NCBI GenBank assembly: GCA_965243835.1 | Contig: OZ251578.1 | Coordinates: 1,760,303 to 1,824,302 of the forward strand | Source of the DNA: Candidatus Spongiisociaceae bacterium | GTDB lineage: Bacteria; Actinomycetota; Acidimicrobiia; Spongiisociales; Spongiisociaceae | DNA: 64,000 bases | Direction: 5' to 3' | Shown: piece by piece, positions 1 to 64,000 of the stretch | How positions within the stretch are numbered: the first letter of the stretch is position 1 | Layout: each line of letters begins with the position of its first letter | Notes under the pieces: generated by a model | The model's input: only the letters and a program-made list of their open reading frames with translations | The model's database searches: none | What the model was told of the DNA's origin: nothing | Position numbers and translations under genes: made by a program

Positions 1-2
1 TT

Positions 3-296
3 GTGGACGGCGCCGGGCGGTTGTGGTGCATCGACCACGGGGTGACTTTTCACTCCGCCGCCAAACTGCGCACCGTCCTGTGGAACTTCGCCGGGCGGGC
101 CCTGCCGAAGGAAATGACCGGGGCGGTGCGCCGGTTGCGGGAAAGCCTGCCGGGGGGCCTGTATGCGGAGGTGATGCGCCTGCTGGGGAAACCGGAGGCG
201 GACGCCTTGGCGGCCCGGGCGGACGACCTGCTGGAAAGCCCCGTCCATCCGCAACCGCCGGTGGACCGCCCCCCCGTCCCCTGGCCGGTCTGGTAA
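3..296 (+). CDS. C-terminal fragment of a PI3/4-kinase-like (SCO1664-family-like) protein; gene starts upstream of window
   Basis: ORF runs from window edge; motif WCIDHGVTFH resembles the catalytic-loop region of the actinobacterial SCO1664 / PI3_PI4-kinase-like family; recalled from memory only. Confidence 0.35.
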   Translation: MDGAGRLWCIDHGVTFHSAAKLRTVLWNFAGRALPKEMTGAVRRLRESLPGGLYAEVMRLLGKPEADALAARADDLLESPVHPQPPVDRPPVPWPVW

Positions 297-392
297 CCCG
301 TTTCGGTCCGGCCTTGGGCTTGGCCGCCGGACTTTCCCGGCCCTGGGCCGGATGCGCCGGTTGCGCGCAGGCTTTGCGGCTAGGATGGCACT

Positions 393-569
393 ATGACGAC
401 CGCCCCTCCCCCGCCTACCGGCGTCTGGTCCAAAACCCTGGCCGTCCTGGCTCTGGCGGGCGTGCTGGTCCTGTTCATTCTCTGGCCCGACCCCGGAGCC
501 CCCGTCGACCCCTCCCCCGCCACCGTCGCCGAAACCACCACTACCGCCGCTACCGAAGCAACCCCGTAA
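393..569 (+). CDS. small hydrophobic Pro/Thr-rich protein (58 aa), hypothetical
   Basis: ATG at 393, in-frame to TAA at 567-569; one predicted TM helix (LAVLALAGVLVLFILW); GC-rich codon usage like the host; below the ORF-track size cutoff. Confidence 0.2.
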   Translation: MTTAPPPPTGVWSKTLAVLALAGVLVLFILWPDPGAPVDPSPATVAETTTTAATEATP

Positions 570-1344
570 CTCCCTTTCCCGCAGTCCCCGGTGCGAACGG
601 CAGGCTGTTTAACACGATCTGATGCAACTCCCCGTAATCCAAGATATCAAACGTGTCGGCTTTGATGTTCAGGGTTTTACATAACTCATTGGCGCTGTCT
701 GTTTGGAACAAGTATTCATTGTTAGCCAAAGCTATGTCATAGATGGCGGCTATTAGAACCGGATTAGACGAGAAAGCGCGAGCCATCAGCTGATGATACA
801 AACCTACATTGTTTGCCATAGTTTTTAGAAACGTATCAGAAGAATGCATGGAAAATTCTGAAGCCCGGAGCGCGTTTTCCGCCAACCACCACAGGCGGGC
901 GGCGGCGTTCCAGGTCCTGCCCGGCTTCCCGATCCACAACCAATGCCTCTTCACAAAATGCGCGGGCTTCTGTTTTTTGATGTGACTTTTCCAGCGCACC
1001 GAAACGTAGGGCGACAAGGCAAAACAATTCAGGGAAGCCCAAAAACGGCCGTCGTAGGCTTGTTCGGAGGAGAGGCCGGCCACGGCTTGCCGAAGGAGCG
1101 GCGCGTAGTGGGCGTCGGTCTTGGGCCCCGCTCGCCGGATTTGATTGAGCGGGTCCAACGGTATTCTCAGCTTGATGTCCGGATAGTCGTATGGCAGCTC
1201 GCCTTTTTCCGCGGCTAAATAGTCGAAACTCTCTTTGAGTTGCCTGCTGTCGCCTTGCAGGAACAGGTGGGGAACGGTATCAGCCAACTCCTCCATAATG
1301 CGGTACCCGCCTTGGTCGAGTCGGGGGACGTAGTTCAAAATCAT
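550..1344 (-). CDS. uncharacterized 264-aa protein, paralog of the ORF at 2265..3047; last gene of the 5-gene minus-strand operon
   Basis: Clear paralogy to 2265..3047 (shared blocks LDPLNQI, DAHYAPLxRQAV, LNCFAxSPYVxVRW, HWLW, NAAARLWWL, YHQL, AAxYDxA). Both flank a PAPS-reductase-like gene, which recalls the DUF4007-type partners of PAPS-reductase genes; family assignment from memory only. Confidence 0.6.
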   Translation of the reverse strand: MILNYVPRLDQGGYRIMEELADTVPHLFLQGDSRQLKESFDYLAAEKGELPYDYPDIKLRIPLDPLNQIRRAGPKTDAHYAPLLRQAVAGLSSEQAYDGRFWASLNCFALSPYVSVRWKSHIKKQKPAHFVKRHWLWIGKPGRTWNAAARLWWLAENALRASEFSMHSSDTFLKTMANNVGLYHQLMARAFSSNPVLIAAIYDIALANNEYLFQTDSANELCKTLNIKADTFDILDYGELHQIVLNSLPFAPGTAGKGVTGLLR

Positions 1345-1422
1345 ACCGGCACTATAGCGTAATCCAATCCGCCATAGCCGCCCGCGGCTACTTTTTCATA
1401 CGGGCTTGCGACATTCAAAAAT

Positions 1423-2238
1423 TCAGAGGGCGCAGTGGCCTTCGCACTCGTTCATAAAGTGGTCTTCTTCCTCCTCCTGGTCGGCCCGGATGGCTTCGGC
1501 GAGCGGTATGCGGCGGTGGTGGAGGAAAGCCCGCTTGCGGAACATTTGGGAGGCGTTGTGGTCGGGCGAGCGGAGGCGGGCGTCCATCCGCACCGCCTCC
1601 TCGAACAGGTCGGGGTCGCTTTCCCGCACTTCCAGCCAGCTGGCCGTACTGCGGAACGGGCATCCCACGCAGGCGCTCCTGGCCAGGGTGCGGCCCGGAT
1701 AGTTGGCCTCGAACCAGCCCTGGCATTCCCGGCGGGACATCGGCTGGTCGTCTATCAGCGGGAAGCGGTGCTTGATCCACCATTCGCGGTTCGGTTTGGC
1801 CCGCATCACCTCATCGGTGGATATGCCCAGCCACATTTCCACGTTGGTGTCCGCCGACAGCATCTGCCGGGGCCGGACGCCGAGCAGTTTTCTTACTTCG
1901 ATCCGGATCGGGTCCAACTTGTAGTTTTTGGTGCACTGCCGCCAGTTGATGCCCGCCGGGTCGCCGTTGCGCTCGGCCAAGAAGGCGGGGATGGTCAACC
2001 AGGGTTGCCCCTGGGCGTTTACCCCGTCGCGGACGTCATCCCGCAGGCTCCGCCCGTTGCTGATGGTGTGGATCGGGAAACTGACCTGCGAGCGGAGCCA
2101 TTCCACCGTGTCGTACACCCCCTGCGGCTCCCATCCCGTGTCGGCGAAGAGGGCTATATCCGGCTTGACCCCGAATACGCCCCGCTCGGCCAGAAGGCAC
2201 ATCACCGTGCTCTGAATGCCCCCGCCCAAACTGACCAC
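1423..2238 (-). CDS. phosphoadenosine-phosphosulfate (PAPS) reductase family protein (DndC/SspD-like ATP pyrophosphatase fold)
   Basis: N-terminal PP-loop-like motif VSLGGGIQS followed by DTGWE. This is typical of PAPS-reductase-like proteins of DNA-modification systems and phages. A C-terminal Cys cluster (CVGCP ... CEGHC) is present. Confidence 0.75.
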   Translation of the reverse strand: MVSLGGGIQSTVMCLLAERGVFGVKPDIALFADTGWEPQGVYDTVEWLRSQVSFPIHTISNGRSLRDDVRDGVNAQGQPWLTIPAFLAERNGDPAGINWRQCTKNYKLDPIRIEVRKLLGVRPRQMLSADTNVEMWLGISTDEVMRAKPNREWWIKHRFPLIDDQPMSRRECQGWFEANYPGRTLARSACVGCPFRSTASWLEVRESDPDLFEEAVRMDARLRSPDHNASQMFRKRAFLHHRRIPLAEAIRADQEEEEDHFMNECEGHCAL

Positions 2239-2264
2239 CCTCAGCGCCGGAGGGGCGACCGACT

Positions 2265-3047
2265 TTACCCGGTGGCCCCCCGTTCTTTTGGGGGCAGACT
2301 CTTCTCTACTATCTCATATAACTCATCATATCCAAACAAATCAAAACTAACAGTCCCCGCCCGCAAATTAAGAGCCTTCATCAACTGATTCGGGTACGGT
2401 TTACCAAACAAATAATCATGTTTCTCTATGGCCAAATCATACACGGCCGCCACTAGAATAGGGTTGGCGGCACTGTAAGTACGATCCGTTAATTGATGAT
2501 ATAACTCCACATTATCAGCCATAAATTCCAACAACTGTTCCTTTGAATATTTGGAGTATTCCGCCGCTCTATAGGCGGTTTCATATAGCCACCATAACCG
2601 GGCGGCGGCATTGGAAATACGAGGTCTAGTATTCCACAGCCAGTGATTTTTGACAAAATTAATAGGAAGAGCTTTCTTTAAATGGCTAGTGCTCCAACGA
2701 ACTGTTACATAAGGTGAGATGGCAAAGCAATTGATAGATGTCCATAACGTATCTCCAGCCGCCTCTGCCGGGCTTATACCGGAAACGGCCTGACGTACCA
2801 GCGGAGCATAGTGAGCATCGGAACCCGGACCAGACTGCTCAATTTGATTTAGAGGATCCAACGGTGCCTCCAATTCAATCTTCTTGGAGTGATATGGAGA
2901 ATCTCCGTTTTTGTCAGCCCTCTCCTCAATGCGTTTCCGGAGTTCATCCATATCACCTTTCAAGAAAAGGCCGGGGGTCTCCTCAGCCAGTTCATCTACA
3001 ATCAAGTAGCCATCTTCATTGAGCATAGGGATACTATTCAGCATCAT
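2265..3047 (-). CDS. uncharacterized 260-aa protein, paralog of 550..1344
   Basis: Same conserved blocks as 550..1344; start overlaps the stop of the upstream gene by 14 nt (operon). Confidence 0.6.
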   Translation of the reverse strand: MMLNSIPMLNEDGYLIVDELAEETPGLFLKGDMDELRKRIEERADKNGDSPYHSKKIELEAPLDPLNQIEQSGPGSDAHYAPLVRQAVSGISPAEAAGDTLWTSINCFAISPYVTVRWSTSHLKKALPINFVKNHWLWNTRPRISNAAARLWWLYETAYRAAEYSKYSKEQLLEFMADNVELYHQLTDRTYSAANPILVAAVYDLAIEKHDYLFGKPYPNQLMKALNLRAGTVSFDLFGYDELYEIVEKSLPPKERGATG

Positions 3048-3936
3048 CTATCAATCCTAACTTGAATAGTCGGCCAAATGGTCGCAACAACGAATCGCTG
3101 GTCAACAATAACTGAGCGGCTCTCATAATCGTATGTTCTGAGCCAAAATTAGAACTTCCTAAATTAATATTGTTGTCTTTTAGTTTTTGATGAATACATC
3201 TATACCAACCTATTGATGGTATAGATTCGGGTATTTCACCATCATTGTCATCATCTAATTCACGAAAATAAGATAATACAGTAATCAAAGAACTCAAAAA
3301 GACGCTGGGAATAGTTGCGTTCCTAACGCCTCGTAACCTACGAAACATATCGATGGTATCCTGATTGGCAATAATATCTACAAATCGTTCATTATGGTCA
3401 ATTTTTAAATCAAACTCATCTACCTTATATTCATCCTGGTTATCTACTTTAAGTTTGAATAAACTGTCCACCTTCAATTGTTGTGGATTAACTACGAAAG
3501 ACCAAGAATTATCAACAGCCAAGGGTCGACCTTTCTCGATTGGTATAGATATATTACCATATTCAGTATGAGCGGTAGAAGTAGGAAAATTCTCGATAGT
3601 ATCACAGGCGACAATAGCCGGATGCACCTCCACTTGATTCCTTAGGTATCTCATAGATATAGTTTCCAGCAGGCAAAACCTGTTATTATCTAATGTAGTT
3701 TCCAACGGTTGACGGTACATAGTATCACGACAATATAACATCGCCAAACAGCGAGCTTGCGAGGTGAGGATATGCTCCTCTATGATTTCATCACTTATCA
3801 AAAATTCCAACTTCACTTCAACATTGCTGGAAGTTTGCCGATTTTCCAGTAAAGTAGAGAAACTACTCTTAGGATAATCATCGGAATGCGGCCTGATGAC
3901 AGGATAAAGATAGTGCCGGTTGGCATCGTATTTCAT
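3034..3936 (-). CDS. hypothetical protein (300 aa), AT-rich, no recognizable motif
   Basis: Long ORF in a low-GC segment. Tightly packed between the GHKL ATPase gene (2-nt gap) and the paralog gene (14-nt overlap). Confidence 0.5.
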   Translation of the reverse strand: MKYDANRHYLYPVIRPHSDDYPKSSFSTLLENRQTSSNVEVKLEFLISDEIIEEHILTSQARCLAMLYCRDTMYRQPLETTLDNNRFCLLETISMRYLRNQVEVHPAIVACDTIENFPTSTAHTEYGNISIPIEKGRPLAVDNSWSFVVNPQQLKVDSLFKLKVDNQDEYKVDEFDLKIDHNERFVDIIANQDTIDMFRRLRGVRNATIPSVFLSSLITVLSYFRELDDDNDGEIPESIPSIGWYRCIHQKLKDNNINLGSSNFGSEHTIMRAAQLLLTSDSLLRPFGRLFKLGLIDDAE

Positions 3937-3938
3937 TA

Positions 3939-5801
3939 CTACTCCTCAAAAAATCTTATGGAAAAAGTTTTATCTGTGACAGGTTCCCTGGTAAAAATTT
4001 CTATTTCCCGGCGTTCGCCTGGTTCCGCATCGGGCAAGGAAAATAAATTGTCATCTACAACTTGCAGCGATTCGCCTCCTACGCTGGCTTTCCTAATACC
4101 CATAGGATACTTCGTCCCATCCTCACCCACCGACAACATTTCTATCTTGGTTGGAGTAGTTTCGGGTTGCTCAAAAGCAACAATAACCGAATGTGCATCA
4201 CTTGATCCTTTTCTAAAACGAACTCCCACAAAACTTTGGGGCGTGGCTGTGGCTTGCCGCTTTTCACCTTTCTTGCCCTTTTCCTGTCCCAGTCTATAAG
4301 TACTTGTGTCACCATTACCCGGAGTTTCAGTCGGTTGTTTATCCCGTTTTTTGGATTTTGTCTTTTTGGGTCTCCATGGTGCTCTAAGACTCTGAACAGG
4401 GTCTGTAACGATTGGATCGCCTTGGTTATCGGATTGATCCCGTCCTGTATCTTGGGATTCATCGCCCTCAATAGGAAGAAACTCCGCGAGCTCGTCGACG
4501 CTTTCTGAATCTGAGCCGGGATCGGGCTCTACAAAGTCCTTAATCACCTGATAACACCACCTGCCTATTTCATCAAACAACCCCTTGGCCTTTTTGCGCA
4601 ATTTTTCATCGCTAATATTGTCTATGCTTATTTGATCGTGCCTCGGAGATTCTGCCTGCCTCAACAGGGCTTCCCCTTTAGACTTGCATTCTATGATAGC
4701 GGTAAACCCCCACCAATGAGTAGGAAGCATAGCTAACTTAGGGAATATATATTTCCGGTCGGTTGTGATAAGCATACCAGCATCTCGCACTAATGCTATT
4801 TTCTTGTTACGAGTTTCCTTATCTACTTCAATACGAATTGATATTTCTCCTACATCATCCGCAGTAAAACGATCCACCGGTGCTTCTAAAGAAACTCGTA
4901 TATAATTCCGAACCATTTTATCTTGGATATCCTGTAAATAGTGCTTGTATGTCTTCACATTTATTTTACTATCGCCTACATTTACTTCCAATCCGCCATG
5001 TATAATGGCATGAAAATAATTACTCAGAACAATATCTATACCCCGTTTTTCCCATTCCTCTAACCCATCAGTAAAAGAATATCCAGGTATGTGGATAGCT
5101 GTACCAGGTTTCTTTAATTTTAGGTCAACGGGGACTTTATCGTTCTTAAGGGAATCGAATCTCTTCCCAAGATATCCAACCCTTTTGTATGGAGTACCGC
5201 TTTTGCCTTCGTGAGATACTAATATGGCCTTCCCCATAAAGCGTTGTCGAAGATGTCCGTTCTCCAAAAAGGCGGTGTTATACAATACTGTTCGTAAGGG
5301 AGTAGCAACAAAAGAGGCGAATTTTCCTATACCAAAAGAACCGGCGGCGTCTTTTTGCGGTTTGTTTGTCAGCCCCTCGCCCTTAGTAAGAGTTTCCCAA
5401 AATGTCGGTCGGTTATTATTCTTTATGTCCGTAGCGCCGGTTGTATTACTATCCGTTATACACAAGGATTCAATTGGGCTACCCCCCCCCCCCAATAAAC
5501 CCTTTGCTTTTTCAAAACCGGGGAGATATTTTTCTTCATTGTGGGGAGAATCTATCGCATACTGAATATGCCGCGCCAAACTATCTGTCGCCAACAAAAC
5601 GCCGTCTAACATCTTGTGCTGAAAATTGACTACCACGGGACCGGTGCCGTCCGGGGCTTCGGCATCCAAAGAGTTCTGAATAGCCTCCCTGATGATGGAC
5701 GTTTCGCGGTCGCCGGTAAAATGGGCCATGCCGGGATGGGCCGGCCCCTCGATAGCACCGGCCTGGTTCTCTTCGAACTTCCATTTGAGGTTTTGGCTCA
5801 T
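3939..5801 (-). CDS. GHKL-superfamily (histidine-kinase/MORC-like) ATPase domain protein, about 620 aa; first gene of the operon
   Basis: N box REAIQNSLDA and G box GSFGIGKFASF of Bergerat-fold ATPases. Start assigned to ATG at 5801 (MSQNLKWKF); an alternative start is at 5840. Contains an in-frame G12 tract. Confidence 0.65.
   Translation of the reverse strand: MSQNLKWKFEENQAGAIEGPAHPGMAHFTGDRETSIIREAIQNSLDAEAPDGTGPVVVNFQHKMLDGVLLATDSLARHIQYAIDSPHNEEKYLPGFEKAKGLLGGGGSPIESLCITDSNTTGATDIKNNNRPTFWETLTKGEGLTNKPQKDAAGSFGIGKFASFVATPLRTVLYNTAFLENGHLRQRFMGKAILVSHEGKSGTPYKRVGYLGKRFDSLKNDKVPVDLKLKKPGTAIHIPGYSFTDGLEEWEKRGIDIVLSNYFHAIIHGGLEVNVGDSKINVKTYKHYLQDIQDKMVRNYIRVSLEAPVDRFTADDVGEISIRIEVDKETRNKKIALVRDAGMLITTDRKYIFPKLAMLPTHWWGFTAIIECKSKGEALLRQAESPRHDQISIDNISDEKLRKKAKGLFDEIGRWCYQVIKDFVEPDPGSDSESVDELAEFLPIEGDESQDTGRDQSDNQGDPIVTDPVQSLRAPWRPKKTKSKKRDKQPTETPGNGDTSTYRLGQEKGKKGEKRQATATPQSFVGVRFRKGSSDAHSVIVAFEQPETTPTKIEMLSVGEDGTKYPMGIRKASVGGESLQVVDDNLFSLPDAEPGERREIEIFTREPVTDKTFSIRFFEE
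5482..5493 (-). repeat. homopolymeric tract, C12 on + strand = G12 in the coding strand of the GHKL ATPase gene (encodes GGGG; currently in frame)
   Basis: 12 consecutive C at 5482-5493 inside an otherwise AT-rich gene. Confidence 0.9.
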
Positions 5802-5866
5802 AGCGGGCCCTATATTACACTGGTCGGGCGGGGAAGGCAAATCCGCCGTCCCGCCGAGGAGGACTG

Positions 5867-6856
5867 ATGACCAAATTCGCTTATTTCTGCGGCCATGAGC
5901 AGTGGCACCCGGAGCAACTGGTGGAGCATGCGGTGCGGGCCGAGCAGGCCGGGTTCGACATGCTGGTGGTGTCGGAGCACTTTCACCCCTGGGTGGACGA
6001 CGCCTCGGCCTCCGGCTTCGCCTACGCCACCATCGCCGCCATGGCCCAGGCCACCGAGCGGGTGGAGTTCACCACCGGGGTGACCACCCCCCTGTGGCGA
6101 TTCCATCCCGCCTTGGTCGCCCAGGCGGCCGCCACCCTGGACCGGCTGAGCGGCGGACGGTTCCGCCTGGGAGTGGGCACCGGCGAGAACATCAACGAAG
6201 GTCCGCTCGGATACCGCTTCCCCAAGTATGCGGAACGGGCCGCCCGAATGGACGAGGCCCTGCAAATAATGCGGCGGATGCTGGATGGGGAGAAACTCAC
6301 CTTCGAGGGCGAATATTACGTAACCGACAGGGCCAAACTCTACTCCCCTCCCCTGTCCCGGGTGCCGATCCTGATGGCGGCGGGCGGCCCCAAGTCGGCC
6401 CGGCTGGCCGGTCGGCGGGCGGATGGGGTGATCGTGTCGGTGAAAGACCCGGCGGACGCCATGGAGCGGGTAATCGGCCCCGTCCGGGAGGAGGCCGCCG
6501 CCCACGGCCGCCCCGCCCCCACCGTGCTCACCTCCCGGTGGGCGATCCTGGCCGGAGACGATGACGAGGCGTGGCAAGCGTTGTTTTCCTGGCGTGGCCT
6601 GCGGGCCCCGGGACGTCTGGAGGCGGTGGATCCGATGACCCTGCGGGAGCGGGCCGACGAGTTGCCCCGCTCCGAGGTGCTGGGCCGCTACGCCCGCACC
6701 GCCAACGCCGCCGACATCATCGACGTCTACACGCCGCTACTCAAAGACATCGACGCCGATGTGATAACCATTCAGATGGCCGCCGTCGACCAGGAAGCCC
6801 TCATCGATCTGCTGGGCGCCGAAGTGCTGCCCGCCCTACGCGCCGCCGCCTCGTAA
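5867..6856 (+). CDS. LLM-class F420-dependent oxidoreductase (luciferase-like monooxygenase family)
   Basis: Luciferase-like TIM-barrel motifs (FDMLVVSEHF, RFRLGVGTGE) typical of F420-dependent G6PD-like LLM enzymes. Confidence 0.75.
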   Translation: MTKFAYFCGHEQWHPEQLVEHAVRAEQAGFDMLVVSEHFHPWVDDASASGFAYATIAAMAQATERVEFTTGVTTPLWRFHPALVAQAAATLDRLSGGRFRLGVGTGENINEGPLGYRFPKYAERAARMDEALQIMRRMLDGEKLTFEGEYYVTDRAKLYSPPLSRVPILMAAGGPKSARLAGRRADGVIVSVKDPADAMERVIGPVREEAAAHGRPAPTVLTSRWAILAGDDDEAWQALFSWRGLRAPGRLEAVDPMTLRERADELPRSEVLGRYARTANAADIIDVYTPLLKDIDADVITIQMAAVDQEALIDLLGAEVLPALRAAAS

Positions 6857-9000
6857 ACCCGCCCGGAGATAAGCCCCGATCCCCCCGCACTCCCCAAAAA
6901 CGACCCCCTTGAATTTGCCGCCCACCTGAATTAAACTGAAAAGGCGGAGCAAAACTGAGGGCGGGCGGGTGGGGGGTGGGCGGGACCCCGCCTTCCGAAA
7001 AATTTTTCCGAGAACGCGAAAAAAATACCTATTTTCCCCAATATCTCCGTCAGGGGAACGCCCACCCGCGCTGGCGCCTCCCCCGGCCCCCGTCTTTGTC
7101 ACACCACCGGATTAAGGTAGGTAACCATGATGACATACGACACCCAACTAGCCCATCAACTCCTCCGAGCGGGCGCCGACGACCCGCACGCCGAGTCCGC
7201 CCGCAACAAGAGAAAGCCACCCGCTTCCTAATAACCCCGCCCGAGAAGAAGCACCGCTCCCCCGCACTCCCCAAAACGACCCCCTTGAATTTGTCACACT
7301 AGGCCATTAAAATTAAAGGCGGAGCAAAACTGGGGGCGGGCGGGTCCCCGCCTTCCGAAAATTATTTCCGAGAACGCGAAAAAAATACTTATTCTCCCCA
7401 ATATTTTCCGTCCGAGGAACGCCCACCCGCGCAGTGCCGTCCCTGCCTCCGTCTTTGACACCCCCGGATTAAGGTAGGCAACCATGACATACAACACCCA
7501 ACTAACCCACCAACTCCTCCGAGCGGGCACCGGCGACCCGCACGCCGCGTTCCACCCCCAACCAGAGGAAGCCACCCGCTTCCTAATAACCCCGCCCGAT
7601 GAGAAACACCGCTCCCCCCACACTCCCCAAAAACGACCCCCTTGAATTTGTCACACTCGGCCATTAAAATTAAAGACGGAGCAAAACTGGGGGCGGGCGG
7701 GCGGGGGGTGGGCGGGTCCCCGCCTTCCGAAAAATTTTTCCGAGAACGCGAAAAAAATACTTATATTTATTTCCGTCAGGGGAAACGCCCGCCGCGCCGG
7801 GTCCCGCGCCTTGGCCCCCGTCTTTGTCACACCACCGGATCAAGGTAGGCAACCATGACATACAACACCCAACTAACCCACCAACTCCTCCGAGCGGGCG
7901 CCGACGACCCGCACGCCGAGTTCCACCCGCAACAAGAGAAAGCCACCCGCTTCCTAATAACCCCACCCGAGGAGAAACACCGCTCCCCCCACACTCCCCA
8001 AAACGACCCCCTTGAATTTACCGCCCGCCTGAATTAAACTGAAAAGGCGGAGCAAAACTGGGGGCGGGCGGGACCCCGCCTTCCGAAAAATTTTTCCGAG
8101 AACGCGAAAAAAATACCTATTTCCCCCAATATCTCCGTCAGAGAAACGCCCACCCGCGCTGGCACCTCCCCCGGCCCCCGTCTTTGTCACACCACCGGAT
8201 CAAGGTAGGCAACCATGACATACGACACCCAACTAACCCATCAACTGCTCCAAGCGGGCGCCAGCGACCCGCACGCCGAGTTCCACCCGCAACAAGAGAA
8301 AGCCACCCGCTTCCTAATAACCCCACCCGAGGAGAAACACCGCTCCCCCCACACTCCCCAAAAACGACCCCCTTGAATTTGTCACACTCGGCCATTAAAT
8401 TAAAAAGGCGGAGCAAAACTGGGGGCGGGCGGGCGGGGGGTGGGCGGGTCCCCGCCCTCCGAAAATTTTTTTCCGAGAACGCGAAAAAAATACTTATTTT
8501 TCCCAATATTTCCGTCAGGGGAACGCCTGCCGCGCCGGGTCCCGCGCCTTGACCGCCATCTTTGTCACACCACCGGATCAAGGTAGGCAACCACAACATA
8601 CGACACCCAACTAGCCCATCAACTCCTCCGAGCGGGCACCAACGACCCGCACGCCGCGTTCCACCCGCAACAGGAGAAAGCCACCCGCTTCCTAATAACC
8701 CCACCCGAGGAGAAACACCGCTCCCCCCACACTCCCCAAAAACGACCCCCTTGAATTTGTCACACTCGGCCATTAAATTAAAAAGGCGGAGCAAAACTGG
8801 GGGCGGGCGGGCGGGGGGTGGGCGGGTCCCCGCCCTCCGAAAATTTTTTTCCGAGAACGCGAAAAAAATACTTATTTTTCCCAATATTTCCGTCAGGGGA
8901 ACGCCTGCCGCGCCGGGTCCCGCGCCTTGACCGCCATCTTTGTCACACCACCGGATTAAGGTAGGTAACCATGATGACATACGACACCCAACTAGCCCAT
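6857..9000 (+). repeat. tandem array A: about 5.8 direct copies of a 355-380-bp cassette. Each copy holds a promoter-like element, a G-rich leader, an A5T5 palindrome, an RBS, and the start codon plus about 30 codons of the downstream helicase gene
   Basis: Motif cactccccaaaa(a)cgacccccttgaatttg recurs at about 6887, 7263, 7621, 7991, 8351 and 8731. ATGACATAC start-like segments recur at 7127, 7484, 7855, 8215 and (ATG lost) 8590; the real start is at 8971. Two unit subtypes alternate 1,2,2,1,2,2, implying a higher-order duplication of about 1.1 kb. Copies differ by several percent. Confidence 0.9.
8751..8779 (+). promoter_or_regulatory. sigma70-like promoter candidate (TTGAAT-N17-TAAATT) of the last cassette, about 190 nt upstream of the helicase start; equivalent hexamers are in every cassette
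   Basis: -35 TTGAAT at 8751-8756, 17-nt spacer, -10 TAAATT at 8774-8779. The same architecture (TTGAAT-N17-TAAAAT) is at 7642-7670 and in the other units. Confidence 0.4.
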
Positions 9001-11067
9001 CAACTGCTCCGGGCGGGGGCCGGCGACCCGCGCGCCGGGTTCCGCCCCCAACAGGAGGAGGCCATTCGTTCCCTGGTCGGGGGCCGGGCCCCGAACCGGC
9101 TGTTGCTGGTTCAGAAAACCGGATGGGGCAAAAGCTTCGTCTACTTCATCGCCACCAAGCTCCTGCGCCGACAGGGGAAGGGGCCGGTCCTGCTCATTTC
9201 GCCCCTGTTGGCGTTGATGCGCAACCAGATCGCGATGGCGGAGCGTTTGGGAGTGGCGGCCGCCGCCATCCACTCCGGCAACAAACCGGAATGGAAGAGC
9301 GTGGTCGAGCGACTGTCCCGGAACGAAATCGACATTCTGCTGATCTCGCCCGAACGGTTGGCCAATCAAAAATTTAGGGAAGACGTGTATGCGCCCCACC
9401 TAAGCCAACCAGGTATGTGGGTGGTGGACGAAGCCCACTGCATATCGGACTGGGGGCATGACTTCCGACCGGATTACCGGCGGATCGAGGGCCTGGTCCG
9501 CGGCCTGCCCCCCAATGTTCCGTTGCTGGCCACCACCGCCACCGCCAATGACCGGGTGGTGGACGACCTAGAGCAAATACTGGGGCCGGATCTGCGAATT
9601 ATGCGGGGCGACCTGGACCGGCCGTCCCTGCGTCTGCAAACCATCGCCATGCCCTCCCCCCGGGATCGCTTGGCCTGGTTGGCGGAGAATGTTCCGCAAC
9701 TGCCCGGCAACGGCGTGATTTACACCTTGACCGTCCGGGATGCGAAGCGGGTGGCCCGGTGGTTGCAAAGTTGCGGAGTGGATGTCCGCGCCTACACCGG
9801 CTCCACCGACCCGGCGGAAAGGCCGGTTCTGGAAAATGCCCTGCTGGACAATCGGCTGAAAGCCTTGGCGGCCACCTCCGCCTTGGGCATGGGTTTCGAC
9901 AAACCGGATTTGGGGTTCGTCATTCACTATCAGGCCCCCGGATCGGTGATCGCCTACTACCAGCAGGTGGGCCGGGCGGGGCGCGGCATCGGCGAGGCCC
10001 GCGGTGTGCTGTTGAGCGGCGTCGAGGACCAGGACATCATCGATTACTTCCGCGAAAACGCCTTCCCGACCCGGGCGGAAGTGAAGGAAATGCTGGCCGC
10101 TCTTAGGAGAGCGAAGGACGGGCTGTCGTTCTACGACCTGGAAACCAGGGTCAACCTCAACAGCTACCGCTTGCGCCAAACCCTGAAATTGATGGAGTTG
10201 GAGACCCCGGCTCCGTTGGCCCGGCAGGATTCGGTCTATCAACTGACCCCGCATCGTCTGGGAGCGGGCTTCTGGGAGCGCGTGGAACGTCTCAACCGAC
10301 TGCGCCGGGAGGAGCAGGCTGAAATGCGGGAATACGTCGGGCTTGCATCGGGGCATATGAACTTTCTCATCAAGGCCCTCAACGGCTCCCCCGCCGCCGG
10401 CGATGACCCGCCGACCCTGCCGCCCCTTCCCACCACCATTTCCGGAAAACACCGGGTGGCCGCCGAGGATTTCCAAAAACGCGACTGGTATAGCATCGCG
10501 CCGCGTAAAAAATGGCCGAGGGGCGGCCTCCCCCGACTCGGCGTCCGCGGCCCCATCCCAGAAGACCGCAAATACCAACGGGGACGGGCCCTTAGTTTGT
10601 GGGGATTCGGCGCTCTCGGTCGGCTGGTAAAACAGGGAAAATACCAAGACGCCCGCTTCCCGGATCAATTGGTGGAAGATTGCCGGCGAATGTTCCGCGA
10701 CTGGAACCCGCAACCAACGCCGCGCTGGGTCGCCTGCGTGCCTTCACACAGCCATCCCGACCTGGTACCCGATTTCGCCCGGCGGCTGGCGGACGCCCTG
10801 GGTCTCCCCTTCCGCTCCGTACTGGAAAAAACCGGCAAAAACCGTCCCGCCCAAAAAGTTATGAACAACAGCAGGATGAGGGCCGACAACGCGGACGGAG
10901 CGTTCCGGGTAAACGACCGCCTGATGGGCCCGGAATACGGGGAACCGGTACTGCTGGTGGATGACGTTGTGAATTCAAGATGGACGATGACCGTGTGCGC
11001 CTGGCTGTTGCTGACGCAGGGAAGCGGCGAGGTGTTTCCGTTGGCCTTGGCGCAGGCGGGGGACTAA
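8971..11067 (+). CDS. RecQ-family DNA helicase fused to a C-terminal ComFC/GntX-like phosphoribosyltransferase (PRTase) domain
   Basis: RecQ motifs: PQQEEAI, TGWGKSF (Walker A), DEAHCISDWGHDFRPDY, LATTATA, YQQVGRAGRGIG. C-terminal about 130 aa carries ComFC-like motifs (NADGAFRV ... VLLVDDVVNS), characteristic of type-I PRTase/ComF proteins. Confidence 0.8.
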   Translation: MMTYDTQLAHQLLRAGAGDPRAGFRPQQEEAIRSLVGGRAPNRLLLVQKTGWGKSFVYFIATKLLRRQGKGPVLLISPLLALMRNQIAMAERLGVAAAAIHSGNKPEWKSVVERLSRNEIDILLISPERLANQKFREDVYAPHLSQPGMWVVDEAHCISDWGHDFRPDYRRIEGLVRGLPPNVPLLATTATANDRVVDDLEQILGPDLRIMRGDLDRPSLRLQTIAMPSPRDRLAWLAENVPQLPGNGVIYTLTVRDAKRVARWLQSCGVDVRAYTGSTDPAERPVLENALLDNRLKALAATSALGMGFDKPDLGFVIHYQAPGSVIAYYQQVGRAGRGIGEARGVLLSGVEDQDIIDYFRENAFPTRAEVKEMLAALRRAKDGLSFYDLETRVNLNSYRLRQTLKLMELETPAPLARQDSVYQLTPHRLGAGFWERVERLNRLRREEQAEMREYVGLASGHMNFLIKALNGSPAAGDDPPTLPPLPTTISGKHRVAAEDFQKRDWYSIAPRKKWPRGGLPRLGVRGPIPEDRKYQRGRALSLWGFGALGRLVKQGKYQDARFPDQLVEDCRRMFRDWNPQPTPRWVACVPSHSHPDLVPDFARRLADALGLPFRSVLEKTGKNRPAQKVMNNSRMRADNADGAFRVNDRLMGPEYGEPVLLVDDVVNSRWTMTVCAWLLLTQGSGEVFPLALAQAGD

Positions 11068-12125
11068 TGACCTGGCCGCTTCTGCCCAATACACAGGCGA
11101 TTCTGCTTTTGACCGCGCCCCTGCTGGCGGGAGGGGAGGGCGACGTAGCCGAACGGTTAAACTTGCGGGGATACCGAAAACTGGAAGAACATCTGCGCGG
11201 TCGGGGGCGCGATCTAGCCGACCTGTTGCTGGAGGACCCGGAGGAGGTTCTGGGGGAAAGCCCGCCCTGCGACATCGGGAGAATCAAGGACCTGCTACGG
11301 AGGGGAGGGCGTCTGGCGGCGGCCGTCGACCATTGGAGCACGCGCGCCATCTGGGTGATCAGCCGCTTCGACGAGGAATACCCGCGCCGCTTCCGCACTC
11401 GCCTCGCCGGCTCGGCCCCTCCTCTGCTGTACGGGTGCGGGGACCGGTCGCTCCTCAACCGGGGGGGATTGGCGGTGGTGGGGCCGCGCCAAGCGGACGA
11501 AGACGCCCTGAAATTCGCCCAGTGGACGGGAGGCTTGACCGCCCGGGCCGGGTTTCCTTTGATTTCCGGCGGGGCGCGGGGTGTGGACCGGGCGGCTATG
11601 ACCGGGGCCATGGAAGCGGGCGGGCAGGCGGTGGGGGTGCTGGCGGGTAAACTGGAAAAAGAAATAATGACCCGCGACCGGCGGGATTGGATTCTGGAGG
11701 AGCAGATGTTGATGGTCTCCCCCTACGACCCCGGGGCCGGTTTTCACCGCGGGACTGCTATGGGACGCAACAAGTTGATCTACAACCTGGCCGACGCCGC
11801 CCTGGCGGTGGAAGCGGACCCCAAACGGGGCGGAACCCGCGCCGGGGCGATGAACCAACTGCAGGCCAACCGCAAACAACCCGACCGACAGGTTCCCATA
11901 TACGTACGGGACATCCCCAGCCCCGGCCTGGACTCCCTGCGGGAAAACGGAGCGCAAACCTGGCCCGACCCGGAAACAGCCGACGAACTAAAAAACATCC
12001 TGGACAGCGCAACGGTATTTGACTCTCCGGACCACTCCCAACCTCGCCCACCTGTCATCCCGGCTGATGAGCTATTTCCCGAAACCAGTCAACAGCAACC
12101 ATTGCCCCTCGGTGCCGGAGGGTAA
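11067..12125 (+). CDS. dprA: DprA/Smf-family protein (DNA-processing protein A; SLOG/Rossmann fold), translationally coupled to the helicase gene
   Basis: Start ATG overlaps helicase stop (TAATG at 11065-11069). DprA SAM-like N-domain (EYPRRF..APPLLYGCGD) and Rossmann core (LAVVGPRQA, ISGGARGVDRAAMTGAMEAGGQAVGVLAGKL, SPYDPGAGFHRGTAMGRNKLIYNLADAALAVEA). Confidence 0.7.
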   Translation: MTWPLLPNTQAILLLTAPLLAGGEGDVAERLNLRGYRKLEEHLRGRGRDLADLLLEDPEEVLGESPPCDIGRIKDLLRRGGRLAAAVDHWSTRAIWVISRFDEEYPRRFRTRLAGSAPPLLYGCGDRSLLNRGGLAVVGPRQADEDALKFAQWTGGLTARAGFPLISGGARGVDRAAMTGAMEAGGQAVGVLAGKLEKEIMTRDRRDWILEEQMLMVSPYDPGAGFHRGTAMGRNKLIYNLADAALAVEADPKRGGTRAGAMNQLQANRKQPDRQVPIYVRDIPSPGLDSLRENGAQTWPDPETADELKNILDSATVFDSPDHSQPRPPVIPADELFPETSQQQPLPLGAGG

Positions 12126-12560
12126 CTACTCCTCCGCATCATCAATATTGTTAGGGTTCATAGACTCCGCCAACTGCTCTACTTGGTTTATCAATAATTC
12201 AATCTCGGGAACAGTAGGTACCAAATCATATTCGTGATGGTGACAGGCCCGACTTAGGGCTACCCAAGCGGAGTGGGCATCTTCGGATGTCACAGTATCA
12301 ACTGCAACCCTACCGTCTCGGGCTAATTGCTTAAGACAAGCAAGTTGCGTAAACCGGCTTGTATTCTTCATATAGCGATAATAGTAATGGTCATTCCAAA
12401 GTCTGTCCAGTGTCGCTTCAAGAACTTGGCGAGTCAGCAAAGCCGCCGCCCGATGCCATTCGCCTCGCGGCCCATCAGTATGGTTGAGTAAACCCCGAGC
12501 GAGGTTTAGTAGGTCAAGGGTCATAACGACGTAATCTTTCGGCCAAACTTTGACAATCAT
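12126..12560 (-). CDS. small His-rich hypothetical protein (144 aa), downstream partner of the Rad50/SMC-like ATPase
   Basis: AT-rich ORF overlapping the upstream gene by 47 nt; no recognizable motif. Confidence 0.45.
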   Translation of the reverse strand: MIVKVWPKDYVVMTLDLLNLARGLLNHTDGPRGEWHRAAALLTRQVLEATLDRLWNDHYYYRYMKNTSRFTQLACLKQLARDGRVAVDTVTSEDAHSAWVALSRACHHHEYDLVPTVPEIELLINQVEQLAESMNPNNIDDAEE

Positions 12561-14922
12561 TAATTAGATTAGCCAAATCACCAGAATATTTACTATGAGT
12601 ACCTTTATTAGTATCGCTGAATACCTCTGCAAATCTCTTCCCCCATTTACTGGAGATTTTACCAAACACTTTGTCGCTTTTATTAATACTATCAAATAAC
12701 GCTACAGAGGCTTTCTGACTTAATTTCTTGGCCTCGAATAACTCTTGTTCAATCACCTGATGAGTTTTACCTTTATCCAGCCATCGTCGCCATACTGCTT
12801 CCACACAGGCGGCTTCTAATCCGCTACGACAAAACCCTGGAATAACCCGCCTTGCTATATCCTCTAGCATATCATCATCCTTCAAAATGGACCGTGCCTC
12901 AAAAAAATATTGAATAACCGGATCGCGCTTTTCCGCAATAGTAACTTTCGATTTTACCGATCTCCTAACCTCTAGACAATGGTGTTCAATATCTAAATGA
13001 CGTAAAGACTCCGGGAGTCGATTGTCGTGAGTGAACACAATTAGTTGACGACTCTTGGCAACCTTGGCGAATACTCTGGCTAGTCCATCAACCCGAGCAG
13101 GGTCCATAGATTGTATCGGATCGTCAATAACCAAAAAGCGAAAGGGACTAGCGGGAAGCATTACCCGGGGAAAGAAAATGGACAAAGCCAAACTGTTTAT
13201 TTCTCCTTGACTAACCACAGACAAGGCATCTGTCTTAATATCATCCACTTCCACCCCAAGGGCCACTCTACGTTTAGTGCGACTACCAGTTAGTTGAACG
13301 GAAAGTAAATCAACGTTGCTTTCCAAACGTAGTTCTTTCCAAATTTCCAAGGCCTGGTTCTCTATAGGAGACCAACGGGTGTTACGTATATTTTCGTTTA
13401 CTTCTTTAAGATATTTTTCTGCCCTTTTTAGGTTAGTAATTTCTGATTGCTCTCTCCTTACTCGACAGGCTTTGTGAACCCAAGGCGAAAGAATAGACAT
13501 AGCCGCTAGCCACTTTTCTTCTCTATCAGAGTACAACTGACGAGCTTGTTCAATAATTTTATTTGCTTCACTTTCGACCGAGGAGTATAATGTAAGCAAG
13601 TGTTCATCTATTTCACTTTTATCGTCAGGCAACGAACTCCACTTTTTCCAAATAGAAACCAGCGAACCTATCTCTATAGTTTCAGTGTCGGACAATAGAG
13701 GAGGTTCTATCAAAATCTCAACCTCCTTTATTACGTTTTCCAGATTACTTTTGGCATCCCTATATTTTTGAGAGCTTGCTTTCAGTCTTTCTATCTGCTC
13801 TTCTACTTTGGTAACCCAACTACTATCCAAAATACCTTCTTCGCAAACTGGACAACGATTGTTCTCGTGTGTGCCATAATATTTCAAAGCCAGATTTAAT
13901 ATACTCATTAAGTTTTCGGCGTGCTCTGCTTCCGTACCAGATAAGTTAGACCAATCTGTATATGCCTTGTTCAGTTTTTTTGCTATTTTCAATACTTGCT
14001 CTTGATTTGGAACCTTGATATTTATAAGAGTTTGTAAATCCTGATGATAAGTAACTGGCTCCGATTGAAGACTTTTTATAATATCCAAGTCCCAATTTCG
14101 TTTCTTGACAGCTTCCACAACTTTTGTTGCACGCGGGTCTTCTAGTTGCTCAAACTGGGGAAGAATATTATTTTTTCGTTCTGCCTCTACCTGGTTTGCC
14201 AGTTTTTCTCGTGCTAATCGGGTATTAGCTAAAGCTTTCATCGCTTGGGCAATAATACCAATACCGAGTACTTTGCTGAGAGTGTCATGCAGGGATGACG
14301 GACTATTTTCAATGATGCCAAGTTCCTTATACGATAAAATGGGGCGATATAAATCAAGTGGTTCTTTCCAACCTATTCCATCTAGATCGGAAATTTCCTT
14401 TCCATGATGTTGCGCACTGCATTTTCCTTCTTCCAGTTCGGAATTTTGGGACCAAGTGCACTCTACCATAGTTGGTTTATTCATTCCTTCTACTTGAAAT
14501 CTGGCGGATATTTTGGTATTATTGCCCTGATGGAGATTCCGCCAGCCTTGCTTCCAAACTACCGCTTTTTTGCTTTCCCAGCGATAGCTATCCCCGGTTA
14601 ACAATACTTCCAATCCTTCTGCGAAGCTGGACTTGCCGGAGCCGTTTCTGCCTACAACGACCGTAAGACCCGGGCCGGGAGGTATCTCCAATGTGGCCTC
14701 CGGTCCGATACCGCGAAACCCGGATACCGTTATGTCCTGTAGGTAAACAGGCGGAACCAGCTCTCCGTTGTCCGACATCGTATCGGGTCCATCTACGTAT
14801 TCATCAGTTAAGACGCGCTCCACGTCATCCTCACCCCTGAGGGCGGCTAGCACCAGGCTTATAATCTGCTCGTCTTTAGTAAGTTTGGCGAGCTCTTGTT
14901 CTACTTCTTGATAGAGGCCCAT
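12514..14922 (-). CDS. Rad50/SbcC/SMC-like ABC ATPase with a central CxxC zinc hook (802 aa)
   Basis: Walker [13 protein letters not shown] signature VSQGE, Walker B RFLVIDDP, H-loop IVFTHD, long coiled-coil middle with NRCPVCEEG zinc-hook motif. AT-rich relative to flanks. RBS AGGAGGGG 5 nt before ATG at 14922. Confidence 0.7.
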   Translation of the reverse strand: MGLYQEVEQELAKLTKDEQIISLVLAALRGEDDVERVLTDEYVDGPDTMSDNGELVPPVYLQDITVSGFRGIGPEATLEIPPGPGLTVVVGRNGSGKSSFAEGLEVLLTGDSYRWESKKAVVWKQGWRNLHQGNNTKISARFQVEGMNKPTMVECTWSQNSELEEGKCSAQHHGKEISDLDGIGWKEPLDLYRPILSYKELGIIENSPSSLHDTLSKVLGIGIIAQAMKALANTRLAREKLANQVEAERKNNILPQFEQLEDPRATKVVEAVKKRNWDLDIIKSLQSEPVTYHQDLQTLINIKVPNQEQVLKIAKKLNKAYTDWSNLSGTEAEHAENLMSILNLALKYYGTHENNRCPVCEEGILDSSWVTKVEEQIERLKASSQKYRDAKSNLENVIKEVEILIEPPLLSDTETIEIGSLVSIWKKWSSLPDDKSEIDEHLLTLYSSVESEANKIIEQARQLYSDREEKWLAAMSILSPWVHKACRVRREQSEITNLKRAEKYLKEVNENIRNTRWSPIENQALEIWKELRLESNVDLLSVQLTGSRTKRRVALGVEVDDIKTDALSVVSQGEINSLALSIFFPRVMLPASPFRFLVIDDPIQSMDPARVDGLARVFAKVAKSRQLIVFTHDNRLPESLRHLDIEHHCLEVRRSVKSKVTIAEKRDPVIQYFFEARSILKDDDMLEDIARRVIPGFCRSGLEAACVEAVWRRWLDKGKTHQVIEQELFEAKKLSQKASVALFDSINKSDKVFGKISSKWGKRFAEVFSDTNKGTHSKYSGDLANLINDCQSLAERLRRYDP

Positions 14923-14975
14923 TTACCCCTCCTTGGAGATGCCGTCCCATTCAGTATACCGCACTGATGTTCGGC

Positions 14976-15482
14976 TCAGGCGGGGAGGGTTCCGGTTTTC
15001 AAAAGGTTACGGCGGCGGGCGGGGTCGGACAGGCGGCAACGGCGCCATAGCCAAAGCAGGTAGGCCAGGCCCGCCGCCTCCTGGAGCAGGAGCGGCCAGC
15101 GGAAATTTGTCCAGTCGTTGGGGACCCCGACCGGGAACTCCCAGCCGAAAAAGGGCCAGAGCAGGGTGTCGCGGAGCGTCCACATTCCGTCCAGCAACAG
15201 GTGAAACATCACTCCCACCGCCAACGCCATCCATCGTCTGCGGGACGGCCTCCCGCGCCGGGTCGCAATCAACACCGTCACCAGCAGAACGGCGAAGAAC
15301 AGCAACGTGTGGCCGAAGATGCGGCCCGTCCCGAACGCGCCCGCCCCGAAAACCAAACCCGTGGGCTTGTCCAACAGGTCGGGCAAAACGGCCCCCGCCA
15401 GCAGGAAACGCACATCCACCGCCGGGTCCCGGAACAGGTAACGGAACAGGAACAGCGACCCCCCCAGATGCCAAAACAGCAT
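14976..15482 (-). CDS. membrane-bound metal-dependent hydrolase (YdjM/DUF457-like)
   Basis: Several TM segments, conserved His/Asp pattern similar to LexA-regulon YdjM-type inner-membrane hydrolases. Confidence 0.4.
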   Translation of the reverse strand: MLFWHLGGSLFLFRYLFRDPAVDVRFLLAGAVLPDLLDKPTGLVFGAGAFGTGRIFGHTLLFFAVLLVTVLIATRRGRPSRRRWMALAVGVMFHLLLDGMWTLRDTLLWPFFGWEFPVGVPNDWTNFRWPLLLQEAAGLAYLLWLWRRCRLSDPARRRNLLKTGTLPA

Positions 15483-16205
15483 TCAGGGAACCACCACCGC
15501 CCGGCAGTGTATGCAACGGGGCGGAAACTCCTCCACCACCTCCTCGTATTCGGCCATGGACATTTCCATATGGCAGGCCCCGCAACTGCGTCCGTTCAAA
15601 GCCCCCACCACCACCCCGCCCCGCCGCTCCCGCAACTCCTCGTACAATTCCATCAGATCCGGAGGCACCAGCGGGGCGATTTCATCCCGGCGGGCGTCCT
15701 GCGCCGCCAACCGGACGTCGATCTCCGACCGCCTGCTCCGGATCGTCTCCGCCAGCGAACGTTCGGTCCGCTCCGCCTCCTCCGCCTCCTCCTCCGCCTC
15801 CCCGGCGGCCGCGGCCGTCTTCTCCCGCTGCTCCAAAAGTTCCAACAGTTCGTCCTCCGTAACGGAGTTCTGGCGGCGCAGGCTGTCCACTTCCATCCGC
15901 ATATTCTGCGTCTCCCGGGCCCCCATCCCCCCGGCGAACAGCCGTCTTTCCCGCTCCCCGAGGGTCCGCTCGGCCAACTGCAACTCCCCTTCCACCCGGC
16001 TCGTCTCCCGGTCCGCTTCCCGCAACCGTTCCGCCGTCTGTTCGCGGGCCGCCGCCGTCGCCGCCGCCGTTTGGACGGCCGCGGCGTGCTCGGCCAATTC
16101 GGGCATTCCCTCCCGTTCGGCGAGCAACCGGTCCGTCACCGAATCCACCGCCTGCAAGTCCAACAGGTCGGACAAACCGGGCAACTCGTTCATACCGCCT
16201 CCCAC
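15483..16205 (-). CDS. zinc-ribbon/coiled-coil protein (COG1579-type), partner of Nif3
   Basis: Coiled-coil region plus C-terminal CxxC...CxxC (CGACHMEM ... CIHCRAV). Conserved neighborhood with the Nif3 gene. Confidence 0.6.
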   Translation of the reverse strand: MGGGMNELPGLSDLLDLQAVDSVTDRLLAEREGMPELAEHAAAVQTAAATAAAREQTAERLREADRETSRVEGELQLAERTLGERERRLFAGGMGARETQNMRMEVDSLRRQNSVTEDELLELLEQREKTAAAAGEAEEEAEEAERTERSLAETIRSRRSEIDVRLAAQDARRDEIAPLVPPDLMELYEELRERRGGVVVGALNGRSCGACHMEMSMAEYEEVVEEFPPRCIHCRAVVVP

Positions 16206-17005
16206 GGGTGATCGTTCGGATCGCTCAAATAATCCACCGCGGCCGCCTCCCCCGCCAGCGCCCCGGCTGTGAAATCATACAGCCCGCGCACCCCGGGACG
16301 CTCGGTCGGGATATGCCCGGCGTCGATCACCGCCATCCCCCAGTCCAACCCGAGGCGGGCCTGGTGATGGGAAACATCGCCGGTTACATAAACGTCGGCC
16401 CCGGCCGCGGCCGCTTCTTCCATGAACGAGCCGCCCGCGCCGGGCAGGACCGCCACCCGTCCCGCCGGGGCGTCCCCCCGCAACCGCTCCCCCGGGCCGG
16501 CCCGCCGGGGGGCGCAACCCAACTTTTCCCGCACCGTCTCCGCCAACCGGCCGGCGCTCCCCGCAAAAAGCCCCACCCGGCCCAGCCAACACTCCGCCCC
16601 GGCGGTTTCCAACTCCGCGAACCGGCCGTCCTCCTCCGACTCCAACCCCAGGGCGGCGGCCAGGGCGTCGGCGCATCCCCCCGGGGCCGCATCCCAGTTG
16701 GTGTGCACCGCGATTACGCTCACCCCCGCCTCCAGCAAGGCCAGCGTCCGACCCTCGGGGCCGGGACGGTCCCGCACCGCGGACAGGGGACGGAACAGCA
16801 ACGGATGGTAGGTGACCGCCAAATCGTATCCGCCGTCCGTGATCCGCCCGGCCGCGGCGGAGGTAATTTCATGGACGACCGCCGCCCGCCCTATCCGCCG
16901 TCGCAAGCCCCCCGCCTGCAAACCCACCGCGTCCCAGACGGCGGCGGAGGCGAAAGGAGCCCGACGGTCCAGCGCCTCCAGCAGGTCTTGGATCAGAAAA
17001 GCCAT
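16190..17005 (-). CDS. Nif3-like dinuclear metal center protein (YqfO/GTP cyclohydrolase 1 type 2 family)
   Basis: Nif3 family motifs (AVTYHP, VHTNWD, GDVSHH) and conserved pairing with the COG1579 zinc-ribbon gene. Confidence 0.75.
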   Translation of the reverse strand: MAFLIQDLLEALDRRAPFASAAVWDAVGLQAGGLRRRIGRAAVVHEITSAAAGRITDGGYDLAVTYHPLLFRPLSAVRDRPGPEGRTLALLEAGVSVIAVHTNWDAAPGGCADALAAALGLESEEDGRFAELETAGAECWLGRVGLFAGSAGRLAETVREKLGCAPRRAGPGERLRGDAPAGRVAVLPGAGGSFMEEAAAAGADVYVTGDVSHHQARLGLDWGMAVIDAGHIPTERPGVRGLYDFTAGALAGEAAAVDYLSDPNDHPWEAV

Positions 17006-17074
17006 CCGCCGCCCATCGTAACCGGCCGCGCCGCCCCAAGCCGCCCAAAACGGGGCGGTCGGCGGACGGCCTCC

Positions 17075-17746
17075 TTAGGCAACTCCGGAAACCTCCCACA
17101 CCCGGGCCTGCCACAAACTTCGCGAACCGCGTCTCGCCAAGTCGACTATCCCCCGCTCCGACAGGGCGGCCACCGCCCGGCTGGCCGCCAGCGAGGCGGG
17201 GAGCGGAATGGAACGTTCCGCCAACTTGCGCACCGCCGAATACATCCTGCGGGCGGCGTCCAGAATGGAGGCCTCGTCCTGGATGGAACCGGTGGGCAGA
17301 AACATCCGCCCCCCCGCCGCCAGCCGGCGCCGGGCCTCGGTCAGCATGCGGATGGGAAGTTCGCTCCCCCGCCGTCCGCCGCCGCCCTTGGTGGGAAACC
17401 ATCCGCTTTCATCGGCCAGCTCGTCCGGGATGCCGGACACGTCGCCGATGATCACATCCGCCGCAACGTCGTCCGGCAACGGCCCGAACAGGTCGCCCCG
17501 GTGGAAGGTCACCCGCCCGGCCACCCCGTTGGCGGCGGCGTTGGCCTCCCCCACTTCCACCACGTCCGGGTTTTTGTCCACGGCATGCACATGCCCGGCC
17601 CCCAGTTTGGCGGCGATGATGGCCAGAATTCCGCAACCGCATCCCACGTCGATCACCATGTCTCCCCGGTTGACGCGCATTTCGGCGGCGATCAACGTCG
17701 ACAAGGTGGAGGGCGTGAACGTGGTGTCGGAAATCCGGAGGTTCAT
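17075..17746 (-). CDS. class I SAM-dependent methyltransferase (small methyltransferase domain)
   Basis: Motif I VIDVGCGCGILAI, motif post-I VHAVD, motif II. Confidence 0.7.
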   Translation of the reverse strand: MNLRISDTTFTPSTLSTLIAAEMRVNRGDMVIDVGCGCGILAIIAAKLGAGHVHAVDKNPDVVEVGEANAAANGVAGRVTFHRGDLFGPLPDDVAADVIIGDVSGIPDELADESGWFPTKGGGGRRGSELPIRMLTEARRRLAAGGRMFLPTGSIQDEASILDAARRMYSAVRKLAERSIPLPASLAASRAVAALSERGIVDLARRGSRSLWQARVWEVSGVA

Positions 17747-17864
17747 CGGCCCCAGACGGCCTTTCCACAGAAAAGGTTCGGTTATGCCGCCTCCCGTCGC
17801 AGACGTTCCCCAGGATAGCCGACCCGCCGGACAAACGCGCCGCCCGCGCCGCCGGCTCAGAAGC

Positions 17865-18839
17865 TCAGAACTGGAGGGCGGCCCCCGCCCAGTGCAAACC
17901 CGCCCCGAAGGCGGTGAGCATTACCAGGTCGCCCCGCTGGATGCGCCCGCTGGCCTGGGCTTCGCACAACGCCAACGGAACCGAGGCTGAACCGGTGTTG
18001 CCGTATTCCTGAATGTTGACGTATACGTTGTCCCGCCCGATTCCCAGGTTTTTGCCGACCGCGTCGATGATCCGCCGGTTGGCCTGGTGGGGGATCACCA
18101 GGGCCACGTCCTCCGCGGATTTTCCCATTCGCCGCAACAGTTCCTTGACGGTGGCCGACATGCGGGCCACCGCGTTGCGGAACACTTCCTGGCCGTTCAT
18201 CACCAGGCGCAGGTGCTCGCCCGACTCCAGCAACTCCCGGTTGAAGGGACGCCGGGTGCCGCCCGCAAAAACGTTGAGTATCCCGGTTTTGGAACCGTCC
18301 GTCCCGGACAGGGCCTCCACCATGCGGGCCTTGCCCGCCCGGCCCGCCGGCCCCATCACCAGCGCCCCCGCCCCGTCCCCGAAGAGCACCGCCGTGTTGC
18401 GGTCGGTCATGTCGATCAGCCGGGTGATCAACTCCACCCCCACCACCAGCACGTTTTTGGAATAAAAGGCGATCCGGGACCGGGCCACGTCCAAGGCCTG
18501 GATGAAACCGGCGCAACCGCTGCCGCTCAAGTCGTAACCGGGGACTTCCCGGCAACCCAGCTCTTCCTGCAGGAAAGCGGCCGTGTCGGGGGTTTTCGCC
18601 TCCGGGGTGTCGGTGGCGACGATGATTTCGTCGATGTCGGAGGCGGACATCCCGGCGTCGGCGATGGCCCGGCGGGCCGCATGGGAGGACATGGTGAGGG
18701 TGGTTTCATCGTCGGCCGCGAACCGGCGCCGTTTGATGCCGGTGCGCCGGGTGATCCACTCGTCGCTGGTGTCCAGCCGGCTTTCCCATTCCCGGTTGGT
18801 CACCACCCGCTCCGGCACATAGGCCCCGAACCCGAACAC
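17865..18839 (-). CDS. fabH: beta-ketoacyl-ACP synthase III
   Basis: FabH active-site region GSGCAGF, HQAN and N-terminal/C-terminal conserved blocks; length 324 aa. Confidence 0.9.
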   Translation of the reverse strand: MFGFGAYVPERVVTNREWESRLDTSDEWITRRTGIKRRRFAADDETTLTMSSHAARRAIADAGMSASDIDEIIVATDTPEAKTPDTAAFLQEELGCREVPGYDLSGSGCAGFIQALDVARSRIAFYSKNVLVVGVELITRLIDMTDRNTAVLFGDGAGALVMGPAGRAGKARMVEALSGTDGSKTGILNVFAGGTRRPFNRELLESGEHLRLVMNGQEVFRNAVARMSATVKELLRRMGKSAEDVALVIPHQANRRIIDAVGKNLGIGRDNVYVNIQEYGNTGSASVPLALCEAQASGRIQRGDLVMLTAFGAGLHWAGAALQF

Positions 18840-18974
18840 CGTGCTCAGCGTGCGCCTCCTGTTCTACCGCGCTTCCATGGCGGGCGCCGGACTGCAACGG
18901 CCCGCCCCGTCCGGTAATCGTAATCGCAAACCCGCCCGCCGGCGGCATTGGACCAGACGAACCCGCGGCGCGGC

Positions 18975-20135
18975 TCAAAAAAGATTCCGCCACCGGCCGC
19001 GCAACCGGAAAATGGCCAGGCCCGCCGCCAGGGAAGCGGCCGCGGCCAAGGCGAACACCGCCCGCGGCCCGACCGCTCCGTAGAGGGGGGCGGCGATGAA
19101 CGCCCCGGCTCCGGCGCACAGCAAACCCACCCCTTCCATGATCGCCTGCCCTTCGGCGGACTGGCCGGCCGGAACCACTTTGGCGGCCGCCGCCTGGGCG
19201 GTGGGGAGTTGGAAAGCCCACAGGCTGGAATACACCGCCGCCAAACCCATCAGGGCCGCCACCCCGGGGGACCATCCCAGCAGAAACACCACCGGCACGG
19301 TGGCGAAGGTGGACAGCATGGCCAGCCGGATGGGGTTGACGCGGTCGGCGAGGGCTCCCCCCACCGGGCTGAGGGCCGTGCTGGGCAGGGCGGTGGACAA
19401 GTAACTGAAACCCACCAGCAAGGTGCTGGCCCCCAAATCGGAGGCGAAGCGGGACCAGACCGCGTCCAGCACCCCGATCATAAACCAGGCGATCCCGGCC
19501 ACCACCAGCCCCGACGTCACCCCCGGCAGGCGGGCGATGCGCCAGCGGGTGAGGCGGACGATGGGACGGGCGTAGTGGTCCGGTTTGGCGAAAACCAACA
19601 GCGGGAGCATCAGCGCCCCGACCGCCGCCGGGACCAGGAAAGGCAAGGCGGTGTTCACTTCGTTCAACGCCCCGCCCAGGGGAGGCCCCAGCAGGAAGCC
19701 GGCCAGCAACGACGAGGTGAGCAGGCTCAATGTGCGGCCCTGGTGCTCCGGATCCCAACTGAGCATCACCCGGCGGCCGGAGCTGACCACCGCCCCTTCC
19801 GCGAATCCGAGCAGGGCCCGGGCGGCGATCCAGTGCCACAGTCGGGAGGCGGCGGCCATCCACGCCAGGGAGACGATCATCGTCGCCGCCCCGATCAGGA
19901 TCACCCGCCGCTCCCATCCCCGGTCGGCGAGGGGGGACATCGACAGGTGGGTGGCGAAAGTGGTTAGAAAAGTGACCCCGGCGATCACCCCCAAAGTCCA
20001 AGTGGGGTAGCCGAATCGGTCTTGGATGTCGGCCAACAAAGCCAGGATGGCCCCGATTCCCATCCCGAGGACTGCGGCCATCACCAAGAGCACGACCCGT
20101 CCGAGACGGCGCTGGGCATCGGTCATCAGCGACAA
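18975..20135 (-). CDS. MFS transporter
   Basis: 12 predicted TM helices, MFS signature-like DRxGRR region; probable TTG start at 20135 (ATG 9 nt downstream is an alternative). Confidence 0.75.
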   Translation of the reverse strand: MSLMTDAQRRLGRVVLLVMAAVLGMGIGAILALLADIQDRFGYPTWTLGVIAGVTFLTTFATHLSMSPLADRGWERRVILIGAATMIVSLAWMAAASRLWHWIAARALLGFAEGAVVSSGRRVMLSWDPEHQGRTLSLLTSSLLAGFLLGPPLGGALNEVNTALPFLVPAAVGALMLPLLVFAKPDHYARPIVRLTRWRIARLPGVTSGLVVAGIAWFMIGVLDAVWSRFASDLGASTLLVGFSYLSTALPSTALSPVGGALADRVNPIRLAMLSTFATVPVVFLLGWSPGVAALMGLAAVYSSLWAFQLPTAQAAAAKVVPAGQSAEGQAIMEGVGLLCAGAGAFIAAPLYGAVGPRAVFALAAAASLAAGLAIFRLRGRWRNLF

Positions 20136-20159
20136 TGATAATCCCGGACGGGGGGCGTT

Positions 20160-21300
20160 TATGCGCCGTCATGGGAAACCGGCCCCCGGCCCGTTGCGAC
20201 CGACCCCCGAAACCCGACCCGACCGGAAAAATTTCGCGGACGAAACCACCCGCCCGCCCCCCTCCCTCCCGCCCTTAATATACCCAAAAAATCACAACCA
20301 AACAAGAGGGTCTTTTCCCGAGAACGACGAAACACCAGGTCAAAGACACAATTAACGCTAAAAAATCTTACGCGAAGCCGAACGGACGGAACAATCCCGA
20401 CAACGGGGCCGCGGCGAAGGCATCTCGGCGGCACCCCGATTGCTTCCGCCCAAACCGGGCATCCCGACAATGGGAGCGCAGGAGCACCCCGGCATAGAGG
20501 GGCGAAGGCGTTATAACCCAATCACCAAAACGCGAATCGTCCCAACAACCCCAAGTCGCCGGCCAGCGGGAACGATGACCATCCCCAGCGGGAAACACTG
20601 CGCGCCGTCCCCGGGTAACCGGCCCTGCCCCTGTTGCGGCCAACCCGCAGAACAACCCGACCGAAAAAATTTTCGCGGACGAAACCTCCCACCCGCCCGC
20701 CCCCCTCCCTCCCGCCCTTAATATACCCAACATTCTGAAACTAAACAAGGGGGTCTTTTCGCGAGAACGACGAAACACCAGGTCAAAGGCACAATTGACG
20801 CTAAAAAATCTTACGCGAAACCGAACGGACGGAACAATCCCGACAACGGGGGCGCGGCGAAGGCATCTCGGCGGCACCCCGATTGCTTCCGCCCAAACCG
20901 GGCAACCCGACAACGGGCGACCGCGCACCGGAGCACCGGAGCGGCCCGGATAGAGGCGAGGCGTTGTAACCCAATCGCCAAACGCGAATCGTCCCGTCCC
21001 AACAACCCCAAGTCGCCGGCCAGCGGGAAACAATGCGCGCCGTCCCCGGTTAACCGGCCCTGCCCCTGTTGCGGCCAACCCGCAGAACAACCCGCCGAAA
21101 AATTTTCGCGGACGAAACCGCCCACCCGCCCGCCCCCCTCCCTCCCGCCCTTAATATACCCAACATTCTGAAACTAAACAAGGGGGTCTTTTCGCGAGGA
21201 TCGCGAAATGCCGGGTCAAACGCATAATTTGTGCTTAATGAATTTTTCGCGAGGTCGGATGCGGGTCAAACGGGCGACGGGGGCGGCGGGACGGCCTGTG
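20160..21300 (-). repeat. tandem array B: about 2.6 copies of a 431-445-bp unit between the MFS gene and tRNA-Val. Each unit carries, on the minus strand, the same promoter/G-rich/A-T-palindrome core found in array A
   Basis: ccctccctcccgcccttaatatacc recurs at about 20262, 20702 and 21137. The reverse complement of the unit aligns to the array A core (gacccccttg ... taWaWt ... gggggcgggcgggtggg ... cgaaaa(a)tttttcg). Confidence 0.85.
20277..20305 (-). promoter_or_regulatory. sigma70-like promoter candidate (TTGTTT-N17-TATATT, minus strand) in the MFS-proximal unit, reading toward the MFS transporter gene
   Basis: rc of 20300-20305 = TTGTTT, 17-nt spacer, rc of 20277-20282 = TATATT. The same arrangement is in the other units. 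Confidence 0.4.
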
Positions 21301-21322
21301 CGTTGCTAGAGTGGAGGGGGCG

Positions 21323-21396
21323 GGGCGTTTAGCTCAGTCAGGGAGAGCGCTTCCCTTACAAGGAAGAGGTCGGCGGTTCGAACCCGTCAACGCCCA
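21323..21396 (+). tRNA. tRNA-Val (anticodon TAC)
   Basis: Manual cloverleaf folding: acceptor GGGCGTT/AACGCCC, D-arm GCTC-AGTCAGGGA-GAGC, anticodon stem CTTCC/GGAAG with loop CTTACAA, T-arm GGCGG-TTCGAAC-CCGTC, discriminator A; CCA not encoded. Confidence 0.85.
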
Positions 21397-21499
21397 CTCT
21401 TTCCCTCGTCCGCGTTCGCCGGTCCGCGCCGGCGGGTCCGGTTGCGGGGGGAGCTGGGGAAACGCATGAAATAGAAACTTCTTTAGAAGGAGTCGTCCG

Positions 21500-22447
21500 A
21501 TGCCCGTTAATCCTTATCGCTCCACCGGCTCCGTTGCGGCGCGTCCGGCGCGGTTGCGCCGTTCCTGCCTGGCGGTGCCCGGCTCCAATCCCCGGATGAT
21601 GGAAAAAGCCGCCGCCGTCGACACCGACCAGCTGTTCCTGGACCTGGAGGACGCGGTGGCCCCCGCCGAGAAAGTGAACGCCCGGCGCCTGGTGGCGGAA
21701 GCGTTGCGCACCGTGGACTACGGGGACACGGTAGTGACGGTGCGGGTCAACGACGCCACCACCCGCTGGCAGTACGGGGACATCATCGAAATAGTCTCCG
21801 GCGGGTGGGAGCGGTTGGACTGCCTGATGATACCCAAAGTGCAGGACGCGGGGCAGATGTGGTTCGTGGAGAATCTGCTCACCCAACTGGAAGAAGACTT
21901 GGGCATCGGGAAGCGAATCGGGTTGGAAGTGCAAATCGAAACCGGAACCGGCTCCGTCAACATGACCGAAATCGCAACCGTGACCGACCGGATCGAAACC
22001 CTCATTTTCGGACCGGGCGACTATTCGGCCAACCAGGGGATATGGCAGGATTCGGTGGGAATGGTGGAACCCGGCTACCCCGGCCACCAGTGGCATTACA
22101 TTCTGGCCCAGATCGTCAACAACGCCCGGGCGGCGGGGTGCGACGCCATCGACGGGCCGTTCGGGGACTACGGGGACCCGGACGGTTTCCGGGAGTCGGC
22201 CCGGCGGGCCAAACTGCTGGGGGTGGACGGCAAATGGTGCATCCATCCTTCGCAGGTTCCCCTCGCCAACGAGGTCTTCACTCCCACCGCCGGGGAACAG
22301 GCGGCCGCGCAACGGGTGCTGGCGGCCTATGCGGAGGCGTTGGCCGCCGGGCGGGGGGCGGCCAGCCTGGACGGGAAACTGATCGACGAGGCCTCCCGCA
22401 AGATGGCGGAGAAACTGGTCGCCAAAGGACGCTCGGCGCGGGGCTGA
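21500..22447 (+). CDS. HpcH/HpaI aldolase / citrate-lyase beta (CitE) family protein (citryl- or malyl-CoA lyase-like)
   Basis: CitE-like motifs (LFLDLEDAV, metal-binding E/D pattern, FGPGDYSA). Confidence 0.75.
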   Translation: MPVNPYRSTGSVAARPARLRRSCLAVPGSNPRMMEKAAAVDTDQLFLDLEDAVAPAEKVNARRLVAEALRTVDYGDTVVTVRVNDATTRWQYGDIIEIVSGGWERLDCLMIPKVQDAGQMWFVENLLTQLEEDLGIGKRIGLEVQIETGTGSVNMTEIATVTDRIETLIFGPGDYSANQGIWQDSVGMVEPGYPGHQWHYILAQIVNNARAAGCDAIDGPFGDYGDPDGFRESARRAKLLGVDGKWCIHPSQVPLANEVFTPTAGEQAAAQRVLAAYAEALAAGRGAASLDGKLIDEASRKMAEKLVAKGRSARG

Positions 22448-22466
22448 GGGGCGGGCCGGAAACCGG

Positions 22467-22877
22467 ATGGAACGGGAGAAAATCGACCGGCGGTTGCGGG
22501 AAGCCCGCCGGGCGGTGCTGGGCACCGCGGACGAGGAGGGGCGGCCGCATCTGGTTCCCATCGTGTTCGCCTACTGGCGGGACGGCCTGTACACGGCGGT
22601 GGACGGCAAGCCCAAAACCACCCTCCGTCTGCGCCGTCTGGACAACATCGCCGCCAACCCGCGGGTCTCGGTTCTGATCGACCGCTATGAGGACGACTGG
22701 TCCCGTCTGTGGTGGATCCGGGCGGACGGAGAGGCCGTCATCCGGACATGGGCGAACATCCCGGCCGGGGCCCGCCAAGCCCTGGTCGGCAAATACCCGG
22801 ACTATGCGCAGGCGCCCCCGCCGGGCCCGGTCATCATGGTCGTCATCGACCGGATCGCTTCCTGGTCGGCGACGTGA
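22467..22877 (+). CDS. PPOX-class probable F420-dependent enzyme (pyridoxamine 5'-phosphate oxidase-like split barrel)
   Basis: Size (136 aa) and motif pattern (LGTADEEGRPHLVPIVF ... RVSVLID) typical of the TIGR03668-type family. Confidence 0.65.
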   Translation: MEREKIDRRLREARRAVLGTADEEGRPHLVPIVFAYWRDGLYTAVDGKPKTTLRLRRLDNIAANPRVSVLIDRYEDDWSRLWWIRADGEAVIRTWANIPAGARQALVGKYPDYAQAPPPGPVIMVVIDRIASWSAT

Positions 22878-23014
22878 GGGGGCTCCGCCGGCGGCGATAG
22901 CGTGCCGGAGGGGGCGGAGGGCGTTTTGAATTACACGTATGAAATACCCGGAGGGCGCGCCGCGCGGTCGTAGGGTGGAGCGTTCTTACTTCCCCAAGAA
23001 CGAGGTTCCGCCCT

Positions 23015-23275
23015 ATGACCAACCTAAACCCATCCGCGGACGAACGCGAACGCGACCGGTTCTTCTTGGAACGGCTCCGCACCGCCCTGGTTCTGCTCAA
23101 GCCGTTGGAACGGGAAATCATCACCGCCCGGCACGGATTGGACGACCAACCACCCCAGCCCTTGGGCGAGATCGCCCACCGGCACGGGCTGTCCCCCTCC
23201 GAAACCCTGGAAGTGGAGGAGCAGGGGCTCGCCAAACTCCGCCATCCCGCCATGGCCCACTACCTGCGCACATGA
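23015..23275 (+). CDS. stand-alone sigma-70 region-4-like HTH protein (86 aa)
   Basis: LKPLEREIITARHGLDD...LGEIAHRHGLSPSETLEVEEQGLAKLR matches sigma region 4.2 HTH; no regions 2/3 are present. Confidence 0.5.
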   Translation: MTNLNPSADERERDRFFLERLRTALVLLKPLEREIITARHGLDDQPPQPLGEIAHRHGLSPSETLEVEEQGLAKLRHPAMAHYLRT

Positions 23276-23300
23276 CAACCAACCCCGGGCGGGCCCGCCG

Positions 23301-24779
23301 TCAGCCGGGGGCCAACGTCCAGCCCCGGGGATGGGCGGCGACCAGCCGCTCCGCCGACTCCGGCCCCCACGATCCGGCCCGGTAAGGCTCGGGTCGGCCC
23401 TGCGCCCGCAGCGCCGGCGCGTAAAACCGCCACGCCTCCTCCACCTCGTCCCCCCGCACGAACAGGGTCCGGTCGTCGCACATTACGTCGTGGAGCAGTG
23501 TCTCGTAGGCGTCCGGCAACCGGCCGAACATGTCCTCGTAGTCGAAAGTGAACGGCTGGGCGGCCAGACGCGGGGCTTCCACGGGAACCTGCACGTCGAA
23601 CAGCAGGTCGAATCCTTCGTCGGGTTGCAACCGGAAATAGAGGACGTTGCCCGGCGGGCGATCCCGGTCGTAACGTTTGAACAGCGACACCGGCGGCTCC
23701 CGGAAAGTGACCGCCACTTGGGTGAGGCGAGCGGGCAGGCGCTTGCCGGTGCGCAGGTAAAAGGGGACCCCCTGCCAGCGCCAGCTGTCGACGAACACCC
23801 GCAGGGCGGCGTAGGTTTCAGTCGTCGAATCCGCCGCCACCCCCGGCTCTTCCAGGTATCCGGGCGCCGGGCTCCCGTCGACCGTCCCCGCCGCGTACTG
23901 GCCGAGGACCGCATCCTCCGGGCGCAGGGCCCGCAGGGACTGCAGCACTTTCACTTTCTCGTCCCGGACGGCTTCCGCTTCGAAAGAGGGGGGCGGTTCC
24001 ATCGCCACCAGGCTCAGGACCTGCGTGGCGTGGTTCTGAATGACGTCCCGCACCGCCCCCGACCGGTCGTAGTAGCCGGCCCGGGAGCCGATGCCGTCCC
24101 GTTCGGCCACCGTGATCTGAACGTTGTCGATGCGGTCCCGGTTCCAAACCGACTCGAACACCGGGTTGGCGAAGCGGAACACCAGCAGGTTCTGGACGGT
24201 GGCCTTGCCCAGGTAATGGTCGATGCGGAAGATGCGGCTTTCGTCGAAATAGCGGTGCAGGACGCGGTTCAACTCCCGGGCCGATTCCAGGTCGGAACCG
24301 AAAGGTTTTTCCACCACCAGCCGGGTCCAGCCCGAACTGCGGTGCAATCCCGCCTCCCCCAGGGCCCGCACCGCGGCGGGCACCACCTGCGGGTGCACCG
24401 CCAGGTAGAAGACGCGGTTGCCGCCCAGCCCGTGTTCCCGCTCCAAGGCGGGTATGCGCTCCGCCAAAGCCCGGTAGGAGCCGGGGTCTTCCCCGACCGG
24501 CTGGTAATAAAGCATGCGGTCGCACCACCGGTCCCGGACTTGGGCGTCCTCCGGGAAGGCTTCGGCCAGAGCGGCGCGGGACAGTTCCCGAAACTCCCGG
24601 TCGGTCAGGGGGGAGCGGGCCGCCCCCAGCACCGCGCACCGGTCTTGGAGCCCCGCCTCCCGCACCAGATGGTAAAGAGCGGGGAGCAACTTGCGGCGGA
24701 ACAGGTCGCCGGTGGCCCCGAACACCGTCAACAAATGGCTTTCCGCCCGCCCCCCGCCCGCCGTCGCCGGAAACATCAC
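23301..24779 (-). CDS. zwf: glucose-6-phosphate 1-dehydrogenase
   Basis: G6PD signature RIDHYLGK, NAD(P)-binding FGATGDL, EKPFG; 492 aa. Confidence 0.95.
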   Translation of the reverse strand: MMFPATAGGGRAESHLLTVFGATGDLFRRKLLPALYHLVREAGLQDRCAVLGAARSPLTDREFRELSRAALAEAFPEDAQVRDRWCDRMLYYQPVGEDPGSYRALAERIPALEREHGLGGNRVFYLAVHPQVVPAAVRALGEAGLHRSSGWTRLVVEKPFGSDLESARELNRVLHRYFDESRIFRIDHYLGKATVQNLLVFRFANPVFESVWNRDRIDNVQITVAERDGIGSRAGYYDRSGAVRDVIQNHATQVLSLVAMEPPPSFEAEAVRDEKVKVLQSLRALRPEDAVLGQYAAGTVDGSPAPGYLEEPGVAADSTTETYAALRVFVDSWRWQGVPFYLRTGKRLPARLTQVAVTFREPPVSLFKRYDRDRPPGNVLYFRLQPDEGFDLLFDVQVPVEAPRLAAQPFTFDYEDMFGRLPDAYETLLHDVMCDDRTLFVRGDEVEEAWRFYAPALRAQGRPEPYRAGSWGPESAERLVAAHPRGWTLAPG

Positions 24780-25900
24780 CTACCCCCTGCGACCGCCGCC
24801 AGCGACGCTCGCCGCCCCGGCCGACTTGGGGGGTTGTCCGCCGACGGCATTAAACCCGGCCACCGGACCCTCCCCGACATCCACCCGCCGCCCCCGACCG
24901 ACGAGAGCCTGACAAATAGCCTTCGGTCCAGGCGGCGAACACCCGACCGAAAGTGAAACCGGTTCCCGGAACCGGGCAGGCCCGCCCCGACCCGCAACCT
25001 CCAAAAACAACCCATCGTCGCCCCCACCCCCGCGCAACCGGCCCACGGACGCCGAAAACGACGAAACCGACCGCGAACGCCATCCGACAAGACATCCCGC
25101 AACGAAATTAAACACCGCGCACTCCCCCGGCCAAACCCGCGCCCCGACGACCGGACCCTCCCCGACGCCCACCCATAACACCTGCCGCCCCCGGCCCGAG
25201 CAGGAAGCGCCTCGCAACGAAACAGGTCGCCGGTGGCCCCGAACACCGCCGACAAATGACCTTCCACCCATCCCTACACCCACCGCCGGAAACATCCCCG
25301 CCAACGGCCAAGCCCGGCAAAGACCGGACCCCGGCCGCCGGGTCCTCCCCGACATCCACCCGCCGCCGACGACCGACGAGAGCCTGACAAACACCCTCCG
25401 GCCCGGGCGGCGAACAACCGACCGCAAGCGAAACCGGTTCCCGGAACAGACAGGCCCACCCCGCCCCGACCCGCAACCTCCAAAAACAAACCATCGTCGC
25501 CCCCGCCCCCGCGCAACCAGCCAACGGGCCGACAACGAAGGCCGAAACCGACCGCGAACGCCATCCGACAAGACATCCCGCAACGACATTAAACACCGCG
25601 CACTCCCCCGGCCAAACCCGCAAGACCCGCACCCCGACCCACCGGACGCTCCCCGACGCCCGCCGCCCCCGGCCCGAGCAAGAAACGCCTCGGGGCACCC
25701 GAGCGGCGAACACCCGACCGAAAGCGAAACCGGTTCCCGGAACAGACAAGGCCCGCCCCGACCCGACCCGCAACCTCCAGAAACAGTCCGTTGCCGCCCC
25801 CGCCCCTGCGCAACCGGCCAACGGATGCCATAAGCGAAGGCCGAAACCGACTGCGACCGCTGTCCGATAAAAGGCCTCGCAACGAAATTAAACACCGCGC
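24780..25900 (-). repeat. tandem array D: degenerate tandem copies (units about 280-500 bp) of the pgi-3'-end / intergenic / zwf-5'-end junction
   Basis: Segments resembling the last about 200 nt of pgi (cgacgagagcctgaYaa ... gaaaccggttcccggaac) recur at about 24860, 25340 and 25640 (plus the copy in the 3' part of ORF 25888..26472). A copy of the zwf start region (aacaggtcgccggtggccccgaacaccg) is at about 25210-25270. cgcaacgaaattaaacaccgcgc recurs at 25092, 25591 and 25872. Confidence 0.8.
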
Positions 25901-26472
25901 GCTCCGCCGGCCAAGCCTGATAAGGTCCCCGCGGCGGTCACCGGATCCTCCCCTGCATACGCCCGCAATGCCCGCCGTTCCCGAACGAGGAGAGCCTGAT
26001 AATCGCCTCCGGCCGGGGCGGAGTCGCTTCCGTTATCCTCCGTCCTACGCTCCCCGTCTTGAATCAGCCAGGCGATCTGTTCTGCGTTCAAAGTAGGCGG
26101 AGCCAACTGCGAGGCAAACGATTTCCAAGGATGCTTGCCCGGATTTTTGTTGGGCACGTTCTTCACGAAGGTCAGTTGCAGATGCCAGCCCGGTTCCAAC
26201 CCGGAGCGGATGCAACGTTCCACTTCGGTGCGCAGCGCCTTCTTCTCCAAGCTGATCCTCCGGTAGGGGCCGTGGCCGCCTTCGCTCTGGTTCGGAACCG
26301 TGGGATCGTAAATCTGAACCAAACCGACCGGCTTCCCGGCGGCGGCAAGAGCGCCGCTCTCCAGGTTGATGAAGGTCACAACGCCTACCACCGTAAAGCC
26401 GGGCTCCGGCCACTTGACGCAACGGCCCCGCAAAACGCCCCGCGCGCCTTCTGCCAAATTGAGGTGCGTCAT
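25888..26472 (-). CDS. hypothetical protein (194 aa) whose C-terminal about 45 aa is a diverged duplicate of the PGI C-terminus (chimeric ORF)
   Basis: C-terminus APAGGDYQALLVRERRALRAYAGEDPVTAAGTLSGLAGGARGV parallels the PGI C-terminus AQAGGDYQALIGRGRRVLRVDVGEDPAAGVRALLDLARGGA. N-terminal 150 aa unrecognized. Confidence 0.45.
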   Translation of the reverse strand: MTHLNLAEGARGVLRGRCVKWPEPGFTVVGVVTFINLESGALAAAGKPVGLVQIYDPTVPNQSEGGHGPYRRISLEKKALRTEVERCIRSGLEPGWHLQLTFVKNVPNKNPGKHPWKSFASQLAPPTLNAEQIAWLIQDGERRTEDNGSDSAPAGGDYQALLVRERRALRAYAGEDPVTAAGTLSGLAGGARGV

Positions 26473-26539
26473 TGCCTTTTCTTCTTTCTCCTCCGCCGCC
26501 CGCCCGATTTGGGGGGGTCCACCGACGGCGCCGACGGCA

Positions 26540-28188
26540 TTAAGCGCCGCCCCGGGCCAAGTCCAGCAAGGCCCGCACCCCGGCCGCCGGGTCCTCCCCG
26601 ACGTCCACCCGCAACACCCGCCGTCCCCGGCCGATGAGGGCCTGGTAGTCGCCTCCGGCCTGGGCGGCGATCAACCGACCGAAAGTGAAATCGGTTTCCG
26701 GAACGGGCAGGTCCGGGCCGCCCCGGTCCACGATCTGCAGAAACATCCCGTTGTCGGCCCCGCCCTTGTGCAACTGGCCGGTGGAATGCAAAAAACGGGG
26801 GCCGAAGCCGACGGTGACCGCCGTCCGGTGGGCGTCCCGCAGGGCGCGGCGCAGTTCCGCCAGGAGCGGGGAGGCCGGGCCGTCCATCGGCAGGTAAGCC
26901 TGGACGGCCAGGTAATCGCCGGGGCGGAGGCCGGCCAGCCATTCCCCCCAGGCGGCGGCCAAAAGCGGGGGGCGGGCGGCGTCCGTCGCCTCCGGCAACG
27001 GTGGCCCCTCCCCGGACATGGCCCGGTTGGCCAAGTCTTTGGCCACTTGCACGTCCGGCTGGTCGAACGGGTTGATCCCCAACACCGCCCCGGCGGCGGC
27101 CGTCGCCATCTCGCTCCGGTACAACTCCCCTCCCAAGTCATAGGGGTCGTCCGCCGTGATGCGCACAATGGGATGGCCGACGGCCTGCAGGGCTTCCAAA
27201 GCGGCCGGGACGCCGGCCGGGTCGTCGTCGGCCAACGCCAGGTGAATGAACAGCCGGTCCGGGCCGTAGGAGTCGGGACCGCCTACCGGTTCGTCGGTCA
27301 CCGGAACCAAACCGGTTCCCCGTTTGCCGGTGCTTTCCGCCAGCAACTGCTCCGCCCACGCTCCGTAGGCGGCCAGGGAGGGGGAGGTCAGGAAAGTGAT
27401 CTTGTCCCGGCCGGCCCGGGCGGCCTCCCCCATCACCGCCCCCAGTTTCAGGCCCGGATTGTCCGGCGGGGGACGGTGCGGGCCGCATTCTTCCATCATC
27501 TCCGCCGCCCCGGACAGCAGACGGGCGGCGTCCATTCCCAGCAGGGCGGCCGGAACCAGCCCGAAGGCGGTCAGGGCCGAATAGCGCCCGCCCACCTCGG
27601 GCGGAGCCCGGAACACCCGGCGAAACCCCCGCTCTTCGGCCAGGGATTCCAAACCGGAACCGGGATCGGTTATCGCGGCGAACCGGCTCCCCGGCTGGGC
27701 CGCAACCCGTCCGACCTGCTCCCAGAAGTACCGGAACAGGGACAGGGTTTCCAGGGTGCCCCCCGATTTGGAGGACACCAAAAAGAGGGCGCGCTCCGGA
27801 TCCAGGCGGGCCCCGGCCTCCCGCACCGCCGCCGGGTGGGTGCTGTCCAAAACCGTCACATCCGGATAACCGGGAGCGGACCCGAATATTTCCCGAAACA
27901 CTTCCGGGGCCAGGCTGGAGCCGCCCATCCCCAACAGGACCACCCGGTCGCACCATGGGCGAACCTCCTCGGCGAAGGCCCGCCACTCCGGCAGGGTTGC
28001 GGCGGCTACGGCCGGGGCCCGCAACCAGCCCAACCGGTCGGTCAGTTCGGGGACGGGCTCCGCCGACCACAGGGCGTGGTCGCCTTCCCACAGCCGGGTT
28101 CCGAAATCGGCCCGCTCCCAAGCCCGCAGGCGCTCTGCGACCGGCTCGGCCAAATCCGCCAACGCATAGGAAACGGTCGCGCTCATAA
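26540..28188 (-). CDS. pgi: glucose-6-phosphate isomerase
   Basis: PGI motifs (GMGGSSLAPEV, SKSGGTLET, GGRYSALTAFGL, bidomain length about 549 aa). Start set to ATG at 28188 (MSATVSYALADL); the longer ORF-track version runs into repeat array C. Confidence 0.85.
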
Positions 28189-28189
28189 C

Positions 28190-30188
28190 GTTAATGCTCC
28201 ATTCATAAGGGGGCGTTTGCTCCTGCTTTCCCGTTTTCGCACCGGGACCTACCCCGGACTTTACCGGCTGATTATGCCACCCCCGGCGGGCGGCGAACCG
28301 GCGCGGCGCGGTATCCGCGCACCGCCGCCCTTTGCCAGCCATAAAATCCACCGGGCCGGTAACGCCGCCGCATCGCAGAACCCGCACCGGATTAACAAAA
28401 GCCCGCCCGCCCCCGCCGGGCGAATCGGGGCCGGCCAGCTCCCGGTAACGGAACAAACTCTCCCTGACCGTCAAGGCCGACACCGGCGCGCGGCCAGCGA
28501 GCAACCCCCGCCCGGACAGCGAAACCAGGCTACGCGACGTTACGCAACCACCAAGGCGTCCCCATCAACGCGCATAGCCCCGGGCAGAGTCACATAAACA
28601 GTGGCGCAAGCGGGAAAATCCACCGAACCGGTAAAACCGCCGCATCCAAAACCCGCACCGAACTAACAAAAACGCACCGCCCCTCGGCGGGCGAAATCAG
28701 GACCGCACCGCTCCCCCGACAACCCAAACAAACCCTCCCCAACCGGCCACGGCCGACACCAGCGCACGGCTTACGAGTAGGGACCAGCGGGCAACGAACC
28801 CGATTGTACGGACTTACACAACCACCAAGGCATCCACATCAACGCGCATAGCCCCGGGCAAGGTCACCGTACACAGTGGTGCGAGCGGGGAAATCCACCG
28901 GACCGGTAAAACCGCCGCATCCAAAACCCGCACCTAACTAACAAAAACGCACCGCCCCTCGGCGGGCGAATCGGGGCCAGCCGGGCTCCCCGACAACCGG
29001 AACAAACCCTCCCCAACCGGCCAACGCCAACACCGGAGCACGGCCAGCACGCAACCCCCGGCCGGACAGCGAAACCAGGCTACGCGACGTTACGCAACCA
29101 CCAAGGCATCCCCATCAATACGCATCACCCCGGACAAGGTCACGTACACAGTGGTGCGAGCGGGGAAATCCACCGGACCGGTAAAACCGCCGCATCCAAA
29201 ACCCGCACCTAACTAACAAAAACGCACCGCCCCTCGGCGGGCGAATCGGGGCCAGCCGGGCTCCCCGACAACCGGAACAAACCCTCCCCAACCGGCCAAC
29301 GCCAACACCGGAGCACGGCCAGCACGCAACCCCCGGCCGGACAGCGAAACCAGGCTACGCGACGTTACGCAACCACCAAGGCATCCCCATCAATACGCAT
29401 CACCCCGGACAAGGTCACGTACACAGTGTGCGAGCGGGGAAAATCCACCGAACCGGTAAAACCACCGCATCCAAAACCCGCACCGAACTAACAAAAACGC
29501 ACCGCCCCTCGGCGGGCGAATCGGGGCCAGCCGGGCTCCCCGACAACCGGAACAAACCCTCCCCAACCGGCCAACGCCAACACCGGAGCACGGCCAGCAC
29601 GCAACCCCCGGCCGGACAGCGAAACCAGGCTACGCGACGTTACGCAACCACCAAGGCATCCCCATCAACGCGCATAGACCCGGGCAAGGTCACCGTACAC
29701 AGTGGTGCGAGCGGGGGAAATCCACCGAACCGGTAAAACCACCGCATCCAAAACCCGCACCGAACTAACAAAAACGCACCGCCCCTCGGCGGGCGAATCG
29801 GGGCCAGCCGGGCTCCCCGACAACCGGAACAAACCCTCCCCAACCGGCCAACGCCAACACCGGAGCACGGCCAGCACGCAACCCCCGGCCGGACAGCGAA
29901 ACCAGGCTACGCGACGTTACGCAACCACCAAGGCGTCCACTTCAATACGCATCGCCCCGGACAGGGTCACGTACACAGTGTGCGAGCGGGGGAAATCCAC
30001 CGGACCGGTAAAACCGCCGCATCCAAAACCCGCACCGGATAACAAAAGCGCACCGCCCCTCGGCGGGCGAATCGGGGCCGGCCGGCTCCCCGACAACCGG
30101 AACAAACCCTCCCGACCGGCCACGGCCGACACCGGCGCGCGGCCGGCGGGCAACCCACGGCGGGGCGGCTAACCCGGGTTGCGCGGCC
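28190..30188 (-). repeat. tandem array C: 7 decayed direct copies (about 275 bp each) of an internally deleted ridA gene, between the ridA stop and the pgi start
   Basis: ttacgcaaccaccaagg recurs at 28540, 28813, 29090, 29365, 29640, 29916 and 30189 (the genuine ridA 3' end), with periods of 273-277 bp. Units retain ridA-like 3' (TVYVTLPGAMRIEVDALVVA-like) and 5' segments. The units at 29090 and 29365 are near-identical. Confidence 0.9.
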
Positions 30189-30566
30189 TTACATCACCGC
30201 CAAGGCGTCTACTTCAATGCGCATGGCCCCGGGCAGGGTTACGTATACGGTGGTGCGGGCGGGGAACGGCTCGACGAAGAACTCGCGCAGGGCGTCGTTC
30301 ATAGCCGGAAAATCCGCCGGGTCGGTGAGAAACACCCCCAACCGGATCACGTTTTCCGCGCCCGCCCCGGCCGCTTCCAGGACCCGTGCCAGGTTGGCGA
30401 AGGCGCGCCGGGCCTCGGCGGCGAAATCGGGGCCGGCCAGCTCCCCGGTAACCGGATCGAACCCTCCCTGGCCGGCCAGGGCCAGCACCGGCCCCCGGCG
30501 CACGGCCGGCGAGTAGGGACCGGCGGGCGGCGGGGCCTGGTCGGTGAAAGTCGCCTGTTTGTTCAT
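30189..30566 (-). CDS. ridA: RidA/YjgF family reactive-intermediate deaminase
   Basis: RidA motifs (GPYSPAV, NVIRLGVFL, TVYVTLPGAMRIEVDA); start taken at MNKQATF (30566). A longer alternative starting at 30611 overlaps the upstream gene. Confidence 0.8.
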   Translation of the reverse strand: MNKQATFTDQAPPPAGPYSPAVRRGPVLALAGQGGFDPVTGELAGPDFAAEARRAFANLARVLEAAGAGAENVIRLGVFLTDPADFPAMNDALREFFVEPFPARTTVYVTLPGAMRIEVDALAVM

Positions 30567-30594
30567 GGGAATCGCCTTTCTCTGGGATGGTCGT

Positions 30595-31815
30595 TCATTG
30601 GTCGGCCGCATCGGACAGGGCCTCTTCCAGTCGGGAGGGGGCGATGGGCGGGGACGGCTCCGGGACCAGATCCGTCAACAGGGGCAACTCCCGATAACCG
30701 GAACCGGAGGCGATCAGCGCTGCGTCCTCGTAATCGGCGTCGCCGGACCGGAGGCGCCGCAGTCCGGCCGCCACCGCCCCGCTGGCCGGCTCCACGATCA
30801 CTCCGGCCCGGGCGGCCAGCCAGCGGGCGCCCTGCACGGCCTCCTCGTCCGTCACGCTGATCACATCCCCCTCCGACTCCCGCACGGCCCGCAAAGCGGA
30901 CGACCCGTCCGGGGGGCGGGCGTGGGCCAACTTGGAAAGCACCGCCTCGCCCTGGCTCCCCCCGCGGTCGATGAAAGGAATGTCCCGCTGTTCGGTTATC
31001 CCCCGCCGGTGGGCCACCTCCAGCGAATTCCATTCCCGGGGCACCACCCCCACCATGCGGGGAATGCGATCCGTCACCCCCCGCTCCCGCAAGGCGACGA
31101 AGCCGTCGTGCATGCCGCTCAAAGTGCCGCCTCCCCCCACCGCCGTGATCACCGTCCCCGGGGCCCGCCCCAGCTGCTCGCAGATTTCAAAGGAGATGGT
31201 TTTCGGTCCTTCCGCCTGATGGGAGTTGTGCGGAATGGCGGTGCTGGCGTGGTAGAAGCCCAGCTTTTGGGCCAGGTTTTCCACGCGCTCCAACAGCCGG
31301 TCGATCTGCTCGTCCACCGCCACCACCGCCGAGCCGTGCAGGAGCAGGGGAACCATCCGGTAGCGGGGCTGGACTCCGCTCATCAACACGATGCTGCGAA
31401 TCCCGCACCGGGCGGCGCAGGCGGCATGGGAAATGCCGGTGCTGCCCGCGGACACGATCAGGGAAACGGACGCCCCCGACAGTTGCGCATGCCGCATGGC
31501 GATGGCCAGTTGGCGGTCCTTGTGGGAGCCGGTTCCGTTGCGGGTTTCGTCCTTCACCCACACCCGGCCGGGCGCCCCCGGAACCGACAGCAGGGGCGTG
31601 CCCCCGGCGGGCAGATCCACCCGGTCCGCGGCGGGAGGCGGCAGGGGCAACAGGTTCCGGTAACGGTCCACGCCGAAAGCCCCCTCCCGGGCCAGGGGGG
31701 CTTCTCCGCTGAATATAAAGCGGGGCGTTCCTCCGCATTCGGGGCAGAAGCGCCGCTCTTCGGGAAGCGGGGCGGCGCATTCCCGGCAGACGGCCCGGAA
31801 AAGAGGGGAGGTCAT
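30595..31815 (-). CDS. PLP-dependent enzyme of the threonine-synthase-like (PALP) family with N-terminal zinc ribbon
   Basis: N-terminal CRECAAPL..CPECGG ribbon; PLP-lysine region WVKDETRNGTGSHKDRQ; glycine loop GGGGTLSG. Start ATG at 31815 (MTSPLFRAV) with GAGGGGAG RBS. Confidence 0.6.
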   Translation of the reverse strand: MTSPLFRAVCRECAAPLPEERRFCPECGGTPRFIFSGEAPLAREGAFGVDRYRNLLPLPPPAADRVDLPAGGTPLLSVPGAPGRVWVKDETRNGTGSHKDRQLAIAMRHAQLSGASVSLIVSAGSTGISHAACAARCGIRSIVLMSGVQPRYRMVPLLLHGSAVVAVDEQIDRLLERVENLAQKLGFYHASTAIPHNSHQAEGPKTISFEICEQLGRAPGTVITAVGGGGTLSGMHDGFVALRERGVTDRIPRMVGVVPREWNSLEVAHRRGITEQRDIPFIDRGGSQGEAVLSKLAHARPPDGSSALRAVRESEGDVISVTDEEAVQGARWLAARAGVIVEPASGAVAAGLRRLRSGDADYEDAALIASGSGYRELPLLTDLVPEPSPPIAPSRLEEALSDAADQ

Positions 31816-32672
31816 CCTTTCACCCCTCCCCCGGTCAGGCCCCGCACCAGGTTCTTCTGCGCGATGAGCGCAAAAGCCAAAGGCGGAATGATGATCAGGG
31901 CGGCGATGGCCGCCATCGGGCCCCACAGCACGCCCTTGTCGGTGATGAACGCGGCCACCGTGACCGACAGCACTTTCGCCCCCTCCCGGGTGGTGGAAGC
32001 CGCGATCAGGAACTCGTTCCAAGACAGGAAGGCGCTCAGGATGGCGGCGGCGGCGATGCCCGGGGCCACCAGCGGAATCTGCACCCGCACCAGCCGTTGC
32101 CACAGGCCCGCCCCGTCCACGATGGCCGCCTCGTCGAACTCGGACGGAACCTGCCGGAACGAGGTGTGCATGAGCCAGGTGGTCAAAGGCAGGGTCAAGC
32201 CGAGATGACCGAGGATGATGGCCAGGCGGGTGTCCAACTGCCCCAACTCCCGCATCGCTAAAAACCAGGGGACGATGGAAGCGATGCGGGGATAGAACCG
32301 GACGAAGAGCAACACGCCCACGAAGAAAATGACCACCCGCGGCGACACGGACAGCCGATGCAAGGCGTACCCGCCCGGAACCCCGAACAGCAGGGAAACA
32401 GCGATCACCGCCGTCGTCACCACCAGGCTGTTGGTCGCCACCCGCAACGCGTCGAAGTCGTTGAAGGCGATGCGGAAGTTTTCCAGGGTGACGGAGCGGG
32501 GCAGGAGCCGGGGCGGTATTTCCAGAAAGGCGTTGGCGGGCTTGAGGCTGGTCAGCAACAGGAAAAACAAGGGGGTCAAAGCCCAAACCAGCGCAATCGC
32601 GATGATCGCCCACCTGATCCACCGGGTGCGCGAACGGCGCCGCGGCGGGGCCGGAGCGGGGAGGGCCGTCAC
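31812..32672 (-). CDS. carbohydrate ABC transporter permease (MalG-like)
   Basis: EAA loop (EAAIVDGAGLWQRL), 6 TM; GTG start overlapping upstream stop as GTGA at 32669-32672. Confidence 0.7.
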   Translation of the reverse strand: MTALPAPAPPRRRSRTRWIRWAIIAIALVWALTPLFFLLLTSLKPANAFLEIPPRLLPRSVTLENFRIAFNDFDALRVATNSLVVTTAVIAVSLLFGVPGGYALHRLSVSPRVVIFFVGVLLFVRFYPRIASIVPWFLAMRELGQLDTRLAIILGHLGLTLPLTTWLMHTSFRQVPSEFDEAAIVDGAGLWQRLVRVQIPLVAPGIAAAAILSAFLSWNEFLIAASTTREGAKVLSVTVAAFITDKGVLWGPMAAIAALIIIPPLAFALIAQKNLVRGLTGGGVKG

Positions 32673-33595
32673 AGTTGGGCCTTGGTCTGGGAGCGCACCA
32701 TGGCGGTGGAGACCACCACCGCCACCGCCATGAACAACAGCGAAGCGGCGGAGGCCCGTCCCAGGTCGAAGTTGCGCAAACCCAGGGAGTAAATGTAGTA
32801 GGGCAGGGTGAATGTGGCCCAGCCCGGACCGCCCCGGGTCAGCGAAATTATCACATCCAGGCTGATCAGGGACTCCAGGGTGCGGAACAGCACAATCAGC
32901 AGAATCACCGATTTCATAATCGGGAACTCCACCAGGCGCACCCTCTGCCAGGGAGAAGCCCCGTCCACTTTGGCCGCTTCCCGAATGTCGTCCGGGATGC
33001 CGGTCAGACCGGCCGCGGCCAGCAACAGGACGAAGGGCGTCCACTCCCAAATCTCCACCGCGATCACCGAAACCAGGGCCCAGCCCGGATCGCCCAGCCA
33101 CACCGGGCCTTTAATCCCCAGCGGGGCCAGCAGGAAATTGTTGACGGGACCGGCCTGCACGTTGAGCATCAGGCGCCACACGATGCCCACCGCCACCGGG
33201 GCGATCACCATGGGGGCCAGCAGGGCGGTGCGTATCCAGCGGGAAGCCGACACCTCCAGGGTGGCGTAGGCCAAGCCCACCCCGATCAGCAACTGCAACG
33301 GAACCGAAACCCCGGTGATGACGGCGGTGTTGCGCACCGACCTCCAAAAAATGGGGTCGGAAAGCACCGCCCCGAAATTGTCCGCCCCCACCCAGCCCTC
33401 CGACTGCTGACTTTGGGTTAGGACCCAGTCCTGGCCGGCCAACAGCGCCGTCCAGACCAGCAACCCCATCTGGGCGGCCACCACCGCTATCACCGGCGCC
33501 AGGAACAGCCACAGACCCGTCTGCGGGTCGCGGCGGCCGGACAGCCGGGAAGGCCCCGGGAATCCCCACCTTCCCGGGGCCGTTCCCATCGTCAC
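32669..33595 (-). CDS. carbohydrate ABC transporter permease (MalF-like)
   Basis: EAA loop (EAAKVDGASPWQRV), 6 TM. Confidence 0.7.
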   Translation of the reverse strand: MTMGTAPGRWGFPGPSRLSGRRDPQTGLWLFLAPVIAVVAAQMGLLVWTALLAGQDWVLTQSQQSEGWVGADNFGAVLSDPIFWRSVRNTAVITGVSVPLQLLIGVGLAYATLEVSASRWIRTALLAPMVIAPVAVGIVWRLMLNVQAGPVNNFLLAPLGIKGPVWLGDPGWALVSVIAVEIWEWTPFVLLLAAAGLTGIPDDIREAAKVDGASPWQRVRLVEFPIMKSVILLIVLFRTLESLISLDVIISLTRGGPGWATFTLPYYIYSLGLRNFDLGRASAASLLFMAVAVVVSTAMVRSQTKAQL

Positions 33596-33641
33596 CAGGG
33601 GCCCCCGGCGCGCTCAGCCGGCGGAACCGCAGCGGCGCGGG

Positions 33642-34907
33642 TCAGGCTTGCTGCATGCCCAGGGCGGCCGCCTCGTCCACCGCCGCCTGCGGCGGATCCA
33701 GGGGGCCCCATCCTTCGTGCCAACTGTCCACCACCTGCTCCGGGCTGAGGGCGCCGGTGAGCATCTCCCCCACCGCCCGGAAAGCCACCTCGAAGGCCGG
33801 GAAGGTCCACGGCACGTTGATGGCCTGCGCCAGGTTGGCCGCCTGCGTCGGGTAGTCATGGCCGTTGGCGGCCAGCGCGTCCGGGTCGGAGTAGGTGCCG
33901 GAAAAGGGCGACCCGATTCCGTATTCGACCATGTTGGCGGCGGAGTTCTCCGGGTTGATGTACGCCTTGATCCACTCGTACACCAGCTCCGGGTTGTCGG
34001 AAGTGGAGGCGATGGACGCGTTCCACAAGCTCAGCCAGGGCCGTCCCGGTCCGGGCAGCGAACCCAGCGCCCATTGTCCGGGAAGGGACTCGTTGGCCGC
34101 CGCCCGGTTGAAACTCGGCCAGCCGATCATCACCGCCGCCCCGCCCGAGTTGAACAGCGCATTGGCTTCGTCGATGCTGAGTGCCACCGCCCCCTCCGGG
34201 GCGTAGTCCAGGGTGCGTTGCAGAACCTGCAAGGCGGCCACGGCCGGCCCCCGGTCCACCCCGTAGCGGCCGGCGGAATCCACCATCCAGCTGTCGTAGG
34301 CGGCCAACCAGATGGCCGGGGTCTGCTCCACCGCCCCGTAGGCGAACACGAACGGGCTCATTCCGGCCGGCAGGGAGGGTCCCAGGGCGTCCAAGGCGGC
34401 GAAGAACTGGTCCCAGTTGGCCCAGTTCGGGGAGACGCCCGCCTGCTCGAATATATCGGTGCGGTAGAACAGCCCGTAGGCGTCCACCGCGTAGGGAATG
34501 CCGACGATGTCGTCCCCGTTGTAGGCCGCCCGGCCCGGTTCCAGCAATTCGGGTATGAAACCGGGGAAATCCTCCGCCGAGTACAAGTCGCCCAGGGAAC
34601 GCAACTGCGGGAACTGGTCGGCAATCCAGGAGGTGGACGAAATCAAGTCGAACTGGCCGGTGCCGGTGGCCAAGTCGGTCACGTAGGACTGGGTCAGAAC
34701 CTCGAACGGCTGGGCCACCACCTCGATAGTGGCCCCGGTCTCCTCCTGGAAGGAATCAACCAGGTCCCGGGCCGCGTTGTCGTAGGTGCCCGACTGCATG
34801 TAGCTGACCACGATCTCCTGGCCCTCGAAGCCGTCGTCGCCTCCGCAGGCGGCGGCCGCCAAAGCCAGGACGGCTGCGGCCGCAGCCATCTTCCTGAATA
34901 AGCTCAT
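33642..34907 (-). CDS. ABC transporter extracellular solute-binding protein (family 1, sugar)
   Basis: Signal/lipobox-like N-terminus (LALAAAACGG), SBP_bac_1-type length and composition; heads the permease operon. Confidence 0.7.
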   Translation of the reverse strand: MSLFRKMAAAAAVLALAAAACGGDDGFEGQEIVVSYMQSGTYDNAARDLVDSFQEETGATIEVVAQPFEVLTQSYVTDLATGTGQFDLISSTSWIADQFPQLRSLGDLYSAEDFPGFIPELLEPGRAAYNGDDIVGIPYAVDAYGLFYRTDIFEQAGVSPNWANWDQFFAALDALGPSLPAGMSPFVFAYGAVEQTPAIWLAAYDSWMVDSAGRYGVDRGPAVAALQVLQRTLDYAPEGAVALSIDEANALFNSGGAAVMIGWPSFNRAAANESLPGQWALGSLPGPGRPWLSLWNASIASTSDNPELVYEWIKAYINPENSAANMVEYGIGSPFSGTYSDPDALAANGHDYPTQAANLAQAINVPWTFPAFEVAFRAVGEMLTGALSPEQVVDSWHEGWGPLDPPQAAVDEAAALGMQQA

Positions 34908-35101
34908 TGCCTCTCTCCTCTCCTTGGACGCAAATCGCTACCGGCCGCCCGGGCTTCATCGCCCTCCGGCGGCTCTTGTATCCACCCTAACCGCATCCGG
35001 GAAGGCCAAGTCGGCGAAACCGCTAAAAATCGGGCGGAAAAGCCGAGCGGCCGCGCAGGGCGTATTGCGGGAGCCCGGACCGCTGGGTGGGGACGGTTGC
35101 T

Positions 35102-35851
35102 TTAGGTGAGGCTCTCCGGCAACAGCAGGGAACGAAACGCGGCGGCGGCCGCCCCGATATGCTCGGCTCCGTCGCTCATGGCCAGCGCCCCGTGTCCGGG
35201 GAGCAGGGCGTCCACCGGCCGCCGGGCCAGGTCGGCGATGGTGGAGCGGTATTCGTCCAGGGAGCAATCCGGGGTGTTGAGAAGGGCGATGCGTCCGCCG
35301 TGGAACACGCAGTCGCCGGTGAAAAGGTAGTTTCCGGCCCGGCCCGGGACCGCGAACACCGCGTGTCCGGCGCAGTGGCCGGGGGCGGGGACGGCCTCCG
35401 CCGTCGTCTCCCCGAACTGAAAGGGGCCGTAGCCGAGGGCGTCGTCCAAGCCCGGAACGGGACGGAAGCAATAGTCGTCCGGGTAGAGGCCGCCCGCTTG
35501 GGCCAAGGCGAAACCGGTGGCCTCCGTATCCCCGACGGCCAGCGCGGCCCGCGTTTCGGCTCCGGCCACCACCGTGGCCGGGACCCGGTCCAGCCAGGAA
35601 CGCAACCCGCCGCAGTGGTCGATGTGATAGTGGGTCAAGGCGATGTGCGTGATGCGCTCCGGGTCCAGCCCGTCCGCCCGCAGGTTGCGCCAGATGGCGT
35701 CCAAGCCTCCCTCGTGGTCCATCCCGCAGTCCACCAGCAGGATGTCTCCCCCGGAGACCAGGGCGTAAACATGGCTGTCCTGGGCGGTGGACAGTCCGAA
35801 CCCGTTGAAGGCGCCGCCCCCCACCAGAAACAGATCTTCGGCCAGTCGCAT
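35102..35851 (-). CDS. MBL-fold metallo-hydrolase
   Basis: HxHxDH motif (THYHIDHCGG) plus downstream His/Asp ligands. Confidence 0.8.
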   Translation of the reverse strand: MRLAEDLFLVGGGAFNGFGLSTAQDSHVYALVSGGDILLVDCGMDHEGGLDAIWRNLRADGLDPERITHIALTHYHIDHCGGLRSWLDRVPATVVAGAETRAALAVGDTEATGFALAQAGGLYPDDYCFRPVPGLDDALGYGPFQFGETTAEAVPAPGHCAGHAVFAVPGRAGNYLFTGDCVFHGGRIALLNTPDCSLDEYRSTIADLARRPVDALLPGHGALAMSDGAEHIGAAAAAFRSLLLPESLT

Positions 35852-35966
35852 ATCCCGCCTCCCTCCTCGCAGGTTCTCCCCGGAGCATTAACATTAGCCC
35901 CGTCCCGTTGGCCGCACCGCACTCCCCCGCCGGAAGGGGGCGGCTCCGCCGCGGTTGCGTCCGGGG

Positions 35967-36704
35967 TCAATCCACCCTGGCGTAGGCCAGGAAACCGCCG
36001 TCCACCGCCAGCGTGCACCCGGTGATGTAAGAAGCGGCCGGGGACAGCAGGAAAGCGACCGCGGCCGCGACTTCCTCCGGGCGGCCGGGACGGCCCAGCG
36101 GAACGTTTCGGCGAATAGCGGCGTCGGCCTCCGGCTCCGAATAAACCTCTTGATAGGCCTCGGTGGCGATCGGGCCGGGGGCGACGGCGTTCACCAAAAT
36201 GTCATACGGGGCCAGGTCCACCGCGGCCGCCCTGGTCAAAGCGGCCAACCCCCCTTTGGACGCCACGTAGGAGGCGGCACCCGCCTGGGCGGCCAGGGAG
36301 TTTACGGAGGCGATGTTCACGATCCGCCCTCCCGCCCCGGCCGCCGTCATCAACCGGGCGGCGGCGCGCATCAGCCGGAAACCGCCGGTCAGGTTCACGG
36401 CCAGGGTTTCCTCCCACACCCCGGTCTCCGTTTCGTGAAGGGGCTGGCCGAGGGAGACGGCGGCGTTGTTGACCAGACCGTAGATTCCGCCGCCGTCGCG
36501 GCCGACCCGCTCCGCCGCCTCCTCCGTCGCATCCCCGTCCCGCAAGTCCACTTCCCGCATCTCATATTCCCGGTCATTGCGGGGCGGGATAACGTCCCAG
36601 CCGACCACTGCGGCCCGGAGGCCGGCCAGGTAGTCGGCGATGGCCGCCCCCAAGCCGCGGGCGGCCCCGGTTACGATCACGGTTTTCCCGGCCAGTCCCT
36701 CCAT
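35967..36704 (-). CDS. SDR-family oxidoreductase (3-oxoacyl-ACP-reductase-like)
   Basis: TGAARGLGAAIA cofactor motif, NAAV, catalytic YVASKGG. Confidence 0.8.
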   Translation of the reverse strand: MEGLAGKTVIVTGAARGLGAAIADYLAGLRAAVVGWDVIPPRNDREYEMREVDLRDGDATEEAAERVGRDGGGIYGLVNNAAVSLGQPLHETETGVWEETLAVNLTGGFRLMRAAARLMTAAGAGGRIVNIASVNSLAAQAGAASYVASKGGLAALTRAAAVDLAPYDILVNAVAPGPIATEAYQEVYSEPEADAAIRRNVPLGRPGRPEEVAAAVAFLLSPAASYITGCTLAVDGGFLAYARVD

Positions 36705-36781
36705 TGTCTTTCACCCTACCCGGCCCGGCGGGCGGACTTCCCGGGAGTTTCGGTTTGACCGTTCCGACCGCCCGATTTGAC

Positions 36782-36801
36782 TACCGAACGTATGTTCGGG
36801 T
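36782..36801. promoter_or_regulatory. LexA SOS box (TACCGAACGTATGTTCGGGTA), 17 bp upstream of the radical-SAM gene
   Basis: Perfect CGAACGTATGTTCG palindrome matching the Gram-positive/actinobacterial LexA consensus GAAC-N4-GTTC; an identical core is upstream of recA at 54988-55001. Confidence 0.65.
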
Positions 36802-36814
36802 AGAATTGGGGGCT

Positions 36815-37831
36815 ATGAGCGAACTTCGTTGGAAAACCGCAGGACGGGGGGAAGACCCGCCCGCCTTGTTCGATATGGTGGTGGAGAGGCGCATCGGGCG
36901 GGGGGCCTACCGGGGTTTGGAGTTTCTGCATGTGGAGTCCAAAACCCTGATCAACCGGGTTCCCAACAACCGGATGTTCCCCTTTGAATACACCATCAAC
37001 GCCTACCGGGGGTGCAGTCACGCCTGCGTCTACTGCTTCGCCCGCCCCACCCACGACTATCTGGGGCTGGGCATCGGCGAAGATTTCGACACCCGGATCG
37101 TGGTGAAAATCAACGCCCCGGAACTGATCCGGCGGGAAACCGAACCCCGCCGCTGGCCGGGGCATCCCATCGCCATGGGCACCAACACCGACCCTTATCA
37201 GCCGGCGGAAGGCAAATACAAACTGACCCGGAGCATCGTGGAGGCGTTGGCGGAGCGGCGCAACCCGTTCACCATTTTGACCAAATCGCCGCTGGTGTTG
37301 CGGGACCTGGACCTGTTGCGGGAAGCGGCCGCCCGCGCTGAAGTGGGCGTCAACCTGTCCGTCCCCACTCTGGACCCGGAGGTGTGGGCCGCCTCCGAGC
37401 CGGGAACCGCCCATCCCCGCAAACGGCTGGACGCGGTGGCCCGTCTGAACGAGGCCGGGGTGCCCTCCGGGGTGCTGATGATGCCCATTTTGCCCGGCCT
37501 GTCCGACGGGCCGGAACAGATCGAGGAGGTGGTGGCCGGGGCGGCCGCGGCCGGAGCCCGCTTCATCGCCGGTTCCTACCTGCATCTGCGCGGCCCGCTG
37601 AAACGGCACTATTTGGACTGGGTGGGCGATGAGCGCCCGGATCTGCTGGCCCGCTACCAGCGTTTCTACCGCCGGGGGGCCTACGCCCCCGCCCCGGCCC
37701 GCAAACGACTGGGCGGCCTGGTAAACCGCATAATCGACAAACACTTCGGCCGCCGCCCCCGCCCGGCCGGGGCGTCCCCGACCGCCGCCCCCCTCCCGGC
37801 CTCCCCCGTCCAAACCCCCCTCCCCATCTAG
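36815..37831 (+). CDS. radical SAM protein of the SplB/Rv2578c-like (DNA-repair photolyase-like) family
   Basis: CSHACVYC (CxxxCxxC) cluster and family-typical blocks; start ATG 36815 (MSELRWK). An SOS box immediately upstream supports a DNA-damage role. Confidence 0.7.
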   Translation: MSELRWKTAGRGEDPPALFDMVVERRIGRGAYRGLEFLHVESKTLINRVPNNRMFPFEYTINAYRGCSHACVYCFARPTHDYLGLGIGEDFDTRIVVKINAPELIRRETEPRRWPGHPIAMGTNTDPYQPAEGKYKLTRSIVEALAERRNPFTILTKSPLVLRDLDLLREAAARAEVGVNLSVPTLDPEVWAASEPGTAHPRKRLDAVARLNEAGVPSGVLMMPILPGLSDGPEQIEEVVAGAAAAGARFIAGSYLHLRGPLKRHYLDWVGDERPDLLARYQRFYRRGAYAPAPARKRLGGLVNRIIDKHFGRRPRPAGASPTAAPLPASPVQTPLPI

Positions 37832-37858
37832 CCGGCCCCGCCGGTTTTAGATTCAGGT

Positions 37859-39100
37859 TTACAGAACCCTCCACCAAGGGGCGGCCAGCACGTTGTCGGT
37901 CAGCCATCGCACTTCGCGCCCGGCGTGCAACACCAGCCCGGCCCGGGCCCGGTCGCGGTATTCGGAGCGGAAAGTCAGCAAGCGTTCCCCGTCCCGCAGA
38001 CGGGGATGGGCGGAGGACTTCACCTCCACCGGCAGCAGGTCATCGCCCGCTTCCAGCACAAAATCCACTTCTGCGCCGGCGGCGGTGCGCCAGTGGAAAA
38101 TATCGGCTTGCCCGGCCCGGGCGTCCCGCCAGGCCAGCAGATTGTTCAACACGATGTTTTCCAGGTGCGCCCCCCGGGGTTGCGTCTCCCCCGTTATGTG
38201 CATGGACAACCCGACATCCCCCCAATACATCTTGGGGCTTTTCATCAGCCGCTTGGTCCGATTGACGGCGAAGGCGGGAACCCGCGCCAACATGTAGGAG
38301 GTTTCCAGCAGGTTGAGATAGCGGTGAACGGTGGGCTGGGAGAGGGCGGCGTCCCGGCCCAGTTCCGTCTGGTTGACCAGCCGGCCGACGCGCAGGCAGG
38401 CTATTCGCATCAGACGGCGAAAGTCGGGCAGGGCGGTAACGGATGAAATGTCGGACAGGTCCCTTTCCAGATAGGTTCGGACGTAGCCGTCGAACCAGAT
38501 GTTCCGCTCCGCGGCGGTTTCCAGTTGCAAGGCGGGACGCGGAAATCCGCCCCGGAGGGCCAGCTGGCGCCAATCCTGCGGCTCCGCGCTCCGGGACATC
38601 AGGAGCTCCGGCCACTGCGCGTGGTCGGCGGTTAACAACTCCTCCCACATTCCGCCCTGACCGAGTCCCCGTTGCTCGCGATGGGTCATGGGCCGCAACG
38701 TCAGGTAGGAGGCGCGTCCCGCCAACGACTCGGAAATCTGTTTCATCAACAGCAGGTTGGCGGAGCCGGTGAGCAGGAATTTCCCCGGCCGGTGGTCGGC
38801 GTCCACGGCCCGCTTCACCGCCGCCAACAGGTCCGGTTCTTTCTGTACCTCGTCGATGGTGACCGGCCCCCGCGCCGCCAGCAACTCGTCGGGGCGGCGA
38901 CGGGCCAGGTCCCGGGCGTCCGGGTCATCAAGCGAATAGAACCGGCGCGGGCCGGGGATCAGTTCCCGCACCAGGGTCGTTTTACCCGTCTGACGGGCTC
39001 CGGTGACCGCCACCGCGGGCATCACCCGCAACCGTTCGGCCAAACCGGGAGCCGCCAACCGGGGTAGTGCGTTATCATTCACCCCCTGAATGATAACCAT
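37859..39100 (-). CDS. AAA ATPase with DUF4143 (COG1373 family)
   Basis: Walker A GARQTGKTT, Walker B-like; C-terminal DUF4143-type region. Confidence 0.75.
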   Translation of the reverse strand: MVIIQGVNDNALPRLAAPGLAERLRVMPAVAVTGARQTGKTTLVRELIPGPRRFYSLDDPDARDLARRRPDELLAARGPVTIDEVQKEPDLLAAVKRAVDADHRPGKFLLTGSANLLLMKQISESLAGRASYLTLRPMTHREQRGLGQGGMWEELLTADHAQWPELLMSRSAEPQDWRQLALRGGFPRPALQLETAAERNIWFDGYVRTYLERDLSDISSVTALPDFRRLMRIACLRVGRLVNQTELGRDAALSQPTVHRYLNLLETSYMLARVPAFAVNRTKRLMKSPKMYWGDVGLSMHITGETQPRGAHLENIVLNNLLAWRDARAGQADIFHWRTAAGAEVDFVLEAGDDLLPVEVKSSAHPRLRDGERLLTFRSEYRDRARAGLVLHAGREVRWLTDNVLAAPWWRVL

Positions 39101-39124
39101 TCACCAGGTGAATAGATTACAAAT

Positions 39125-40171
39125 CTAGGCGCGGGCCTCTTTTTTGACCAGAGGTGCGGCTTGACTCCTCGGCGATCCCACCCGAAACACCTTGCGAGGG
39201 CGTCCCACGCCCTGCTTCTCGTGGTGGGCTATGACCAGACCCGCTTCTTCGAGACGGCCCAGTACCTGGGCGGCGCGGGCGCGGGTTACTCCGAAGTGCT
39301 CTTGCAGTTCCTCATCGGAGGCGCTGACCGGACCGAAGACCAGGATGTGTTGCCAAAAGCGGGCTTCGGTTCCGCCCAACCGGGCAGCCTCCTGCCGGAA
39401 ACGTTCCCGACTGGCGTTTTCCCCGGCGTCGCTGAGGAGCGACTCCCGCACCAGTGCCAATATCCGCCGGGGGTTGCCGCTGCCGCCTTTGATGATTTCC
39501 TCATATTCGGAACGAATAATGTCCACCTCCCGGACATCCTCGGAGCCGGCGATCGCCAACCGCGCCTCCAAAAGATCGCGGGCAACAGGATCGTCCATGA
39601 GCCCGATGGCGATCTCGGCTTCGAAGAAAGCATCGGCGGGAGGGGTCAAATATTCGGAGCGATAACGGGACAAGCCGCATACCACCCAGCGACAGGGCAA
39701 CCTCCATATCTCGTCCCGGTAACGCCCGAACATCTGGTGCGTCAACTGCGGAGCGTGCATATCGTCAAGGAACACCACCGGCAAAACTTCTTCCTCAACC
39801 CGCCTTATGCGTCGCACCAAATCATGAAACCGGGAACCGGTCGCGGGCGCGGGGAGCCCCATCACCTCTCTGTGAACATCGGAAAGTATTTGACGACGGC
39901 CCATCCCCCATGTGACGATCGCATCGTACACCTGCGCGGAATCCTTGATTTTGGCTCCGCTCAGGTAGAAGCAAGGGCGGCCCGCTTCCTCCAGCCGCCT
40001 TTGGTACTGAGACATGAGCGAGGTGACCCCGATGCCGCGCTCCCCCAGGGCCAGCACGTTGAAATCCAGCCGGGCGGCCCGCTCCAGGCGACGGAGCTCG
40101 GCTTCCCGGCCGACGAACAACCTGCCGTCGGCGTTGGATGCGGTCAGCGGTCTCTGACTGAGATGTAACAT
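39125..40171 (-). CDS. ATP-binding protein (archaeal-ATPase-like) with C-terminal winged-helix domain
   Basis: FVGREAELRRL lead-in typical of Arch_ATPase/ORC-like NTPases, degenerate P-loop GERGIGVTS, C-terminal wHTH (VTRARAAQVLGRLEEAGLV). Confidence 0.45.
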   Translation of the reverse strand: MLHLSQRPLTASNADGRLFVGREAELRRLERAARLDFNVLALGERGIGVTSLMSQYQRRLEEAGRPCFYLSGAKIKDSAQVYDAIVTWGMGRRQILSDVHREVMGLPAPATGSRFHDLVRRIRRVEEEVLPVVFLDDMHAPQLTHQMFGRYRDEIWRLPCRWVVCGLSRYRSEYLTPPADAFFEAEIAIGLMDDPVARDLLEARLAIAGSEDVREVDIIRSEYEEIIKGGSGNPRRILALVRESLLSDAGENASRERFRQEAARLGGTEARFWQHILVFGPVSASDEELQEHFGVTRARAAQVLGRLEEAGLVIAHHEKQGVGRPRKVFRVGSPRSQAAPLVKKEARA

Positions 40172-40231
40172 TATTTGCTAAATTTACAGTAAGTTTAGCA
40201 AATTGTCAAATCGCCTGGTCAGAGCGGGTTT

Positions 40232-40765
40232 TCAGTCGGGGTCGTAATCGTCGTCGTAGACATCGCATTCGCCATCTTGGTCGTCGTCGTCCTCGTCGCA
40301 ATAGTTGTCGTAGTCGTGCTCGTAGTCATCGCATTCGCCGTCGTAGTATTCTTGGTCGTCCTCGCAGACGAAGGTGGTCGTGGTGGTCGCCTTGGTGCTC
40401 TTGGTGGTGGTAGTCGGCTTGGTGGTGGTCGTCGTCGGGGCGGTAGTGGTAGTCGCGGGCCGGGCGGCGGGGTCCACCGAGTGCAGATGGTCCTGCCCGC
40501 CGCTGAGGAAAGTGGCCGCCTGCCCGCGGGTCAAACCGTCCGGGTAGGCCCGCAACAGGACTTTGGCCAACTGCGCGGCGGTGATGTTCCGATCGGGCCG
40601 GAACGACCCGTCCGGGTAACCCTGGAACCATCCCCGCTCCACGGCCACCCGTATGCCGTCGGAATGCAGATGCGCATCGGGCACATCGTCAAACGAGGTC
40701 AACGCAACCGCCGCCGCCCCGCCCAACAACACCGCGAAAAATACCGACGCCAATATTCTTTTCAT
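40232..40765 (-). CDS. SLH-domain protein with poly-Thr linker and acidic Cys-containing C-terminal tail
   Basis: Signal peptide, SLH motif (FDDVP..H....I....G...GYPDGSFRPD..ITAAQLAKVL), T-rich linker (TTTTAPTTTTTKPTTTTKSTKATTTTT), D/E/Y/C-rich tail. Confidence 0.7.
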   Translation of the reverse strand: MKRILASVFFAVLLGGAAAVALTSFDDVPDAHLHSDGIRVAVERGWFQGYPDGSFRPDRNITAAQLAKVLLRAYPDGLTRGQAATFLSGGQDHLHSVDPAARPATTTTAPTTTTTKPTTTTKSTKATTTTTFVCEDDQEYYDGECDDYEHDYDNYCDEDDDDQDGECDVYDDDYDPD

Positions 40766-40806
40766 AGTAGTACCTCCGCTATCACCGAAGAAGGTTTGAA
40801 TACCAA

Positions 40807-41532
40807 CTACCCAAGTATCTCGGTAAGGATATTACTACGGGTACGGTCCTTGTATAAATAATAATACCAATTATAAAAAACGCCTCTCCGTAAATCCCAC
40901 ACCTCGATTTTTATCCTTCTGTTGTCACCGGGCCAAGTATGAGTTGGGCTATAACCTCCCACCTCATATGGATCTACTGTAAATGAAGTAGAATCCCAAA
41001 AATTATCGACATCTATCTCCACACCAAAATCAATATTGCACTCACTATTATCAATGGAAAAACGGATCTCGTTGTCTGATAACCATTCAGCCTCTCCTAG
41101 GGGGAACGGGCAGGAAAATGGTGCCGCAAGAGTGGTTGGAACGGTGGCTGTAGTCGTGGTAGTCCTTATGATAGGTCGCGTAGTGGTTGTGGTTGTTATA
41201 ACGGGTCTGGTAGTAGTTGTAGTAGTGGGTGGGCCGTTTTCCAGGTAGGTTATGCCGTAGTACAGGATGGCCGCCGTCTGGGCCCTGGTTATGGAGTCGT
41301 AGCTGTCAAACAGGCGTTTTACCACTATTTGCAGTTCGTTTTCGGACAGCTCCCTATCCGGTTTGAAACTCCGGTCAATATAGCCTTGGAACAAGCCCCT
41401 GTTGTAAGACCATTCTATGGCCTCATTAAACTCGTGATCTTGCGGAACATCCGTGAAGCGACCGCTGGTGGCAATCACGGGAGCGGCCAGCAACAACGCC
41501 AACGTAGCGGTGGCTATCAACCTGAACTTCAT
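40807..41532 (-). CDS. SLH-domain protein with poly-Thr linker and AT-rich C-terminal domain
   Basis: Signal peptide, SLH motif (FTDVPQDHEF..AIEW....GLFQGYIDRSFKPD), T-rich linkers, low-GC C-terminal half. Confidence 0.65.
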   Translation of the reverse strand: MKFRLIATATLALLLAAPVIATSGRFTDVPQDHEFNEAIEWSYNRGLFQGYIDRSFKPDRELSENELQIVVKRLFDSYDSITRAQTAAILYYGITYLENGPPTTTTTTRPVITTTTTTRPIIRTTTTTATVPTTLAAPFSCPFPLGEAEWLSDNEIRFSIDNSECNIDFGVEIDVDNFWDSTSFTVDPYEVGGYSPTHTWPGDNRRIKIEVWDLRRGVFYNWYYYLYKDRTRSNILTEILG

Positions 41533-41613
41533 TTACGACTCCAATCCGGTCACAGCGGGAGGTCGCGCCGCGGAATTACCCGCGGCGCGAGCGGTTCACC
41601 GCCGAAAGGGGGC

Positions 41614-42978
41614 TTAGCCGGTTACTGCAGGGACTTTCTCCAAGGCGGCGGCTATCTTCTCCTGCGGGTGCTGGTAGTCGGTCATTTCGCCGGACAGGAA
41701 CGACTCGTAGGCCGCCATGTCGAAGTGGCCGTGGCCGCACAGGGCGATCAGGATCACCCGCTCCTCTCCGGTTTCCCGGCACCGGGCGGCTTCCCGGACG
41801 GCCCCGGCGATGGCGTGCATGGGCTCCGGGGCGGGGATGATCCCCTCGCTGCGGGCGAAGCGCACCGCCCCCTCGAAGCATTCGGTCTGGGCGATGGCCT
41901 CCGCCTCCAAAATCCCCAACTCTTTCAGATGGGAAATGAGAGGGGCCATTCCGTGATAGCGCAACCCTCCCGCATGAATCGGGTCGGGGATGAAAGAATG
42001 CCCCAGGGTGTGCATCTTGATCAGCGGGGTCATCCCGGCCGTGTCCCCGAAGTCGTAGCGGTATTCGCCTTGGGTCAGGGTGGGGCAGGCGGCCGGTTCC
42101 ACCGCCCGGATGACCGGGTTCATATTCCCGGCCAGTTTCTCCCGGATGAACGGGAAAGACAATCCGGCGAAGTTGGAACCGCCGCCGGTGCAACCGATCA
42201 GCACATCGGGGGTCTCCCCCGCCTTGCCCAACTGGGTCAGGGCCTCCTGGCCGATCACCGTCTGATGCATCAGCACATGGTTGAGAACGGACCCCAGCGA
42301 ATAGTTGACATCCCCGTTGGTGGCGGCCACCTCCACCGCCTCCGAAATGGCGATCCCCAGGCTGCCGGGACTGTCCGGGTCGGACTCCCGGATGGCCCTC
42401 CCGGCGTTGGTGGCCTGCGACGGACTGGAATGAACGGTCGCCCCCCACGTTTGCATCATCAGGTTGCGGTAGGGCTTCTGCCGGTAGGAGGCCGCCACCT
42501 GCCACACCTCGCATTCCAAACCGAAAATCCCGCATGCCCACGCCAGGGCGCTCCCCCACTGCCCGGCCCCGGTTTCGGTGGTCAGTTTCCGCACCCCGGC
42601 CTGCGCGTTGTAATAGGCTTGGGCCAGGGCCGTGTTGGGCTTGTGCGACCCGGCCGGGCTTCCCCCCTCGTACTTGTAGTAGATGCGGGCCGGGGTGTCC
42701 AGTTCCCGTTCCAGGCCCCGGGCCCGATGCAGGGGGGTGGGCCGCCACATCCGGTAGGCGTCCCGCACCGGCTCCGGGATTTCCACGTAGCTGTCCCCGG
42801 ACACTTCCTGCAGGATGAGGTCCATCGGAAACAGCGGGGCCAGGTCGTCGGGGCCGACCGGTTGCAAAGTCCCCGGGTGCAGCACCGGCGGAGGCGGGGC
42901 GGGCAGGTCGGGGACGATGTTGTACCAATGAGTCGGCAACTCCGACTCGTTGAGCAGTATCTTGGCGGGTTCGCTCAT
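41614..42978 (-). CDS. TrpB2-type tryptophan-synthase-beta-like PLP enzyme
   Basis: TrpB-like blocks (GSHKPN PLP lysine region, GGGSNFAG) and TrpB2-specific N-terminal extension; 454 aa. Confidence 0.8.
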
Positions 42979-43116
42979 TACGCTCCTCTAATCTCCAGGG
43001 AATGGCGGCGCACCTGCGGTGCGCGGCGTCGCTACTGATAATACGATACACGGTTCGGGCGGGCGGCGCCGCCCCGCCCGGACAGCGAGCGAACCCCCCC
43101 GACCGGAGGGAAAGAA

Positions 43117-44337
43117 ATGACATCCTCCCATCCCCCCTCCCCCGACCCCCGGGATTTCCTGGGGCTGGAAACGTTGCTGACCGCCGAGGAACGGCTGGGC
43201 CGGGACACGGTGCGCCGGTTCGTGGCCGACCGGATACTGCCGGAGATAACCGAATGGTTCCGGGAGGGGGTGCTGCCCCGGGAACTGGCCCCGGAGCTGG
43301 GGAAGCTGGGGCTGTTGGGAATGCACCTGGACGGGCACGGTTGCGCCGGGGCCTCGGCGGTGGACTACGGGCTGGCCTGCCTGGAGTTGGAGGCGGGCGA
43401 TTCGGGGGTGCGGAGCCTGGTTTCGGTGCAGGGGTCGCTGGTCATGTTCCCCATCTGGAAGTACGGGTCGGAGGAGCAGAAGCGGGAATGGCTGCCGGGA
43501 ATGGCCGCCGGGGAAATCCTGGGATGTTTCGGCCTCACCGAAGCCGACGCCGGTTCCGACCCGTCGGCGATGCGCACCCGCGCCCGCCGGGACGGGGGGG
43601 ACTGGATCATCAACGGTTCCAAAATGTGGATCTCGGGCGGGTCCGTAGCGGATGTTGCCCTGATCTGGGCGGCGGTGGAACCCTCTACGCCGGCCGCCGG
43701 GTCCGCCGGGTCCGCCGGGCGGGAAGTGCGGGGGTTCATCGTCCCCGCCGACTCCCCCGGTTTCTCCGCCCGCGACATCACCGGCAAAATGTCCCTGCGC
43801 GCCTCCCACACTTCCGCCCTGTTCCTGGACGAGGTGCGGGTCCCCGACCGCCTCGTCCTGCCCGGGACCTCCACCCTGCAGGGGCCTCTTTCCTGTCTGA
43901 CCGAAGCCCGCTACGGGATCATCTGGGGGGCGATGGGGGCGGCCCGCGCCTGTTACGAGACGGCCCTCCGATACGCCGCCGACCGCCGCCAGTTCGACCG
44001 GCCCATCGGGTCGTTCCAGCTCACCCAGGCCAAACTGGTGGAGATGATGGTGTCCGTCAACCGGGGTCTGCTGGTCGCCCATCACATAGGGTGTATGAAA
44101 GACCGGGGACTCGCCCGCCCCGAACATATTTCCTTTGGGAAGTTCGACAACGTGCGGTGCGCCCTGGAGGCGGCGCGGCTGGCACGCTCCGTGCTGGGGG
44201 CCAACGGGATCACCCTGGAATACCCGGTGATTCGTCATATGAACAATCTGGAAACGGTGTTCACCTACGAGGGCACCAACGAAATCCACACCCTGATCCT
44301 GGGGCGGGCCATCACCGGTTTCAATGCTTTCACGTAA
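43117..44337 (+). CDS. acyl-CoA dehydrogenase (glutaryl-CoA dehydrogenase-like)
   Basis: ACAD motifs (GLTEADAGSD, NGSKMWISGG, catalytic-base region YEGTNEI). Confidence 0.85.
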   Translation: MTSSHPPSPDPRDFLGLETLLTAEERLGRDTVRRFVADRILPEITEWFREGVLPRELAPELGKLGLLGMHLDGHGCAGASAVDYGLACLELEAGDSGVRSLVSVQGSLVMFPIWKYGSEEQKREWLPGMAAGEILGCFGLTEADAGSDPSAMRTRARRDGGDWIINGSKMWISGGSVADVALIWAAVEPSTPAAGSAGSAGREVRGFIVPADSPGFSARDITGKMSLRASHTSALFLDEVRVPDRLVLPGTSTLQGPLSCLTEARYGIIWGAMGAARACYETALRYAADRRQFDRPIGSFQLTQAKLVEMMVSVNRGLLVAHHIGCMKDRGLARPEHISFGKFDNVRCALEAARLARSVLGANGITLEYPVIRHMNNLETVFTYEGTNEIHTLILGRAITGFNAFT

Positions 44338-44364
44338 TCCGCCCCCCGGAGCCGGGGCCGGACC

Positions 44365-45189
44365 ATGACCATTTTCCTGTCCCTGCTGGGGCCGATCGTG
44401 ATCGGGTTCGGCGACCATGTCGCCATCGGCATCGGACGCAAGACCCACCTGCCGACCATGGTGGGTTGGATTTTCCTGTACACGATGTCGGTCGTGGCCG
44501 TGTTCGCCTTTCTGGTGGGCGGCGATCCCAGCCTGCTGGACATGGTTTACGGGGCGGGGTCCGGCCTGTTCGGGGCCTGGGGCCTGATGGAGTTGTTCCG
44601 CGGCTACACCACGCGCGGGGTGGGAATCGTGGGGCCGGTGGCGGCGGTGCTGGGGGCGATAATGCCGGTGGTAGCGGGGGTCGTTACCACCGGCCTCCCC
44701 ACCGCCGCCGTGACCGGCGGCATTGCGGTGGGCATCGCCGCGCTGTGGCTGATCGGCCATCACAACGCGGCCGGGGAATGGGACCCGGTCGCCCTCCGCC
44801 ACGGCCTGCGGGCGGGGGCGGCCATCGGCGGGATGACCACCCTGCTGGGTTTGACCGCCGAAGGCTCCGGCCTGTGGCCCCTGCTGGGGGGCCGGATAAC
44901 CAGTTTCATTTTCTTTGCGATAATGTTGCTGGCCGGGGGGCATTCCCTGAAACCGGAGCGCCGGATAATGCCCGGATTGGCTTTCATCGGGGCCATGGGG
45001 GCGGTTGGAATGGGCTCCTATCTGCTGGCCGCCCAGCGCAACCTGGCCATCGCCGGCCTGCTCTTCCAAATGCTGTACGGTTTCACCCTCGTCTTCCAAA
45101 TCCTGTTCGCCGGGGAACGAACCTCCCGCTCGCAACTGGTCGGCTTCGGCCTAGCGGTCGTCTCCCTGTCCCTGATAATCCTCGGCTGA
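44365..45189 (+). CDS. multi-pass membrane protein (DMT/EamA-like)
   Basis: About 9-10 hydrophobic segments; Gly/Ala-rich helices. Confidence 0.45.
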   Translation: MTIFLSLLGPIVIGFGDHVAIGIGRKTHLPTMVGWIFLYTMSVVAVFAFLVGGDPSLLDMVYGAGSGLFGAWGLMELFRGYTTRGVGIVGPVAAVLGAIMPVVAGVVTTGLPTAAVTGGIAVGIAALWLIGHHNAAGEWDPVALRHGLRAGAAIGGMTTLLGLTAEGSGLWPLLGGRITSFIFFAIMLLAGGHSLKPERRIMPGLAFIGAMGAVGMGSYLLAAQRNLAIAGLLFQMLYGFTLVFQILFAGERTSRSQLVGFGLAVVSLSLIILG

Positions 45190-45260
45190 CCCCGCCCCGC
45201 CCGCCGTTTGTCGCAGGTCCCCGCTACTAATGGGAGACCTACTACACTGGCGGAAAGGCC

Positions 45261-46331
45261 ATGAAACTACAAACCTGCAACTCCCCGGCCCCGCTCGGCG
45301 ACGACGGCCCCTCCGCGACGGGTTCCAGCGCCCGCGCCGAATATTCGCTGCACCGGGGCGACGTATTGGACGTCTATCAGGACTGGCCCCGCCCGGATGC
45401 GATAATTTCGGACGGAGCCTACGGCTTGGGGGGCTTCCCCGGCGACCCGCCCTCCGCCGCCCGGTTGCCCGAATGGTACGCTCCGCATGCGCAAGCCTGG
45501 TCCAAATACGCCCTGCCGTCCACCGCCTTGTGGTTCTGGAACACGGAACAGGGTTGGGCGTCGTGCCATCCCCTGCTCATGGAATTGGGATGGGTCTACG
45601 AGCAAACCATCGTCTGGGATAAAGGCCTGGGCCATGCGGCCGGCAACTCCAACGGCCAAACCCTGCGCCGGTTCCCGGTGGTGACGGAGGTGTGCGTGCT
45701 CTATTCCCGCAAACTGGAGTTTCCGACCGGACGGGCAATGCTGACCGCGCAGGAATGGTTGCGACATGAGTGGCGACGTTCCGGTCTGCCGCTCAACTCG
45801 GCCAACGAAGCGTGCGGGGTGCGCAACGCCGCCGCCCGCAAATACCTGACCTCGGATCGACACTGGTATTTCCCGCCGGCCGGGATGATGGAACGAATGG
45901 CGCGCTACGCCAACCAACGCGGCCGTCCGACCAGCCGCCCCTACTTCTCCATCGACGGCGAGCGGCCGGTCACGGCCGCGGACTGGCGGAAGCTGCGATA
46001 CAAATGGAACTTTGAACACGGCGTCACCAACGTTTGGAATCACCCTCCGGTAAACGGCAAAGAGAGGTACCGGGGCTCCGGTTCAGGTTCCGCGCCCCAT
46101 GGCCGTAATCCGGGACCCAACTCCGCCGCCCATCTCAACCAAAAACCCTTGGCCCTAATGAGGCGGATTGTCAAAGCCTGCACCGACCGCGCCGATGTCG
46201 TGTGGGAACCTTTCGGCGGCTTGTGCACCGGTGCGGCGGCCGCCCTGGAGTTGGGTCGCCGGGCGTACGCGGCGGAAACGGTGACGTTCTTCGCCGACAT
46301 AGCCCAAGAACGCCTAGCGCAAGCGGCTTAA
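45261..46331 (+). CDS. beta-class DNA methyltransferase (N6-adenine/N4-cytosine family) with atypical motif IV
   Basis: C-terminal motif I NQKPLALMRRIV...VVWEPFGGLCTG; order IV-then-I typical of the beta class. The catalytic tetrapeptide position reads SDGAY rather than DPPY. GC-rich (native composition). Confidence 0.65.
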   Translation: MKLQTCNSPAPLGDDGPSATGSSARAEYSLHRGDVLDVYQDWPRPDAIISDGAYGLGGFPGDPPSAARLPEWYAPHAQAWSKYALPSTALWFWNTEQGWASCHPLLMELGWVYEQTIVWDKGLGHAAGNSNGQTLRRFPVVTEVCVLYSRKLEFPTGRAMLTAQEWLRHEWRRSGLPLNSANEACGVRNAAARKYLTSDRHWYFPPAGMMERMARYANQRGRPTSRPYFSIDGERPVTAADWRKLRYKWNFEHGVTNVWNHPPVNGKERYRGSGSGSAPHGRNPGPNSAAHLNQKPLALMRRIVKACTDRADVVWEPFGGLCTGAAAALELGRRAYAAETVTFFADIAQERLAQAA

Positions 46332-46982
46332 CCGCTATGACCGAAACCCGGAATTCCCCCGCGCTGTCCGCGCCATCCGCCCACCTCTGGGCGCGTTCCG
46401 CTAAAAGGGAGCTGTGTTGGTGGACTGGATGACCGGAAAGAGCCTCCACGCCTCCCAGCTCGCCGCCTACGCGGGGACGGAATGGACGGCGGACGGGGAG
46501 GGGAAGGTATGGGGACGGGGCGCCCCTTCTCCGGCGGCGACCGCGGCGGCTTCGGCTGACAGACCGCGGAGCGGGGCAACGAGGAACATCACCGGCGAGA
46601 AGAGGAAATCACCCCATCCCGCCAACACTAAAAAAAGGGGCCCACCACCTACGCGCCGCGCATCCTCCTTCTCCTCCACCCCTCCCAGCCGCACTCCGCC
46701 GGGAGCAGGGGGGAATGTCCCAGATAACTTCCCGTTGCAACGGGGAGTTGAATCCTTGTAACGGAGAAATACCCGCACGAGAGACGGGCCGTCTTCTCCC
46801 TGTTACAACAAGGAGGTGCGCCGCTATTCCCCGTTCGAACGGGGTCGCCGCGCCGGGCCGAGCGGGAATCGGGCGGGCCCCGGGGGAGGGAAGCACCGCC
46901 GCGAGGCGGGGGTCTTTACCGTTCCGGCGGCGGGTCCCGTTTGACGAATAAGTTCCCGAATATATACGGGGGCGGGGGCGGG

Positions 46983-47882
46983 TCAGGCGGGGAGGTGGGC
47001 GGCGGGGTTGTCCCGGAAGGCTTTTTGGCAACCGGCGGCGCAGAAATAGAAGAGGTTGCCGTCGTGCTCGGCGGTGAAGGCGGCCGTAGCCGGGTTCACC
47101 GACATTCCGCATACCGGGTCCGTCGCCTGTTCGGGGAGTTCCACCGGCGGGGCGGCCGAATCCTTGTGGGAGGTGCGGTGGGCCACCAGTTCGGCCATTA
47201 TGGAAACGGCCATCTCCTCGTGGGTGGTGGAACCCAAATCCATTCCGGCCGGGGCCCGCACCCGGAGGGCGTCCTCCTCGGAGACCCCGTTGTCCCGCAA
47301 CCAGGCACGCACCGCTTCCGCCCGTTTCGGCGAAGCCACCAACCCCACGTACACGGCGGTGGTTCCCAGCGCCGACAGCAGGGCCGGCTCGTCGAAGGAA
47401 CCCTGGGTGGCCGCCACCACGTAGGAGCGGTCCGCCATTTCCGCGATGGACTCCGCCTGCGCCGCCCCGGTAACCTCGGATGTCCGCCAACCCACCGCCC
47501 GGGCCGTCTCGGCCAAGGCGACGGTCATCGGAGAGGAACCGGCTATCACCAAGTGCGGGGCGGGCAACATCGGCTCCACGAACACCTCCATCTCCCCTTC
47601 GCTGTCGCAGGCCATGGGAACTTCGGTCACTCCCGGCCGGTCGTCGCTCCGCCCCAGGGACAGCGCCCGCGCCCGGCCGTCCCCCAGGGCCTGCAACGAA
47701 GAGCGCACCACGGTGGGGGCGGCGCAGGCCCCGCCCAGCCATCCTTCCATTCGGCCGTCCGGGTGGATGACGGCTTTGGAACCCGCCTTGCCGGAGGACG
47801 GCCCCCGCGCCCAGGTGACGGTGGCCAGGACGAAGGCCCGGCCCTCCCGCCGGAGCCGGGCCGCCCGGGCCAGAACATCCAC
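46983..47882 (-). CDS. XdhC/CoxI-family Mo-cofactor insertion chaperone with C-terminal YHS/TRASH-like metal-binding domain
   Basis: XdhC Rossmann-like region and C-terminal PVCGMSV...FCAAGCQKAF (YHS/TRASH-type Cys motif). Confidence 0.7.
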   Translation of the reverse strand: MDVLARAARLRREGRAFVLATVTWARGPSSGKAGSKAVIHPDGRMEGWLGGACAAPTVVRSSLQALGDGRARALSLGRSDDRPGVTEVPMACDSEGEMEVFVEPMLPAPHLVIAGSSPMTVALAETARAVGWRTSEVTGAAQAESIAEMADRSYVVAATQGSFDEPALLSALGTTAVYVGLVASPKRAEAVRAWLRDNGVSEEDALRVRAPAGMDLGSTTHEEMAVSIMAELVAHRTSHKDSAAPPVELPEQATDPVCGMSVNPATAAFTAEHDGNLFYFCAAGCQKAFRDNPAAHLPA

Positions 47883-47895
47883 CGGCCGGCCCGGC

Positions 47896-50259
<2,364 letters not shown>

Positions 50260-50261
50260 TA

Positions 50262-50747
50262 TCAGCTCCCCTCTCCGTCGCCTGCGGCGGCTTGGGCTTG
50301 CCCGGCGGCCTGGATGGCCGACACGATGTTCAAATATCCGGTGCACCGGCAGATGTTGCCGGAAATGGCCCAGCGCACCTCGTCGTCGGAGGGGCTGGGG
50401 TTTTCTTCCAGAAGGGACGCTCCGACCAGCATCATCCCCGGGGTGCAGAAACCGCACTGCAACCCGTGGTGGGACTTGAACGCCTCCTGGACGGGATGCA
50501 GTTCCCCGTTCTGCTTCAGGCCTTCCACGGTGGTTACTTCCCGTCCGTCGGCCTGCACCGCGAACATCGTGCAGGACTTCACCGGGCGGCCGTCGAGCAG
50601 AACCGTGCACGCTCCGCAGGAAGTGGTGTCGCATCCGATGTGGGTTCCGCGCAACTCCAAGTCGGAGCGGATGAAATCCACCAGGAGCCGCCGGGGCTCC
50701 ACCTCCCGGGTTTCCCCGGAGCCGTTGATCGTTACCGTAACCTGCAT
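50262..50747 (-). CDS. coxS: CO dehydrogenase small subunit, (2Fe-2S)-binding
   Basis: Two [2Fe-2S] motifs (CDTTSCGACTV; CGFCTPG ... CRCTGY); start MQVTVTING overlapping the coxM stop (ATGA). Confidence 0.85.
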   Translation of the reverse strand: MQVTVTINGSGETREVEPRRLLVDFIRSDLELRGTHIGCDTTSCGACTVLLDGRPVKSCTMFAVQADGREVTTVEGLKQNGELHPVQEAFKSHHGLQCGFCTPGMMLVGASLLEENPSPSDDEVRWAISGNICRCTGYLNIVSAIQAAGQAQAAAGDGEGS

Positions 50748-51622
50748 CAGCTCTCCCCTCTTGCTTGGGCGAGGGCGGAGGCGAACCCCCGCCGGGTGTA
50801 TTCGGCGACCACCGCCCGCTTGTATTCGGCGGGACCGCGGACATCGCCGTCCGGGTCGCAGGAGCGGGCGGCGATTTGCGCCGCTTCCGCAAACAGTTCG
50901 GGCCCGGGTCGCTGACCGGCCATCATCTGTTCGGCGGCGGTCACTTTCAGGTTGTGCGGATAAACCGAAGTGAGGGCCAATCCCGCTTCGGCCACCCGGC
51001 CGGACTCGTCCAATTGGAGGTGGGTCGCCACCCCCACCGTGGCGTAATCGCCGATTTTGCGCTCCAGTTTCAGGTAGGCGCCGCCGGCCGCCCCCCGGTA
51101 GCGGGGGATGCGGACTTCCGTAACCATCTCCCCCGGCTCCAAGGCGTTGGTGAACGGGCCGACTATGAAATCCGCGGCCGGGATGGTCCGTTCGCCTGCG
51201 GCGGAGCGGACGGCCACCGCAGCCCCCACCGCCAGCATCACCGAGTTCCAATCCCCCTCCGGATCGCAGTGGGCCACCGAACCGCACAGGGTTCCCCGGT
51301 TGCGCACCAGCGGATCGGAAATCCAGGGAGCGGCGGCGGCCATGGTGCGATTGGCGCGTTTCACCAAGTCGGAGGCGGCCACGTCCGCGTGCCGGGCCAA
51401 GGCTCCGACCGCCAGATGCCCGTTGGACTCCCGGATGTAGTCCAGCCCGGTCAGGTTGTTGATGTCAACCAGGTAGCCGGGAGAGGCCAGCCGCAGTTTC
51501 ATCATCGGAATCAGGCTCTGCCCTCCGGCGAGAACCCGTCCTCCGCCCCCCGCCTCCCCCAAAGCGGACAACGCCTCGCCCAGGGTGGCGGGAGCCGAAT
51601 ACTCAAAAGCGGATGGATACAC
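50747..51622 (-). CDS. coxM: CO dehydrogenase medium subunit, FAD-binding
   Basis: FAD-binding CoxM blocks (AGGQSLIPMMKLR, AHCDPEGD). GTG start at 51622 preceded by AAGGAGG at 8-nt spacing; MSL gene order typical of form I. Confidence 0.75.
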   Translation of the reverse strand: MYPSAFEYSAPATLGEALSALGEAGGGGRVLAGGQSLIPMMKLRLASPGYLVDINNLTGLDYIRESNGHLAVGALARHADVAASDLVKRANRTMAAAAPWISDPLVRNRGTLCGSVAHCDPEGDWNSVMLAVGAAVAVRSAAGERTIPAADFIVGPFTNALEPGEMVTEVRIPRYRGAAGGAYLKLERKIGDYATVGVATHLQLDESGRVAEAGLALTSVYPHNLKVTAAEQMMAGQRPGPELFAEAAQIAARSCDPDGDVRGPAEYKRAVVAEYTRRGFASALAQARGES

Positions 51623-52098
51623 GACCCGCACCTCCTTGGTTTCGCTCTTGCCTTTCCCCTTGTATAGCAGGTTTCCCGGCCGCGCGCCGGAAAAGCGCGG
51701 GAATTTTTGCCCGGCGCCGCGGATAGGCGCCGGAAGTCGCAGAACCGGGGGCGGACGACGGGAGCGGGCGTTCGCGAACCGGGGGAAACAGGAGTTGTTT
51801 TGCCTCGCAAAATTCGTATATTGAATTTTACAGGCGTAAAAATATCTAAAACAGCGGCGTTGCCATGACCGATCAACACCCGCAACCGTCGCCCGGGGAC
51901 GCCGCCGTATAGCGGACCTTTTGGGAACGCGCCCGCTGGACGGGTCGACAACCCGTGGGCGCAGGCCGTGTGCGCCGGCCAAGACGTTGGCAACAGTTTT
52001 GCTTAGGTGAAGACTAGGAATATCCGGTCTTTGAGAAGATTTAGCCAGCCTCTGACCAAGGCGCCCCGCTTCCCTAGCTTGGCAACCATTTATAGCGC

Positions 52099-52839
52099 CT
52101 ACCGCGAGCGCGGCATTTCGTTGTATGTCTCACCGTGCAGTATGCGGCCGCCGGATTTGGGGGTGCGGCCGCCCCATTGTTTGAAGAAAAAAGGGATCCG
52201 GGAATCGGCGCATTGTTCGCGTAGGTCGATCGCCCATTCGGGTTGCATTGGACGGGCTCCCGGGCCGCTTTCGCCGCCCACTATCATCCAATGCACTCCG
52301 CTCAAATCCAGGTTCGGCAGGGGTCCGAGCAAGGGTTCGGCGCTTACGAACCTGATGGCAGCGTCCACCTCGCGCAGATGGTCGATCCTGAACTTGTAGC
52401 GGGCGGTTTCCACGCTTACCCCCATCCACAGGTTGGGCGGCCACTCCAGCGCTTGTCCGAAGCGGGCCAGTCGGCGGGAACGTTTAGTGAGCAACTGGTA
52501 CTGGTGCCGGGGAGTGTCGGCGATCACATCAAACACGCGGCGAATGAACTCGTCGGGCACATCCTTGTGGAACAAGTCGCTCATCGAGTCCACGAAAATG
52601 GTGCGCGGCTTGCGCCAAGAGCGGGGAATATCCAAGGCCTTGGGATGCAAGGTCATCCCGAAACCCGGCCCGCTGGTGCGAGGGTCGCCGTCCCGGCGAT
52701 ACTTCTCCACTCCCATCGCCTGCAACCGCTTCGCCAACGTGAGCGCGTAGCAGTTGTCGCACCCCGGCGAAGTGCGATCGCACCCGGTGGTCGGATTCCA
52801 GGTGGCCCCGGTCCACTCGATCGCGGTCTTGTCAGACAT
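52099..52839 (-). CDS. phage Gp37/Gp68 family protein (DUF5131, three-Cys motif)
   Basis: N-terminal AIEWTGATWNPTTGCDRTSPGCDNCYA pattern characteristic of PF07505-type proteins (recalled from memory). Confidence 0.6.
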   Translation of the reverse strand: MSDKTAIEWTGATWNPTTGCDRTSPGCDNCYALTLAKRLQAMGVEKYRRDGDPRTSGPGFGMTLHPKALDIPRSWRKPRTIFVDSMSDLFHKDVPDEFIRRVFDVIADTPRHQYQLLTKRSRRLARFGQALEWPPNLWMGVSVETARYKFRIDHLREVDAAIRFVSAEPLLGPLPNLDLSGVHWMIVGGESGPGARPMQPEWAIDLREQCADSRIPFFFKQWGGRTPKSGGRILHGETYNEMPRSR

Positions 52840-52842
52840 CGG

Positions 52843-53565
52843 CTATTCCTCCTCGTTTCCGCGGCGAGCGCCCTCTGTCCGCCGGTTGTCCCGGGCCGGC
52901 GAATGTTCGCCGTCGGCTTCCAAACCCCACGCGTGCCATCCGTCAGCGCGGCGTCGGGCGAACAGCTCGATTTTCTTCGATTCGGGAAACATCCGCTCGA
53001 TGCGCTTGCGCACCTCCGCCGGTTTCTCCGAATGCGGACCCCGTTTGGCGCTCAGGAACTGCCGTACGTTGCGCGCCCCGCGCGGGTGCGGTATTTTGCC
53101 GCGCTTGAAAACCAGGCACAGCTCGCACTGGCTCATCGTGTAGAAGCCGGGGTTGACCCGCACCTTGTCCCACACGAAAGCGACCGTCGCCCATGCGAAG
53201 CCCCACGATTTGCCCAAATCAATGGCCTGATCCAGGTGAGGGTTGGTGGCCCACATAAACAGCAGGCAGTCGTCGGCCGCTATGTCGGGCACGGACAGAT
53301 CCTTCAGGTGGTCGAGAGTAACGGTCGGGTAATGCCGCATCGCCCCGCCCGTATCCCGGCTCCCCGCCCCGGCGTGCTGCAACTGCCCCTTGTAGTCCCA
53401 AGGCGGGTCGGCGTAGATGATGTCAAACCGGCCTTGCGGCAGTTCGGGGAAGTCGCCGGAAACTCCGTTCCAGAGATGGTCGAACGCGGCGCGCGTCAAC
53501 CGCCCGGGCTCCGCTTCCGCCGACGGACGAGCCAAATTTCCCGTTACGGCCATCTTGCTCCTCAC
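52843..53565 (-). CDS. MT-A70-family N6-adenine methyltransferase
   Basis: Catalytic motif IIYADPPWDY (DPPW), MT-A70-type fold order; 4-nt gap to the DUF5131 gene. Confidence 0.7.
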   Translation of the reverse strand: MRSKMAVTGNLARPSAEAEPGRLTRAAFDHLWNGVSGDFPELPQGRFDIIYADPPWDYKGQLQHAGAGSRDTGGAMRHYPTVTLDHLKDLSVPDIAADDCLLFMWATNPHLDQAIDLGKSWGFAWATVAFVWDKVRVNPGFYTMSQCELCLVFKRGKIPHPRGARNVRQFLSAKRGPHSEKPAEVRKRIERMFPESKKIELFARRRADGWHAWGLEADGEHSPARDNRRTEGARRGNEEE

Positions 53566-53642
53566 CTCTTCCGTCCGGAGCGTCCGGGGCGAATCCGAAA
53601 CGCCCCGGACGGAATCAGTGTATCGGGCAATCCGCTAACCGG

Positions 53643-54686
53643 TCAGGCGGTGGCGGGTTGGGGGGTTTCCGCCCCGGCCGGCGCCTCGGAATCGGGTTCC
53701 GGCGGGGGGTTGACCGCGGCCAGCACCATGTCCTGGAGTTGCACGGCCACCTCCGGGTTCTCCCGCAGGAAAGCCTTGGCCTTCTCCCGTCCCTGGCCCA
53801 GCTGATCCCCGTCGAACGTGTACCAGGCCCCGCTCTTTTTCACGATGCCCTCGTCCACCGCCACGTCCAGCAGGCTCCCCTCCCGGGAGATGCCCTTGCC
53901 GAACATAATGTCGAACTCGGCCGTCCGGAATGGGGGTGCCACCTTGTTCTTCACCACCCGGGCACGCACCCGGTTGCCGATCTGCACGCCGCCGTCCTTG
54001 ATGGCCTCGATGCGGCGCACGTCGATCCGCACGCTGGAATAGAACTTGAGGGCGCGACCGCCGGGCGTCACCTCCGGCGACCCGTACACCACCCCGATCT
54101 TCTCCCGCAGTTGGTTGATGAAGATGGCGGTGGTGGACGACCGGTTGATCCCGGCCGTCAACTTGCGCAGGGCCTGCGACATCAGCCGGGCCTGCAAGCC
54201 GACATGGGTATCCCCCATCTCCCCTTCGATCTCGGCCCGGGGCACCAGGGCGGCCACCGAATCCACCACCACCACGTCCAGGGCGTTGGAACGCACCAGG
54301 ATGTCGGCGATTTCCAGGGCCTGCTCCCCGGTGTCGGGCTGGGACAGCAACAGTTCGTCGGTGTTCACCCCCAGCGCCTGCGCGTACACCGGGTCCAGGG
54401 CGTGTTCGGCGTCCACGAAGGCGGCTTGCCCGCCGTTGCGTTGCGCCTCGGCCACCACATGCAGGGCGAGGGTCGTCTTGCCGCTGGACTCCGGGCCGTA
54501 CATCTCCACCACCCGTCCCCGGGGCACCCCCCCGATCCCCAGGGCGATGTCCAGAGCCAGGGCCCCGGTGGGGATGTGCTCGATCCGCAGGTGGGTCCCC
54601 TCGCCCAGCCGCATGATGGCCCCCTTGCCGAACTGCCGTTCGATCTGGGTCATGGCCGTGTCAAGGGCCTGATTTTTTTGCTTCAT
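53643..54686 (-). CDS. recA: recombinase RecA
   Basis: Canonical RecA sequence (GPESSGKTT Walker [14 protein letters not shown]1/L2 loops); start at MKQKNQ (54686). Confidence 0.95.
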
Positions 54687-54983
54687 TGCCTTTGCTCCTT
54701 CGTGCGTTGTCGATTGCGCCTTGCGCTTTCCTCCGCCCGGTGCCGGACCGGCCCCGGTCGGCGCGCGTCGCCTGTGGAGCACTAAGGTACGGACTGCCTG
54801 TGACAAAAACGCGGGCGGGGCCGTTTCCGACCCGTTCTTCGCTTTCCTCCTTGCCTTCTCTCCGCCCGTCGGCAGGTCGCACCCGCCTTAAATTACACGA
54901 ATGTTTTTCAACATCGGGGCAATTCGTCCTTGCGCCCCCGCAGGGATGCAAAGTCCAATATGCCTCATTTCCGCGGCGAATAC

Positions 54984-55005
54984 TACCCGAACGTATGTTC
55001 GGTAG
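54984..55005. promoter_or_regulatory. LexA SOS box (TACCCGAACGTATGTTCGGTAG) in the thpR-recA intergenic region, about 300 nt upstream of the recA start
   Basis: Same CGAACGTATGTTCG palindrome as at 36785-36798. Confidence 0.6.
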
Positions 55006-55112
55006 CAAGTATTTGGATTCCGGGCGGCGAACAGGGACGGCGGCGGGCGGAGGGGCAATCGCCGAAACCCTTGCCGGACAAGGAAAAACGAACGGCGGGC
55101 AGTGCCGGGGAT

Positions 55113-55739
55113 TTAGAGCGGAAAGGTTTCCAGCCTCTGGTAGCGGGCCGGTTTTCCGCCCAGGAAACTGCGGTACAGCGCCACCTCGGTCACCGCTATT
55201 TTCACTCCTAAGCGGGCGGAGGAGGAGCCGGCCGGATCGTCCCGGCCGCCAGCCCCCGCCGGACGCAGGTCCACGGGCGGGCGGAAGCGGGCCAGGGTGA
55301 GATGGGGATGGAAGGGACGCTCCTCCGGGGGGAGGCCGGCCGACCGCGCCGCCTCCTCCGCCGCCGTCGCCAAGCGCGCCAGGCCGTCCCGTCCGCGGGC
55401 CACTCCCAGCCAGGCCGTCGTCGCCCGGGACGGTTTCGGGAAAGCCCCCAACCCGCCCCACCGCATGTTAAAAGGAGCGGGGGTTTCGGCCCGGTCCAGG
55501 GCGGCGTCCAAGGCGGCGCACAGCCGTTCCAGAACCGGCCGCTCCACCTCCCCCGCGAACCGCAAAGTCAGGTGAAAGTTGCCGACCGGAACCGGGCGGG
55601 CCCGCCCCCGGCCGCCGTCGCCGGATGCGGAGGATTCCCCGGCCGGCAAACGGAGTTCCGAGCGCCACCGGTCGACGGCCAACTGCGTTTCATGGGGAAT
55701 AGGGACGGCGGCGAACACCCGAAACCGGGTTTCACCCAT
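55113..55739 (-). CDS. thpR: RNA 2',3'-cyclic phosphodiesterase (2H phosphoesterase, ThpR/LigT)
   Basis: Two H-x-T-x motifs (HLTLRF, HPHLTLAR). Confidence 0.8.
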   Translation of the reverse strand: MGETRFRVFAAVPIPHETQLAVDRWRSELRLPAGESSASGDGGRGRARPVPVGNFHLTLRFAGEVERPVLERLCAALDAALDRAETPAPFNMRWGGLGAFPKPSRATTAWLGVARGRDGLARLATAAEEAARSAGLPPEERPFHPHLTLARFRPPVDLRPAGAGGRDDPAGSSSARLGVKIAVTEVALYRSFLGGKPARYQRLETFPL

Positions 55740-56985
55740 CGGACCTCCACCATTCCCCGATGAGGGCCAGGCGGGTCAGTTGCAGGGCGGCGGTGGTCGC
55801 GTACGCCCGCACCCGCTCCCGATCGCCGGGCAGCCGCAACATTTTGACCCGCGCCCCCTCCGGGGTGCGCACCGCGATGAAAACCTCCCCCGGCGGGCGC
55901 TCCAGGGGCTCCGGCCCGGCCGAACCGGTTACGGCCACCGCCGCCTCCGCCCCCAGCAGGCGGGCCGCCCCCTCCGCCATGGCCCGGGCGGTTTCGGCGC
56001 TGACCGCCCCGTGTTCCTCCAACAGGGCGGCGGGCACCCCCAGCGCCCCCGTTTTCACCTGCGGGTGGTAGGCGACCGCCCCGCCCCGGAAGACCGCCGA
56101 CGCCCCCGGAACCATGCTCAGCCGGGCGGCCACCATCCCCGCCGTCATGGACTCGGCGGCCCCGATCGTCCATCCCCGCCGGGCCGACTCCTCCAGGATG
56201 ACGCCCTCGATGGTCTGCTCGTCGGCGGCGAACACGGAGGAACCCAACCTGCGCCGCACTTCGTCTTCCACCGGGGCGATCATGGCCCGGGCCCGCTCCT
56301 CGTCGGGGGCTTTGGCGGAGATGCGCACCTTCACCTCCCCGGCGGAGGCCAGGTAGGCCAGGGACGGATTGACCTCCCGGTGGTAAATATCGTCCAGGAT
56401 TTCCGCCACCGCCGACTCGCCCCTCCCCCAGGTGCGCAACATCCGGCTCACCAACACTTCGCTTCCCCCCGACTCTTCGGCCAATACTCCCGCTGCGTGG
56501 TCTTCGAACATGCGGTGCATTTCGGCGGGCACTCCGGGCAGGACGATGATCAGCGCCCCCAGGCTCCGGAGGACCAGGCCGGGGGCGGTGCCCCGGGGGT
56601 TGGGCAGCAACCGCGCCCCCTGCGGATGCTCGGCCTGACGCAGGTTGTTTTCCGGCAAACTCAGCCCCCGCCTCCGCCAGCGGGACTGCAAGTCGGCGGC
56701 GTATTCCCGGTCGTAGGCCATTTCCAGTCCGGCGGCGGCGCAGACGGCCTCCCGGGTCACATCGTCGGGGGTGGGGCCCAGGCCGCCGGTGATCAGCACC
56801 GCGTCGGCCCGGGCGGCGGCGGCGCAAATGGCCTCCGTCATCCGCTCCAGGTTGTCCCCCACCACCGTCTGATAGTGGGCGTCGTGCCCCAACTCGGCCA
56901 ACCGGGCCCCCAGGTAGGCGCAGTTGGTGTTGACGGTCTGCCCCAGCAGCAACTCGGTTCCCACCGCCACGATTTCCACGATCAT
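55732..56985 (-). CDS. cinA: CinA-family competence/damage-inducible protein (MoCF-binding N-domain + NMN deamidase C-domain)
   Basis: N-terminal MIVEIVAVGTELLLGQ, C-terminal CinA domain (GAAESMTAGMVAARL); located upstream of recA as in many Gram-positives. Confidence 0.85.
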   Translation of the reverse strand: MIVEIVAVGTELLLGQTVNTNCAYLGARLAELGHDAHYQTVVGDNLERMTEAICAAAARADAVLITGGLGPTPDDVTREAVCAAAGLEMAYDREYAADLQSRWRRRGLSLPENNLRQAEHPQGARLLPNPRGTAPGLVLRSLGALIIVLPGVPAEMHRMFEDHAAGVLAEESGGSEVLVSRMLRTWGRGESAVAEILDDIYHREVNPSLAYLASAGEVKVRISAKAPDEERARAMIAPVEDEVRRRLGSSVFAADEQTIEGVILEESARRGWTIGAAESMTAGMVAARLSMVPGASAVFRGGAVAYHPQVKTGALGVPAALLEEHGAVSAETARAMAEGAARLLGAEAAVAVTGSAGPEPLERPPGEVFIAVRTPEGARVKMLRLPGDRERVRAYATTAALQLTRLALIGEWWRSDG

Positions 56986-57403
56986 CCGACGACTCCTTGC
57001 GGCTTGCGCCCGGCGTTTCCGGGCGGCGGCGGGCACGGCATCCGTCCGTCGCCGATTATCGTCGTCATCCGCCGGTGAAAGCGCGGCCCCGACCCGACCC
57101 GCGTGTTTCCCGCGTCGCCGGTTTTGACCGGGACGCCCGCCGAATGCGAGACACAAATCTCCCCCGCCCCAACCCCGAGGATCGCCAATGAAGCAGAAGC
57201 CCCCAACGACCGCCTTTGCGCCCACCCGGCCGCCCCGTTGCCCGCCGTCACCGGAATCCTCCCCGCAACCCCGCGTACGCCAACCGCTTCGGTTGCGAAC
57301 GGCCGTTGCTCGTCCCCCCCGCCCGACTCCGCGGACCCCCGACGGGAGCGACCGCCCCGGAACATCCGCCCCTGCGCCCGCCCGACCGCCGCCTCCCCCG
57401 CCG

Positions 57404-58858
57404 TCACCGTAGAACCTCCTGCGGCCCGCGCGCGCCGACGGTTCCGTTGCGAACGGGGGCGTCTCCGTTGGGGGAGGAACCGGAAACGGACAGCACCCGG
57501 GCCGCCTGATCGGTTTCGTAGGAGCCGGTGATCTCCGCCCGCACCCACTCCCCCGGCCGCCCCCGGTCCAGGCAGATCAAGCCGTCGATGTCGGGGGCCT
57601 GCCGGTGGGAGCGCCCCACCGGGGTTCCGTCCTCCACCTGATCCACCAGCACTTCGTGGATTTGCCCCACCCCGGCCGCGTTGCGGTCGGCGGTGATCCG
57701 GTCCTGAACGGCGGACAGCTCCCGGATGCGGGCCGCGGTTTCCCGCGCATCCGCCCGGCCTTCCATGGCGACGGCGGCGGTGCCCGACTCGGGGGAGTAG
57801 GGGAAAAACCCGGCCCAGTCCAGGCGGGCTTCGGCCAGGAAATCGGCCAACTCCTCCACATCGGCCGGGGTTTCCCCCGGAAAACCGACGATGAAAGAGG
57901 AACGCAGGGCGGCGTCGGGGGCGGCCTCCCGGATGCGGCCGATCAGTTTCAGATGGCTGTCGAAACTCCCCGGGCGGCGCATAGCGCGCAACAGGGGGCG
58001 GGAGGCGTGCTGCAGGCTCAAGTCGAAGTAGGGGGCGATGACCGGGCTGTCGGCCATCTCCTCGATCAGGGCGGGCCGGATTTCGGTCGGATACAGGTAA
58101 AGGAGGCGCAGGCGGCGCAGGCCGTCCGCATCGCCGATGAACCGGAGCAGGTCCACGATGGTATGGCCGGGGCGGGAGGAGGCGGTCAGGTCGCGCCCGT
58201 AGGCGGCCAGGTCCTGGGCGACCAGCACGATCTCGGACGCTCCCCCCTCCCCCAAAGCGGAGATTTCGTTGCGGATGTCGATGGGGCGGCGGGAGCGTTG
58301 CGGGCCCCGGATGAGGGGAATGGCGCAGAAGGCGCAGGTTTTGTCGCACCCTTCGGCTATTTTCACATAGGCGTAGGGCAGGGCCGGGGCGGGGCGGTGC
58401 GTCATTTCCAGAATGTCCATTTTGGGGCGGCGGGGGCCGAGGCGCACCGGGGTCCAGTCGGTCAGGTCGTCCAGCAGGCCGACCATTTCCCCGTAGCGGT
58501 CCAGGCCGATTACCGCGTCCGCCTCCTCCGCCAGGGCCTCCTCCAGTTCCGCCCCGTAACGCTGGGCCATGCATCCCATCACCACCAAGCGGGCCGAGTC
58601 TGCTTTGGCGGCGTGGGCGTCCAGGATGGTTTCCACGGACTCTTGGCGGGCGGCTTCGATGAAGGCGCAGGTGTTGATCATCACCACGTCGGCGCTTTCC
58701 AGGTCGGCCCCGGTGCGGTAGCCGGATCCGGCCAGCAGGGCGGTCACCTTGTCGGTGTCCACCTGGTTTTTGGGGCACCCCAGGGTGGTGATGTGCACCC
58801 GGGGGGCGCGTCCGGTTCCGGTTTCCGTTGCGACGGCGGGGGCGGGGGCGGAGGGCAT
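57404..58858 (-). CDS. MiaB/RimO-family radical-SAM methylthiotransferase with TRAM domain
   Basis: UPF0004 N-domain Cys triad (C..C..C), radical SAM CDKTCAFC, C-terminal TRAM; start provisionally at MPSAPAPA. Confidence 0.8.
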   Translation of the reverse strand: MPSAPAPAVATETGTGRAPRVHITTLGCPKNQVDTDKVTALLAGSGYRTGADLESADVVMINTCAFIEAARQESVETILDAHAAKADSARLVVMGCMAQRYGAELEEALAEEADAVIGLDRYGEMVGLLDDLTDWTPVRLGPRRPKMDILEMTHRPAPALPYAYVKIAEGCDKTCAFCAIPLIRGPQRSRRPIDIRNEISALGEGGASEIVLVAQDLAAYGRDLTASSRPGHTIVDLLRFIGDADGLRRLRLLYLYPTEIRPALIEEMADSPVIAPYFDLSLQHASRPLLRAMRRPGSFDSHLKLIGRIREAAPDAALRSSFIVGFPGETPADVEELADFLAEARLDWAGFFPYSPESGTAAVAMEGRADARETAARIRELSAVQDRITADRNAAGVGQIHEVLVDQVEDGTPVGRSHRQAPDIDGLICLDRGRPGEWVRAEITGSYETDQAARVLSVSGSSPNGDAPVRNGTVGARGPQEVLR

Positions 58859-58960
58859 ATCGGTCAGTCTAAAAGGGACAGCGGACATTATGGGACGCAA
58901 CGGCGGCGGCGCGGCGATCGGCGGCTTCCCGCATCCTTTGTCTCGTTATATCCCGCGTCC

Positions 58961-60019
58961 TTATATCTCGGGGAAAAAGTAGCGGCGGATGACGTCCAAG
59001 CGGTCGTCGAAGCCGTCGGGGTGCAGATACCAGAGGGTGGCGGCCAAGGTGGACAGCATCGGGTTGCCGTCCTGGGGGGTGAAGCAGAATCCGACCACCC
59101 GCCTGCCTTCCCGCACGGTCAGGGTTTCCACCGGCACCACCGTCTGGCTGAGGATGCGCCCGTAGTAGCCGTGGTCGCGCCCGAAGGAGAAGATGCGTCC
59201 GGCGGAGCGTTTGTAGGTGAGGGCCACCCGGGGGTTGGCGGTCAGCCTGCTCACCGCCTGCTCGACGGTGATGTCGTGGTCCAGGCGAATGTCGAAGTGG
59301 AGGGTGTGCATGTATTGGCTGTTGATTTTGAGGGCGGAGGAGAACAGGTTCAGGTCGTGGCCCAGGGTTTGGAAAAGGTGATGGGCGTCGCGGGCGTGAT
59401 GGGTGCCGAACCGGTCCTGCTTGTGGGTTTCCACGGTGGGGCCGGGCACGAACCCGCCGTCCTGGCTGATGTCGTTGGCCCGCCGGATGCACAAGAAGGA
59501 ACCGTTGACGACGCGGGAGCCTCCGTCCGGGTCGAAGCCGAGGGTTTTGAGAAGGACGGCGATGTTGTGGGTGTTGCAGGACACGATGTGGATGAAGCGG
59601 TCCCGACGGCGCTCCAAGGCCTGGTCGTTGATGCCCCGGGCGTACATCTTCCCGAACCCGAATTCGGAACCCTGGGCGAGAAAGCCGAGCACGCCGGGGG
59701 CGTTCCCGTAGTGCAGTTCCTTGTTTTCGTTGCCGGAGGGGGTGCAGTCGATGACCACCGAGGCCCGCTCCAGGGCTTCCCGGGTTTCATACCGGGCGCG
59801 GTGGCCCAGCTCCGCGAATCCGGCCCAGCGGTCGGCGTCCACCGCCAGGCGCGCCCCCCGCCGCACCAGGTCGTTGACCTTGCCCCGCTCGTCCCGGAGC
59901 GGCGTGCGCTTGTGAAAGGTCACCTCGTCGATCCCGAACGTCCGCTGATGATCCGCCAAGAGCCCGATCAACGGCTCCCCGATCGTCCCGGTCCCGATAA
60001 CGTGAACAATATTTGCCAT
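58961..60019 (-). CDS. type II (archaeal-type) glyceraldehyde-3-phosphate dehydrogenase family protein
   Basis: NAD-binding GTGTIG, catalytic region IVSCNTHN resembling the type II GAPDH SCNTT motif. Confidence 0.5.
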   Translation of the reverse strand: MANIVHVIGTGTIGEPLIGLLADHQRTFGIDEVTFHKRTPLRDERGKVNDLVRRGARLAVDADRWAGFAELGHRARYETREALERASVVIDCTPSGNENKELHYGNAPGVLGFLAQGSEFGFGKMYARGINDQALERRRDRFIHIVSCNTHNIAVLLKTLGFDPDGGSRVVNGSFLCIRRANDISQDGGFVPGPTVETHKQDRFGTHHARDAHHLFQTLGHDLNLFSSALKINSQYMHTLHFDIRLDHDITVEQAVSRLTANPRVALTYKRSAGRIFSFGRDHGYYGRILSQTVVPVETLTVREGRRVVGFCFTPQDGNPMLSTLAATLWYLHPDGFDDRLDVIRRYFFPEI

Positions 60020-60088
60020 GGCCCCAATCTACCCTTTGGCGGGACCGCGCCGTCGGAAAACGTCACTTGGCCCCGCTACAATGGCCGT

Positions 60089-60367
60089 ATGAACCGTGCA
60101 ACCGATGCCAAACCGATGACGGTAGGCGACCTGGTGCGGGAACTGTCCCGCTACCCGGACGACCTGCGCGTAATGGTGAGCGGCTACGAGGACGGCTTCG
60201 ACGACTTGGAGCCCGGCCTGCTCTCCGTGCGGGACGTAGCCCTCGATCGACACCCGGAGTGGTTCTACGGCCGACACGACACCCCCCTCCCGGAAGACGC
60301 GGAGGACGTCGCGACCGTGCCCGCCCTTCTCATCCACCGCCCCAACAAAACAGACGACCTGCCATGA
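60089..60367 (+). CDS. small hypothetical protein (92 aa) translationally coupled to the downstream AAA_21 ATPase
   Basis: ATG at 60089; stop TGA overlaps next ATG (ATGA at 60364-60367). Confidence 0.45.
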   Translation: MNRATDAKPMTVGDLVRELSRYPDDLRVMVSGYEDGFDDLEPGLLSVRDVALDRHPEWFYGRHDTPLPEDAEDVATVPALLIHRPNKTDDLP

Positions 60368-61551
60368 CCTTCCTCCGCAAGGTCCGTCTGGAAAACCTGC
60401 TTTCCTTCGGCCCCGCCGGCCAGGAACTGGATCTGGGCCCGCTGAACGTGCTGATCGGCCGCAACGGCTCCGGCAAATCCAACCTGCCCGCCGCCCTGGG
60501 CATATTGGCCGCCGCCCCGCGCAACCTGCCGACGCCCATCCGCGCCGCAGGGGGAACGAGCGAATGGCTTTGGAAAGGGGCCGACCAGCCGCCCGTTGCG
60601 ACCGTGGAGGCGACGGTTGAGTACCCGGAGGGCGCTTCCCCCCTCATATATCGACTTTCTTTCACCGCCAAAGGGCACCGGTTCACTTTGGTAGACGAAG
60701 CCATCGAAAACGCCAACCCGTCCTCCGGCGAAAGCTCGCCTTCCTTCTATTATCGTTATCAGGGAGGCCAACCGATTTTGAACGTAAGAACCGAAGAAGG
60801 GTTTTGGCGGGAAAAAACCGTTGACCCTGAATATATGAACAGCGAAACCTCGGTCCTTCGCAATTATATAGACCCCTTACATTACCCGCAAATAACATAT
60901 CTAGGTGAACGGTTTCCAAAAATACTCATATACCCACAGTGGAGCTTTAGTCATTACTCGCCGCCTCGTCAACCCGCCTCAACTGACTCGCTTCCCTATG
61001 TATTGCTAGATGATGCTTCGAACCTCGCTTTGGTGATGAACAACTTGCTTAATAAGCCTACAATTCGAAGGGAAATACTTGAGAAAGTCAGGAATTTTGA
61101 TCCTGACATTGAAGACATTGTAACCAATGTCGATGGTCGCAGTGTACAGATATATACTCATGAAAAAGGTTTAAACCATCCAATATCGGCTATGCATTTT
61201 GGGGATGGGCTCCTCCAATACTTATGCCTGTTGGCTGTCCTTTATAAACCTGAATCTCCGCCTCTTATCTGTCTTTCCGAACCGGAATCCAACCTGCACC
61301 CAGATATAATACCGGATGTAGCAAAACTTCTGTTAGAGGCTTCCTCACGAAGCCAAATTATCATAACCACTCAATCCGATATTATGGTAGATGCCCTAAC
61401 GGAAACACCCGAATCCATAGTGGTATGTGAAAAATACGATAACTGCACCCAACTACATCGCCTGAGTAGAGAACAGTTGCAACCTTGGCTAGATGAATAC
61501 AGACTAGGTGATTTGTGGATATCCGGTCAAATAGGCGGCAACCGATGGTGA
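60364..61551 (+). CDS. ABC-type AAA_21-family ATPase (abortive-infection/defense-type ATPase, about 395 aa)
   Basis: Walker [10 protein letters not shown], signature-like [15 protein letters not shown], Walker [14 protein letters not shown]; AT-rich 3' two-thirds. Confidence 0.7.
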
Positions 61552-63121
61552 CCACCGGAAAGGAAACAGCAGTTCAAGGGGCTACGACTGGGTATGAGGC
61601 TGAGCTGTGGAAGATGGCGGACAGTCTGCGGGGGAGCATGGACGCCGCCGAGTACAAGCATGTGGTGTTGGGGCTGATCTTTCTCAAGTATGTTTCGGAC
61701 GCGTTCGAGGAACTACACGAACATCTGCAGGGAGTACCCGACGCCGACCCGGAGGACCCGGAGGAATACGTCGCCGAGAGTGTGTTCTGGGTGCCGAGCG
61801 AAGCGCGGTGGGGGCTCTTGCAAGCCGAGGCCAAGCAACCCGACATCGGGCAACTGGTAGATGAAGCGATGGACGCCATCGAACGGGACAACCCCGCCCT
61901 CAAGGATGTGTTGCCCAAAGAGTACGCCCGGCCCGCTTTGGACAAAACACGACTCGGCCAGCTGATTGACCTAATCAGCAACGTCAAAGTGGGCGACGCG
62001 GAGTCGCGTTCCAAGGATGTGCTGGGACGGGTCTACGAATATTTTCTGGCGCAGTTCGCCGGGGCGGAAGGCAAACGGGGCGGCGAGTTCTACACTCCGC
62101 GGTGCGTGGTGAAACTGCTGGTGGAAATGCTGGAACCCTACAACGGCCGAGTGTACGACCCGTGTTGTGGCTCATCGGGAATGTTCGTGCAGTCCATGGA
62201 GTTCATCCGCTCGCACGCCACCGGCAACGGGAACGGCGGCCTGGCGGGCGACATTTCCATCTTCGGTCAAGAGTCCAACTACACAACTTGGCGGATGGCG
62301 AAGATGAACCTGGCCATCCGGGGCATCAACGGCCAGATCGAAATCGGCGACACTTTCCACGATGACCGCCACCCCGACCTGAAAGCCGACTTCATCCTGG
62401 CCAACCCCCCGTTCAACATTTCCGACTGGGGCGGCGAACGACTGACCGACGATCAACGCTGGAAATACGGCATCCCACCCAAAAGCAACGCCAACTTCGC
62501 TTGGATGCAACACATAGTCCATCACTTGTCTCCGGGGGGGGGGGTGGGATCGTGCTTGCCAACGGGTCAATGTCGTCCCAGCAGTCCAACGAAGGCGAGA
62601 TACGCAAAAATCTGCTAGAGGCCGATTTGGTGGACTGTATGGTGGCCCTGCCTGGCCAGCTGTTCTACTCCACCCAGATCCCCGCCTGCCTCTGGTTCCT
62701 GTCCCGCAACCGAGGTAACGGACCGTTTCGAGACCGCCGCGGCGAGGTGCTTTTCATAGACGCCCGCCGAATGGGCGTAATGCGAGACCGCACCCATCGC
62801 GAACTTACCAATGATGAGATAAGTCGCATCACCAACACCTACCATGCCTGGCGCGGCGAGACAGACGCAGACGAATTTGCCAATATCCCAGGCTTCTGCT
62901 ATAGTGTACCCATAGAGGAGTTACGCAAACACGATTACGTGTTAACTCCTAGTCGCTACGTAGGAGTGGAGCCTGAAGAGGAGGAGGACGAGCCTTTCGA
63001 AGAAAAAATGACCCGACTAATCAGGCAATGGAATTATCAAACAAGCAAGGCCTTAGATACTAACAAGAAAATCACCAATAACTTAAAAAAGGTAGGATTT
63101 ACCACTGTAAGGGAACTCTAA
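61545..63121 (+). pseudogene. hsdM: type I restriction-modification methyltransferase subunit HsdM, split by a frameshift at a G11 homopolymer (phase-variable or disrupted)
   Basis: Upstream frame carries the HsdM N-domain ([26 protein letters not shown]) and catalytic NPPF. Downstream frame carries [11 protein letters not shown]...[14 protein letters not shown]. The frames switch inside GGGGGGGGGGG at 62534-62544. Confidence 0.8.
62534..62544 (+). repeat. G11 homopolymeric tract inside hsdM (currently out of frame; G12 or G9 would restore the ORF)
   Basis: Direct count of 11 G; reading-frame analysis of the flanking HsdM motifs. Confidence 0.9.
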
Positions 63122-63122
63122 A

Positions 63123-63743
63123 ATGGAATGGATATCTATGATTACTTCTTCTCTCATCGCGCTGTCCATCGCAGCTATTACTTGGTTTTTAGTATCTAGT
63201 ATCGAAAAATCTAGAAGAGAGCGGGAGCGATTGCAAGATGAACGGAGGAATCTCTATATGCATATTCTAGAGCCTTATATTATTATATTTGATAATATAA
63301 ATGAACAAACTTCAGATAATGAAATGGACCAACAAACTGGAATACGAACCGAGCTACAAGAATCACTCGATATGATAATATCAACAAATTATCGCAGAAA
63401 AGCCTTTGAACTTGTTCTAATAGGATCTGATAAAACTATTTTATTTTATAATAAACTAATAGAAATAGGACACGCTCTAGACAATAATCGTAATTCTATA
63501 CAAAATATAAGCGAAACAATCGTCATCAAATTTGGCGAATTGCTTTTATCGATAAGAAAAGATTTAGTAGGCAAAAGAACTAAACTAAACGAAATAGAAA
63601 TATTGAAAGGACACATAAAAGATATTAATATTCATATAGAAATATATAAGAAAAAATGGTCTATAATATACAAGATGCTTAGAAAACCTTCCTACGTATT
63701 AAGACCCAGAAAAATAGTTAATGAAAACGAAAGAAACAAATGA
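63123..63743 (+). CDS. hypothetical AT-rich protein (206 aa, N-terminal TM helix) inserted between hsdM and hsdS
   Basis: Very low GC, Lys/Ile/Asn-rich; start 2 nt after the hsdM stop; stop overlaps the hsdS start (ATGA at 63740-63743). Confidence 0.5.
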   Translation: MEWISMITSSLIALSIAAITWFLVSSIEKSRRERERLQDERRNLYMHILEPYIIIFDNINEQTSDNEMDQQTGIRTELQESLDMIISTNYRRKAFELVLIGSDKTILFYNKLIEIGHALDNNRNSIQNISETIVIKFGELLLSIRKDLVGKRTKLNEIEILKGHIKDINIHIEIYKKKWSIIYKMLRKPSYVLRPRKIVNENERNK

Positions 63744-64000
63744 AAAAATACATGAAGCAAGCCACTTTAGGTAGCATAGCACCATTCACTTATGGTAAAG
63801 GCTTACTCAAATCTAAGAGAAACCACTTCGGTAGGGTACCGGTATATGGTTCAAATGGTATCATCGATTATCATGATACGCCGCTAACAGATGGACCCAC
63901 AATTATAATAGGTCGCAAAGGTACTGTAGGAGCTGTGCATTTTTCTCGTATCCCTTGCTGGCCAATTGACACAACATTTTACATAACAAGCTCAGATATT
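63740..64000 (+). CDS. hsdS: type I restriction-modification specificity subunit HsdS, N-terminal part (continues beyond window)
   Basis: N-terminal TRD-like sequence (GRVPVYGSNGIIDYHDTPLTDGPTIIIGRKGTVGAVHF..WPIDTTFYI) typical of HsdS. Confidence 0.7.
   Translation, partial: MKKYMKQATLGSIAPFTYGKGLLKSKRNHFGRVPVYGSNGIIDYHDTPLTDGPTIIIGRKGTVGAVHFSRIPCWPIDTTFYITSSDI

Follow-up and report, generated by a model that had tools for sequence, protein, structure and literature searches.

The question raised by this locus is whether five consecutive minus-strand genes (g1 to g5) near the start of a 64,000-nucleotide stretch of DNA from Candidatus Spongiisociaceae bacterium (GCA_965243835.1 OZ251578.1:1760303-1824302; hereafter the window) belong to a known defence system, and what they might do together. 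A sequence-only reading had described them as a tightly packed, compositionally foreign operon of no named system, in which a GHKL ATPase gene and a gene without recognizable motifs are followed by a PAPS-reductase-like gene bracketed by two paralogues.

Layout and composition of the locus

All five reading frames lie where that reading had placed them (Table 1). The g1 frame, open to a TTG, spans 3939-5840 and would encode 633 aa; since its homologues begin at g1 residue 14-19, translation likely starts at the ATG at 5801 (620 aa). Only g1 and g2 (2 nt apart) and g2 and g3 (overlapping by 14 nt) are tightly packed; the g3-g4 and g4-g5 gaps measure 26 nt and 78 nt. The low GC claimed for all five genes is likewise found in g1 to g3 only (GC3 0.35-0.46): g5 is intermediate, and g4 is host-like, its GC3 being the same as that of the neighbouring LLM gene. 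Because g4 matches the LLM gene in composition, the operon is a compositional mosaic rather than a single foreign block, and this contradicts its acquisition as one foreign module.

Table 1. Features of the locus, in window coordinates, with base composition.
Feature	Position	Strand	Description	GC	GC3
g1	3939..5801	-	PDC-M33A, GHKL (paraMORC2-like) ATPase; ORF open to TTG at 5840	0.45	0.42
g2	3034..3936	-	PDC-M33B, 300 aa	0.38	0.35
g3	2265..3047	-	PDC-M33C, DUF6339, 260 aa	0.46	0.46
g4	1423..2238	-	PAPS-reductase-like enzyme, phage family phrog_424, 271 aa	0.65	0.86
g4-g5 spacer	1345..1422	-	78 nt, GC-rich palindrome at 1375-1390, TAGCCGCCCGCGGCTA		
g5	550..1344	-	second DUF6339 paralogue, 264 aa	0.54	0.66
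Neighbouring LLM gene				0.69	0.86

In five related genomes the locus occupies a syntenic place on the chromosome and shows the same GC mosaic. The site is a defence island, with PsyrTA and an ATPase resembling LmuB beside the operon, in keeping with the earlier suggestion of a defence-type, modification-linked module.

A conserved core of four genes

A genome scan anchored on A, the family of g1, yielded 78 related loci that fall into two groups. Thirty-one carry the PAPS-like gene, invariably in the order A-B-C-PAPS (clade I; hosts mostly Chloroflexota, plus Acidimicrobiia); as this gene follows C in 31/31 loci of its clade, it is an integral member, as had been supposed. An adjacent C5 methyltransferase occurs in none of these 31 loci, and one within 8 kb in a single locus. 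Among the 47 loci lacking PAPS (clade II), a C5 cytosine methyltransferase lies at most 8 kb away in 40 and directly abuts A in 16; the small ORF after C encodes Vsr in both loci checked, neither of which has PAPS. The PAPS-like gene and the linked methyltransferase are thus mutually exclusive, and in a neighbour-joining tree of A the PAPS-linked proteins form one clade (27 tips, zero exceptions). Beyond A, B, C and PAPS the 31 loci share no conserved gene, nor a linked cysteine desulfurase: the conserved core is these four genes. Distribution is patchy and the flanks are variable. In L011, L021 and P0109/L092, C and PAPS share a single reading frame; these fusions stem from MAGs, for the most part assembled from long reads, and may be artefacts of indels.

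The four genes evolve at different rates. Median identity to the window is 68% for PAPS, 38% for A, 33% for B and 42.5% for C; against a syntenic Acidimicrobiia MAG, PAPS reaches 86%, next to 87.5% for the flanking LLM gene, with A, B and C at 58-61%. PAPS is therefore slow, roughly on a par with a flanking housekeeping gene, and A, B and C diverge fast.

The first three genes correspond to A, B and C of the PADLOC candidate system PDC-M33, so that the locus is not without a named counterpart. The A protein (E 3.1e-72 to PDC-M33A) belongs to a widespread family of 2101 representative clusters at E<=1e-3. The GHKL assignment made earlier is borne out by its motifs, which are intact and conserved (RExIQNSLDA, DxNTxGA, GSFGxGK): in 38 homologues the Bergerat-fold N box E39/N43/D46, D117xxT120xG122 and G154xxG157xG159K show little or no variation, and the invariant residues are R38, E39, Q42, N43, D46, T120, G122, G154, G157, G159, E384 and H388. 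Profile statistics are weak (Pfam HATPase_c_3 sub-threshold at E 0.02-0.11; hhalign against E. coli MutL P 0.0015, with the N box aligned). E384 and H388 form an ExxxH motif downstream of the GHKL domain, the paraMORC2 signature, and g1 further has a basic linker of low complexity and, C-terminally, a beta-rich domain. The B protein (E 1.5e-37 to PDC-M33B) is predicted to have an N-terminal beta-sandwich part and a helical C-terminal part, and its family keeps no catalytic motif throughout. The C protein (E 3.4e-18 to PDC-M33C, 9e-20 to Pfam DUF6339) is all-alpha; its almost universally conserved positions are aromatic or Arg (W102, Y113, R117-W118, R150-L-W-W153). Neither g3 nor g5 is DUF4007- or BrxA-like, the former a possibility that the earlier reading had proposed to check for the two paralogues: there is no DUF4007 sequence match and no fold of one HTH followed by two winged HTH modules, and the family is DUF6339. 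No nuclease, helicase or other recognizable effector was detected in A, B or C, and none of the three matched Pfam HEF_HK or Response_reg_2.

The best family for g4 is phrog_424, annotated as phage "PAPS reductase" (E 1.2e-41, residues 2-270), a far better fit than PADLOC SspD (E 2.4e-11, residues 2-256); the PADLOC DndC and BrxP models gave no match at E<=0.1. The PP-loop-like SLGGGIQS reported earlier is present at residues 3-10, and SLGGG[VI]QS is invariant across the 35 homologues examined. The loop has Gln in place of the Asp of the canonical PP-loop SGGxDS; in DndC and SspD the loop is the canonical SGGKDS. Because this Asp is absent, ATP-dependent DNA adenylation by g4 in the manner of DndC/TdpC is not assured. 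Further conserved features are a DTGWEP motif, Cys102, Cys172, Cys190-x-x-Cys193 and a C-terminal ECEGHC tail. E. coli CysH is 23% identical, with loop (GGGxQS in g4, SFGIQA in CysH), DTG motif and C-terminal Cys aligned. Pfam PAPS_reduct is matched exactly at its gathering score (22.5 bits) and over the N-terminal 66 aa only, and the context is a defence operon rather than cys genes; we therefore rejected an assimilatory CysH.

Relatives of g4 also occur outside such operons. At least 80% of g4 is covered by 39 records of a phage genome collection; identity of the full-length phage homologues is 31-39%, and the G-x-G-x-Q-S loop recurs in them together with the Cys motifs. Those of cultured phages are stand-alone genes within replication modules, which fits a DNA-acting enzyme working by itself. 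Among marine stand-alone homologues, two lineages carry the gene immediately downstream of a C5 methyltransferase, so that both enzymes can coexist and not only substitute for each other. The phage and marine members of phrog_424 are not linked to A-B-C. An aligned fragment of PDB 21fy chain C ('PptA') also falls in phrog_424 (1e-24); no published function was found for the phrog_424/PptA family.

The fifth gene stands apart. It is indeed a paralogue of g3 (51% identical; E 4.6e-17 to DUF6339) and keeps all invariant residues of a 43-sequence DUF6339 alignment that includes it, but the bracketing of the PAPS gene by two paralogues is not a conserved architecture: the second C copy occurs only in the window and its nearest relatives. 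One of these, L004, shares 97-100% nucleotide identity with the window, except for 61-74% over 600-1400, and in L085 and L001 the g5 position holds an inverted 633-276-287-aa module and two DUF6339 genes. We regard g5 as a lineage-specific extra DUF6339 allele, swapped between near-identical strains and not part of the core; it would be a remnant of, or a loan from, a neighbouring second GHKL module, and may alter specificity.

A candidate self-marking system and its alternatives

The most likely role of A-B-C-PAPS would be to distinguish own from foreign DNA through an epigenetic mark, as restriction-modification systems and BREX do. Rated at somewhat better than even, our preferred explanation is a BREX-like self/non-self system with a swapped modification enzyme, the swap being comparable to the difference between BREX types 1 and 4. 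A would be an enzymatically active, paraMORC2-type GHKL ATPase and B probably a non-catalytic adaptor; together with C they would form the fast-evolving part that senses and, as we infer, restricts. In most lineages this trio is encoded with a C5 cytosine DNA methyltransferase. In the window's clade a stand-alone, phage-type PAPS-like enzyme comes after C in place of the absent methyltransferase and Vsr, and would write the self mark on DNA. The mark would probably contain sulfur, as a phosphorothioate or a thiolated base, because of the Fe-S-type cysteines and the C-terminal Cys-x3-Cys tail of the g4 family, and C would probably be the enzyme's DNA-binding or targeting partner, since the two are fused in some genomes. 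Several observations count against this explanation: no recognizable nuclease, helicase or effector was detected in A-B-C, PDC-M33 is a candidate system only, no cysteine desulfurase is linked, the g4 loop is without its Asp, the PADLOC DndC and BrxP models are unmatched, methyltransferase and PAPS coexist in two marine lineages, and the C-PAPS fusions may be artefacts.

A related but more tentative alternative is an undescribed DNA-modification defence driven by the GHKL ATPase. The PAPS enzyme, with its CysH-like GxQS loop, Fe-S cysteines and C-terminal Cys pair, would write phosphorothioate by a further route, or a new thiolated base; a MORC-like ATPase complex would read the mark and act on unmarked DNA by silencing or exclusion, with no classical nuclease involved, and specificity would be tuned by exchangeable DUF6339 alleles, g5 among them.

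Less probable is that the four proteins, like DndCDE, SspBCD or BrxPC, are a DNA-modification machine only, A-B-C helping the enzyme to find or prepare its sites and restriction lying elsewhere or being absent. Known phosphorothioate synthesis does need a PAPS-reductase protein, an NTPase and a DNA-recognizing component (PMC12707154, PMC12914056), the C-PAPS fusions parallel the fusion of PAPS reductase and DUF4007 in BrxP, and A-B-C contains no detected nuclease; yet the same trio accompanies C5 methyltransferases, which require no ATPase helpers, the fast A, B and C beside a slow PAPS are typical of components facing invaders, and the phage g4 homologues stand alone.

We also think it unlikely, and slightly more so, that the PAPS-like protein is an effector or metabolic enzyme rather than a DNA modifier, one that consumes ATP, PAPS or APS, modifies tRNA or protein, or transfers sulfur after A-B-C has sensed infection. 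The mutual exclusivity of PAPS and a linked DNA methyltransferase speaks against this, as do the fusion to C, the housekeeping-like slow evolution, the phage homologues in replication modules and the two marine lineages beside DNA methyltransferases, even though the nucleotide loop is nearer to that of CysH (GxQS) than to ATP-pyrophosphatase PP-loops, the C-terminal Cys tail is CysH-like, and QueC-family enzymes of other defence systems act on proteins (PMC13639016).

A DNA-repair or chromosome-maintenance module tied to modification, and not an immune system, in which a MutL-like GHKL ATPase assists Vsr-type repair of lesions arising from modified cytosines and PAPS is a different lesion-generating or lesion-processing partner, is more doubtful still. 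Clade II operons with Dcm, and with Vsr in 2/2 loci checked, would suit such a role, as would the MutL parallel in mismatch and very-short-patch repair, and repair roles were allowed for by Iyer et al. (2008, PMC2292703); however, neither Dcm nor Vsr is present in clade I loci, the distribution is patchy with variable flanks, the site in this lineage is a defence hot spot with allele exchange, and PADLOC lists the system as a defence candidate.

Finally, a phage or mobile-element counter-defence cassette recently landed in the chromosome, as the sequence-only reading had also entertained, is very improbable: the g4 family is phage-rich, a 50%-identical homologue is located in an integrative element and g1 to g3 are AT-rich, but no relative of A was found among 2.9 million viral contigs of IMG/VR, no phage or integrase genes adjoin the operon, five related genomes share both the syntenic site and its GC mosaic, and g4 codon GC is host-like.

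Comparison with known systems

With SspABCD and DndABCDE the operon has in common the theme of a PAPS reductase, an ATPase and a DNA-binding protein. The match of g4 to SspD is weak but full-length, and SspA (cysteine desulfurase), SspB (DUF4007) and SspC (P-loop ATPase) are unmatched among the five proteins; nor is there a DndA, or a match to the DndC, DndD or DndE models at E<=0.1, and the loop differs (SLGGG[VI]QS). In BREX type 4 the PAPS-reductase protein BrxP takes the place of the methyltransferase PglX, often occurs as a fusion with a helical DNA-binding partner, and works with the ATPase BrxC to make phosphorothioate (PMC12914056, PMC12839542). This is a precedent for the proposed swap of modification enzymes, but here BrxC, PglZ and BrxL are absent (no operon protein matched the PADLOC Brx or PglZ models), the ATPase is GHKL rather than P-loop, and the partner is DUF6339, not DUF4007.

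Couplings of cytosine methylases to ATPases are known from Dnd-like CXC-ABC ATPase cores (PMC10853773) and from triplets of C5-MTase, HEF_HK GHKL and Response_reg_2 (Bellieny-Rabelo 2021, PMC8011034); the latter likewise unite a cytosine methylase and a GHKL protein related to paraMORC in a conserved trio, but their partner proteins differ from A-B-C. As described by Iyer, Abhiman and Aravind (2008, PMC2292703), the paraMORC2 family itself has an S5-fold domain after its GHKL domain and the conserved ExxxH signature, and cytosine methylases and Vsr are among its gene neighbours. A shares with it an N-terminal GHKL domain with intact motifs, the downstream ExxxH, and the cytosine methylase and Vsr neighbours, a likeness drawn by motif from the family's description. 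The usual paraMORC2 partners, SF2 helicases and restriction-fold nucleases, are absent here, and that paper names no PAPS-reductase partner ('PAPS' occurs 0 times).

The closest counterpart is PDC-M33, whose A, B and C models are matched by g1 to g3, colinear and on the same strand, and also by g5, here a second C copy. We found no paper describing or testing 'PDC-M33' or 'DUF6339'. The PDC-M33 models cover A, B and C only, and the PAPS-like fourth gene matched the SspD model alone. The window thus holds a PADLOC candidate anti-phage system in which a PAPS-like enzyme stands beside A-B-C and the usual DNA cytosine methyltransferase is absent, which points to an undescribed, probably sulfur-based, marking of self DNA.

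The PDC-M33 operon and its protein families

Five minus-strand open reading frames, g1 to g5, are found where the sequence-only reading had placed them. Judged by their matches, they form a variant, with a PAPS-reductase-like putative modification module, of the known candidate defence family PDC-M33 (paraMORC2-type), which is composed of genes A, B and C. With the PADLOC models, g1 is identified as PDC-M33 A (3e-72), g2 as B (1.5e-37), g3 as C (3e-18), and g5 as a second C; in Pfam, g3 and g5 both belong to DUF6339 and no match was found for g1 and g2, and an NCBIfam search gave no match for any of the five proteins. The fourth gene, g4, encodes the PAPS-reductase-like enzyme (PAPS). A gap of 2 nt lies between g1 and g2, g2 and g3 overlap by 14 nt, and gaps of 26 and 78 nt precede g4 and g5, respectively. 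The g1 frame is open from a TTG at 5840; since its homologues begin at g1 residue 14-19, translation probably starts at the ATG at 5801. A promoter and terminator scan was uninformative, with AT-rich genes inflating the promoter-like matches. From the homologue alignment, A carries the GHKL motifs with an invariant ExxxH, and its N box aligns with that of E. coli MutL (hhalign P 0.0015). Exactly this ExxxH motif was described for the paraMORC2 family, which shares operons with genes for cytosine methylases and Vsr (Iyer et al. 2008, PMC2292703). Neither sequence nor profile searches with A returned anything meaningful from the PDB. The AF2 model of DUF6339 is confident (pLDDT 92.6) and all-alpha, with no convincing match in the PDB or BFVD. 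In about 70 homologues, no set of catalytic-looking residues is conserved in either B or C; what C does conserve is Trp, Tyr and Arg. Four C homologues (P0137, P0141, P0144 and P0147) are about 57% identical to g3 overall in the DUF6339 alignment (A1) and identical to it over the last ~40 residues, which suggests recombination breakpoints inside the gene.

Partners of the A-B-C core and the g4 family

With a 14-sequence subset of the A alignment (the 38-sequence alignment being too divergent for this use), a scan that took one genome from each species provided 78 loci, all ORFs of which were then searched with the A, B, C and PAPS profiles. In clade I (31 loci; A 31-58% identical to g1), mostly from Dehalococcoidia and other Chloroflexota plus one Acidimicrobiia MAG, A-B-C-PAPS lie on one strand without exception (31/31). 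Clade II (47 loci from many phyla; A at 24-31% identity) lacks PAPS in 47/47 and shows A-B-C wherever the sequence after A is complete, one locus (L062) having only a split A. Its usual partner is a C5 cytosine DNA methyltransferase, found upstream and abutting A in 7 of 10 sampled loci; by full census, 40 of the 47 loci in clade II have such a gene within 8 kb, versus 1 of 31 in clade I, and it abuts A in 16 versus none of the 31. The small ORF after C proved to be Vsr in both clade II loci checked, and about ten loci of this clade additionally have an EcoRII-like enzyme. Several clade II loci, among them L035 and L040, present a five-gene operon of C5 methyltransferase-A-B-C-Vsr. The neighbour-joining tree of A places the 27 PAPS-linked proteins in a single monophyletic group, without exception. 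No further conserved gene accompanies A-B-C-PAPS in clade I. One Dehalococcoidia genome holds two separate A-B-C-PAPS operons (L007 and L020, both on OZ251547.1).

The g4 protein is a weak match to the PADLOC SspD model (2.4e-11) and a strong one to the phage "PAPS reductase" family phrog_424 (1.2e-41). Its invariant SLGGG[VI]QS loop lies at the very N terminus of the family, whose start is set 12 residues too late in many gene calls, and aligns to SSSFGIQA of E. coli CysH; the canonical PP-loop, SGGxDS, has Asp where the g4 loop has Gln. This G-x-G-x-Q-S form is common to the phage and marine homologues. Other conserved features are DTGWEP, RQCTxNYKxxPI, Cys172, a CxxC at 190-193, and a C-terminal ECxGxC tail; the cysteine pattern would fit an Fe-S cluster and a sulfur-relay tail. 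Against the PDB, phmmer with g4 gave only spurious beta-glucosidase matches and a phage homologue gave none, while the family profile gave one marginal match (E 0.027) to PptA (21fy chain C), a solved protein of 270 aa whose aligned fragment is a clear member of phrog_424 (1e-24). Literature searches for PptA found nothing relevant; its structure may already hold the biochemical answer on the g4 family. In a PAPS-anchored check, close homologues of g4 (56-89% identical) were in A-B-C-PAPS operons, and a 50%-identical one was in an integrative element without A-B-C. Stand-alone homologues of 39-47% identity account for 78 of 80 loci from the JGI/TARA metagenomes, and in cultured phages the homologues are likewise stand-alone, within replication modules; IMG/VR yielded no relative of A. 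In 14 marine metagenome loci (within L097-L138), representing two lineages with 70% identity, the stand-alone homologue follows a same-strand C5 methyltransferase gene at a distance of less than 200 nt.

C and PAPS share one reading frame in L011 (10453-12333) and L021, and a partial C is joined to PAPS in L092 (protein P0109; 7001-8191); these joined frames in three genomes are either true fusions or indel errors of the MAGs. The conserved C terminus of C overlaps the region upstream of the PAPS start. A programmed frameshift joining the two was considered; the conservation of the peptide that precedes the PAPS start mostly reflects this C terminus read in another frame.

Composition, turnover and the surrounding defence island

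The sequence-only reading had described five low-GC genes, which is only partly right because GC3 is not uniform across the operon: g1-g3 are low, g4 equals the flanking LLM oxidoreductase gene and looks native by composition, and g5 is intermediate.

Features of the window, with third-position GC (GC3) and identity to the Acidimicrobiia MAG locus L005
Feature	Position	Strand	GC3	Identity to L005 (%)	Remarks
Operon g1-g5	550-5840	-			
g1 (A)		-	0.42	58	
g2 (B)		-	0.35	61	
g3 (C, DUF6339)		-	0.46	61	
g4 (PAPS)		-	0.86	86	
g5 (second DUF6339)		-	0.66		
LLM oxidoreductase gene			0.86	87.5	flanking gene
Tandem array	6876-9064				378-bp unit, 5.9 copies, 85% match; between LLM gene and PsyrT
PsyrTA	8971-12125	+			complete defence pair; PsyrT 2.5e-253, PsyrA 1e-97
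AAA_15/LmuB-like ATPase	12514-14922	-			802 aa; AT-rich gene (GC 0.42); LmuB E 7e-24
Low-GC stretch	~40000-42000				GC 0.57
Low-GC stretch	60000-64000				GC down to 0.33 at 63-64 kb

The order PsyrA-PsyrT-LLM-[system]-flank is common to the window, L004, L083, L085 and L005. Each of the five syntenic genomes combines AT-rich A-B-C genes (GC 0.38-0.46) with a GC-rich PAPS gene (0.60-0.65). The mosaic is therefore an old one that has been maintained, and a recent acquisition of the whole operon was rejected. From the identities to L005, the putative sensing genes A-B-C turn over at this locus while the enzyme stays. Neither L005 nor any other clade I locus has g5, and between the window and L004 this gene has 61-74% nucleotide identity, the rest of the locus having 97-100%. 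Exactly where the window has only g5, L085 (11633-16930) and L001 (2477-7762) have an inverted module of three proteins (633, 276 and 287 aa) followed by two tandem DUF6339 genes; the 633-aa protein is a GHKL protein with a distant PDC-M33 A match (~1e-9), and the other two match no family. For these reasons g5 is regarded as a lineage-specific, exchangeable extra copy, a putative accessory and strain-variable addition. It is intact rather than a decayed remnant, as it keeps every residue invariant in a 43-sequence DUF6339 alignment.

PsyrTA comprises a RecQ-like helicase with a C-terminal extension (PsyrT) and a DprA-like protein (PsyrA); it is syntenic in all five related genomes, but its proteins share only 63-69% identity with their counterparts in the Acidimicrobiia MAG. 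The LmuB-like ATPase gene is a predicted further defence-type gene of the island. The tandem array has fewer copies in L004, and the numerous ORFs listed across it are probably spurious. The low-GC stretches elsewhere in the window may be other acquired islands.

A proposed self-marking role for g4

These data are best explained by a DNA self-marking role for g4: PAPS would write a self mark on DNA, and A-B-C would read the mark and restrict. This explanation is drawn from the mutual exclusion of PAPS and a linked C5 methyltransferase around one conserved A-B-C core. It also draws on the findings that the PAPS clade arose once, that PAPS is joined to C in some loci and evolves slowly, and that its family is distributed among phages. 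Against restriction counts that no effector nuclease was found in the system; against marking, that the nucleotide loop of g4 is atypical and that no linked cysteine desulfurase was found in the clade I neighbourhoods; and against strict substitution, that in the two marine lineages a g4 homologue directly follows a C5 methyltransferase. Literature searches for DUF6339 and PDC-M33 gave nothing relevant and no PDC-M33 experiment. The observation of the sequence-only reading is partly confirmed and its interpretation partly supported: a modification-linked, defence-type module is retained, with g1-g3 now assigned to PDC-M33, in place of a combination recognized as no named system, and the second DUF6339 gene reduced to an accessory.

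If true, the self-marking role would give a function to the abundant, unexplained phage "PAPS reductase" genes, as the phages' copy of a host mark. The A-B-C core, paired with either a C5 methyltransferase or a PAPS-like enzyme, would then be a natural experiment in which the reading of epigenetic marks by a MORC-type ATPase could be studied, and the locus an Acidimicrobiia chromosomal defence hot spot where strains exchange the sensing genes and an additional DUF6339 allele but keep the enzyme fixed. The non-methyl DNA self-marking systems, so far a short list of Dnd, Ssp, Tdp and BREX type 4, would likewise gain an enzyme family and a class of ATPase (GHKL/MORC-like) that are new to them. 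The logic proposed here for PAPS and A-B-C has documented parallels in BREX type 1 versus type 4, in the latter of which BrxP together with BrxC makes phosphorothioate (PMC12914056, PMC12839542), and in Dnd-like cores coupled to cytosine methylases (PMC10853773).

What the first reader, a model, noticed from the sequence alone, without database searches (positions are those of the whole stretch)
5482..5493. In-frame G12 homopolymer inside the GHKL ATPase gene: candidate phase-variation switch
A run of 12 G (coding strand) encodes GGGG within an otherwise AT-rich gene. Tracts of this length undergo slipped-strand mispairing at high frequency. A second long G tract (G11) disrupts hsdM about 57 kb away, so two defense-type genes in this window carry long poly-G tracts. 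Homopolymers this long are rare by chance in coding DNA and would allow stochastic ON/OFF switching of defense modules.
Basis: seen in the sequence. Interest (0 to 1): 0.6.

Follow-up and report, generated by a model that had tools for sequence, protein, structure and literature searches.

The report
Slippery G-run switch in defence gene
A run of 12 G in a candidate anti-phage ATPase gene of an uncultured sponge-symbiont bacterium is a mutable ON/OFF switch: relatives carry the same run at lengths from 10 to 22 G, about half of them out of frame but otherwise intact. This extends a trick known from pathogens to a new gene family and habitat.

Summary
Positions 5482-5493 are C12 on the + strand, which is G12 on the coding (-) strand of a 620-aa gene (3939-5801). 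The run is in frame and encodes GGGG. A G11 run at 62534-62544 frameshifts hsdM. These are the only runs longer than 7 in the 64-kb window.

The gene is PADLOC candidate PDC-M33A. Its predicted fold matches the GHKL ATPases MORC and Topo VI-B. It leads a low-GC operon (42-45% GC in a 63% GC window).

The phase-variation interpretation is supported by comparison. The pure G run sits at the same loop in at least 13 lineages of sponge-symbiont MAGs, with lengths G10, 11, 12, 15 and 22. About half are out of frame. ON and OFF forms coexist inside single 90%-identity clusters: G12 ON against G11 OFF at 94-96% nucleotide identity, the latter seen in four samples. Every tract-OFF allele returns to full length by changing the tract alone, and dN/dS is 0.12-0.24. 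Homologues carry independent tracts (C11 to C36) at three other loop or linker sites. For hsdM, a relative at 93% nucleotide identity has G12 (ON).

Read-level heterogeneity and the phenotype could not be tested. The mechanism is already known (pglX of Streptomyces, phasevarions). The gene family, the hosts and the repeated independent origins are new. Verdict: a new member of a known kind, of moderate to good interest.

The parts
5482..5493 (-). G12 homopolymer (C12 on the + strand). It codes the Gly run of L-L-G-G-G-G-S, residues 105-108 of PDC-M33A, and is the proposed slippage switch. It is currently ON.
   Evidence: The same site in relatives carries G10 to G22.
3939..5801 (-). PDC-M33A, a 620-aa MORC/Topo VI-B-like GHKL ATPase. 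It has a transducer-like domain, a disordered basic linker and a C-terminal beta-sandwich. An alternative TTG start lies at 5840.
   Evidence: PADLOC PDC-M33A, E = 3e-72. AF2 model with pLDDT 79. Foldseek hits to 2q2e_B, 6o1e, 5ix2_B and 9cdg_B at E = 1e-6 to 9e-8. Invariant E39/N43/D46, D117/T120/G122 and G154/S155/G157/G159.
3034..3936 (-). PDC-M33B, 300 aa, with no known domain. It starts 2 nt after the stop codon of A.
   Evidence: PADLOC PDC-M33B, E = 1.5e-37. Junction sequence. Conserved downstream of A in all relatives examined.
2265..3047 (-). PDC-M33C, a DUF6339 protein of 260 aa. It overlaps the end of B by 14 nt.
   Evidence: Pfam PF19866, E = 9e-20. PADLOC PDC-M33C, E = 3e-18.
1423..2238 (-). 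PAPS-reductase / SspD-like protein, called as 259 aa in relatives. It is a conserved fourth gene of the locus.
   Evidence: Pfam PAPS_reduct, weak hit. PADLOC SspD, E = 2e-11. PHROG 424, E = 1e-41. A 259-aa gene sits at the same place in L001, L002, L034, L035, L037, L040 and L043.
550..1344 (-). Second DUF6339 / PDC-M33C-like gene, 264 aa.
   Evidence: Also present in L002, L034, L035 and L043.
62534..62544 (+). G11 homopolymer in hsdM, out of frame (OFF). G12 would give the canonical [13 protein letters not shown].
   Evidence: Relative L044 has G12 and an intact 520-aa HsdM. The family consensus xPxGxAG[FI] has the same length as the G12 form.
61515..63121 (+). Type I restriction-modification methylase gene hsdM, split in two by the G11 tract.
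   Evidence: Pfam HsdM_N plus N6_Mtase across two ORFs. In relative L044 the operon continues with a 201-aa gene, hsdS and hsdR.
60013..61551 (+). AAA_21 / HEC-01A-like ATPase gene immediately upstream of hsdM and overlapping it.
   Evidence: PADLOC HEC-01A, E = 2e-145. Pfam AAA_21. Same arrangement in L044.

Best explanation
The G12 run is a hypermutable slipped-strand-mispairing tract. It acts as a reversible frameshift switch for PDC-M33A, the GHKL (MORC-like) ATPase that leads a four- to five-gene candidate defence operon. The host is probably an Acidimicrobiia sponge symbiont.

Shown in silico: at G12 (also G9 or G15) the gene is ON. Loss or gain of one G during replication shifts the frame and stops translation after 106-115 codons.

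Inferred: the truncated product, or any restart product, lacks either motif I or motifs II-IV of the ATP site and so is a null. Because A, B and C are separated by 2 nt or overlap by 14 nt, the OFF state probably also lowers expression of the downstream genes.

The tract lies in a surface loop between helix 90-103 and strand 110-118. That loop tolerates any number of glycines, so in-frame length changes are harmless and only the frame matters. Populations would then hold a mixture of immune-ON and immune-OFF cells. The hsdM G11 tract 57 kb away is the same kind of switch, here in the OFF state. Switching hsdM off abolishes both methylation and restriction, so it is a safe OFF state (established knowledge of Type I R-M systems).
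For: - Tract and frame logic.
- Pure G run at the homologous site:
  - window: G12 ON
  - L002/L003: G12 ON
  - L034: G12 ON
  - L045=L046, L047, L048: G11 OFF. These come from four samples and at least two strains; they are 94-96% nucleotide-identical to L034 and 97.9% identical to each other.
  - L035/L036: G12 ON
  - L037-39: G12 ON
  - L040: G10 OFF
  - L001=L004: G11 OFF
  - L005: G12 ON
  - L041: G15 OFF
  - L042: G12 OFF
  - L043: G15 OFF
  - L016: G15 OFF
  - L049: G22 OFF
  - Sources.
- Identical lengths were recovered in independent ENA and Logan assemblies and in PacBio HiFi MAGs.
- ON and OFF gene products coexist within 90%-identity clusters 1, 2, 4, 5, 7 and 8.
- Every tract-OFF allele becomes full length after changing only the tract.
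- Repaired OFF alleles compared with ON alleles give dN/dS 0.12-0.24, the same as ON-ON pairs.
- Synonymous sites are saturated between tract-bearing lineages (pS 0.74-0.82), yet the run stays uninterrupted. Elsewhere in the gene GGG is only about 18% of Gly codons.
- Most of the wider family (1741 representatives at E <= 1e-30) has no Gly run in this loop, so the run is not a structural requirement.
- Independent tracts at other permissive sites: L030 C14; L032 C11; L033 C36 plus G20 lying 85 nt upstream of the ATG; L025 C23. All are OFF and each is one slip from ON.
- Site 1 has a second origin in a Dehalococcoidia-type clade whose sister sequences read QNGG.
- Enrichment: 8 runs of 9 or more in 56 kb of gene against 4 in 355 kb of flanks, p = 3e-5.
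- hsdM: G11 OFF here against G12 ON at 93% nucleotide identity.
- Precedent: the G tract in pglX of Streptomyces coelicolor switches at 1e-2 to 1e-4 (PMC4365076). About 2% of hsdM genes carry such repeats (PMC7383803).
Against: - No reads were available, so heterogeneity within one population and a switching rate are not shown. All of the variation seen is between assemblies or strains.
- The closest pair with different lengths is 94-96% identical, not clonal.
- The family also decays in ordinary ways. Four of 30 species-representative genes are frameshifted away from any homopolymer and one carries a 1.5-kb insertion. Some tract-OFF alleles could therefore be young pseudogenes.
- PDC-M33 is only a computational defence candidate. 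No paper on it or on DUF6339 was found.
- The window-level excess of long runs is modest under low-order Markov models.
Confidence: 0.75

Rival explanations
1. The tract is a mutational hot spot without adaptive value. Once seeded by a GG-rich loop, it expands by runaway slippage and is simply the commonest way this dispensable, horizontally acquired gene gets inactivated. On this reading OFF alleles are young pseudogenes, not a reversible phase.
For: Defence genes turn over fast. Five of 30 species-representative homologues are broken by non-tract frameshifts or an insertion. Six of the 8 species-representative genes that carry a tract are OFF. That is close to the two-thirds expected at mutational equilibrium without selection.
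Against: No tract-OFF allele carries a second lesion. dN/dS is 0.12-0.24 on branches that include OFF alleles. The pure run persists through saturated synonymous divergence, where a single synonymous GGG>GGN change would stabilise the gene. Tracts arose independently at four or more loop or linker sites of the same protein. The closest lineages (window, L002, L034, L035, L037) are mostly ON.
Confidence: 0.15
2. This is a static glycine loop, and the apparent length differences are homopolymer sequencing or assembly errors.
For: Long G/C runs are error-prone on Illumina and PacBio platforms (general knowledge). Several OFF calls come from HiFi MAGs and short metagenome contigs.
Against: The same length was recovered from independent samples and assemblers. 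G11 appears in L045/L046, L047 and L048. G12 appears in L002/L003 and L037-39. Lengths range over 12 nt, from G10 to G22, which is far beyond miscall size. The ON length differs between lineages: 9/12/15, 10/13, 11/14, 13/16, 14/17 and 21/24. The gene has 45% GC and mixed Gly codons. Most family members lack the Gly run.
Confidence: 0.05
3. The run is a recoding site. RNA polymerase slippage or ribosomal frameshifting on it yields some full-length protein from every allele, so it tunes dosage rather than acting as a binary genetic switch.
For: Transcriptional slippage on long homopolymers rescues frameshifted genes in some bacteria (general knowledge). The very long runs in homologues (C23, C36, G22) would be prone to it.
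Against: Nothing in the data speaks for it. Productive slippage is best documented on A/T runs, not G/C runs (general knowledge). It would act in addition to DNA-level length variation, which is directly seen here, and would not replace it.
Confidence: 0.05

Closest known systems
Pgl (BREX-type) phage growth limitation of Streptomyces coelicolor: G tract in pglX
   Same: An actinobacterium with a high-GC genome. A poly-G run inside the ORF of a phage-defence gene changes length, giving ON/OFF switching at 1e-2 to 1e-4 (PMC4365076).
   Different: The protein is different: a methyltransferase there, a MORC-like GHKL ATPase here. Switching in Pgl was measured experimentally, whereas here it is inferred from comparative data. 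Here the tract is conserved over many lineages and has independent counterparts at other sites of the same family.
Phase-variable Type I/III restriction-modification systems (phasevarions) with simple sequence repeats in hsdM, hsdS or mod
   Same: The hsdM G11/G12 tract fits directly: a repeat inside the methylase ORF toggles the whole system. About 2% of hsdM genes carry such repeats (PMC7383803; review PMC12707154).
   Different: The described cases are mainly in host-adapted pathogens. Here the host is an uncultured sponge symbiont. No evidence was sought or found for a regulatory (phasevarion) role.
Poly-G/C contingency loci of Campylobacter, Neisseria, Haemophilus and Helicobacter (own knowledge)
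   Same: Uninterrupted G/C runs of about 8-13 nt in ORFs. Strain-to-strain ON/OFF differences. Otherwise intact genes.
   Different: Those loci mostly encode surface structures and R-M enzymes in small low- or mid-GC genomes of pathogens. The tracts here reach 22-36 nt in homologues and sit in a cytoplasmic ATPase of an environmental symbiont.
Reversible homopolymer frameshifts in Mycobacterium tuberculosis, e.g. the 7C run of glpK (own knowledge)
   Same: An actinobacterial lineage lacking MutS/MutL, in which homopolymer indels act as reversible switches.
   Different: Those runs are shorter and lie in a metabolic gene, with a drug-tolerance phenotype. Whether the organism studied here lacks mismatch repair was not tested.
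Prokaryotic MORC / paraMORC GHKL ATPases linked to restriction-modification-like systems (Iyer, Abhiman and Aravind 2008, own knowledge) and PADLOC candidate PDC-M33
   Same: GHKL ATP-binding motifs and a MORC/Topo VI-B-like fold. All three PDC-M33 profiles hit adjacent genes in order.
   Different: No Pfam HATPase_c model hits the protein. The system's function is untested. The locus here has two extra conserved genes, a PAPS-reductase-like gene and a second DUF6339 gene.

Membership tests
Homopolymer (slipped-strand) phase-variable contingency locus | Uninterrupted mononucleotide run of about 8 nt or more inside the ORF or promoter | tested here: met
   G12 at 5482-5493 and G11 at 62534-62544.
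Homopolymer (slipped-strand) phase-variable contingency locus | A change of 1 nt in the run toggles between a full-length and a truncated product | tested here: met
   In silico, G9/12/15 give the full-length ORF (620 aa from the ATG) and the other lengths give 106-115 aa. For hsdM, G9/12 give 534/535 aa.
Homopolymer (slipped-strand) phase-variable contingency locus | Tract-length polymorphism between closely related strains, with both ON and OFF states | tested here: met
   G12 (L034) against G11 (L045-48) at 94-96% nucleotide identity. ON and OFF products coexist within 90% clusters. hsdM is G11 here against G12 at 93% nucleotide identity.
Homopolymer (slipped-strand) phase-variable contingency locus | OFF alleles otherwise intact and under purifying selection | tested here: met
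   All are restored by changing the tract alone. dN/dS is 0.12-0.24.
Homopolymer (slipped-strand) phase-variable contingency locus | Length heterogeneity within one clonal population and a measured, reversible switching rate | not testable with these tools
   No reads or cultures were available.
Homopolymer (slipped-strand) phase-variable contingency locus | A phenotype that switches with the tract | not testable with these tools
   The organism is uncultured and the system is uncharacterised.
GHKL (Bergerat-fold) ATPase, MORC / Topo VI-B type | Motif I, E-x-x-x-N-x-x-D | tested here: met
   R38-E39-A-I-Q42-N43-S44-L-D46. R38, E39, Q42, N43, S44 and D46 are invariant in 81 sequences.
GHKL (Bergerat-fold) ATPase, MORC / Topo VI-B type | Motif II (D-x-G-x-G) and motif III (G-x-x-G-x-G) | tested here: inconclusive
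   Motif III is present as G154-S-F-G157-I-G159, invariant. Motif II is a variant, D117-S-N-T120-T-G122, not the canonical DxGxG.
GHKL (Bergerat-fold) ATPase, MORC / Topo VI-B type | Bergerat fold followed by a transducer domain | tested here: met
   AF2 model with pLDDT 79. The top four PDB matches are Topo VI-B, MORC3 (twice) and MORC2, with E = 9e-8 to 1e-6 and probability 1.00.
GHKL (Bergerat-fold) ATPase, MORC / Topo VI-B type | Recognised by curated sequence models (Pfam HATPase_c family, or the PDB by sequence) | tested here: not met
   No Pfam, NCBIfam or PHROG hit and no PDB sequence-profile hit. It is therefore a divergent member, recognisable only by fold and motifs.
PADLOC candidate defence system PDC-M33 | Adjacent genes matching the PDC-M33A, B and C profiles | tested here: met
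   E = 3e-72, 1.5e-37 and 3e-18 for consecutive genes on one strand.
PADLOC candidate defence system PDC-M33 | Demonstrated anti-phage activity | not testable with these tools
   No paper mentions PDC-M33 or DUF6339.
Type I restriction-modification system (HsdM) | HsdM_N plus N6_Mtase domains, with hsdS and hsdR in the operon | tested here: met
   Domains shown. hsdS and hsdR follow in the 93%-identical relative L044. In the window the operon runs off the end at 64000.

The most novel reading that the evidence does not exclude
PDC-M33A is a defence-gene family in which hypermutable homopolymer switches have evolved repeatedly. There are at least five origins at four loop or linker sites, with lengths from 9 to 36 nt. 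They occur in uncultured sponge symbionts of two phyla, Actinomycetota (Acidimicrobiia) and Chloroflexota (Dehalococcoidia, Caldilineaceae).

This would mean that stochastic ON/OFF switching of immunity is a selected, community-wide strategy in a dense, phage-rich animal microbiome, and not a speciality of pathogens. It would also mean that this uncharacterised system is costly enough, through autoimmunity or a barrier to gene flow, for switching to pay.
Probability: 0.5. Interest if true: 0.7.

Novelty: new member of a known kind. Interest (0 to 1): 0.6.

Why it matters
Phase variation through homopolymer slippage is textbook biology for pathogens and for restriction-modification systems, and one actinobacterial defence system (Pgl) uses it.

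Three things are new here:
- The switch sits in an uncharacterised GHKL-ATPase defence candidate.
- It has been kept as a pure run across lineages whose synonymous sites are saturated.
- The same protein family has acquired further runs independently at other permissive loops in symbionts of a second phylum.

This has three consequences. It is indirect evidence that PDC-M33 carries a real fitness trade-off, as expected of an immune system. It gives a simple marker, tract length, for following immune-ON and immune-OFF subpopulations in sponge metagenomes. It also warns annotators that 'frameshifted pseudogenes' in such MAGs may be switched-off contingency genes.

Tried and rejected
- Pfam, NCBIfam and PHROGs gave nothing for PDC-M33A or B.
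- Sequence searches of the PDB gave no hit, neither the A-family profile nor B as a single sequence. Only the fold search worked.
- A scan of JGI metagenome contigs with the family's peptide patterns found no relative. The planned search for same-species length variants there was therefore dropped.
- The species-representative genome collection does not hold the window's own genome. The closest locus there encodes a protein only 58% identical.
- Literature searches for PDC-M33, DUF6339, and phase variation or contingency loci in sponge symbionts found nothing relevant.
- A search for the sample accessions, to identify the host sponge, found nothing usable.
- I first took Ca. Spongiisociaceae for a gammaproteobacterial family. 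The taxonomy look-up shows it belongs to the Acidimicrobiia, so the claim is two phyla, not three or four.
- I considered that the Gly run might be structurally required. This is rejected because most of the family has other residues in that loop.
- I considered assembly error as the source of OFF calls. This is rejected as a general explanation because of reproducibility across samples and the 12-nt range of lengths.
- A whole-genome census of G/C runs against defence genes could not be done. Only the window and the fetched loci, about 0.5 Mb, were available.
Full report
**1. The observation**

Positions 5482-5493 are twelve C on the + strand. The only long ORF across them lies on the - strand (3939..5840; the probable ATG is at 5801, giving 620 aa). 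The coding strand therefore reads G12: TTA TTG GGG GGG GGG GGT AGC, which is L-L-G-G-G-G-S. The run is in frame.

Replacing it in silico gives these results:
- G9, G12 and G15 give the full-length protein.
- G11 or G14 stop after 114 or 115 codons from the ATG.
- G10 or G13 stop after 106 or 107 codons.

G11 at 62534-62544 splits hsdM into two ORFs, and both hit Pfam N6_Mtase, abutting in the profile. G9 or G12 restores a 534- or 535-aa protein.

These two runs are the only homopolymers longer than 7 in the 64 kb. Markov models of order 2-5 expect 0.04-0.4 G/C runs of 11 or more in the window. For a run of 12 or more inside this 45%-GC gene the expectation is 5e-5 to 8e-4. Taken alone, the window-level excess is modest. 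What makes the tract significant is the comparative evidence in section 3.

**2. What the gene is**

The gene leads a low-GC block (35-48% GC in a 63% GC window). The block holds tightly packed genes on the - strand that match the PADLOC candidate system PDC-M33:
- A, 3939-5801, E = 3e-72.
- B, 3034-3936, E = 1.5e-37.
- C, 2265-3047, a DUF6339 protein, E = 3e-18.

A PAPS-reductase/SspD-like gene (1423-2238) and a second DUF6339 gene (550-1344) follow. Both are conserved in relatives.

No Pfam, NCBIfam, PHROG or PDB sequence model recognises A. An AlphaFold2 model built from 81 homologues has a mean pLDDT of 79. Its four best PDB matches are Topo VI-B, MORC3 (twice) and MORC2, at E = 9e-8 to 1e-6. 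The invariant residues are those of the GHKL ATP site: E39, N43 and D46; D117, T120 and G122; G154, S155, G157 and G159.

The tract codes residues 105-108, a loop between helix 90-103 and strand 110-118 of the model.

The neighbourhood is a defence island. It includes PsyrT/PsyrA (8971-12125), a low-GC LmuB/SMC-like ATPase (12514-14922), and, 55 kb away, a HEC-01A-like ATPase joined to the Type I R-M operon.

**3. Comparative evidence for a switch**

A homologue search returned close full-length proteins that keep GGGG or GGGGG at the site. It also returned a set of about 540-aa 'N-truncated' calls whose first residues are out-of-frame sequence running into GGG. I fetched their DNA and measured the tract:

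| Locus | Protein identity to window | Tract | State |
|---|---|---|---|
| window | - | G12 | ON |
| L002/L003 | 95% | G12 | ON |
| L034 | 90% | G12 | ON |
| L045=L046, L047, L048 | in the window's 90% cluster (N-terminal fragment) | G11 | OFF |
| L035/L036 | 80% | G12 | ON |
| L037-39 | 63% | G12 | ON |
| L040 | 61% | G10 | OFF |
| L001=L004 (Acidimicrobiia MAG OY282370.1) | 58% | G11 | OFF |
| L005 (Ca. Spongiisociaceae) | 50% | G12 | ON |
| L041 | 48% | G15 | OFF |
| L042 | 45% | G12 | OFF (ON at 11 or 14) |
| L043 | 45% | G15 | OFF |
| L016 (Dehalococcoidia) | 40% | G15 | OFF |
| L049 | 40% | G22 | OFF |

The G11 contigs come from four samples and at least two strains. They are 94-96% nucleotide-identical to L034 and 97.9% identical to each other.

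The ON length differs between lineages: 9/12/15, 10/13, 11/14, 13/16, 14/17 and 21/24. The run therefore behaves as a flexible spacer, not as a fixed coding element.

The exact-sequence cluster look-up places the window's protein in the collection, on a 3.18-Mb NCBI/ENA contig. Its own 90%-identity cluster contains full-length forms (620 and 633 aa) and split forms (114+432 aa and 127+508 aa). The N-terminal fragments of the split forms end ...LLGGGVAQLNPCV, which is exactly the G11 reading predicted. Clusters 2, 4, 5, 7 and 8 show the same ON/OFF mixture.

The same lengths recur in independent assemblies. ENA and Logan contigs are 100% identical to each other, and the lengths appear in both Illumina and HiFi data. 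Random assembly error is therefore not the explanation.

**4. Switch or decay?**

Every tract-OFF allele becomes a full-length ORF when only the tract is changed.

After such repair, dN/dS between OFF and ON alleles is 0.12-0.24, the same as for ON-ON pairs.

Synonymous differences between tract-bearing lineages are saturated (pS 0.74-0.82), yet the run stays pure. Outside the tract only about 18% of Gly codons in this gene are GGG.

The Gly run is not structurally required. Among 1741 family representatives (50% clusters, E <= 1e-30) the loop usually reads like RNGGQ, KKTIP or DYNRQ.

Site 1 has at least two origins. One is in the Acidimicrobiia clade. The other is in a Dehalococcoidia-type clade (L016, P0044, L049) whose sister sequences read QNGG.

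Other family members carry independent runs on the coding strand at other permissive places. All are out of frame and one slip from ON:
- L030: C14 in a hairpin turn at about residue 175.
- L032: C11 in the loop at about residues 207-216.
- L033: C36 in the same loop, plus G20 lying 85 nt upstream of the ATG.
- L025 (Caldilineaceae): C23 in the disordered linker.

In the 30 species-representative loci, runs of 9 or more number 8 in about 56 kb of this gene and 4 in about 355 kb of flanks (binomial p = 3e-5).

Against this, the family also decays in ordinary ways. Four of the 30 genes are frameshifted where there is no homopolymer, and one has a 1.5-kb insertion. Six of the 8 species-representative genes with a tract are OFF, close to the two-thirds expected without selection. 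I therefore give the non-adaptive 'hot spot' reading a probability of 0.15.

**5. hsdM**

The closest relative, L044, is 93% nucleotide-identical over 10.8 kb. It has G12 and an intact 520-aa HsdM reading [13 protein letters not shown]. The next homologue (88% identity) reads STSGTAG. The family consensus xPxGxAG[FI] has the same length as the G12 form. The window's G11 is thus one slip from ON, and the tract is a recent acquisition of this lineage. In L044 the operon continues with a 201-aa gene, hsdS and hsdR.

**6. Mechanism**

Shown: the frame logic; the natural length polymorphism with ON and OFF states; the intactness of OFF alleles; and the location of the tract in a loop.

Inferred from established knowledge of contingency loci:
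- Replication slippage changes the run by one or more bases at high frequency.
- The truncated or restarted product lacks essential ATP-site motifs and is a null.
- Because A, B and C are separated by 2 nt or overlap by 14 nt, the OFF state is probably polar on the downstream genes.
- Populations are mixtures of ON and OFF cells.

The closest precedent is the G tract in pglX of Streptomyces coelicolor, which switches at 1e-2 to 1e-4 (PMC4365076). For hsdM, the precedents are the phase-variable Type I systems; 2% of hsdM genes carry repeats (PMC7383803; PMC12707154).

**7. Organism and habitat**

The relatives whose records name an organism are uncultured MAGs labelled Acidimicrobiia (including Ca. 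Spongiisociaceae, which belongs to that class), Dehalococcoidia, Chloroflexota or Caldilineaceae. The remaining relatives are unnamed metagenome contigs. The sponge-symbiont habitat is inferred from these taxa (own knowledge) and the name Spongiisociaceae. No record examined names a host, and the search on sample accessions found nothing usable. The window shares gene order and 78% nucleotide identity in the flanks with Acidimicrobiia MAG OY282370.1. It is therefore most likely from an Acidimicrobiia sponge symbiont.

In all lineages of the G-tract clade the A-C block has 41-44% GC inside flanks of 58-68% GC.

**8. Novelty and verdict**

The mechanism is known. What is new is the gene family, the hosts, the depth of conservation of the pure run, and its repeated independent origin within one protein family. 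No paper in the searched library mentions PDC-M33, DUF6339, or phase variation in sponge symbionts.

Verdict:
- Observation: confirmed.
- Interpretation: supported, short of read-level and phenotypic proof.
- Novelty: a new member of a known kind.
- Interest: 0.6.

Noticed in passing
window 6876-9064: A tandem array of 5.9 copies, with period 354-381 bp, lies between the luciferase-like gene and psyrT. Each unit contains the psyrT start (the ATG plus the start of its coding sequence; the real start is at 8971) together with the upstream spacer. The spacer includes a GC-rich hairpin followed by T7. Relatives have these pieces only once. The array therefore adds five extra promoter/5'-end copies of the PsyrT defence helicase gene. 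Its function is unknown.
   Followed up: partly
L033 5891-5910 and 6617-6652; L025 7522-7544; L049 604-625; L030 6516-6529; L032 6620-6630: Homologues of the same ATPase gene carry very long runs. These include C36 (coding P12), G20 lying 85 nt upstream of the ATG, C23, G22, C14 and C11. They sit at several different loop or linker sites, and all are out of frame by one slip.
   Followed up: yes
L032 2324-2343; L040 1665-1676; L023 1501-1517; L008 10848-10856: Further long G/C runs occur in the flanks of related loci. C20 lies at the 5' end of a sulfatase-domain ORF. G12 lies between the luciferase-like gene and a DUF222/HNH gene. G17 is intergenic. G9 lies in an unknown ORF of about 550 aa. 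This suggests more switchable genes in these symbionts.
   Followed up: partly
window 550-2238 (- strand): The PDC-M33 locus has two extra conserved genes that are not in the PADLOC definition: a PAPS-reductase/SspD-like protein and a second DUF6339 protein. This hints at a DNA-modification component.
   Followed up: partly
window 2265-5840 and the same block in L001, L005, L034, L035, L037, L040, L041, L043: The A-C block stays at 41-44% GC inside genomes of 58-68% GC. In most of these loci it sits next to the same luciferase-like gene, even in lineages whose A proteins are only 45-60% identical. Its composition has not drifted towards that of the host genome despite long residence or repeated replacement.
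   Followed up: partly
L026 4357-6001: In one Dehalococcoidia MAG the ATPase gene is interrupted after codon 42 by about 1.5 kb of inserted DNA. The insert was not examined.
   Followed up: no
window 12514-14922 (- strand): A second low-GC island (38-47% GC) encodes an 802-aa SMC/LmuB-like ABC ATPase. It is probably another horizontally acquired defence gene.
   Followed up: partly
window 60013-61551: A HEC-01A / AAA_21 ATPase gene overlaps the start of hsdM. A 201-206-aa gene of unknown function follows hsdM. This is the same arrangement as in relative L044, so the Type I R-M operon carries two accessory genes.
   Followed up: partly

What the first reader, a model, noticed from the sequence alone, without database searches (positions are those of the whole stretch)
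6857..9000. Six tandem copies of a promoter-leader-start cassette, including the first 30 codons of the downstream helicase gene
Each roughly 360-bp unit contains TTGAAT-N17-TAAAAT-like hexamers, a G-rich leader, an A5T5 palindrome, an AAGGTAGG RBS and an ATGACATAC start followed by about 30 codons homologous to the real N-terminus (MTYDTQLAHQLLRAGA.DP). Only the last copy continues into the gene. The intermediate copies therefore encode roughly 60-aa decoy peptides, and one (about 8590) has lost its ATG. Two unit subtypes alternate 1,2,2,1,2,2, indicating a secondary duplication of a three-unit block of about 1.1 kb. Copies differ by several percent, so this is not an assembly collapse or expansion of identical repeats. 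Possible roles include promoter amplification, transcriptional or translational decoying, or a recombination substrate for copy-number variation of expression.
Basis: seen in the sequence. Interest (0 to 1): 0.75.

Follow-up and report, generated by a model that had tools for sequence, protein, structure and literature searches.

The report
Decaying tandem duplications upstream of PsyrTA
The six repeats are real, but they look like one of at least four strain-variable tandem duplications across gene boundaries in this genome, whose spare copies are decaying under an odd one-strand mutation bias, rather than a purpose-built promoter or decoy device.

Summary
Window 6853-9075 carries six head-to-tail units of 355-383 bp. 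Each has TTGAAT-N17-TAAAnT hexamers, a G-run with hairpin, an A/T tract, AAGGTAGG and the first ~31 codons of the downstream gene.

That gene is PsyrT (RecQ-like helicase plus PRTase toxin), followed by its DprA-like partner PsyrA, a known toxin-antitoxin and anti-phage pair.

Seven syntenic relatives give a series:
- Four have a 120-122 bp gap with no module.
- One has a single module and no duplication.
- One has four units.
- The window has six.

All internal joints share one junction, so a single illegitimate duplication was later expanded and homogenised. Four of the eight internal gene fragments in the two strains have lost the start codon or the reading frame, so decoy peptides are unlikely.

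Three further arrays in the same 64 kb have the same anatomy: upstream of tRNA-Val, between pgi and zwf, and downstream of a RidA-like gene. The process therefore looks generic and not specific to PsyrTA. Promoter multiplication remains a possible, untested side effect.

Unexpectedly, the decayed copies in the three polarised arrays show one-strand transition hypermutation. G>A hit 72 of 180 sites against C>T at 3 of 199. This is absent from flanking genes and from other intergenic DNA, and I could not explain it.

The parts
5867..6856 (+). Upstream gene: F420-dependent LLM-class oxidoreductase. Its stop codon marks the left edge of the duplicated segment.
   Evidence: Pfam Bac_luciferase E 1.3e-59. 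NCBIfam TIGR03557 224.9 bits, above the 210.4 cut-off. Syntenic in all relatives.
6853..7228 (+). Unit 1 (376 bp, spacer type A). Hexamers 6909-6937, G-run 6955-6984, hairpin with A/T tract 6978-7028, AAGGTAGG 7114, pseudo-start 7127/7130. The psyrT fragment carries a 1-nt deletion, giving a 33-aa ORF at 7130-7231.
7229..7583 (+). Unit 2 (355 bp, spacer type B). Hexamers 7285-7313 (TTGAAT-17-TAAAAT), G-run shortened by 15 nt at 7330-7344, AAGGTAGG 7471, 53-aa pseudo-ORF 7484-7645.
7584..7954 (+). Unit 3 (371 bp, type B). Hexamers 7642-7670, G-run 7687-7716, AAGGTAGG 7842, 60-aa pseudo-ORF 7855-8037 whose tail is in a different frame because of a 1-nt deletion.
7955..8314 (+). Unit 4 (360 bp, type A). 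Hexamers 8012-8040, short G-run 8058-8072, AAGGTAGG 8202, 53-aa pseudo-ORF 8215-8376.
   Evidence: Closest unit is U1, with 26 mismatches.
8315..8692 (+). Unit 5 (378 bp, type B'). Hexamers 8373-8401, G-run 8419-8448, AAGGTAGG 8580. The start codon is lost (ACA at 8593).
   Evidence: The upstream part is identical to unit 6.
8693..9075 (+). Unit 6 (type B'), the only copy joined to the rest of the gene. Hexamers 8751-8779, G-run 8797-8826, AAGGTAGG 8958, real start 8971/8974.
8971..11067 (+). psyrT: RecQ-like helicase with a C-terminal PRTase-type domain, the toxin/effector of PsyrTA (RqlH).
   Evidence: PADLOC PsyrT E 2.5e-253, residues 2-696 on profile positions 1-684 of 689. Pfam DEAD and Helicase_C. 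Weak PRTase-type hits to the C-terminus.
11067..12125 (+). psyrA: DprA-like partner (antitoxin, RqlI). The likely start overlaps the psyrT stop codon (TAATG).
   Evidence: PADLOC PsyrA E 1e-97. Pfam DNA_processg_A E 1.8e-33. Sequence at 11065-11069.
20163..21252 (+). Array ii: about 2.5 units of ~437 bp upstream of tRNA-Val (21323-21397). The older units contain a decayed copy of the first ~30 nt of the tRNA gene.
   Evidence: Self-BLAST 84% over 681 bp. Alignment with relatives L007 and L008, which have one copy. tRNA call.
24780..26540 (-). Array iii: about three decayed copies of the pgi 3' end plus the zwf 5' end, inserted between pgi and zwf. These two genes abut in relatives.
   Evidence: Absent in L012. 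Present and collinear at 93% identity in an independent assembly, L010.
28190..30188 (-). Array iv: about seven units of 275 bp. They are decayed partial copies of the RidA-like gene (30189-30611, minus strand) and lie between it and pgi.
   Evidence: TRF 28344-30266, period 275, 7.0 copies. Alignments. Relatives have a RidA-pgi gap of only 128 bp (L011) or 96 bp (L012).

Best explanation
The array is a tandem segmental duplication that spans a gene boundary.

Steps, with their basis:
1. In an ancestor of the window strain and of the L003 strain, one illegitimate recombination joined psyrT at about codon 32 to the stop-codon region of the upstream oxidoreductase gene. This duplicated the whole intergenic region plus the first ~95 bp of psyrT. 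The single origin is shown, because the junction is the same everywhere.
2. The duplicated segment already contained a ~135-bp AT-rich module with sigma-70-like hexamers, a G-run with hairpin and an A/T tract. Shown.
3. Such a duplication leaves one intact copy of each flanking gene, so it is tolerated. Inferred.
4. Unequal exchange and gene conversion between units then changed the copy number (4 in L003, 6 here) and partly homogenised the units. The outcome is shown; the mechanism is inferred.
5. The internal psyrT fragments are pseudogenes that are decaying. Shown.

The same process produced at least three other arrays in this 64-kb window. It is therefore a property of this lineage's genome dynamics and not a device evolved for PsyrTA.

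Each unit still carries promoter-like hexamers at exact 17-nt spacing. The array may therefore incidentally add transcription starts upstream of psyrTA. Each start is followed by a terminator-like hairpin. This was not tested.
For: 1. Series across seven syntenic strains for the gap between the oxidoreductase stop and the psyrT start:
- 120-122 bp without the module in L007, L008, L016 and L018.
- 252 bp with one module and no gene-fragment duplication in L005, confirmed by a second assembly, L006.
- 1407 bp with four units in L003.
- 2114 bp with six units in the window.

2. The junction CTTCC|TAATAAC recurs at all five internal joints of the window and, by the alignment, at all three of L003.

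3. Concerted evolution. All L003 units share strain-specific bases such as CGAACCCC, where all window units have CGACCCCC. The upstream 263 bp of U5 and U6 are identical.

4. Decay of the internal gene fragments. Start codons are lost in W5 and V2, and frames are shifted in W1 and V3. There are 13 G>A sites relative to the conserved real 5' end.

5. Arrays ii, iii and iv share the anatomy (units spanning a gene edge, intact copy at the end). Arrays iii and iv are absent from relatives L011 and L012, and L007/L008 carry a single copy where array ii lies.

6. No Rfam family matches. Folding energies of the leader equal those of shuffled sequence, with z between -0.6 and 1.1.
Against: - Conservation within the unit is uneven. 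TTGAAT, ATTAAA, the 28-nt G-run and CCGAGAACGCGAAAAAAATAC are nearly invariant in all 11 copies across three strains, while the adjacent ~60 bp differ by up to 25-30%.
- Two very different spacer types keep exactly 17 nt between the hexamers. This fits selection on the promoter module in at least some units, although homogenisation from a selected last copy could also produce it.
- The array has persisted since the split of two strains whose flanking genes are 93-96% identical. That is long for a purely neutral tandem repeat.
- Copy numbers come from short-read metagenome assemblies and could be underestimates. U5 and U6 share 263 identical bases.
Confidence: 0.68

Rival explanations
1. Adaptive promoter amplification. 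The array is kept because several copies of a sigma-70-type promoter, and changes in their number by unequal exchange, tune expression of the PsyrTA toxin-antitoxin/defence operon.
For: All six units keep TTGAAT-N17-TAAAnT with exact spacing despite two very different spacers. Two of them pass the consensus scan, against 0.7 expected by chance. Copy number differs between strains. The array lies in a defence island flanked by low-GC islands that carry PDC-M33A-like and LmuB/SMC-like genes.
Against: Four relatives with an intact psyrTA operon lack both the module and the array. Each promoter is followed about 30-60 nt later by a terminator-like hairpin, so upstream starts would have to read through several of them. 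Identical array anatomy is found at three loci where it cannot act as a promoter amplifier. The mutation bias of the copies is opposite to what sense-strand transcription-associated deamination predicts.
Confidence: 0.18
2. The internal copies encode functional short peptides or regulatory upstream ORFs (decoys) derived from the PsyrT N-terminus.
For: Three internal copies keep 53-60 aa ORFs behind AAGGTAGG. The first 12 codons change at only two positions.
Against: Four of the eight internal copies in two strains have lost the start codon or the frame. The ORF tails run into the junction and the -35 hexamer in different frames. The conserved first 12 codons are simply poor in G, which is the base that mutates.
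Confidence: 0.04
3. The array is a repeated non-coding RNA, for example an RNA antitoxin array like ToxI of type III toxin-antitoxin systems, or a tandem small-RNA gene (promoter, about 65-nt G-rich RNA, terminator).
For: Each unit has a promoter-like site followed by a G-rich hairpin and a T-run. Direct repeats immediately precede a toxin gene.
Against: Units are 355-383 bp, not ~36 nt. The toxin is a helicase-PRTase with its own protein partner PsyrA. Relatives lack the repeats. There is no Rfam match, even at E up to 1. Folding is not better than shuffled sequence. The module occurs nowhere else in the sequence held.
Confidence: 0.04
4. Assembly artefact: a single copy expanded by the assembler.
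For: The window probably comes from a metagenome assembly. U5 and U6 share 263 identical bases. Unitig-level assemblies break at the array (L004).
Against: Units differ by 5-16% with unit-specific indels. An independent assembly from another sample and strain has four units with the same junction. Array iii is likewise reproduced in L010.
Confidence: 0.03

Closest known systems
Variable-copy tandem repeats in non-coding regions of Ehrlichia ruminantium (Collins et al. 2005; Frutos et al. 2006; summarised in PMC10710844)
   Same: Long-period tandem units lie in intergenic DNA. Copy number differs between strains through expansion and contraction (PMC10710844). From my own memory of Collins et al., which I could not read here, there are also many arrays per genome and duplicated, truncated gene fragments.
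   Different: E. ruminantium is a small, AT-rich obligate intracellular genome with units of about 150 bp (from memory). Here the genome has ~67% G+C and probably comes from a sponge metagenome. Units are 275-480 bp, and each demonstrably spans a gene edge. I know of no report of one-strand G>A/T>C hypermutation of the spare copies there.
Tandem duplication and amplification by unequal RecA-dependent exchange (classical bacterial gene amplification)
   Same: There is one founding join at short or no homology. Copy number then changes by exchange between units, with homogenisation by conversion.
   Different: Classical amplifications contain whole genes, are near-identical, are unstable and are kept by selection for dosage. 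Here only a gene fragment plus intergenic DNA is repeated. Copies have diverged by 5-16% and have persisted across strain divergence.
PsyrTA / RqlHI toxin-antitoxin and anti-phage system
   Same: The two genes downstream of the array match the PsyrT and PsyrA profiles over their full length and are adjacent. The literature describes a PRTase-containing toxin with a DprA-like antitoxin (bioRxiv 10.1101/2022.05.11.491447; PMC4670107 listed).
   Different: Nothing I read or recall about PsyrTA describes an upstream repeat array. Close relatives of this very operon lack it, so the array is not part of the system.
ToxI-type RNA antitoxin repeats of type III toxin-antitoxin systems (own knowledge)
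   Same: Direct repeats lie immediately upstream of a toxin gene, with a terminator-like element before the gene.
   Different: ToxI repeats are ~36 nt and are processed by an endoribonuclease toxin. Here the units are ~370 bp, contain a pseudogene fragment, and precede a helicase-type toxin that has a protein partner.
Repeat-induced point mutation (RIP) of fungi (own knowledge; papers listed)
   Same: Transition mutations are concentrated in duplicated DNA and inactivate the copies. The changes on a given strand are of one type.
   Different: RIP acts premeiotically in fungi, depends on RID/DIM-2, prefers CpA and hits both members of a duplication. Here the organism is a bacterium, there is no dinucleotide preference, T>C accompanies G>A, the copy in use is spared, and in all three arrays polarised the same chromosomal strand is affected.

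Membership tests
PsyrTA / RqlHI (downstream operon) | The toxin matches PsyrT over its full length: a RecQ-like helicase core plus a C-terminal PRTase-type domain. | tested here: met
   PADLOC PsyrT E 2.5e-253, residues 2-696 on profile positions 1-684 of 689. DEAD and Helicase_C. Weak GntX/PRPP-type hits at residues 603-688. Some close homologues carry PF00156.
PsyrTA / RqlHI (downstream operon) | An adjacent DprA-like partner gene. | tested here: met
   PADLOC PsyrA E 1e-97. Pfam DNA_processg_A E 1.8e-33. The start overlaps the psyrT stop.
PsyrTA / RqlHI (downstream operon) | Toxicity that is neutralised by the partner, and protection against phage. | not testable with these tools
   This needs experiments.
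Tandem promoter array (functional promoter amplification) | Each unit carries a promoter consensus. | tested here: inconclusive
   All six units have TTGAAT-N17-TAAAnT. Only two reach 9 of 12 in the scan. The promoter type used by this organism is unknown.
Tandem promoter array (functional promoter amplification) | Transcription starts at each unit and output scales with copy number. | not testable with these tools
   No expression data were available.
Variable-copy intergenic tandem repeats (Ehrlichia ruminantium type) | Head-to-tail units in non-coding DNA whose number differs between strains. | tested here: met
   No duplication, 4 units or 6 units at the same locus in syntenic strains. Arrays iii and iv are present or absent between strains.
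Variable-copy intergenic tandem repeats (Ehrlichia ruminantium type) | Many such arrays per genome, producing truncated gene fragments. | tested here: met
   Four arrays in 64 kb. They contain fragments of psyrT, tRNA-Val, pgi/zwf and the RidA-like gene.
Type III toxin-antitoxin RNA repeat (ToxI-like) | Short (~36 nt) repeats transcribed and processed into antitoxin RNA, with a ToxN-like endoribonuclease toxin. | tested here: not met
   Units are 355-383 bp. The toxin is PsyrT. There is no RNA family match.
Repeat-induced point mutation (RIP) | Transitions concentrated in duplicated DNA relative to unique DNA. | tested here: met
   G>A at 72 of 180 sites in the spare copies. The G>A:C>T ratio is 72:3 in arrays against 105:80 in flanking genes, Fisher p 2e-11.
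Repeat-induced point mutation (RIP) | CpA preference, and mutation of all copies of the duplication. | tested here: not met
   No neighbour preference. The copy in use is unmutated.

The most novel reading that the evidence does not exclude
This bacterium, probably a marine-sponge symbiont, has a repeat-associated, strand-specific transition hypermutation. Once a segment is tandemly duplicated, the spare copies rapidly acquire C>T and A>G changes on one chromosomal strand. Possible routes are single-strand exposure during slipped or break-induced replication of repeats, or a dedicated deaminase. This would amount to a bacterial counterpart of fungal RIP that inactivates and stabilises duplications. 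The psyrT array would be one visible product of it.
Probability: 0.2. Interest if true: 0.8.

Novelty: new variant of a known kind. Interest (0 to 1): 0.42.

Why it matters
As a regulatory device the array is probably not special. That matters because repeated promoter-plus-start cassettes are easily over-interpreted.

What may matter more is the genome-level pattern. A high-GC bacterium carries about one boundary-spanning tandem array per 16 kb. These arrays turn over between close strains, and their spare copies carry a roughly 20-fold strand-asymmetric transition bias that neither the flanking genes nor other non-coding DNA show.

If that bias reflects a repeat-specific process, these natural arrays would offer a direct way to study how bacteria generate, tolerate and neutralise duplications. 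They would also be a natural record of single-strand DNA damage at repeats.

There is also a practical consequence. Such arrays break short-read assemblies and create spurious ORF calls in metagenome-assembled genomes. Loci L003 and L010 both carry called 'genes' inside arrays.

Tried and rejected
- Exact-protein look-ups of three window proteins found nothing, so the source genome itself is not in the collection.
- A 21-nt unit motif searched in genome contigs and metagenome contigs gave only single matches outside any array context, which I read as chance hits: two in DPANN archaeal MAGs and one in a 1-kb contig.
- Rfam gave no family in the array, either at gathering thresholds over the whole window or at E up to 1 over the array.
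- Folding the putative leader or small RNA of six units, the antisense strand and the downstream leader gave z-scores from -0.6 to +1.1 against shuffles. There is no evidence for a selected RNA structure (one search failed on a length limit).
- BLAST of a unit against the window and all loci found the module nowhere outside this locus, so it is not a dispersed mobile element in the sequence held.
- A resemblance between TTTTCCGAGAACGCGAAA in array i and TTTTCGCGAGGATCGCGAAA upstream of tRNA-Val was followed up. The motif search found only the array ii copies and one weak hit, and none in array i. A broader pattern found nothing. I dropped it.
- Synonymous and non-synonymous counts in the pseudo-ORFs (4-8 synonymous, 5-11 non-synonymous) are not informative. 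The mutation process targets G, which is enriched at third codon positions.
- Polarising changes in the 'old intergenic' part of the units gave ambiguous results (G>A at 6 of 15 sites, C>T at 8 of 29), because that part aligns poorly. I did not use it.
- Transcription-associated deamination was considered as the cause of the bias. It fits arrays iii and iv (minus-strand operon) but predicts the opposite polarity for arrays i and ii. I rejected it as a single cause.
- Reverse-transcription-type hypermutation was rejected for the same reason.
- Collins et al. 2005 could not be read.
Full report
**1. Observation**

Tandem Repeats Finder reports a single array at 6876-9064, with period 378, 5.9 copies, 85% matches and score 2666. 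I cut six units at the recurring junction: 6853-7228, 7229-7583, 7584-7954, 7955-8314, 8315-8692 and 8693-9075. Their alignment has 90% mean column identity.

- TTGAAT, 17 nt, then TAAACT, TAAAAT or TAAATT.
- A G-run, 30 nt in four units and shortened by 15 nt in units 2 and 4.
- The hairpin GGGCGGG(A/T)CCCCGCC.
- An A/T tract followed by the invariant CCGAGAACGCGAAAAAAATAC.
- AAGGTAGG.
- ATGACATAC followed by about 31 codons like the real N-terminus.

Unit 5 has ACA instead of ATG at 8593, as reported.

**2. What lies downstream**

The 698-aa ORF at 8971-11067 matches the PADLOC PsyrT profile end to end (E 2.5e-253). The next gene matches PsyrA (E 1e-97), with Pfam DNA_processg_A. It probably starts at 11067, overlapping the psyrT stop codon.

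PsyrTA, also called RqlHI, is a published toxin-antitoxin pair that also protects against phage. It has a PRTase-containing toxin and a DprA-like antitoxin (bioRxiv 10.1101/2022.05.11.491447).

The operon sits between two low-GC islands. One carries a PDC-M33A-like gene and the other an LmuB/SMC-like ATPase gene. The locus is therefore a defence island. The upstream gene, 5867-6856, is an F420-dependent LLM-class oxidoreductase.

**3. Related strains give the history**

The window's own proteins are not in the collections. PsyrT homologues of 81-93% identity are, and their contigs are fully syntenic.

The gap between the oxidoreductase stop and the psyrT start varies as follows:

| Strain (locus) | PsyrT identity | Gap | Content |
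|---|---|---|---|
| L007, L008, L016, L018 | 81-84% | 120-122 bp | no TTGAAT module, no repeat |
| L005 (confirmed by second assembly L006) | 90% | 252 bp | one module, no duplicated gene fragment |
| L003 | 93% | 1407 bp | four units |
| window | - | 2114 bp | six units |

The joint between units...CGCTTCC|TAATAACCCC..., fuses psyrT near codon 32 to the stop-codon region of the oxidoreductase gene. The five internal joints of the window carry the exact string CTTCCTAATAAC. The three joints of L003 carry the same junction in the alignment, apart from one or two point substitutions just before it. The founding duplication therefore happened once, before these two strains split. I could identify at most 3-4 nt of homology at the breakpoints.

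Later events show in three ways:
- The copy numbers differ (4 against 6).
- Strain-specific bases are shared by all units of a strain.
- The upstream 263 bp of units 5 and 6 are identical while their coding parts differ at 18 positions.

These are the marks of unequal exchange and gene conversion.

Units 1 and 4 are each other's closest relatives, and unit 3 is closest to units 5 and 6. A three-unit block duplication followed by conversion fits this but is not the only possible path. The type-A spacer resembles the single copy of L005 (7-8 mismatches, against 11-12 for type B), so type A is probably the older form.

**4. Are the internal copies functional?**

Across the two strains there are eight internal psyrT fragments. 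Two have lost the start codon (W5 ACA, V2 ACG) and two are frameshifted (W1, V3). The ORF tails read through the junction and stop inside the -35 hexamer, in different frames in different units. Peptide function is unlikely.

No Rfam family matches. The putative leader RNA folds no better than shuffled sequence.

The promoter-like hexamers are well kept. The consensus scan passes two units, against 0.7 expected by chance, and also flags a terminator-like hairpin after four of the promoters at its strongest setting. The long G-run variants fit a G-quadruplex pattern on the plus strand in units 1, 3, 5 and 6 only.

AAGGTAGG could be a ribosome-binding site. Its TAAGGT could alternatively be a TAnnnT -10 box for a near-leaderless mRNA. 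The compact relatives have TATGGT at the same place. I could not decide between these readings.

**5. The array is not alone**

Reading other strongly skewed parts of the window and a self-BLAST revealed three more arrays:

- Array ii (20163-21252): about 2.5 units of ~437 bp upstream of tRNA-Val. The older units include a decayed copy of the first ~30 nt of the tRNA gene. Relatives have one copy.
- Array iii (24780-26540): decayed copies of the pgi 3' end plus the zwf 5' end, inserted between two genes that abut in relative L012. An independent assembly, L010, carries it collinear at 93% identity.
- Array iv (TRF 28344-30266, period 275, 7 copies): decayed partial copies of the RidA-like gene. 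Relatives L011 and L012 have only 128 and 96 bp there.

In all four arrays the unit spans a gene edge. That is the one kind of tandem duplication that leaves both flanking genes intact.

This is why I read array i as a product of a generic duplication process and not as a PsyrTA-specific device. The closest described parallel is the active expansion and contraction of tandem repeats in the non-coding regions of Ehrlichia ruminantium (PMC10710844). I could not read the original paper.

**6. An unexpected mutation pattern**

I polarised changes using relatives that lack the arrays and counted distinct sites on the window plus strand. The spare copies show the following:

| Array | G>A | C>T | T>C | A>G |
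|---|---|---|---|---|
| i (psyrT fragment) | 13/29 | 0/33 | 2/11 | 0/14 |
| iii (pgi 3' copies) | 26/78 | 2/92 | 21/28 | 4/41 |
| iv (RidA copies, well-aligned part) | 33/73 | 1/74 | 7/23 | 6/29 |
| Sum | 72/180 | 3/199 | 30/62 | 10/84 |

Fisher tests give p 9e-24 for G>A against C>T and p 1.5e-6 for T>C against A>G. G>A shows no neighbour preference.

The polarity is the same in the three arrays polarised, although psyrT is on the plus strand and pgi and the RidA-like gene are on the minus strand. Array ii, upstream of the plus-strand tRNA-Val, shows the same direction by eye against L007/L008, but I did not count it. The bias is therefore not tied to the sense strand.

Two controls show that it is specific to the arrays:
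- In about 9.3 kb of flanking genes, polarised substitutions give G>A 105 against C>T 80, a ratio of 1.3:1. Arrays against genes: p 2e-11.
- Non-array intergenic DNA has GC skew -0.04 and AT skew +0.10. The arrays have GC skew -0.12 to -0.34 and AT skew +0.28 to +0.63. Array ii is the weakest, and its measured segment also includes the tRNA gene.

The direction matches the ordinary replication skew of the window, but it is roughly twenty times stronger.

Possible causes are:
- Deamination of C and A on the minus strand while it is single-stranded during slipped, stalled or break-induced replication of repeats.
- Error-prone copying of the plus strand, producing G·T and T·G mispairs.
- A repeat-targeted process.

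Transcription-associated and reverse-transcription models each fit only two of the four arrays. I could not resolve this, and I record it as unexplained.

**7. Verdict**

- Best explanation (confidence about 0.68): a boundary-spanning tandem duplication, expanded and homogenised by recombination, whose internal gene fragments are decaying. It is one of several such arrays in this lineage.
- Main rival (about 0.18): adaptive promoter amplification. It draws support from the strict conservation of the hexamers and their spacing, and from the persistence of the array across strain divergence. Homogenisation from a selected last unit can mimic that.
- Minor rivals: decoy peptides (0.04), an RNA-repeat function (0.04) and an assembly artefact (0.03).

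**8. Provenance**

The relatives come from ENA scaffolds labelled PANK22-1. The nearest named homologues of Pgi are from MAGs labelled Acidimicrobiia or 'bacterium', and those of PsyrT from Chloroflexi. From memory, the study label and those MAG name prefixes suggest marine-sponge metagenomes. This is an inference that I could not verify. The phylum is not resolved.

Noticed in passing
window 20163-21252: A second long-period tandem array (about 2.5 units of ~437 bp, 84% identity) lies directly upstream of tRNA-Val (21323-21397). Tandem Repeats Finder missed it. The older units contain a decayed copy of the first ~30 nt of the tRNA gene. Relatives L007 and L008 have a single copy.
   Followed up: yes
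window 24780-26540: A third array, made of decayed copies of the pgi 3' end plus the zwf 5' end, inserts about 1.76 kb between two genes that abut in relative L012. It is present and collinear (93% identity) in an independent assembly, L010, where spurious ORFs of 194 and 275 aa were called inside it.
   Followed up: yes
window 28190-30266: A fourth array has seven 275-bp units that are decayed partial copies of the RidA-like gene 30189-30611 (minus strand). It lies between that gene and pgi. Relatives L011 and L012 have only 128 and 96 bp there.
   Followed up: yes
arrays at window 6853-9075, 24780-26540 and 28190-30266: The spare copies carry a strongly one-strand transition bias on the plus strand: G>A at 72 of 180 sites against C>T at 3 of 199, and T>C at 30 of 62 against A>G at 10 of 84. 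Flanking genes (G>A:C>T of 1.3:1) and other intergenic DNA do not show it. There is no dinucleotide context. The cause is unexplained.
   Followed up: partly
window 2300-5840 and 12126-14922: Two low-GC islands (37-50% G+C against ~67%) flank the oxidoreductase-psyrTA segment. One carries a 633-aa PDC-M33A-like gene (minus strand). The other carries an 802-aa LmuB/SMC-like ATPase with a 144-aa neighbour. The ATPase island varies in length between relatives (800-927 aa) and is absent in L007 and L018. This looks like a defence island with strain-level turnover.
   Followed up: partly
window 6909-6937 compared with 7285-7313, and 7089-7110: The type-B promoter spacer (TTTGTCACACTCGGCCAT) resembles the segment TTTGTCACACCACCGGAT that lies just upstream of AAGGTAGG in every unit. 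The spacer may have been overwritten by a short templated copy of that segment, or TTGTCACAC may be a binding site.
   Followed up: no
window 57158-57456: A small two-copy direct repeat (~145 bp units, 72% identity) lies in a C-rich stretch (57079-57403, GC skew -0.31). It may be another old array.
   Followed up: no
window 40241-40463: Short-period repeats (periods 18-66, GTCGTC/GTAGTC-rich) were reported by Tandem Repeats Finder. They probably encode an acidic (Asp-rich) repeat if read on the minus strand. I did not examine them.
   Followed up: no
L010 1-55: The first 55 nt of this contig match the RidA-like gene's 5' region (window 30554-30608) in the orientation opposite to the rest of the contig. 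This is probably a graph artefact where the assembly breaks inside array iv.
   Followed up: no
window 63001-64000: G+C drops sharply to 33% at the right end of the window. This may be another foreign island. I did not examine it.
   Followed up: no

Follow-up and report, generated by a model that had tools for sequence, protein, structure and literature searches.

A putative dispersed promoter cassette with a conserved G-run tract in two segmentally duplicated arrays of a Candidatus Spongiisociaceae genome

Bacterial genomes harbor several kinds of intergenic repeats. The Correia elements of Neisseria, enterobacterial ERIC/REP-type elements and MITEs are dispersed and can carry promoters. The mycobacterial MIRU/VNTR loci are intergenic tandem repeats with units of 40-100 bp that are not composed of a promoter plus gene-start fragments. 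G-quadruplexes (G4) in bacterial promoters or 5'UTRs are also known from Deinococcus, Paracoccus nasT and E. coli reporter studies, and promoter G4s have so far mostly been loose statistical enrichments or single cases. Promoter G4 motifs of Streptomyces and Pseudomonas were described with G4PromFinder (PMC5801747), and RNA G4s (rG4) are a subject of work on M. tuberculosis PE/PPE transcripts (PMC10801317). In Neisseria gonorrhoeae the pilE G4 lies next to an sRNA promoter (Cahoon & Seifert 2013, PMC3547852). There is only one such element, it is oriented away from pilE, and its role is in gene conversion that draws on silent cassettes (PMC3547852).

We have analyzed a 64-kb stretch of DNA from a Candidatus Spongiisociaceae bacterium (the window), in which two tandem arrays share a core of promoter-like and G-rich boxes. 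We consider it rather probable that this core represents one type within a dispersed family of promoter cassettes specific to the lineage and with a selected G-run pattern, and that the arrays are segmental duplications. Array A (6857-9074, + strand; 6876-9064 with period ~378 and 5.9 copies by TRF and repeat finder) is composed of six tandem units, and its target is a RecQ-family DEAD/Helicase_C helicase gene (8971-11067, +) with a DprA-like gene downstream (10980-12125). An exact-protein look-up found no identical protein on record for this helicase. Array B (20140-21300, - strand; 20190-21240 by TRF and repeat finder) contains about 2.5 units of ~440 nt between its target, an MFS_1 transporter gene (18975-20126, -), and the divergent tRNA-Val(TAC) gene (21323-21397, +) that bounds the array. 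The MFS_1 ATG at 20126 gives a protein of 383 aa, matching the relatives. The initial annotation had placed A on the + strand upstream of the helicase and B on the - strand upstream of the MFS gene, each aimed at its downstream gene, and this is correct; the segment it singled out, 7631-7760, is the core of array A unit 3.

The cassette has a length of about 125-150 bp and a shared box order, an A-tract plus GACCCCCTTG (-35), a 17-nt spacer, TA(T/A)(A/G)(T/A)T (-10), the G-tract and an A/T palindrome. The -35 context is an A-tract plus (C)GACCCCC that overlaps TTGNNN. The palindrome is of the form A4-5/T5-7, and one cassette subfamily has in addition a C-run and a GAACGCGAAAAA box. A LexA/Cheo-box identity of GAACGCGAAAAA was rejected by eye because the inverted GTTC half-site is absent. 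The complete set of boxes can be followed in A3 (7616-7770, +), with -35 TTGAAT at 7642-7647, -10 TAAAAT at 7665-7670, the G-tract at 7689-7716, the C-run at 7718-7724, the A5T5 palindrome at 7727-7742 and the GAACGCGAAAAA box at 7744-7755. Two spacer alleles occur in array A. A1 (6883-7044, +) carries allele I and a full G-tract with runs 3-3-3-6-3-3, and its promoter spacer resembles that of the single cassette copy in the relative L129. A2 (7261-7409, +) carries allele II, and a 15-nt deletion leaves three G-runs; in A4 (7988-8130, +; allele I) the G-tract is also cut to three runs. A5 (8347-8509, +) has allele II with a full G-tract, and A6 (8725-8887, +) adjoins the intact helicase gene. 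On the - strand, B1 (20191-20331), a GACCCTCTTG variant with a six-run G-tract at 20249-20274, adjoins the intact MFS gene. B2 (20623-20774, -) has -35 TTGTTT at 20748-20743, -10 TATATT at 20725-20720, seven G-runs at 20717-20688 and the palindrome at 20676-20661. The most distal copy is B3 (21058-21207, -; G-tract 21150-21121).

The three B cores were reverse-complemented and aligned with the six from A. The six + strand units of A and the three - strand units of B have the ordered boxes in common: AAAA(C)GACCCCCTTG, a hexamer resembling a -10 (in A TAAAAT or TAAACT, in B TATATT), the G-tract and TCCG(CG)AAAA(A)TTTTT(T)CGG are colinear. The related 'ttttc[c/g]cgagaacg' box that had been counted with them is not colinear, lying 3' of the palindrome in A and, in cassette orientation, 5' of the -35 in B. 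The gap between -10 and G-tract is 18-21 nt in A (an extra 16-19 nt) versus 2 nt in B; across all versions it is 2-4 nt in most and 18-21 nt in the helicase version. Exact GACCCCCTTG occurs at nine sites in the window, six in A (+), two in B (-) and one unrelated coding site at 32568, and the third B copy carries it with one mismatch. The A/T palindrome (up to two mismatches) has 11 matches versus 0.5 expected, restricted in the window to A and B, and nine of the ten occurrences of GGGNGGGNGGGNGGG (0.35 expected) lie inside the two arrays. A profile built from B-type cassettes only matches the A units colinearly over model positions 8-112 (E = 7e-11 to 7e-9), and an A-only profile matches B at E ~0.004-0.007. 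When the G-tracts were masked, the profile search gave no significant A/B cross-match, and homology of A and B independent of the G-tract is not demonstrable. The measurable similarity is that of the G-tract plus two short boxes, with about 65% identity over ~105 nt.

The comparison set comprised the syntenic relatives L127, L129, L131, L132, L133, L135 and L136, and three loci (L030, L036, L082) of OZ241841.1, a related MAG of Ca. Spongiisociaceae. Where the flanks align upstream of the helicase gene, the cassette is absent in five relatives (L131, L132, L133, L135, L136), single in L129, present as four units in L127 and as six in the window. A joint profile matches L030 (E = 1e-27), L036 (2e-22) and L082 (3e-16), and also cassettes in L131 and L132. 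In OZ241841.1 the cassette thus lies upstream of unrelated genes at at least three loci, compared to two loci in the 64-kb window. The helicase-type cassette is nearer to L030 (E = 2e-14) and L082 (7e-11) than to array B of its own window (E ~0.004). Since every state (empty, single, array) is seen upstream of the helicase, and unrelated genes carry the cassette at the OZ241841.1 loci, the earlier proposal of a portable promoter module is supported. The comparison places the cassette first at the MFS gene of the clade; upstream of the helicase gene it was, by parsimony with one outgroup (L133), inserted later rather than deleted in the empty relatives. A comparison of filled and empty helicase sites gave no convincing terminal inverted repeats or target duplications, although divergence of the flanks precludes boundaries at base level. 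In the window and in L127 the insertion site has a possible direct repeat, CCCCAA, which is missing in L129.

A scan of a genome collection with the permissive pattern GACCCCCTTG N25-50 GGGCGGGNGGG gave at least 111 matches; among the matches listed, three are true relatives (L030, L036 and L082, all in OZ241841.1) and the remainder are mostly chance. A Bosea repeat among the matches listed is unrelated to the cassette. With a stricter pattern, a metagenome scan gave 15 matches, all of them chance or poly-G, and viral scans gave nothing or poly-G contig-end artefacts. The literature under the lineage name and for elements of this type yielded nothing specific. The cassette hosts are uncultured, probably sponge-associated relatives of Ca. 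Spongiisociaceae among the Acidimicrobiia. The scaffolds of three relatives end inside the G-tract.

Judged by its sequence, the core behaves as a sigma-70-type (housekeeping) promoter. TTGNNN, a spacer of exactly 17 nt and TANNNT are kept in 13 of 13 distinct matching cassette versions from eight locus/lineage types, while the spacer sequence between the hexamers is unrelated from one cassette type to another. The sole non-match to the pattern is a decayed L127 unit with the -10 TAAACC. In array A a consensus scan identifies TTGAAT-17-TAAAAT with 9 of 12 matches. Conservation of the -35 only as TTGNNN counts against the promoter reading. Every cassette copy faces its adjacent gene at a distance of 70-200 nt. 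The genes faced are the helicase gene, the MFS gene (window, L131, L132), an IS481-like ORF (L030) and a restriction-enzyme-like ORF (L036).

The G-tract has the architecture (G3N)3-G6-(NG3)2-3, i.e. 3-3-3-6-3-3(-3) with 1-nt loops. This run architecture is invariant in all full-length versions, with a first run of five G in most helicase-type copies, and the loops vary among C, A and T. The cassettes of the relatives likewise have six or seven runs with 1-nt loops. The 'four or more' G-runs ascribed to both arrays apply to four of six A units and all three B units, which have six or seven; A2 and A4 have three. That the motif is an extreme one is borne out by G4Hunter scores of 2.5-2.8. Apart from a poly-G at 62534, the 64 kb contain no potential quadruplex sequence (PQS) with multiple runs and 1-nt loops outside the cassettes. 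The ViennaRNA G-quadruplex model predicts one or two three-layer G4s per tract, and for the seven runs of B2 two in tandem. Within array A, G>A changes are found in 1 of 86 G-sites x copies of the G-tract versus 44 of 145 in the adjacent gene-fragment copies of the units (Fisher P = 2e-9). Invariant runs, variable loops and resistance to G>A drift together therefore argue for selection on the G-run pattern. This selection is most simply explained by G4 formation at the transcript start, with folding predicted from the run pattern. However, conservation of the runs would be expected just as well if a protein recognised GGGN repeats, and the shortened tracts of two array units, which are without obvious consequence, count against selection for a quadruplex.

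Such a protein is part of a different explanation, in which the boxes (-35 context, G-run operator, A/T palindrome and CGCGAAAA) are a regulon signature that unrelated promoters gained independently because one sigma factor or regulator binds them all, the G-runs serving for protein binding and not as a G4. Conservation is indeed limited to the boxes, with free spacers and a -10-to-G-tract distance of 2-21 nt, column identity among the copies of a single genome is only ~63%, and inverted terminal repeats and target duplications were not found. The three OZ241841.1 copies have only the common boxes in common (63% mean column identity) and are not the near-identical copies expected of a MITE or IS. 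However, in an intergenic region that can otherwise be aligned, the ~150-nt block appears complete and in one step, the similarity of L036 and L082 continues for another ~70 nt upstream of the -35 (CTTAGCC...CTTCTACCAGGNATTTTG), and it is improbable that a 26-31-nt tract with identical run architecture originated independently at least five times. A helicase, an MFS transporter, an IS481-like transposase remnant and a restriction-enzyme fragment do not point to a common function either. A regulon is accordingly quite unlikely; a convergent assembly of short boxes is a possible alternative to a copied cassette. The leader RNA invites further explanations. The initial annotation had suggested a switch in which the 3' G-runs either pair with the C-run in a terminator-like hairpin or fold as a G-quadruplex, gating read-through. 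A stem of 9-11 pairs followed by AAAATTTTT is found by pattern scan in five of six A units and three of three B units, the hairpin of B2 exceeds its shuffled versions in stability (z = -3.4), and a C4-6 run replaces the absent seventh G-run in the six-run versions (A, L030, L082, L129). Against this, terminator-like sites are no commoner than in shuffled sequences (6 versus 6.2 and 3 versus 4.5 expected), and the T-run starts 4-5 nt past the stem, unlike that of a canonical intrinsic terminator. Stability of the hairpin varies from copy to copy (z = 0.0 in A3, -1.5 in L030 and +2.3 in L131, which is the ortholog of B) and is thus not conserved; L131 and L036 lack the hairpin, and L036 is without a C-rich partner. 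With the C-run absent from B-type copies and hairpin z values from -3.4 to +2.3, a conserved switch has to be abandoned, and we regard a switch as very improbable. Palindrome and T-run within 40-70 nt after the promoter might also delimit a small non-coding RNA gene, encoding a G-rich RNA of ~50-80 nt with a weak terminator, and the arrays would then be multi-copy sRNA loci. This is scarcely credible, given that the cassettes have no Rfam match even at E <= 1 (tRNA-Val alone passes the gathering threshold, and at E <= 1 there are only sub-threshold chance matches), Watson-Crick structure is not conserved across cassettes, a canonical terminator is absent, and the gene-facing position of all copies at 70-200 nt is promoter-like.

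The arrays had been described as a tandemly amplified module. The units are indeed in tandem, but what has been amplified is a promoter-plus-gene-start segment and not the cassette alone. Each repeat of 355-378 bp (A) or ~440 bp (B) contains cassette, 5'UTR, a degenerate version of the first ~30 codons and a junction. Array A units of 374, 355, 371, 360 and 378 nt precede the gene-proximal functional unit; they comprise the cassette, 5'UTR, an RBS-like AAGGTAGG and the helicase start plus ~33 codons, and at the junction helicase codon ~34 (...CGCTTCCTA) is joined to the sequence around the stop codon of the luciferase-like gene that lies upstream. The MTYDTQLAHQLLRAG... copies of the helicase start show a lost ATG, a frameshift and premature stops. 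They lie on the + strand at 7484-7585 (a decaying copy, MTYNTQLTHQLLRAG...), 7127-7230 (frameshifted), 7855-7956, 8215-8316 and 8593-8694 (no ATG); in the last, which follows A5, the ATG is now ACA. One lost ATG, one frameshift and variable stops led us to reject the idea that the A units contain functional small ORFs. The alignment of the array B units extends across the 5'UTR and into the beginning of the MFS coding sequence; these units are composed of the cassette, 5'UTR, a degenerate version of the 5' coding end of the MFS gene (e.g. about 20521-20586) and upstream sequence. L136 has an independent ~215-nt duplication at the MFS locus, and arrays C and D of the window are gene-fragment arrays without a cassette. 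Since the units are segments that include gene starts, we see the arrays as a local structural by-product and not as amplification of a regulatory unit, a by-product that the G-tract has possibly favoured.

The last point can be taken further, to a transcription-activated G4 recombination or fragile site similar to Neisseria pilE, for which promoter activity is the means and not the end. Transcription from the G-tract would free the G-strand to fold, and a stall or nick would lead to template switching and unequal exchange, yielding the arrays and perhaps also cassette copies at new sites. The pilE geometry fits, with a sigma-70 promoter abutting the G4, predicted starts inside it and the G-strand as non-template (PMC3547852). 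Three independent tandem duplications are located at cassette 5' regions (A in the window/L127 ancestor, B in the window, B in L136), and the left breakpoint in L136 is a few nt from the 3' edge of the G-tract. In ~170 kb of the relatives, TRF reported as long-period arrays only array A of L127 and, ~200 nt away from the cassette of L036, a repeat with a period of 73 nt. However, the breakpoints of window arrays A and B are away from the G-tract, arrays C and D carry no cassette, and the single-copy cassettes of L129, L131, L132 and L030 are unduplicated. There is also ascertainment bias, as the window was chosen for arrays that share a core, and surviving small tandem duplications are expected to straddle gene ends regardless. 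Since the helicase N-terminus is conserved among the relatives, the decaying fragment copies are not used as variation cassettes, and pilE-type gene conversion from silent copies does not apply. We therefore judge a hotspot of this kind to be rather unlikely, and a recombination role of the cassette is only suggested by the nearby duplications. Unlikely, too, is a self-propagating 'transcribed G4' element that sets promoter output, acts as a template-switching hotspot and seeds new copies upstream of genes. If true, quadruplexes on the non-template strand would again and again give rise to tandem duplications of neighbouring gene starts, and a bacterial regulatory element would spread and remodel the 5' ends of genes through its own secondary structure, without a transposase.

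Returning to the promoter cassette, a housekeeping-type RNA polymerase would start at or just before the G-tract. The non-template strand would then carry the G-runs, and the leader RNA would have them at its 5' end. The run pattern may be held invariant by selection for the folding of one or two parallel G-quadruplexes, in the DNA and/or the RNA, that would adjust initiation or escape, or make the long 5' leader more stable. In the window lineage, segments of 355-378 bp and ~440 bp with cassette, 5'UTR and the first ~30 codons were duplicated in tandem, first at microhomology and then presumably by unequal crossing-over, leaving promoter stacks interleaved with decaying gene-start fragments. 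What makes the cassette informative is that its G-run architecture is conserved base for base while the sequence between the boxes drifts, that the G-runs on one strand are upheld against a strong opposing mutational drift, and that, inside a narrow clade, a further gene has acquired a whole cassette. The empty, single, fourfold and sixfold states provide a natural comparative series for the effect of a start-site G4 on transcription or mRNA fate, and the same helicase-site series bears on whether G-tracts promote local tandem duplication. For the annotation of symbiont genomes it matters that such arrays be read as promoter stacks plus pseudogene starts; spurious small ORF calls and assembly breaks are a risk at these sites.

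Several described systems share features with the cassette. As at pilE, a sigma-70-type promoter abuts a G3-run motif, predicted starts fall inside the G-tract and the G-rich strand is non-template; in six of seven cassette types (B, L131, L132, L030, L036, L082) the G-tract starts 2-4 nt after the -10. Unlike the pilE element, to which it has no sequence homology, the cassette is multi-copy and gene-facing, has six to seven G-runs in the order 3-3-3-6-3-3(-3), and the N-terminus of its target is invariable. With the promoter-proximal G4s of GC-rich bacteria it shares a G4-capable tract by an AT-rich -10 and a presumed effect on transcription or mRNA. In those reports, however, loose motifs (G2-4, loops 1-10) that form no copied unit are statistically enriched, for the most part on the upstream side of the AT-rich element, whereas the cassette has one strictly conserved multi-run tract downstream of the -10 and is a dispersed unit with presence/absence polymorphism. 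Correia, ERIC/REP and MITE elements resemble it as short non-coding units at many intergenic sites that can provide the gene next to them with a promoter and whose insertions are polymorphic between strains. In contrast to these, no terminal inverted repeats or target-site duplications were detected for the cassette, its copies are diverged outside the boxes, and no cognate transposase was found for it. The arrays, finally, are like MIRU/VNTR loci in being actinobacterial and intergenic, in their orientation with the flanking gene and in a copy number that differs (four in L127, six in the window). Unlike MIRU/VNTR, the units of arrays A and B are segmental duplications of 355-440 bp that carry decaying coding sequence.

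The window contains four long-period tandem arrays: A (6876-9064, ~370 nt x 6), B (~20190-21240, ~440 nt x 2.5), C (~24680-25900) and D (28337-30266, 275 nt x 7). The common core that the initial annotation reported for A and B is real; its coordinates, 7631-7760, are the core of array A unit 3. When the three B cores are reverse-complemented and aligned with the six A cores, the same boxes follow one another in both: an A-tract with GACCCCCTTG, a hexamer resembling a -10, an extended G-tract and an A/T palindrome, CCG(CG)AAAAATTTTT(C)CGG. A profile made only from B-type copies matches the A units colinearly (E = 7e-11 to 7e-9). The reverse profile search of A against B gave E ~0.004, and with the G-tracts masked no A/B cross-match was left. 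The objection that the similarity is one of G-rich sequence only is countered by the colinear flanking boxes and favored by the loss of the masked matches. A ttttccgagaacg box, also claimed for both arrays, is not colinear between A and B. Exact GACCCCCTTG occurs at 9 sites in the 64 kb, 8 of them inside arrays. Window scans found 11 matches to the palindrome (0.5 expected) and 10 to GGGNGGGNGGGNGGG (0.35 expected), both essentially restricted to A and B. Multi-run potential quadruplex sequences with 1-nt loops are, in the window, cassette tracts only, bar one isolated poly-G run (62534-62548); the GC content falls to 33% at the window end (63001-64000).

Eight locus or lineage types of this cassette were compared. 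The -35 element is TTGNNN, preceded by GACCCCC and the A-tract, and is separated from the -10 (TAAAAT, TAAACT, TATATT or TATGTT) by exactly 17 nt, while the spacer sequence is unrelated between types. The distance from each copy to the gene it faces is 70-200 nt. Hexamers and an optimal spacing that stay fixed while the spacer sequence varies freely are the comparative signature of a putative sigma-70-type promoter. In six types 2-4 nt separate the -10 from the G-tract; the helicase type has 16-19 more nt at this place, for a distance of 18-21 nt. A start 6-8 nt past the -10 hexamer would therefore land inside or just before the G-tract.

Array A lies upstream of a RecQ-family helicase gene (DEAD + Helicase_C), which is followed by a DprA-like gene. 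In each unit the cassette is succeeded by a 5'UTR of ~110 nt, an RBS-like AAGGTAGG and a start codon that opens a copy of the first ~33 helicase codons; the intact gene starts MMTYDTQLAHQLLRAGAGDPRAGFRPQQEEAIR..., and the copies read MTYNTQLTHQLLRAGTGDPHAAFHPQPEEATRFLI* and variants thereof. At the unit junction helicase codon ~34 (...CGCTTCCTA) is fused to sequence around the stop codon of the luciferase-like gene that lies upstream (TAAACCCGCCCGG); the two were joined illegitimately, with microhomology of a few bases. The helicase-start copies are decaying: the ATG is gone in A5, A1 is frameshifted and the stops vary. Array B has the same build on the opposite strand, and its units match the gene-proximal copy across the cassette, the 5'UTR and the first ~60 nt of the MFS_1 coding sequence (ATG at 20126, giving 383 aa as in relatives). 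The earlier proposal that the module itself was tandemly amplified therefore needs correction: the units are duplicated segments that each hold a promoter and a gene start. Array C is made of degenerate fragments from the 5' end of G6PD (23301-24779, - strand) and from the 3' part of a PGI-like gene (26540-28504, - strand), and the seven units of array D derive from the 3' end of a RidA-like gene (30189-30611, - strand); no cassette was found in either. Because all four arrays are built of degenerate gene-fragment segments, short tandem duplications straddling gene boundaries are a habit of the source genome, and they are expected to survive since one intact gene copy remains. An imperfect, GTC/GTA-rich 33/66-nt repeat at 40241-40366 probably codes, on the - strand, for an acidic low-complexity stretch.

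Array A is moreover mosaic, with two alleles of the promoter spacer: A1 and A4 have type I, and A2, A3, A5 and A6 type II. The type II spacer plus -10 (TTTGTCACACTCGGCCATTAAAAT; 7642-7670 and equivalents) closely resembles the gene-proximal TTTGTCACACCACCGGATTAAGGT (7821-7848), which is kept in all relatives, cassette-free ones included. This likeness suggests that the cassette recombined with a native -10-like region (TAAGGT/TATGGT).

Homologs of the window helicase, for which a database look-up found no exact protein record, share 93, 90, 84, 83, 83, 81, 69 and 67% identity and lie on syntenic contigs. Where the helicase is 69% identical (L133), the gap to the luciferase-like gene is 65 nt and empty; at 81-84% (L131, L132, L135, L136) it measures 121-123 nt, with a conserved gene-proximal UTR and no cassette; at 90% (L129) it is 253 nt and holds exactly one cassette; at 93% (L127) there are four units that all carry a gene-start fragment, and in the window six. 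For this series parsimony favors a single insertion of a ~150-nt block, after which segments were duplicated in tandem and the copy number changed. Low-GC segments (37-50%) at 2000-5900 and 12100-15000 border the helicase/DprA operon and encode DUF6339 proteins, several proteins without a Pfam match and an SMC_N/AAA_15/AAA_21 ATPase (12514-14922, - strand). The region looks like a defense-type island, but every relative examined shows the same synteny there.

At the MFS locus the window has three cassette copies, and L131 and L132, both without a helicase-locus cassette, have one each. L136 carries an independent ~215-nt duplication here (palindrome, UTR and coding start) whose left breakpoint lies at the 3' edge of the G-tract. 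The 2.77-Mb MAG OZ241841.1, labelled Ca. Spongiisociaceae, Acidimicrobiia, has no MFS-locus cassette and has cassettes at at least three other loci: upstream of an IS481-like transposase remnant (L030), upstream of a restriction-enzyme-like fragment (L036) and at L082. The claim of a portable module is supported by these further loci and by a helicase site that is empty, single or arrayed among syntenic relatives. Synteny and 67% helicase identity suggest that the window stems from a related acidimicrobial lineage, probably one associated with sponges. In profile searches the helicase-type cassette is closer to L030 and L082 than to array B of its own window, which points to a different site of an old family, and not to B, as the source from which it was copied. 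L036 and L082 also have ~70 nt upstream of the -35 in common (CGCGAAA-AT-CTTAGCC...CTTCTACCAGGNATTTTG), so the dispersed unit may be longer in this MAG. About 200 nt upstream of its cassette, L036 has a 73-nt tandem repeat (5605-5934; 4.5 copies with 70% match). In the luciferase-helicase gap of OZ241841.1 (L134 7816-10001) there are two small ORFs and a DUF222/HNH gene, and its helicase either lacks part of the N-terminus or is split in two (80 aa + 617 aa). Another DUF222/HNH gene is found just upstream of the L030 cassette. Three short-read scaffolds of relatives end inside the MFS-cassette G-tract (L127, 21566-21606; L129, 21614-21663; L136, 13497-13560), and the Logan contig L128 begins within the A array. 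Copy numbers in MAGs are probably underestimated because cassettes or arrays break assemblies.

The G-tract has a uniform architecture, G3-N-G3-N-G3-N-G6-N-G3-N-G3(-N-G3), with C, A or T as loops. The expectation of four or more G-runs per copy holds except in A2 and A4, which keep three runs after each lost 15 nt by slippage. With G-quadruplexes allowed, ViennaRNA predicts two abutting three-layer quadruplexes for seven-run versions and one quadruplex plus a G4/C4 hairpin for six-run versions; G4Hunter scores are 2.5-2.8. Compared with the functional genes, the decayed copies in arrays A to D (for example 7127-8694, 24800-25880 and 28337-30190) changed in a strongly strand-asymmetric way on the + strand, irrespective of gene orientation. 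Ratios of G>A to C>T are 43:0 (A), 68:1 (D) and 50:5 (C), and of T>C to A>G 23:10 (C) and 49:8 (D), all counts being inflated by shared ancestry; G>C is also commoner than C>G. This spectrum accounts for an AT skew that reaches +0.6 in the arrays; its origin could be an extreme deamination bias between replication strands or a process aimed at repeats. The G-tract of array A sits on the strand that loses G. Relative to the gene-proximal unit, G>A affects 44/145 G-sites x copies in the gene-fragment copies and 1/86 in the tract (P = 2e-9), a contrast that stays strong even though shared ancestry inflates the counts. The rarity of G>A in the tract compared with the adjacent fragments argues that the G-runs are under selection, or at the least are being actively preserved, in upstream units too.

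Comparative evidence thus supports a portable module made of a promoter and a G4-class tract, and the best supported mechanism would be a promoter cassette whose leader opens with a tract that can form a G4 on the non-template strand. Candidate roles of the G4 are a change in the kinetics of the open complex or of escape, the formation of R-loops, protection of the long leader at its 5' end, or protein binding. The initial annotation had also considered a G4-versus-terminator switch, which is unsupported as a general feature: the C-run partner is absent from B-type and L036 copies, hairpin stability against shuffles spans z = -3.4 to +2.3 between versions, the T-run lies 4-5 nt off the stem and terminator-like sites are no more numerous than in shuffles. 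The cassette matches no Rfam family. The transcribed G-tract may in addition be a fragile or recombinogenic site, which is compatible with the promoter reading. Three independent duplications at cassette-bearing 5' regions, one of them with a breakpoint at the G-tract edge, point this way, as does the occurrence of long-period arrays only at or beside cassettes in ~170 kb of relatives. However, arrays C and D lack cassettes, the breakpoints in the window lie away from the G-tract, and the sample is biased by the way the window was flagged.

Promoter-bearing dispersed repeats (Correia, MITEs) resemble the cassette, and MIRU-type VNTRs its arrays, in single aspects only. Our literature search turned up no earlier account of this cassette. 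The promoter-G4 associations published for GC-rich bacteria involve loosely defined motifs that lie upstream of the AT-rich element (PMC5801747). The nearest architectural analogue is the pilE G4 of Neisseria, where an sRNA promoter abuts the G4 and start sites lie within it (PMC3547852). The pilE G4 is single in its genome, points away from pilE and serves gene conversion (PMC3547852), whereas the N-terminus of the cassette's target is conserved, so that the cassette departs from the pilE type in function.
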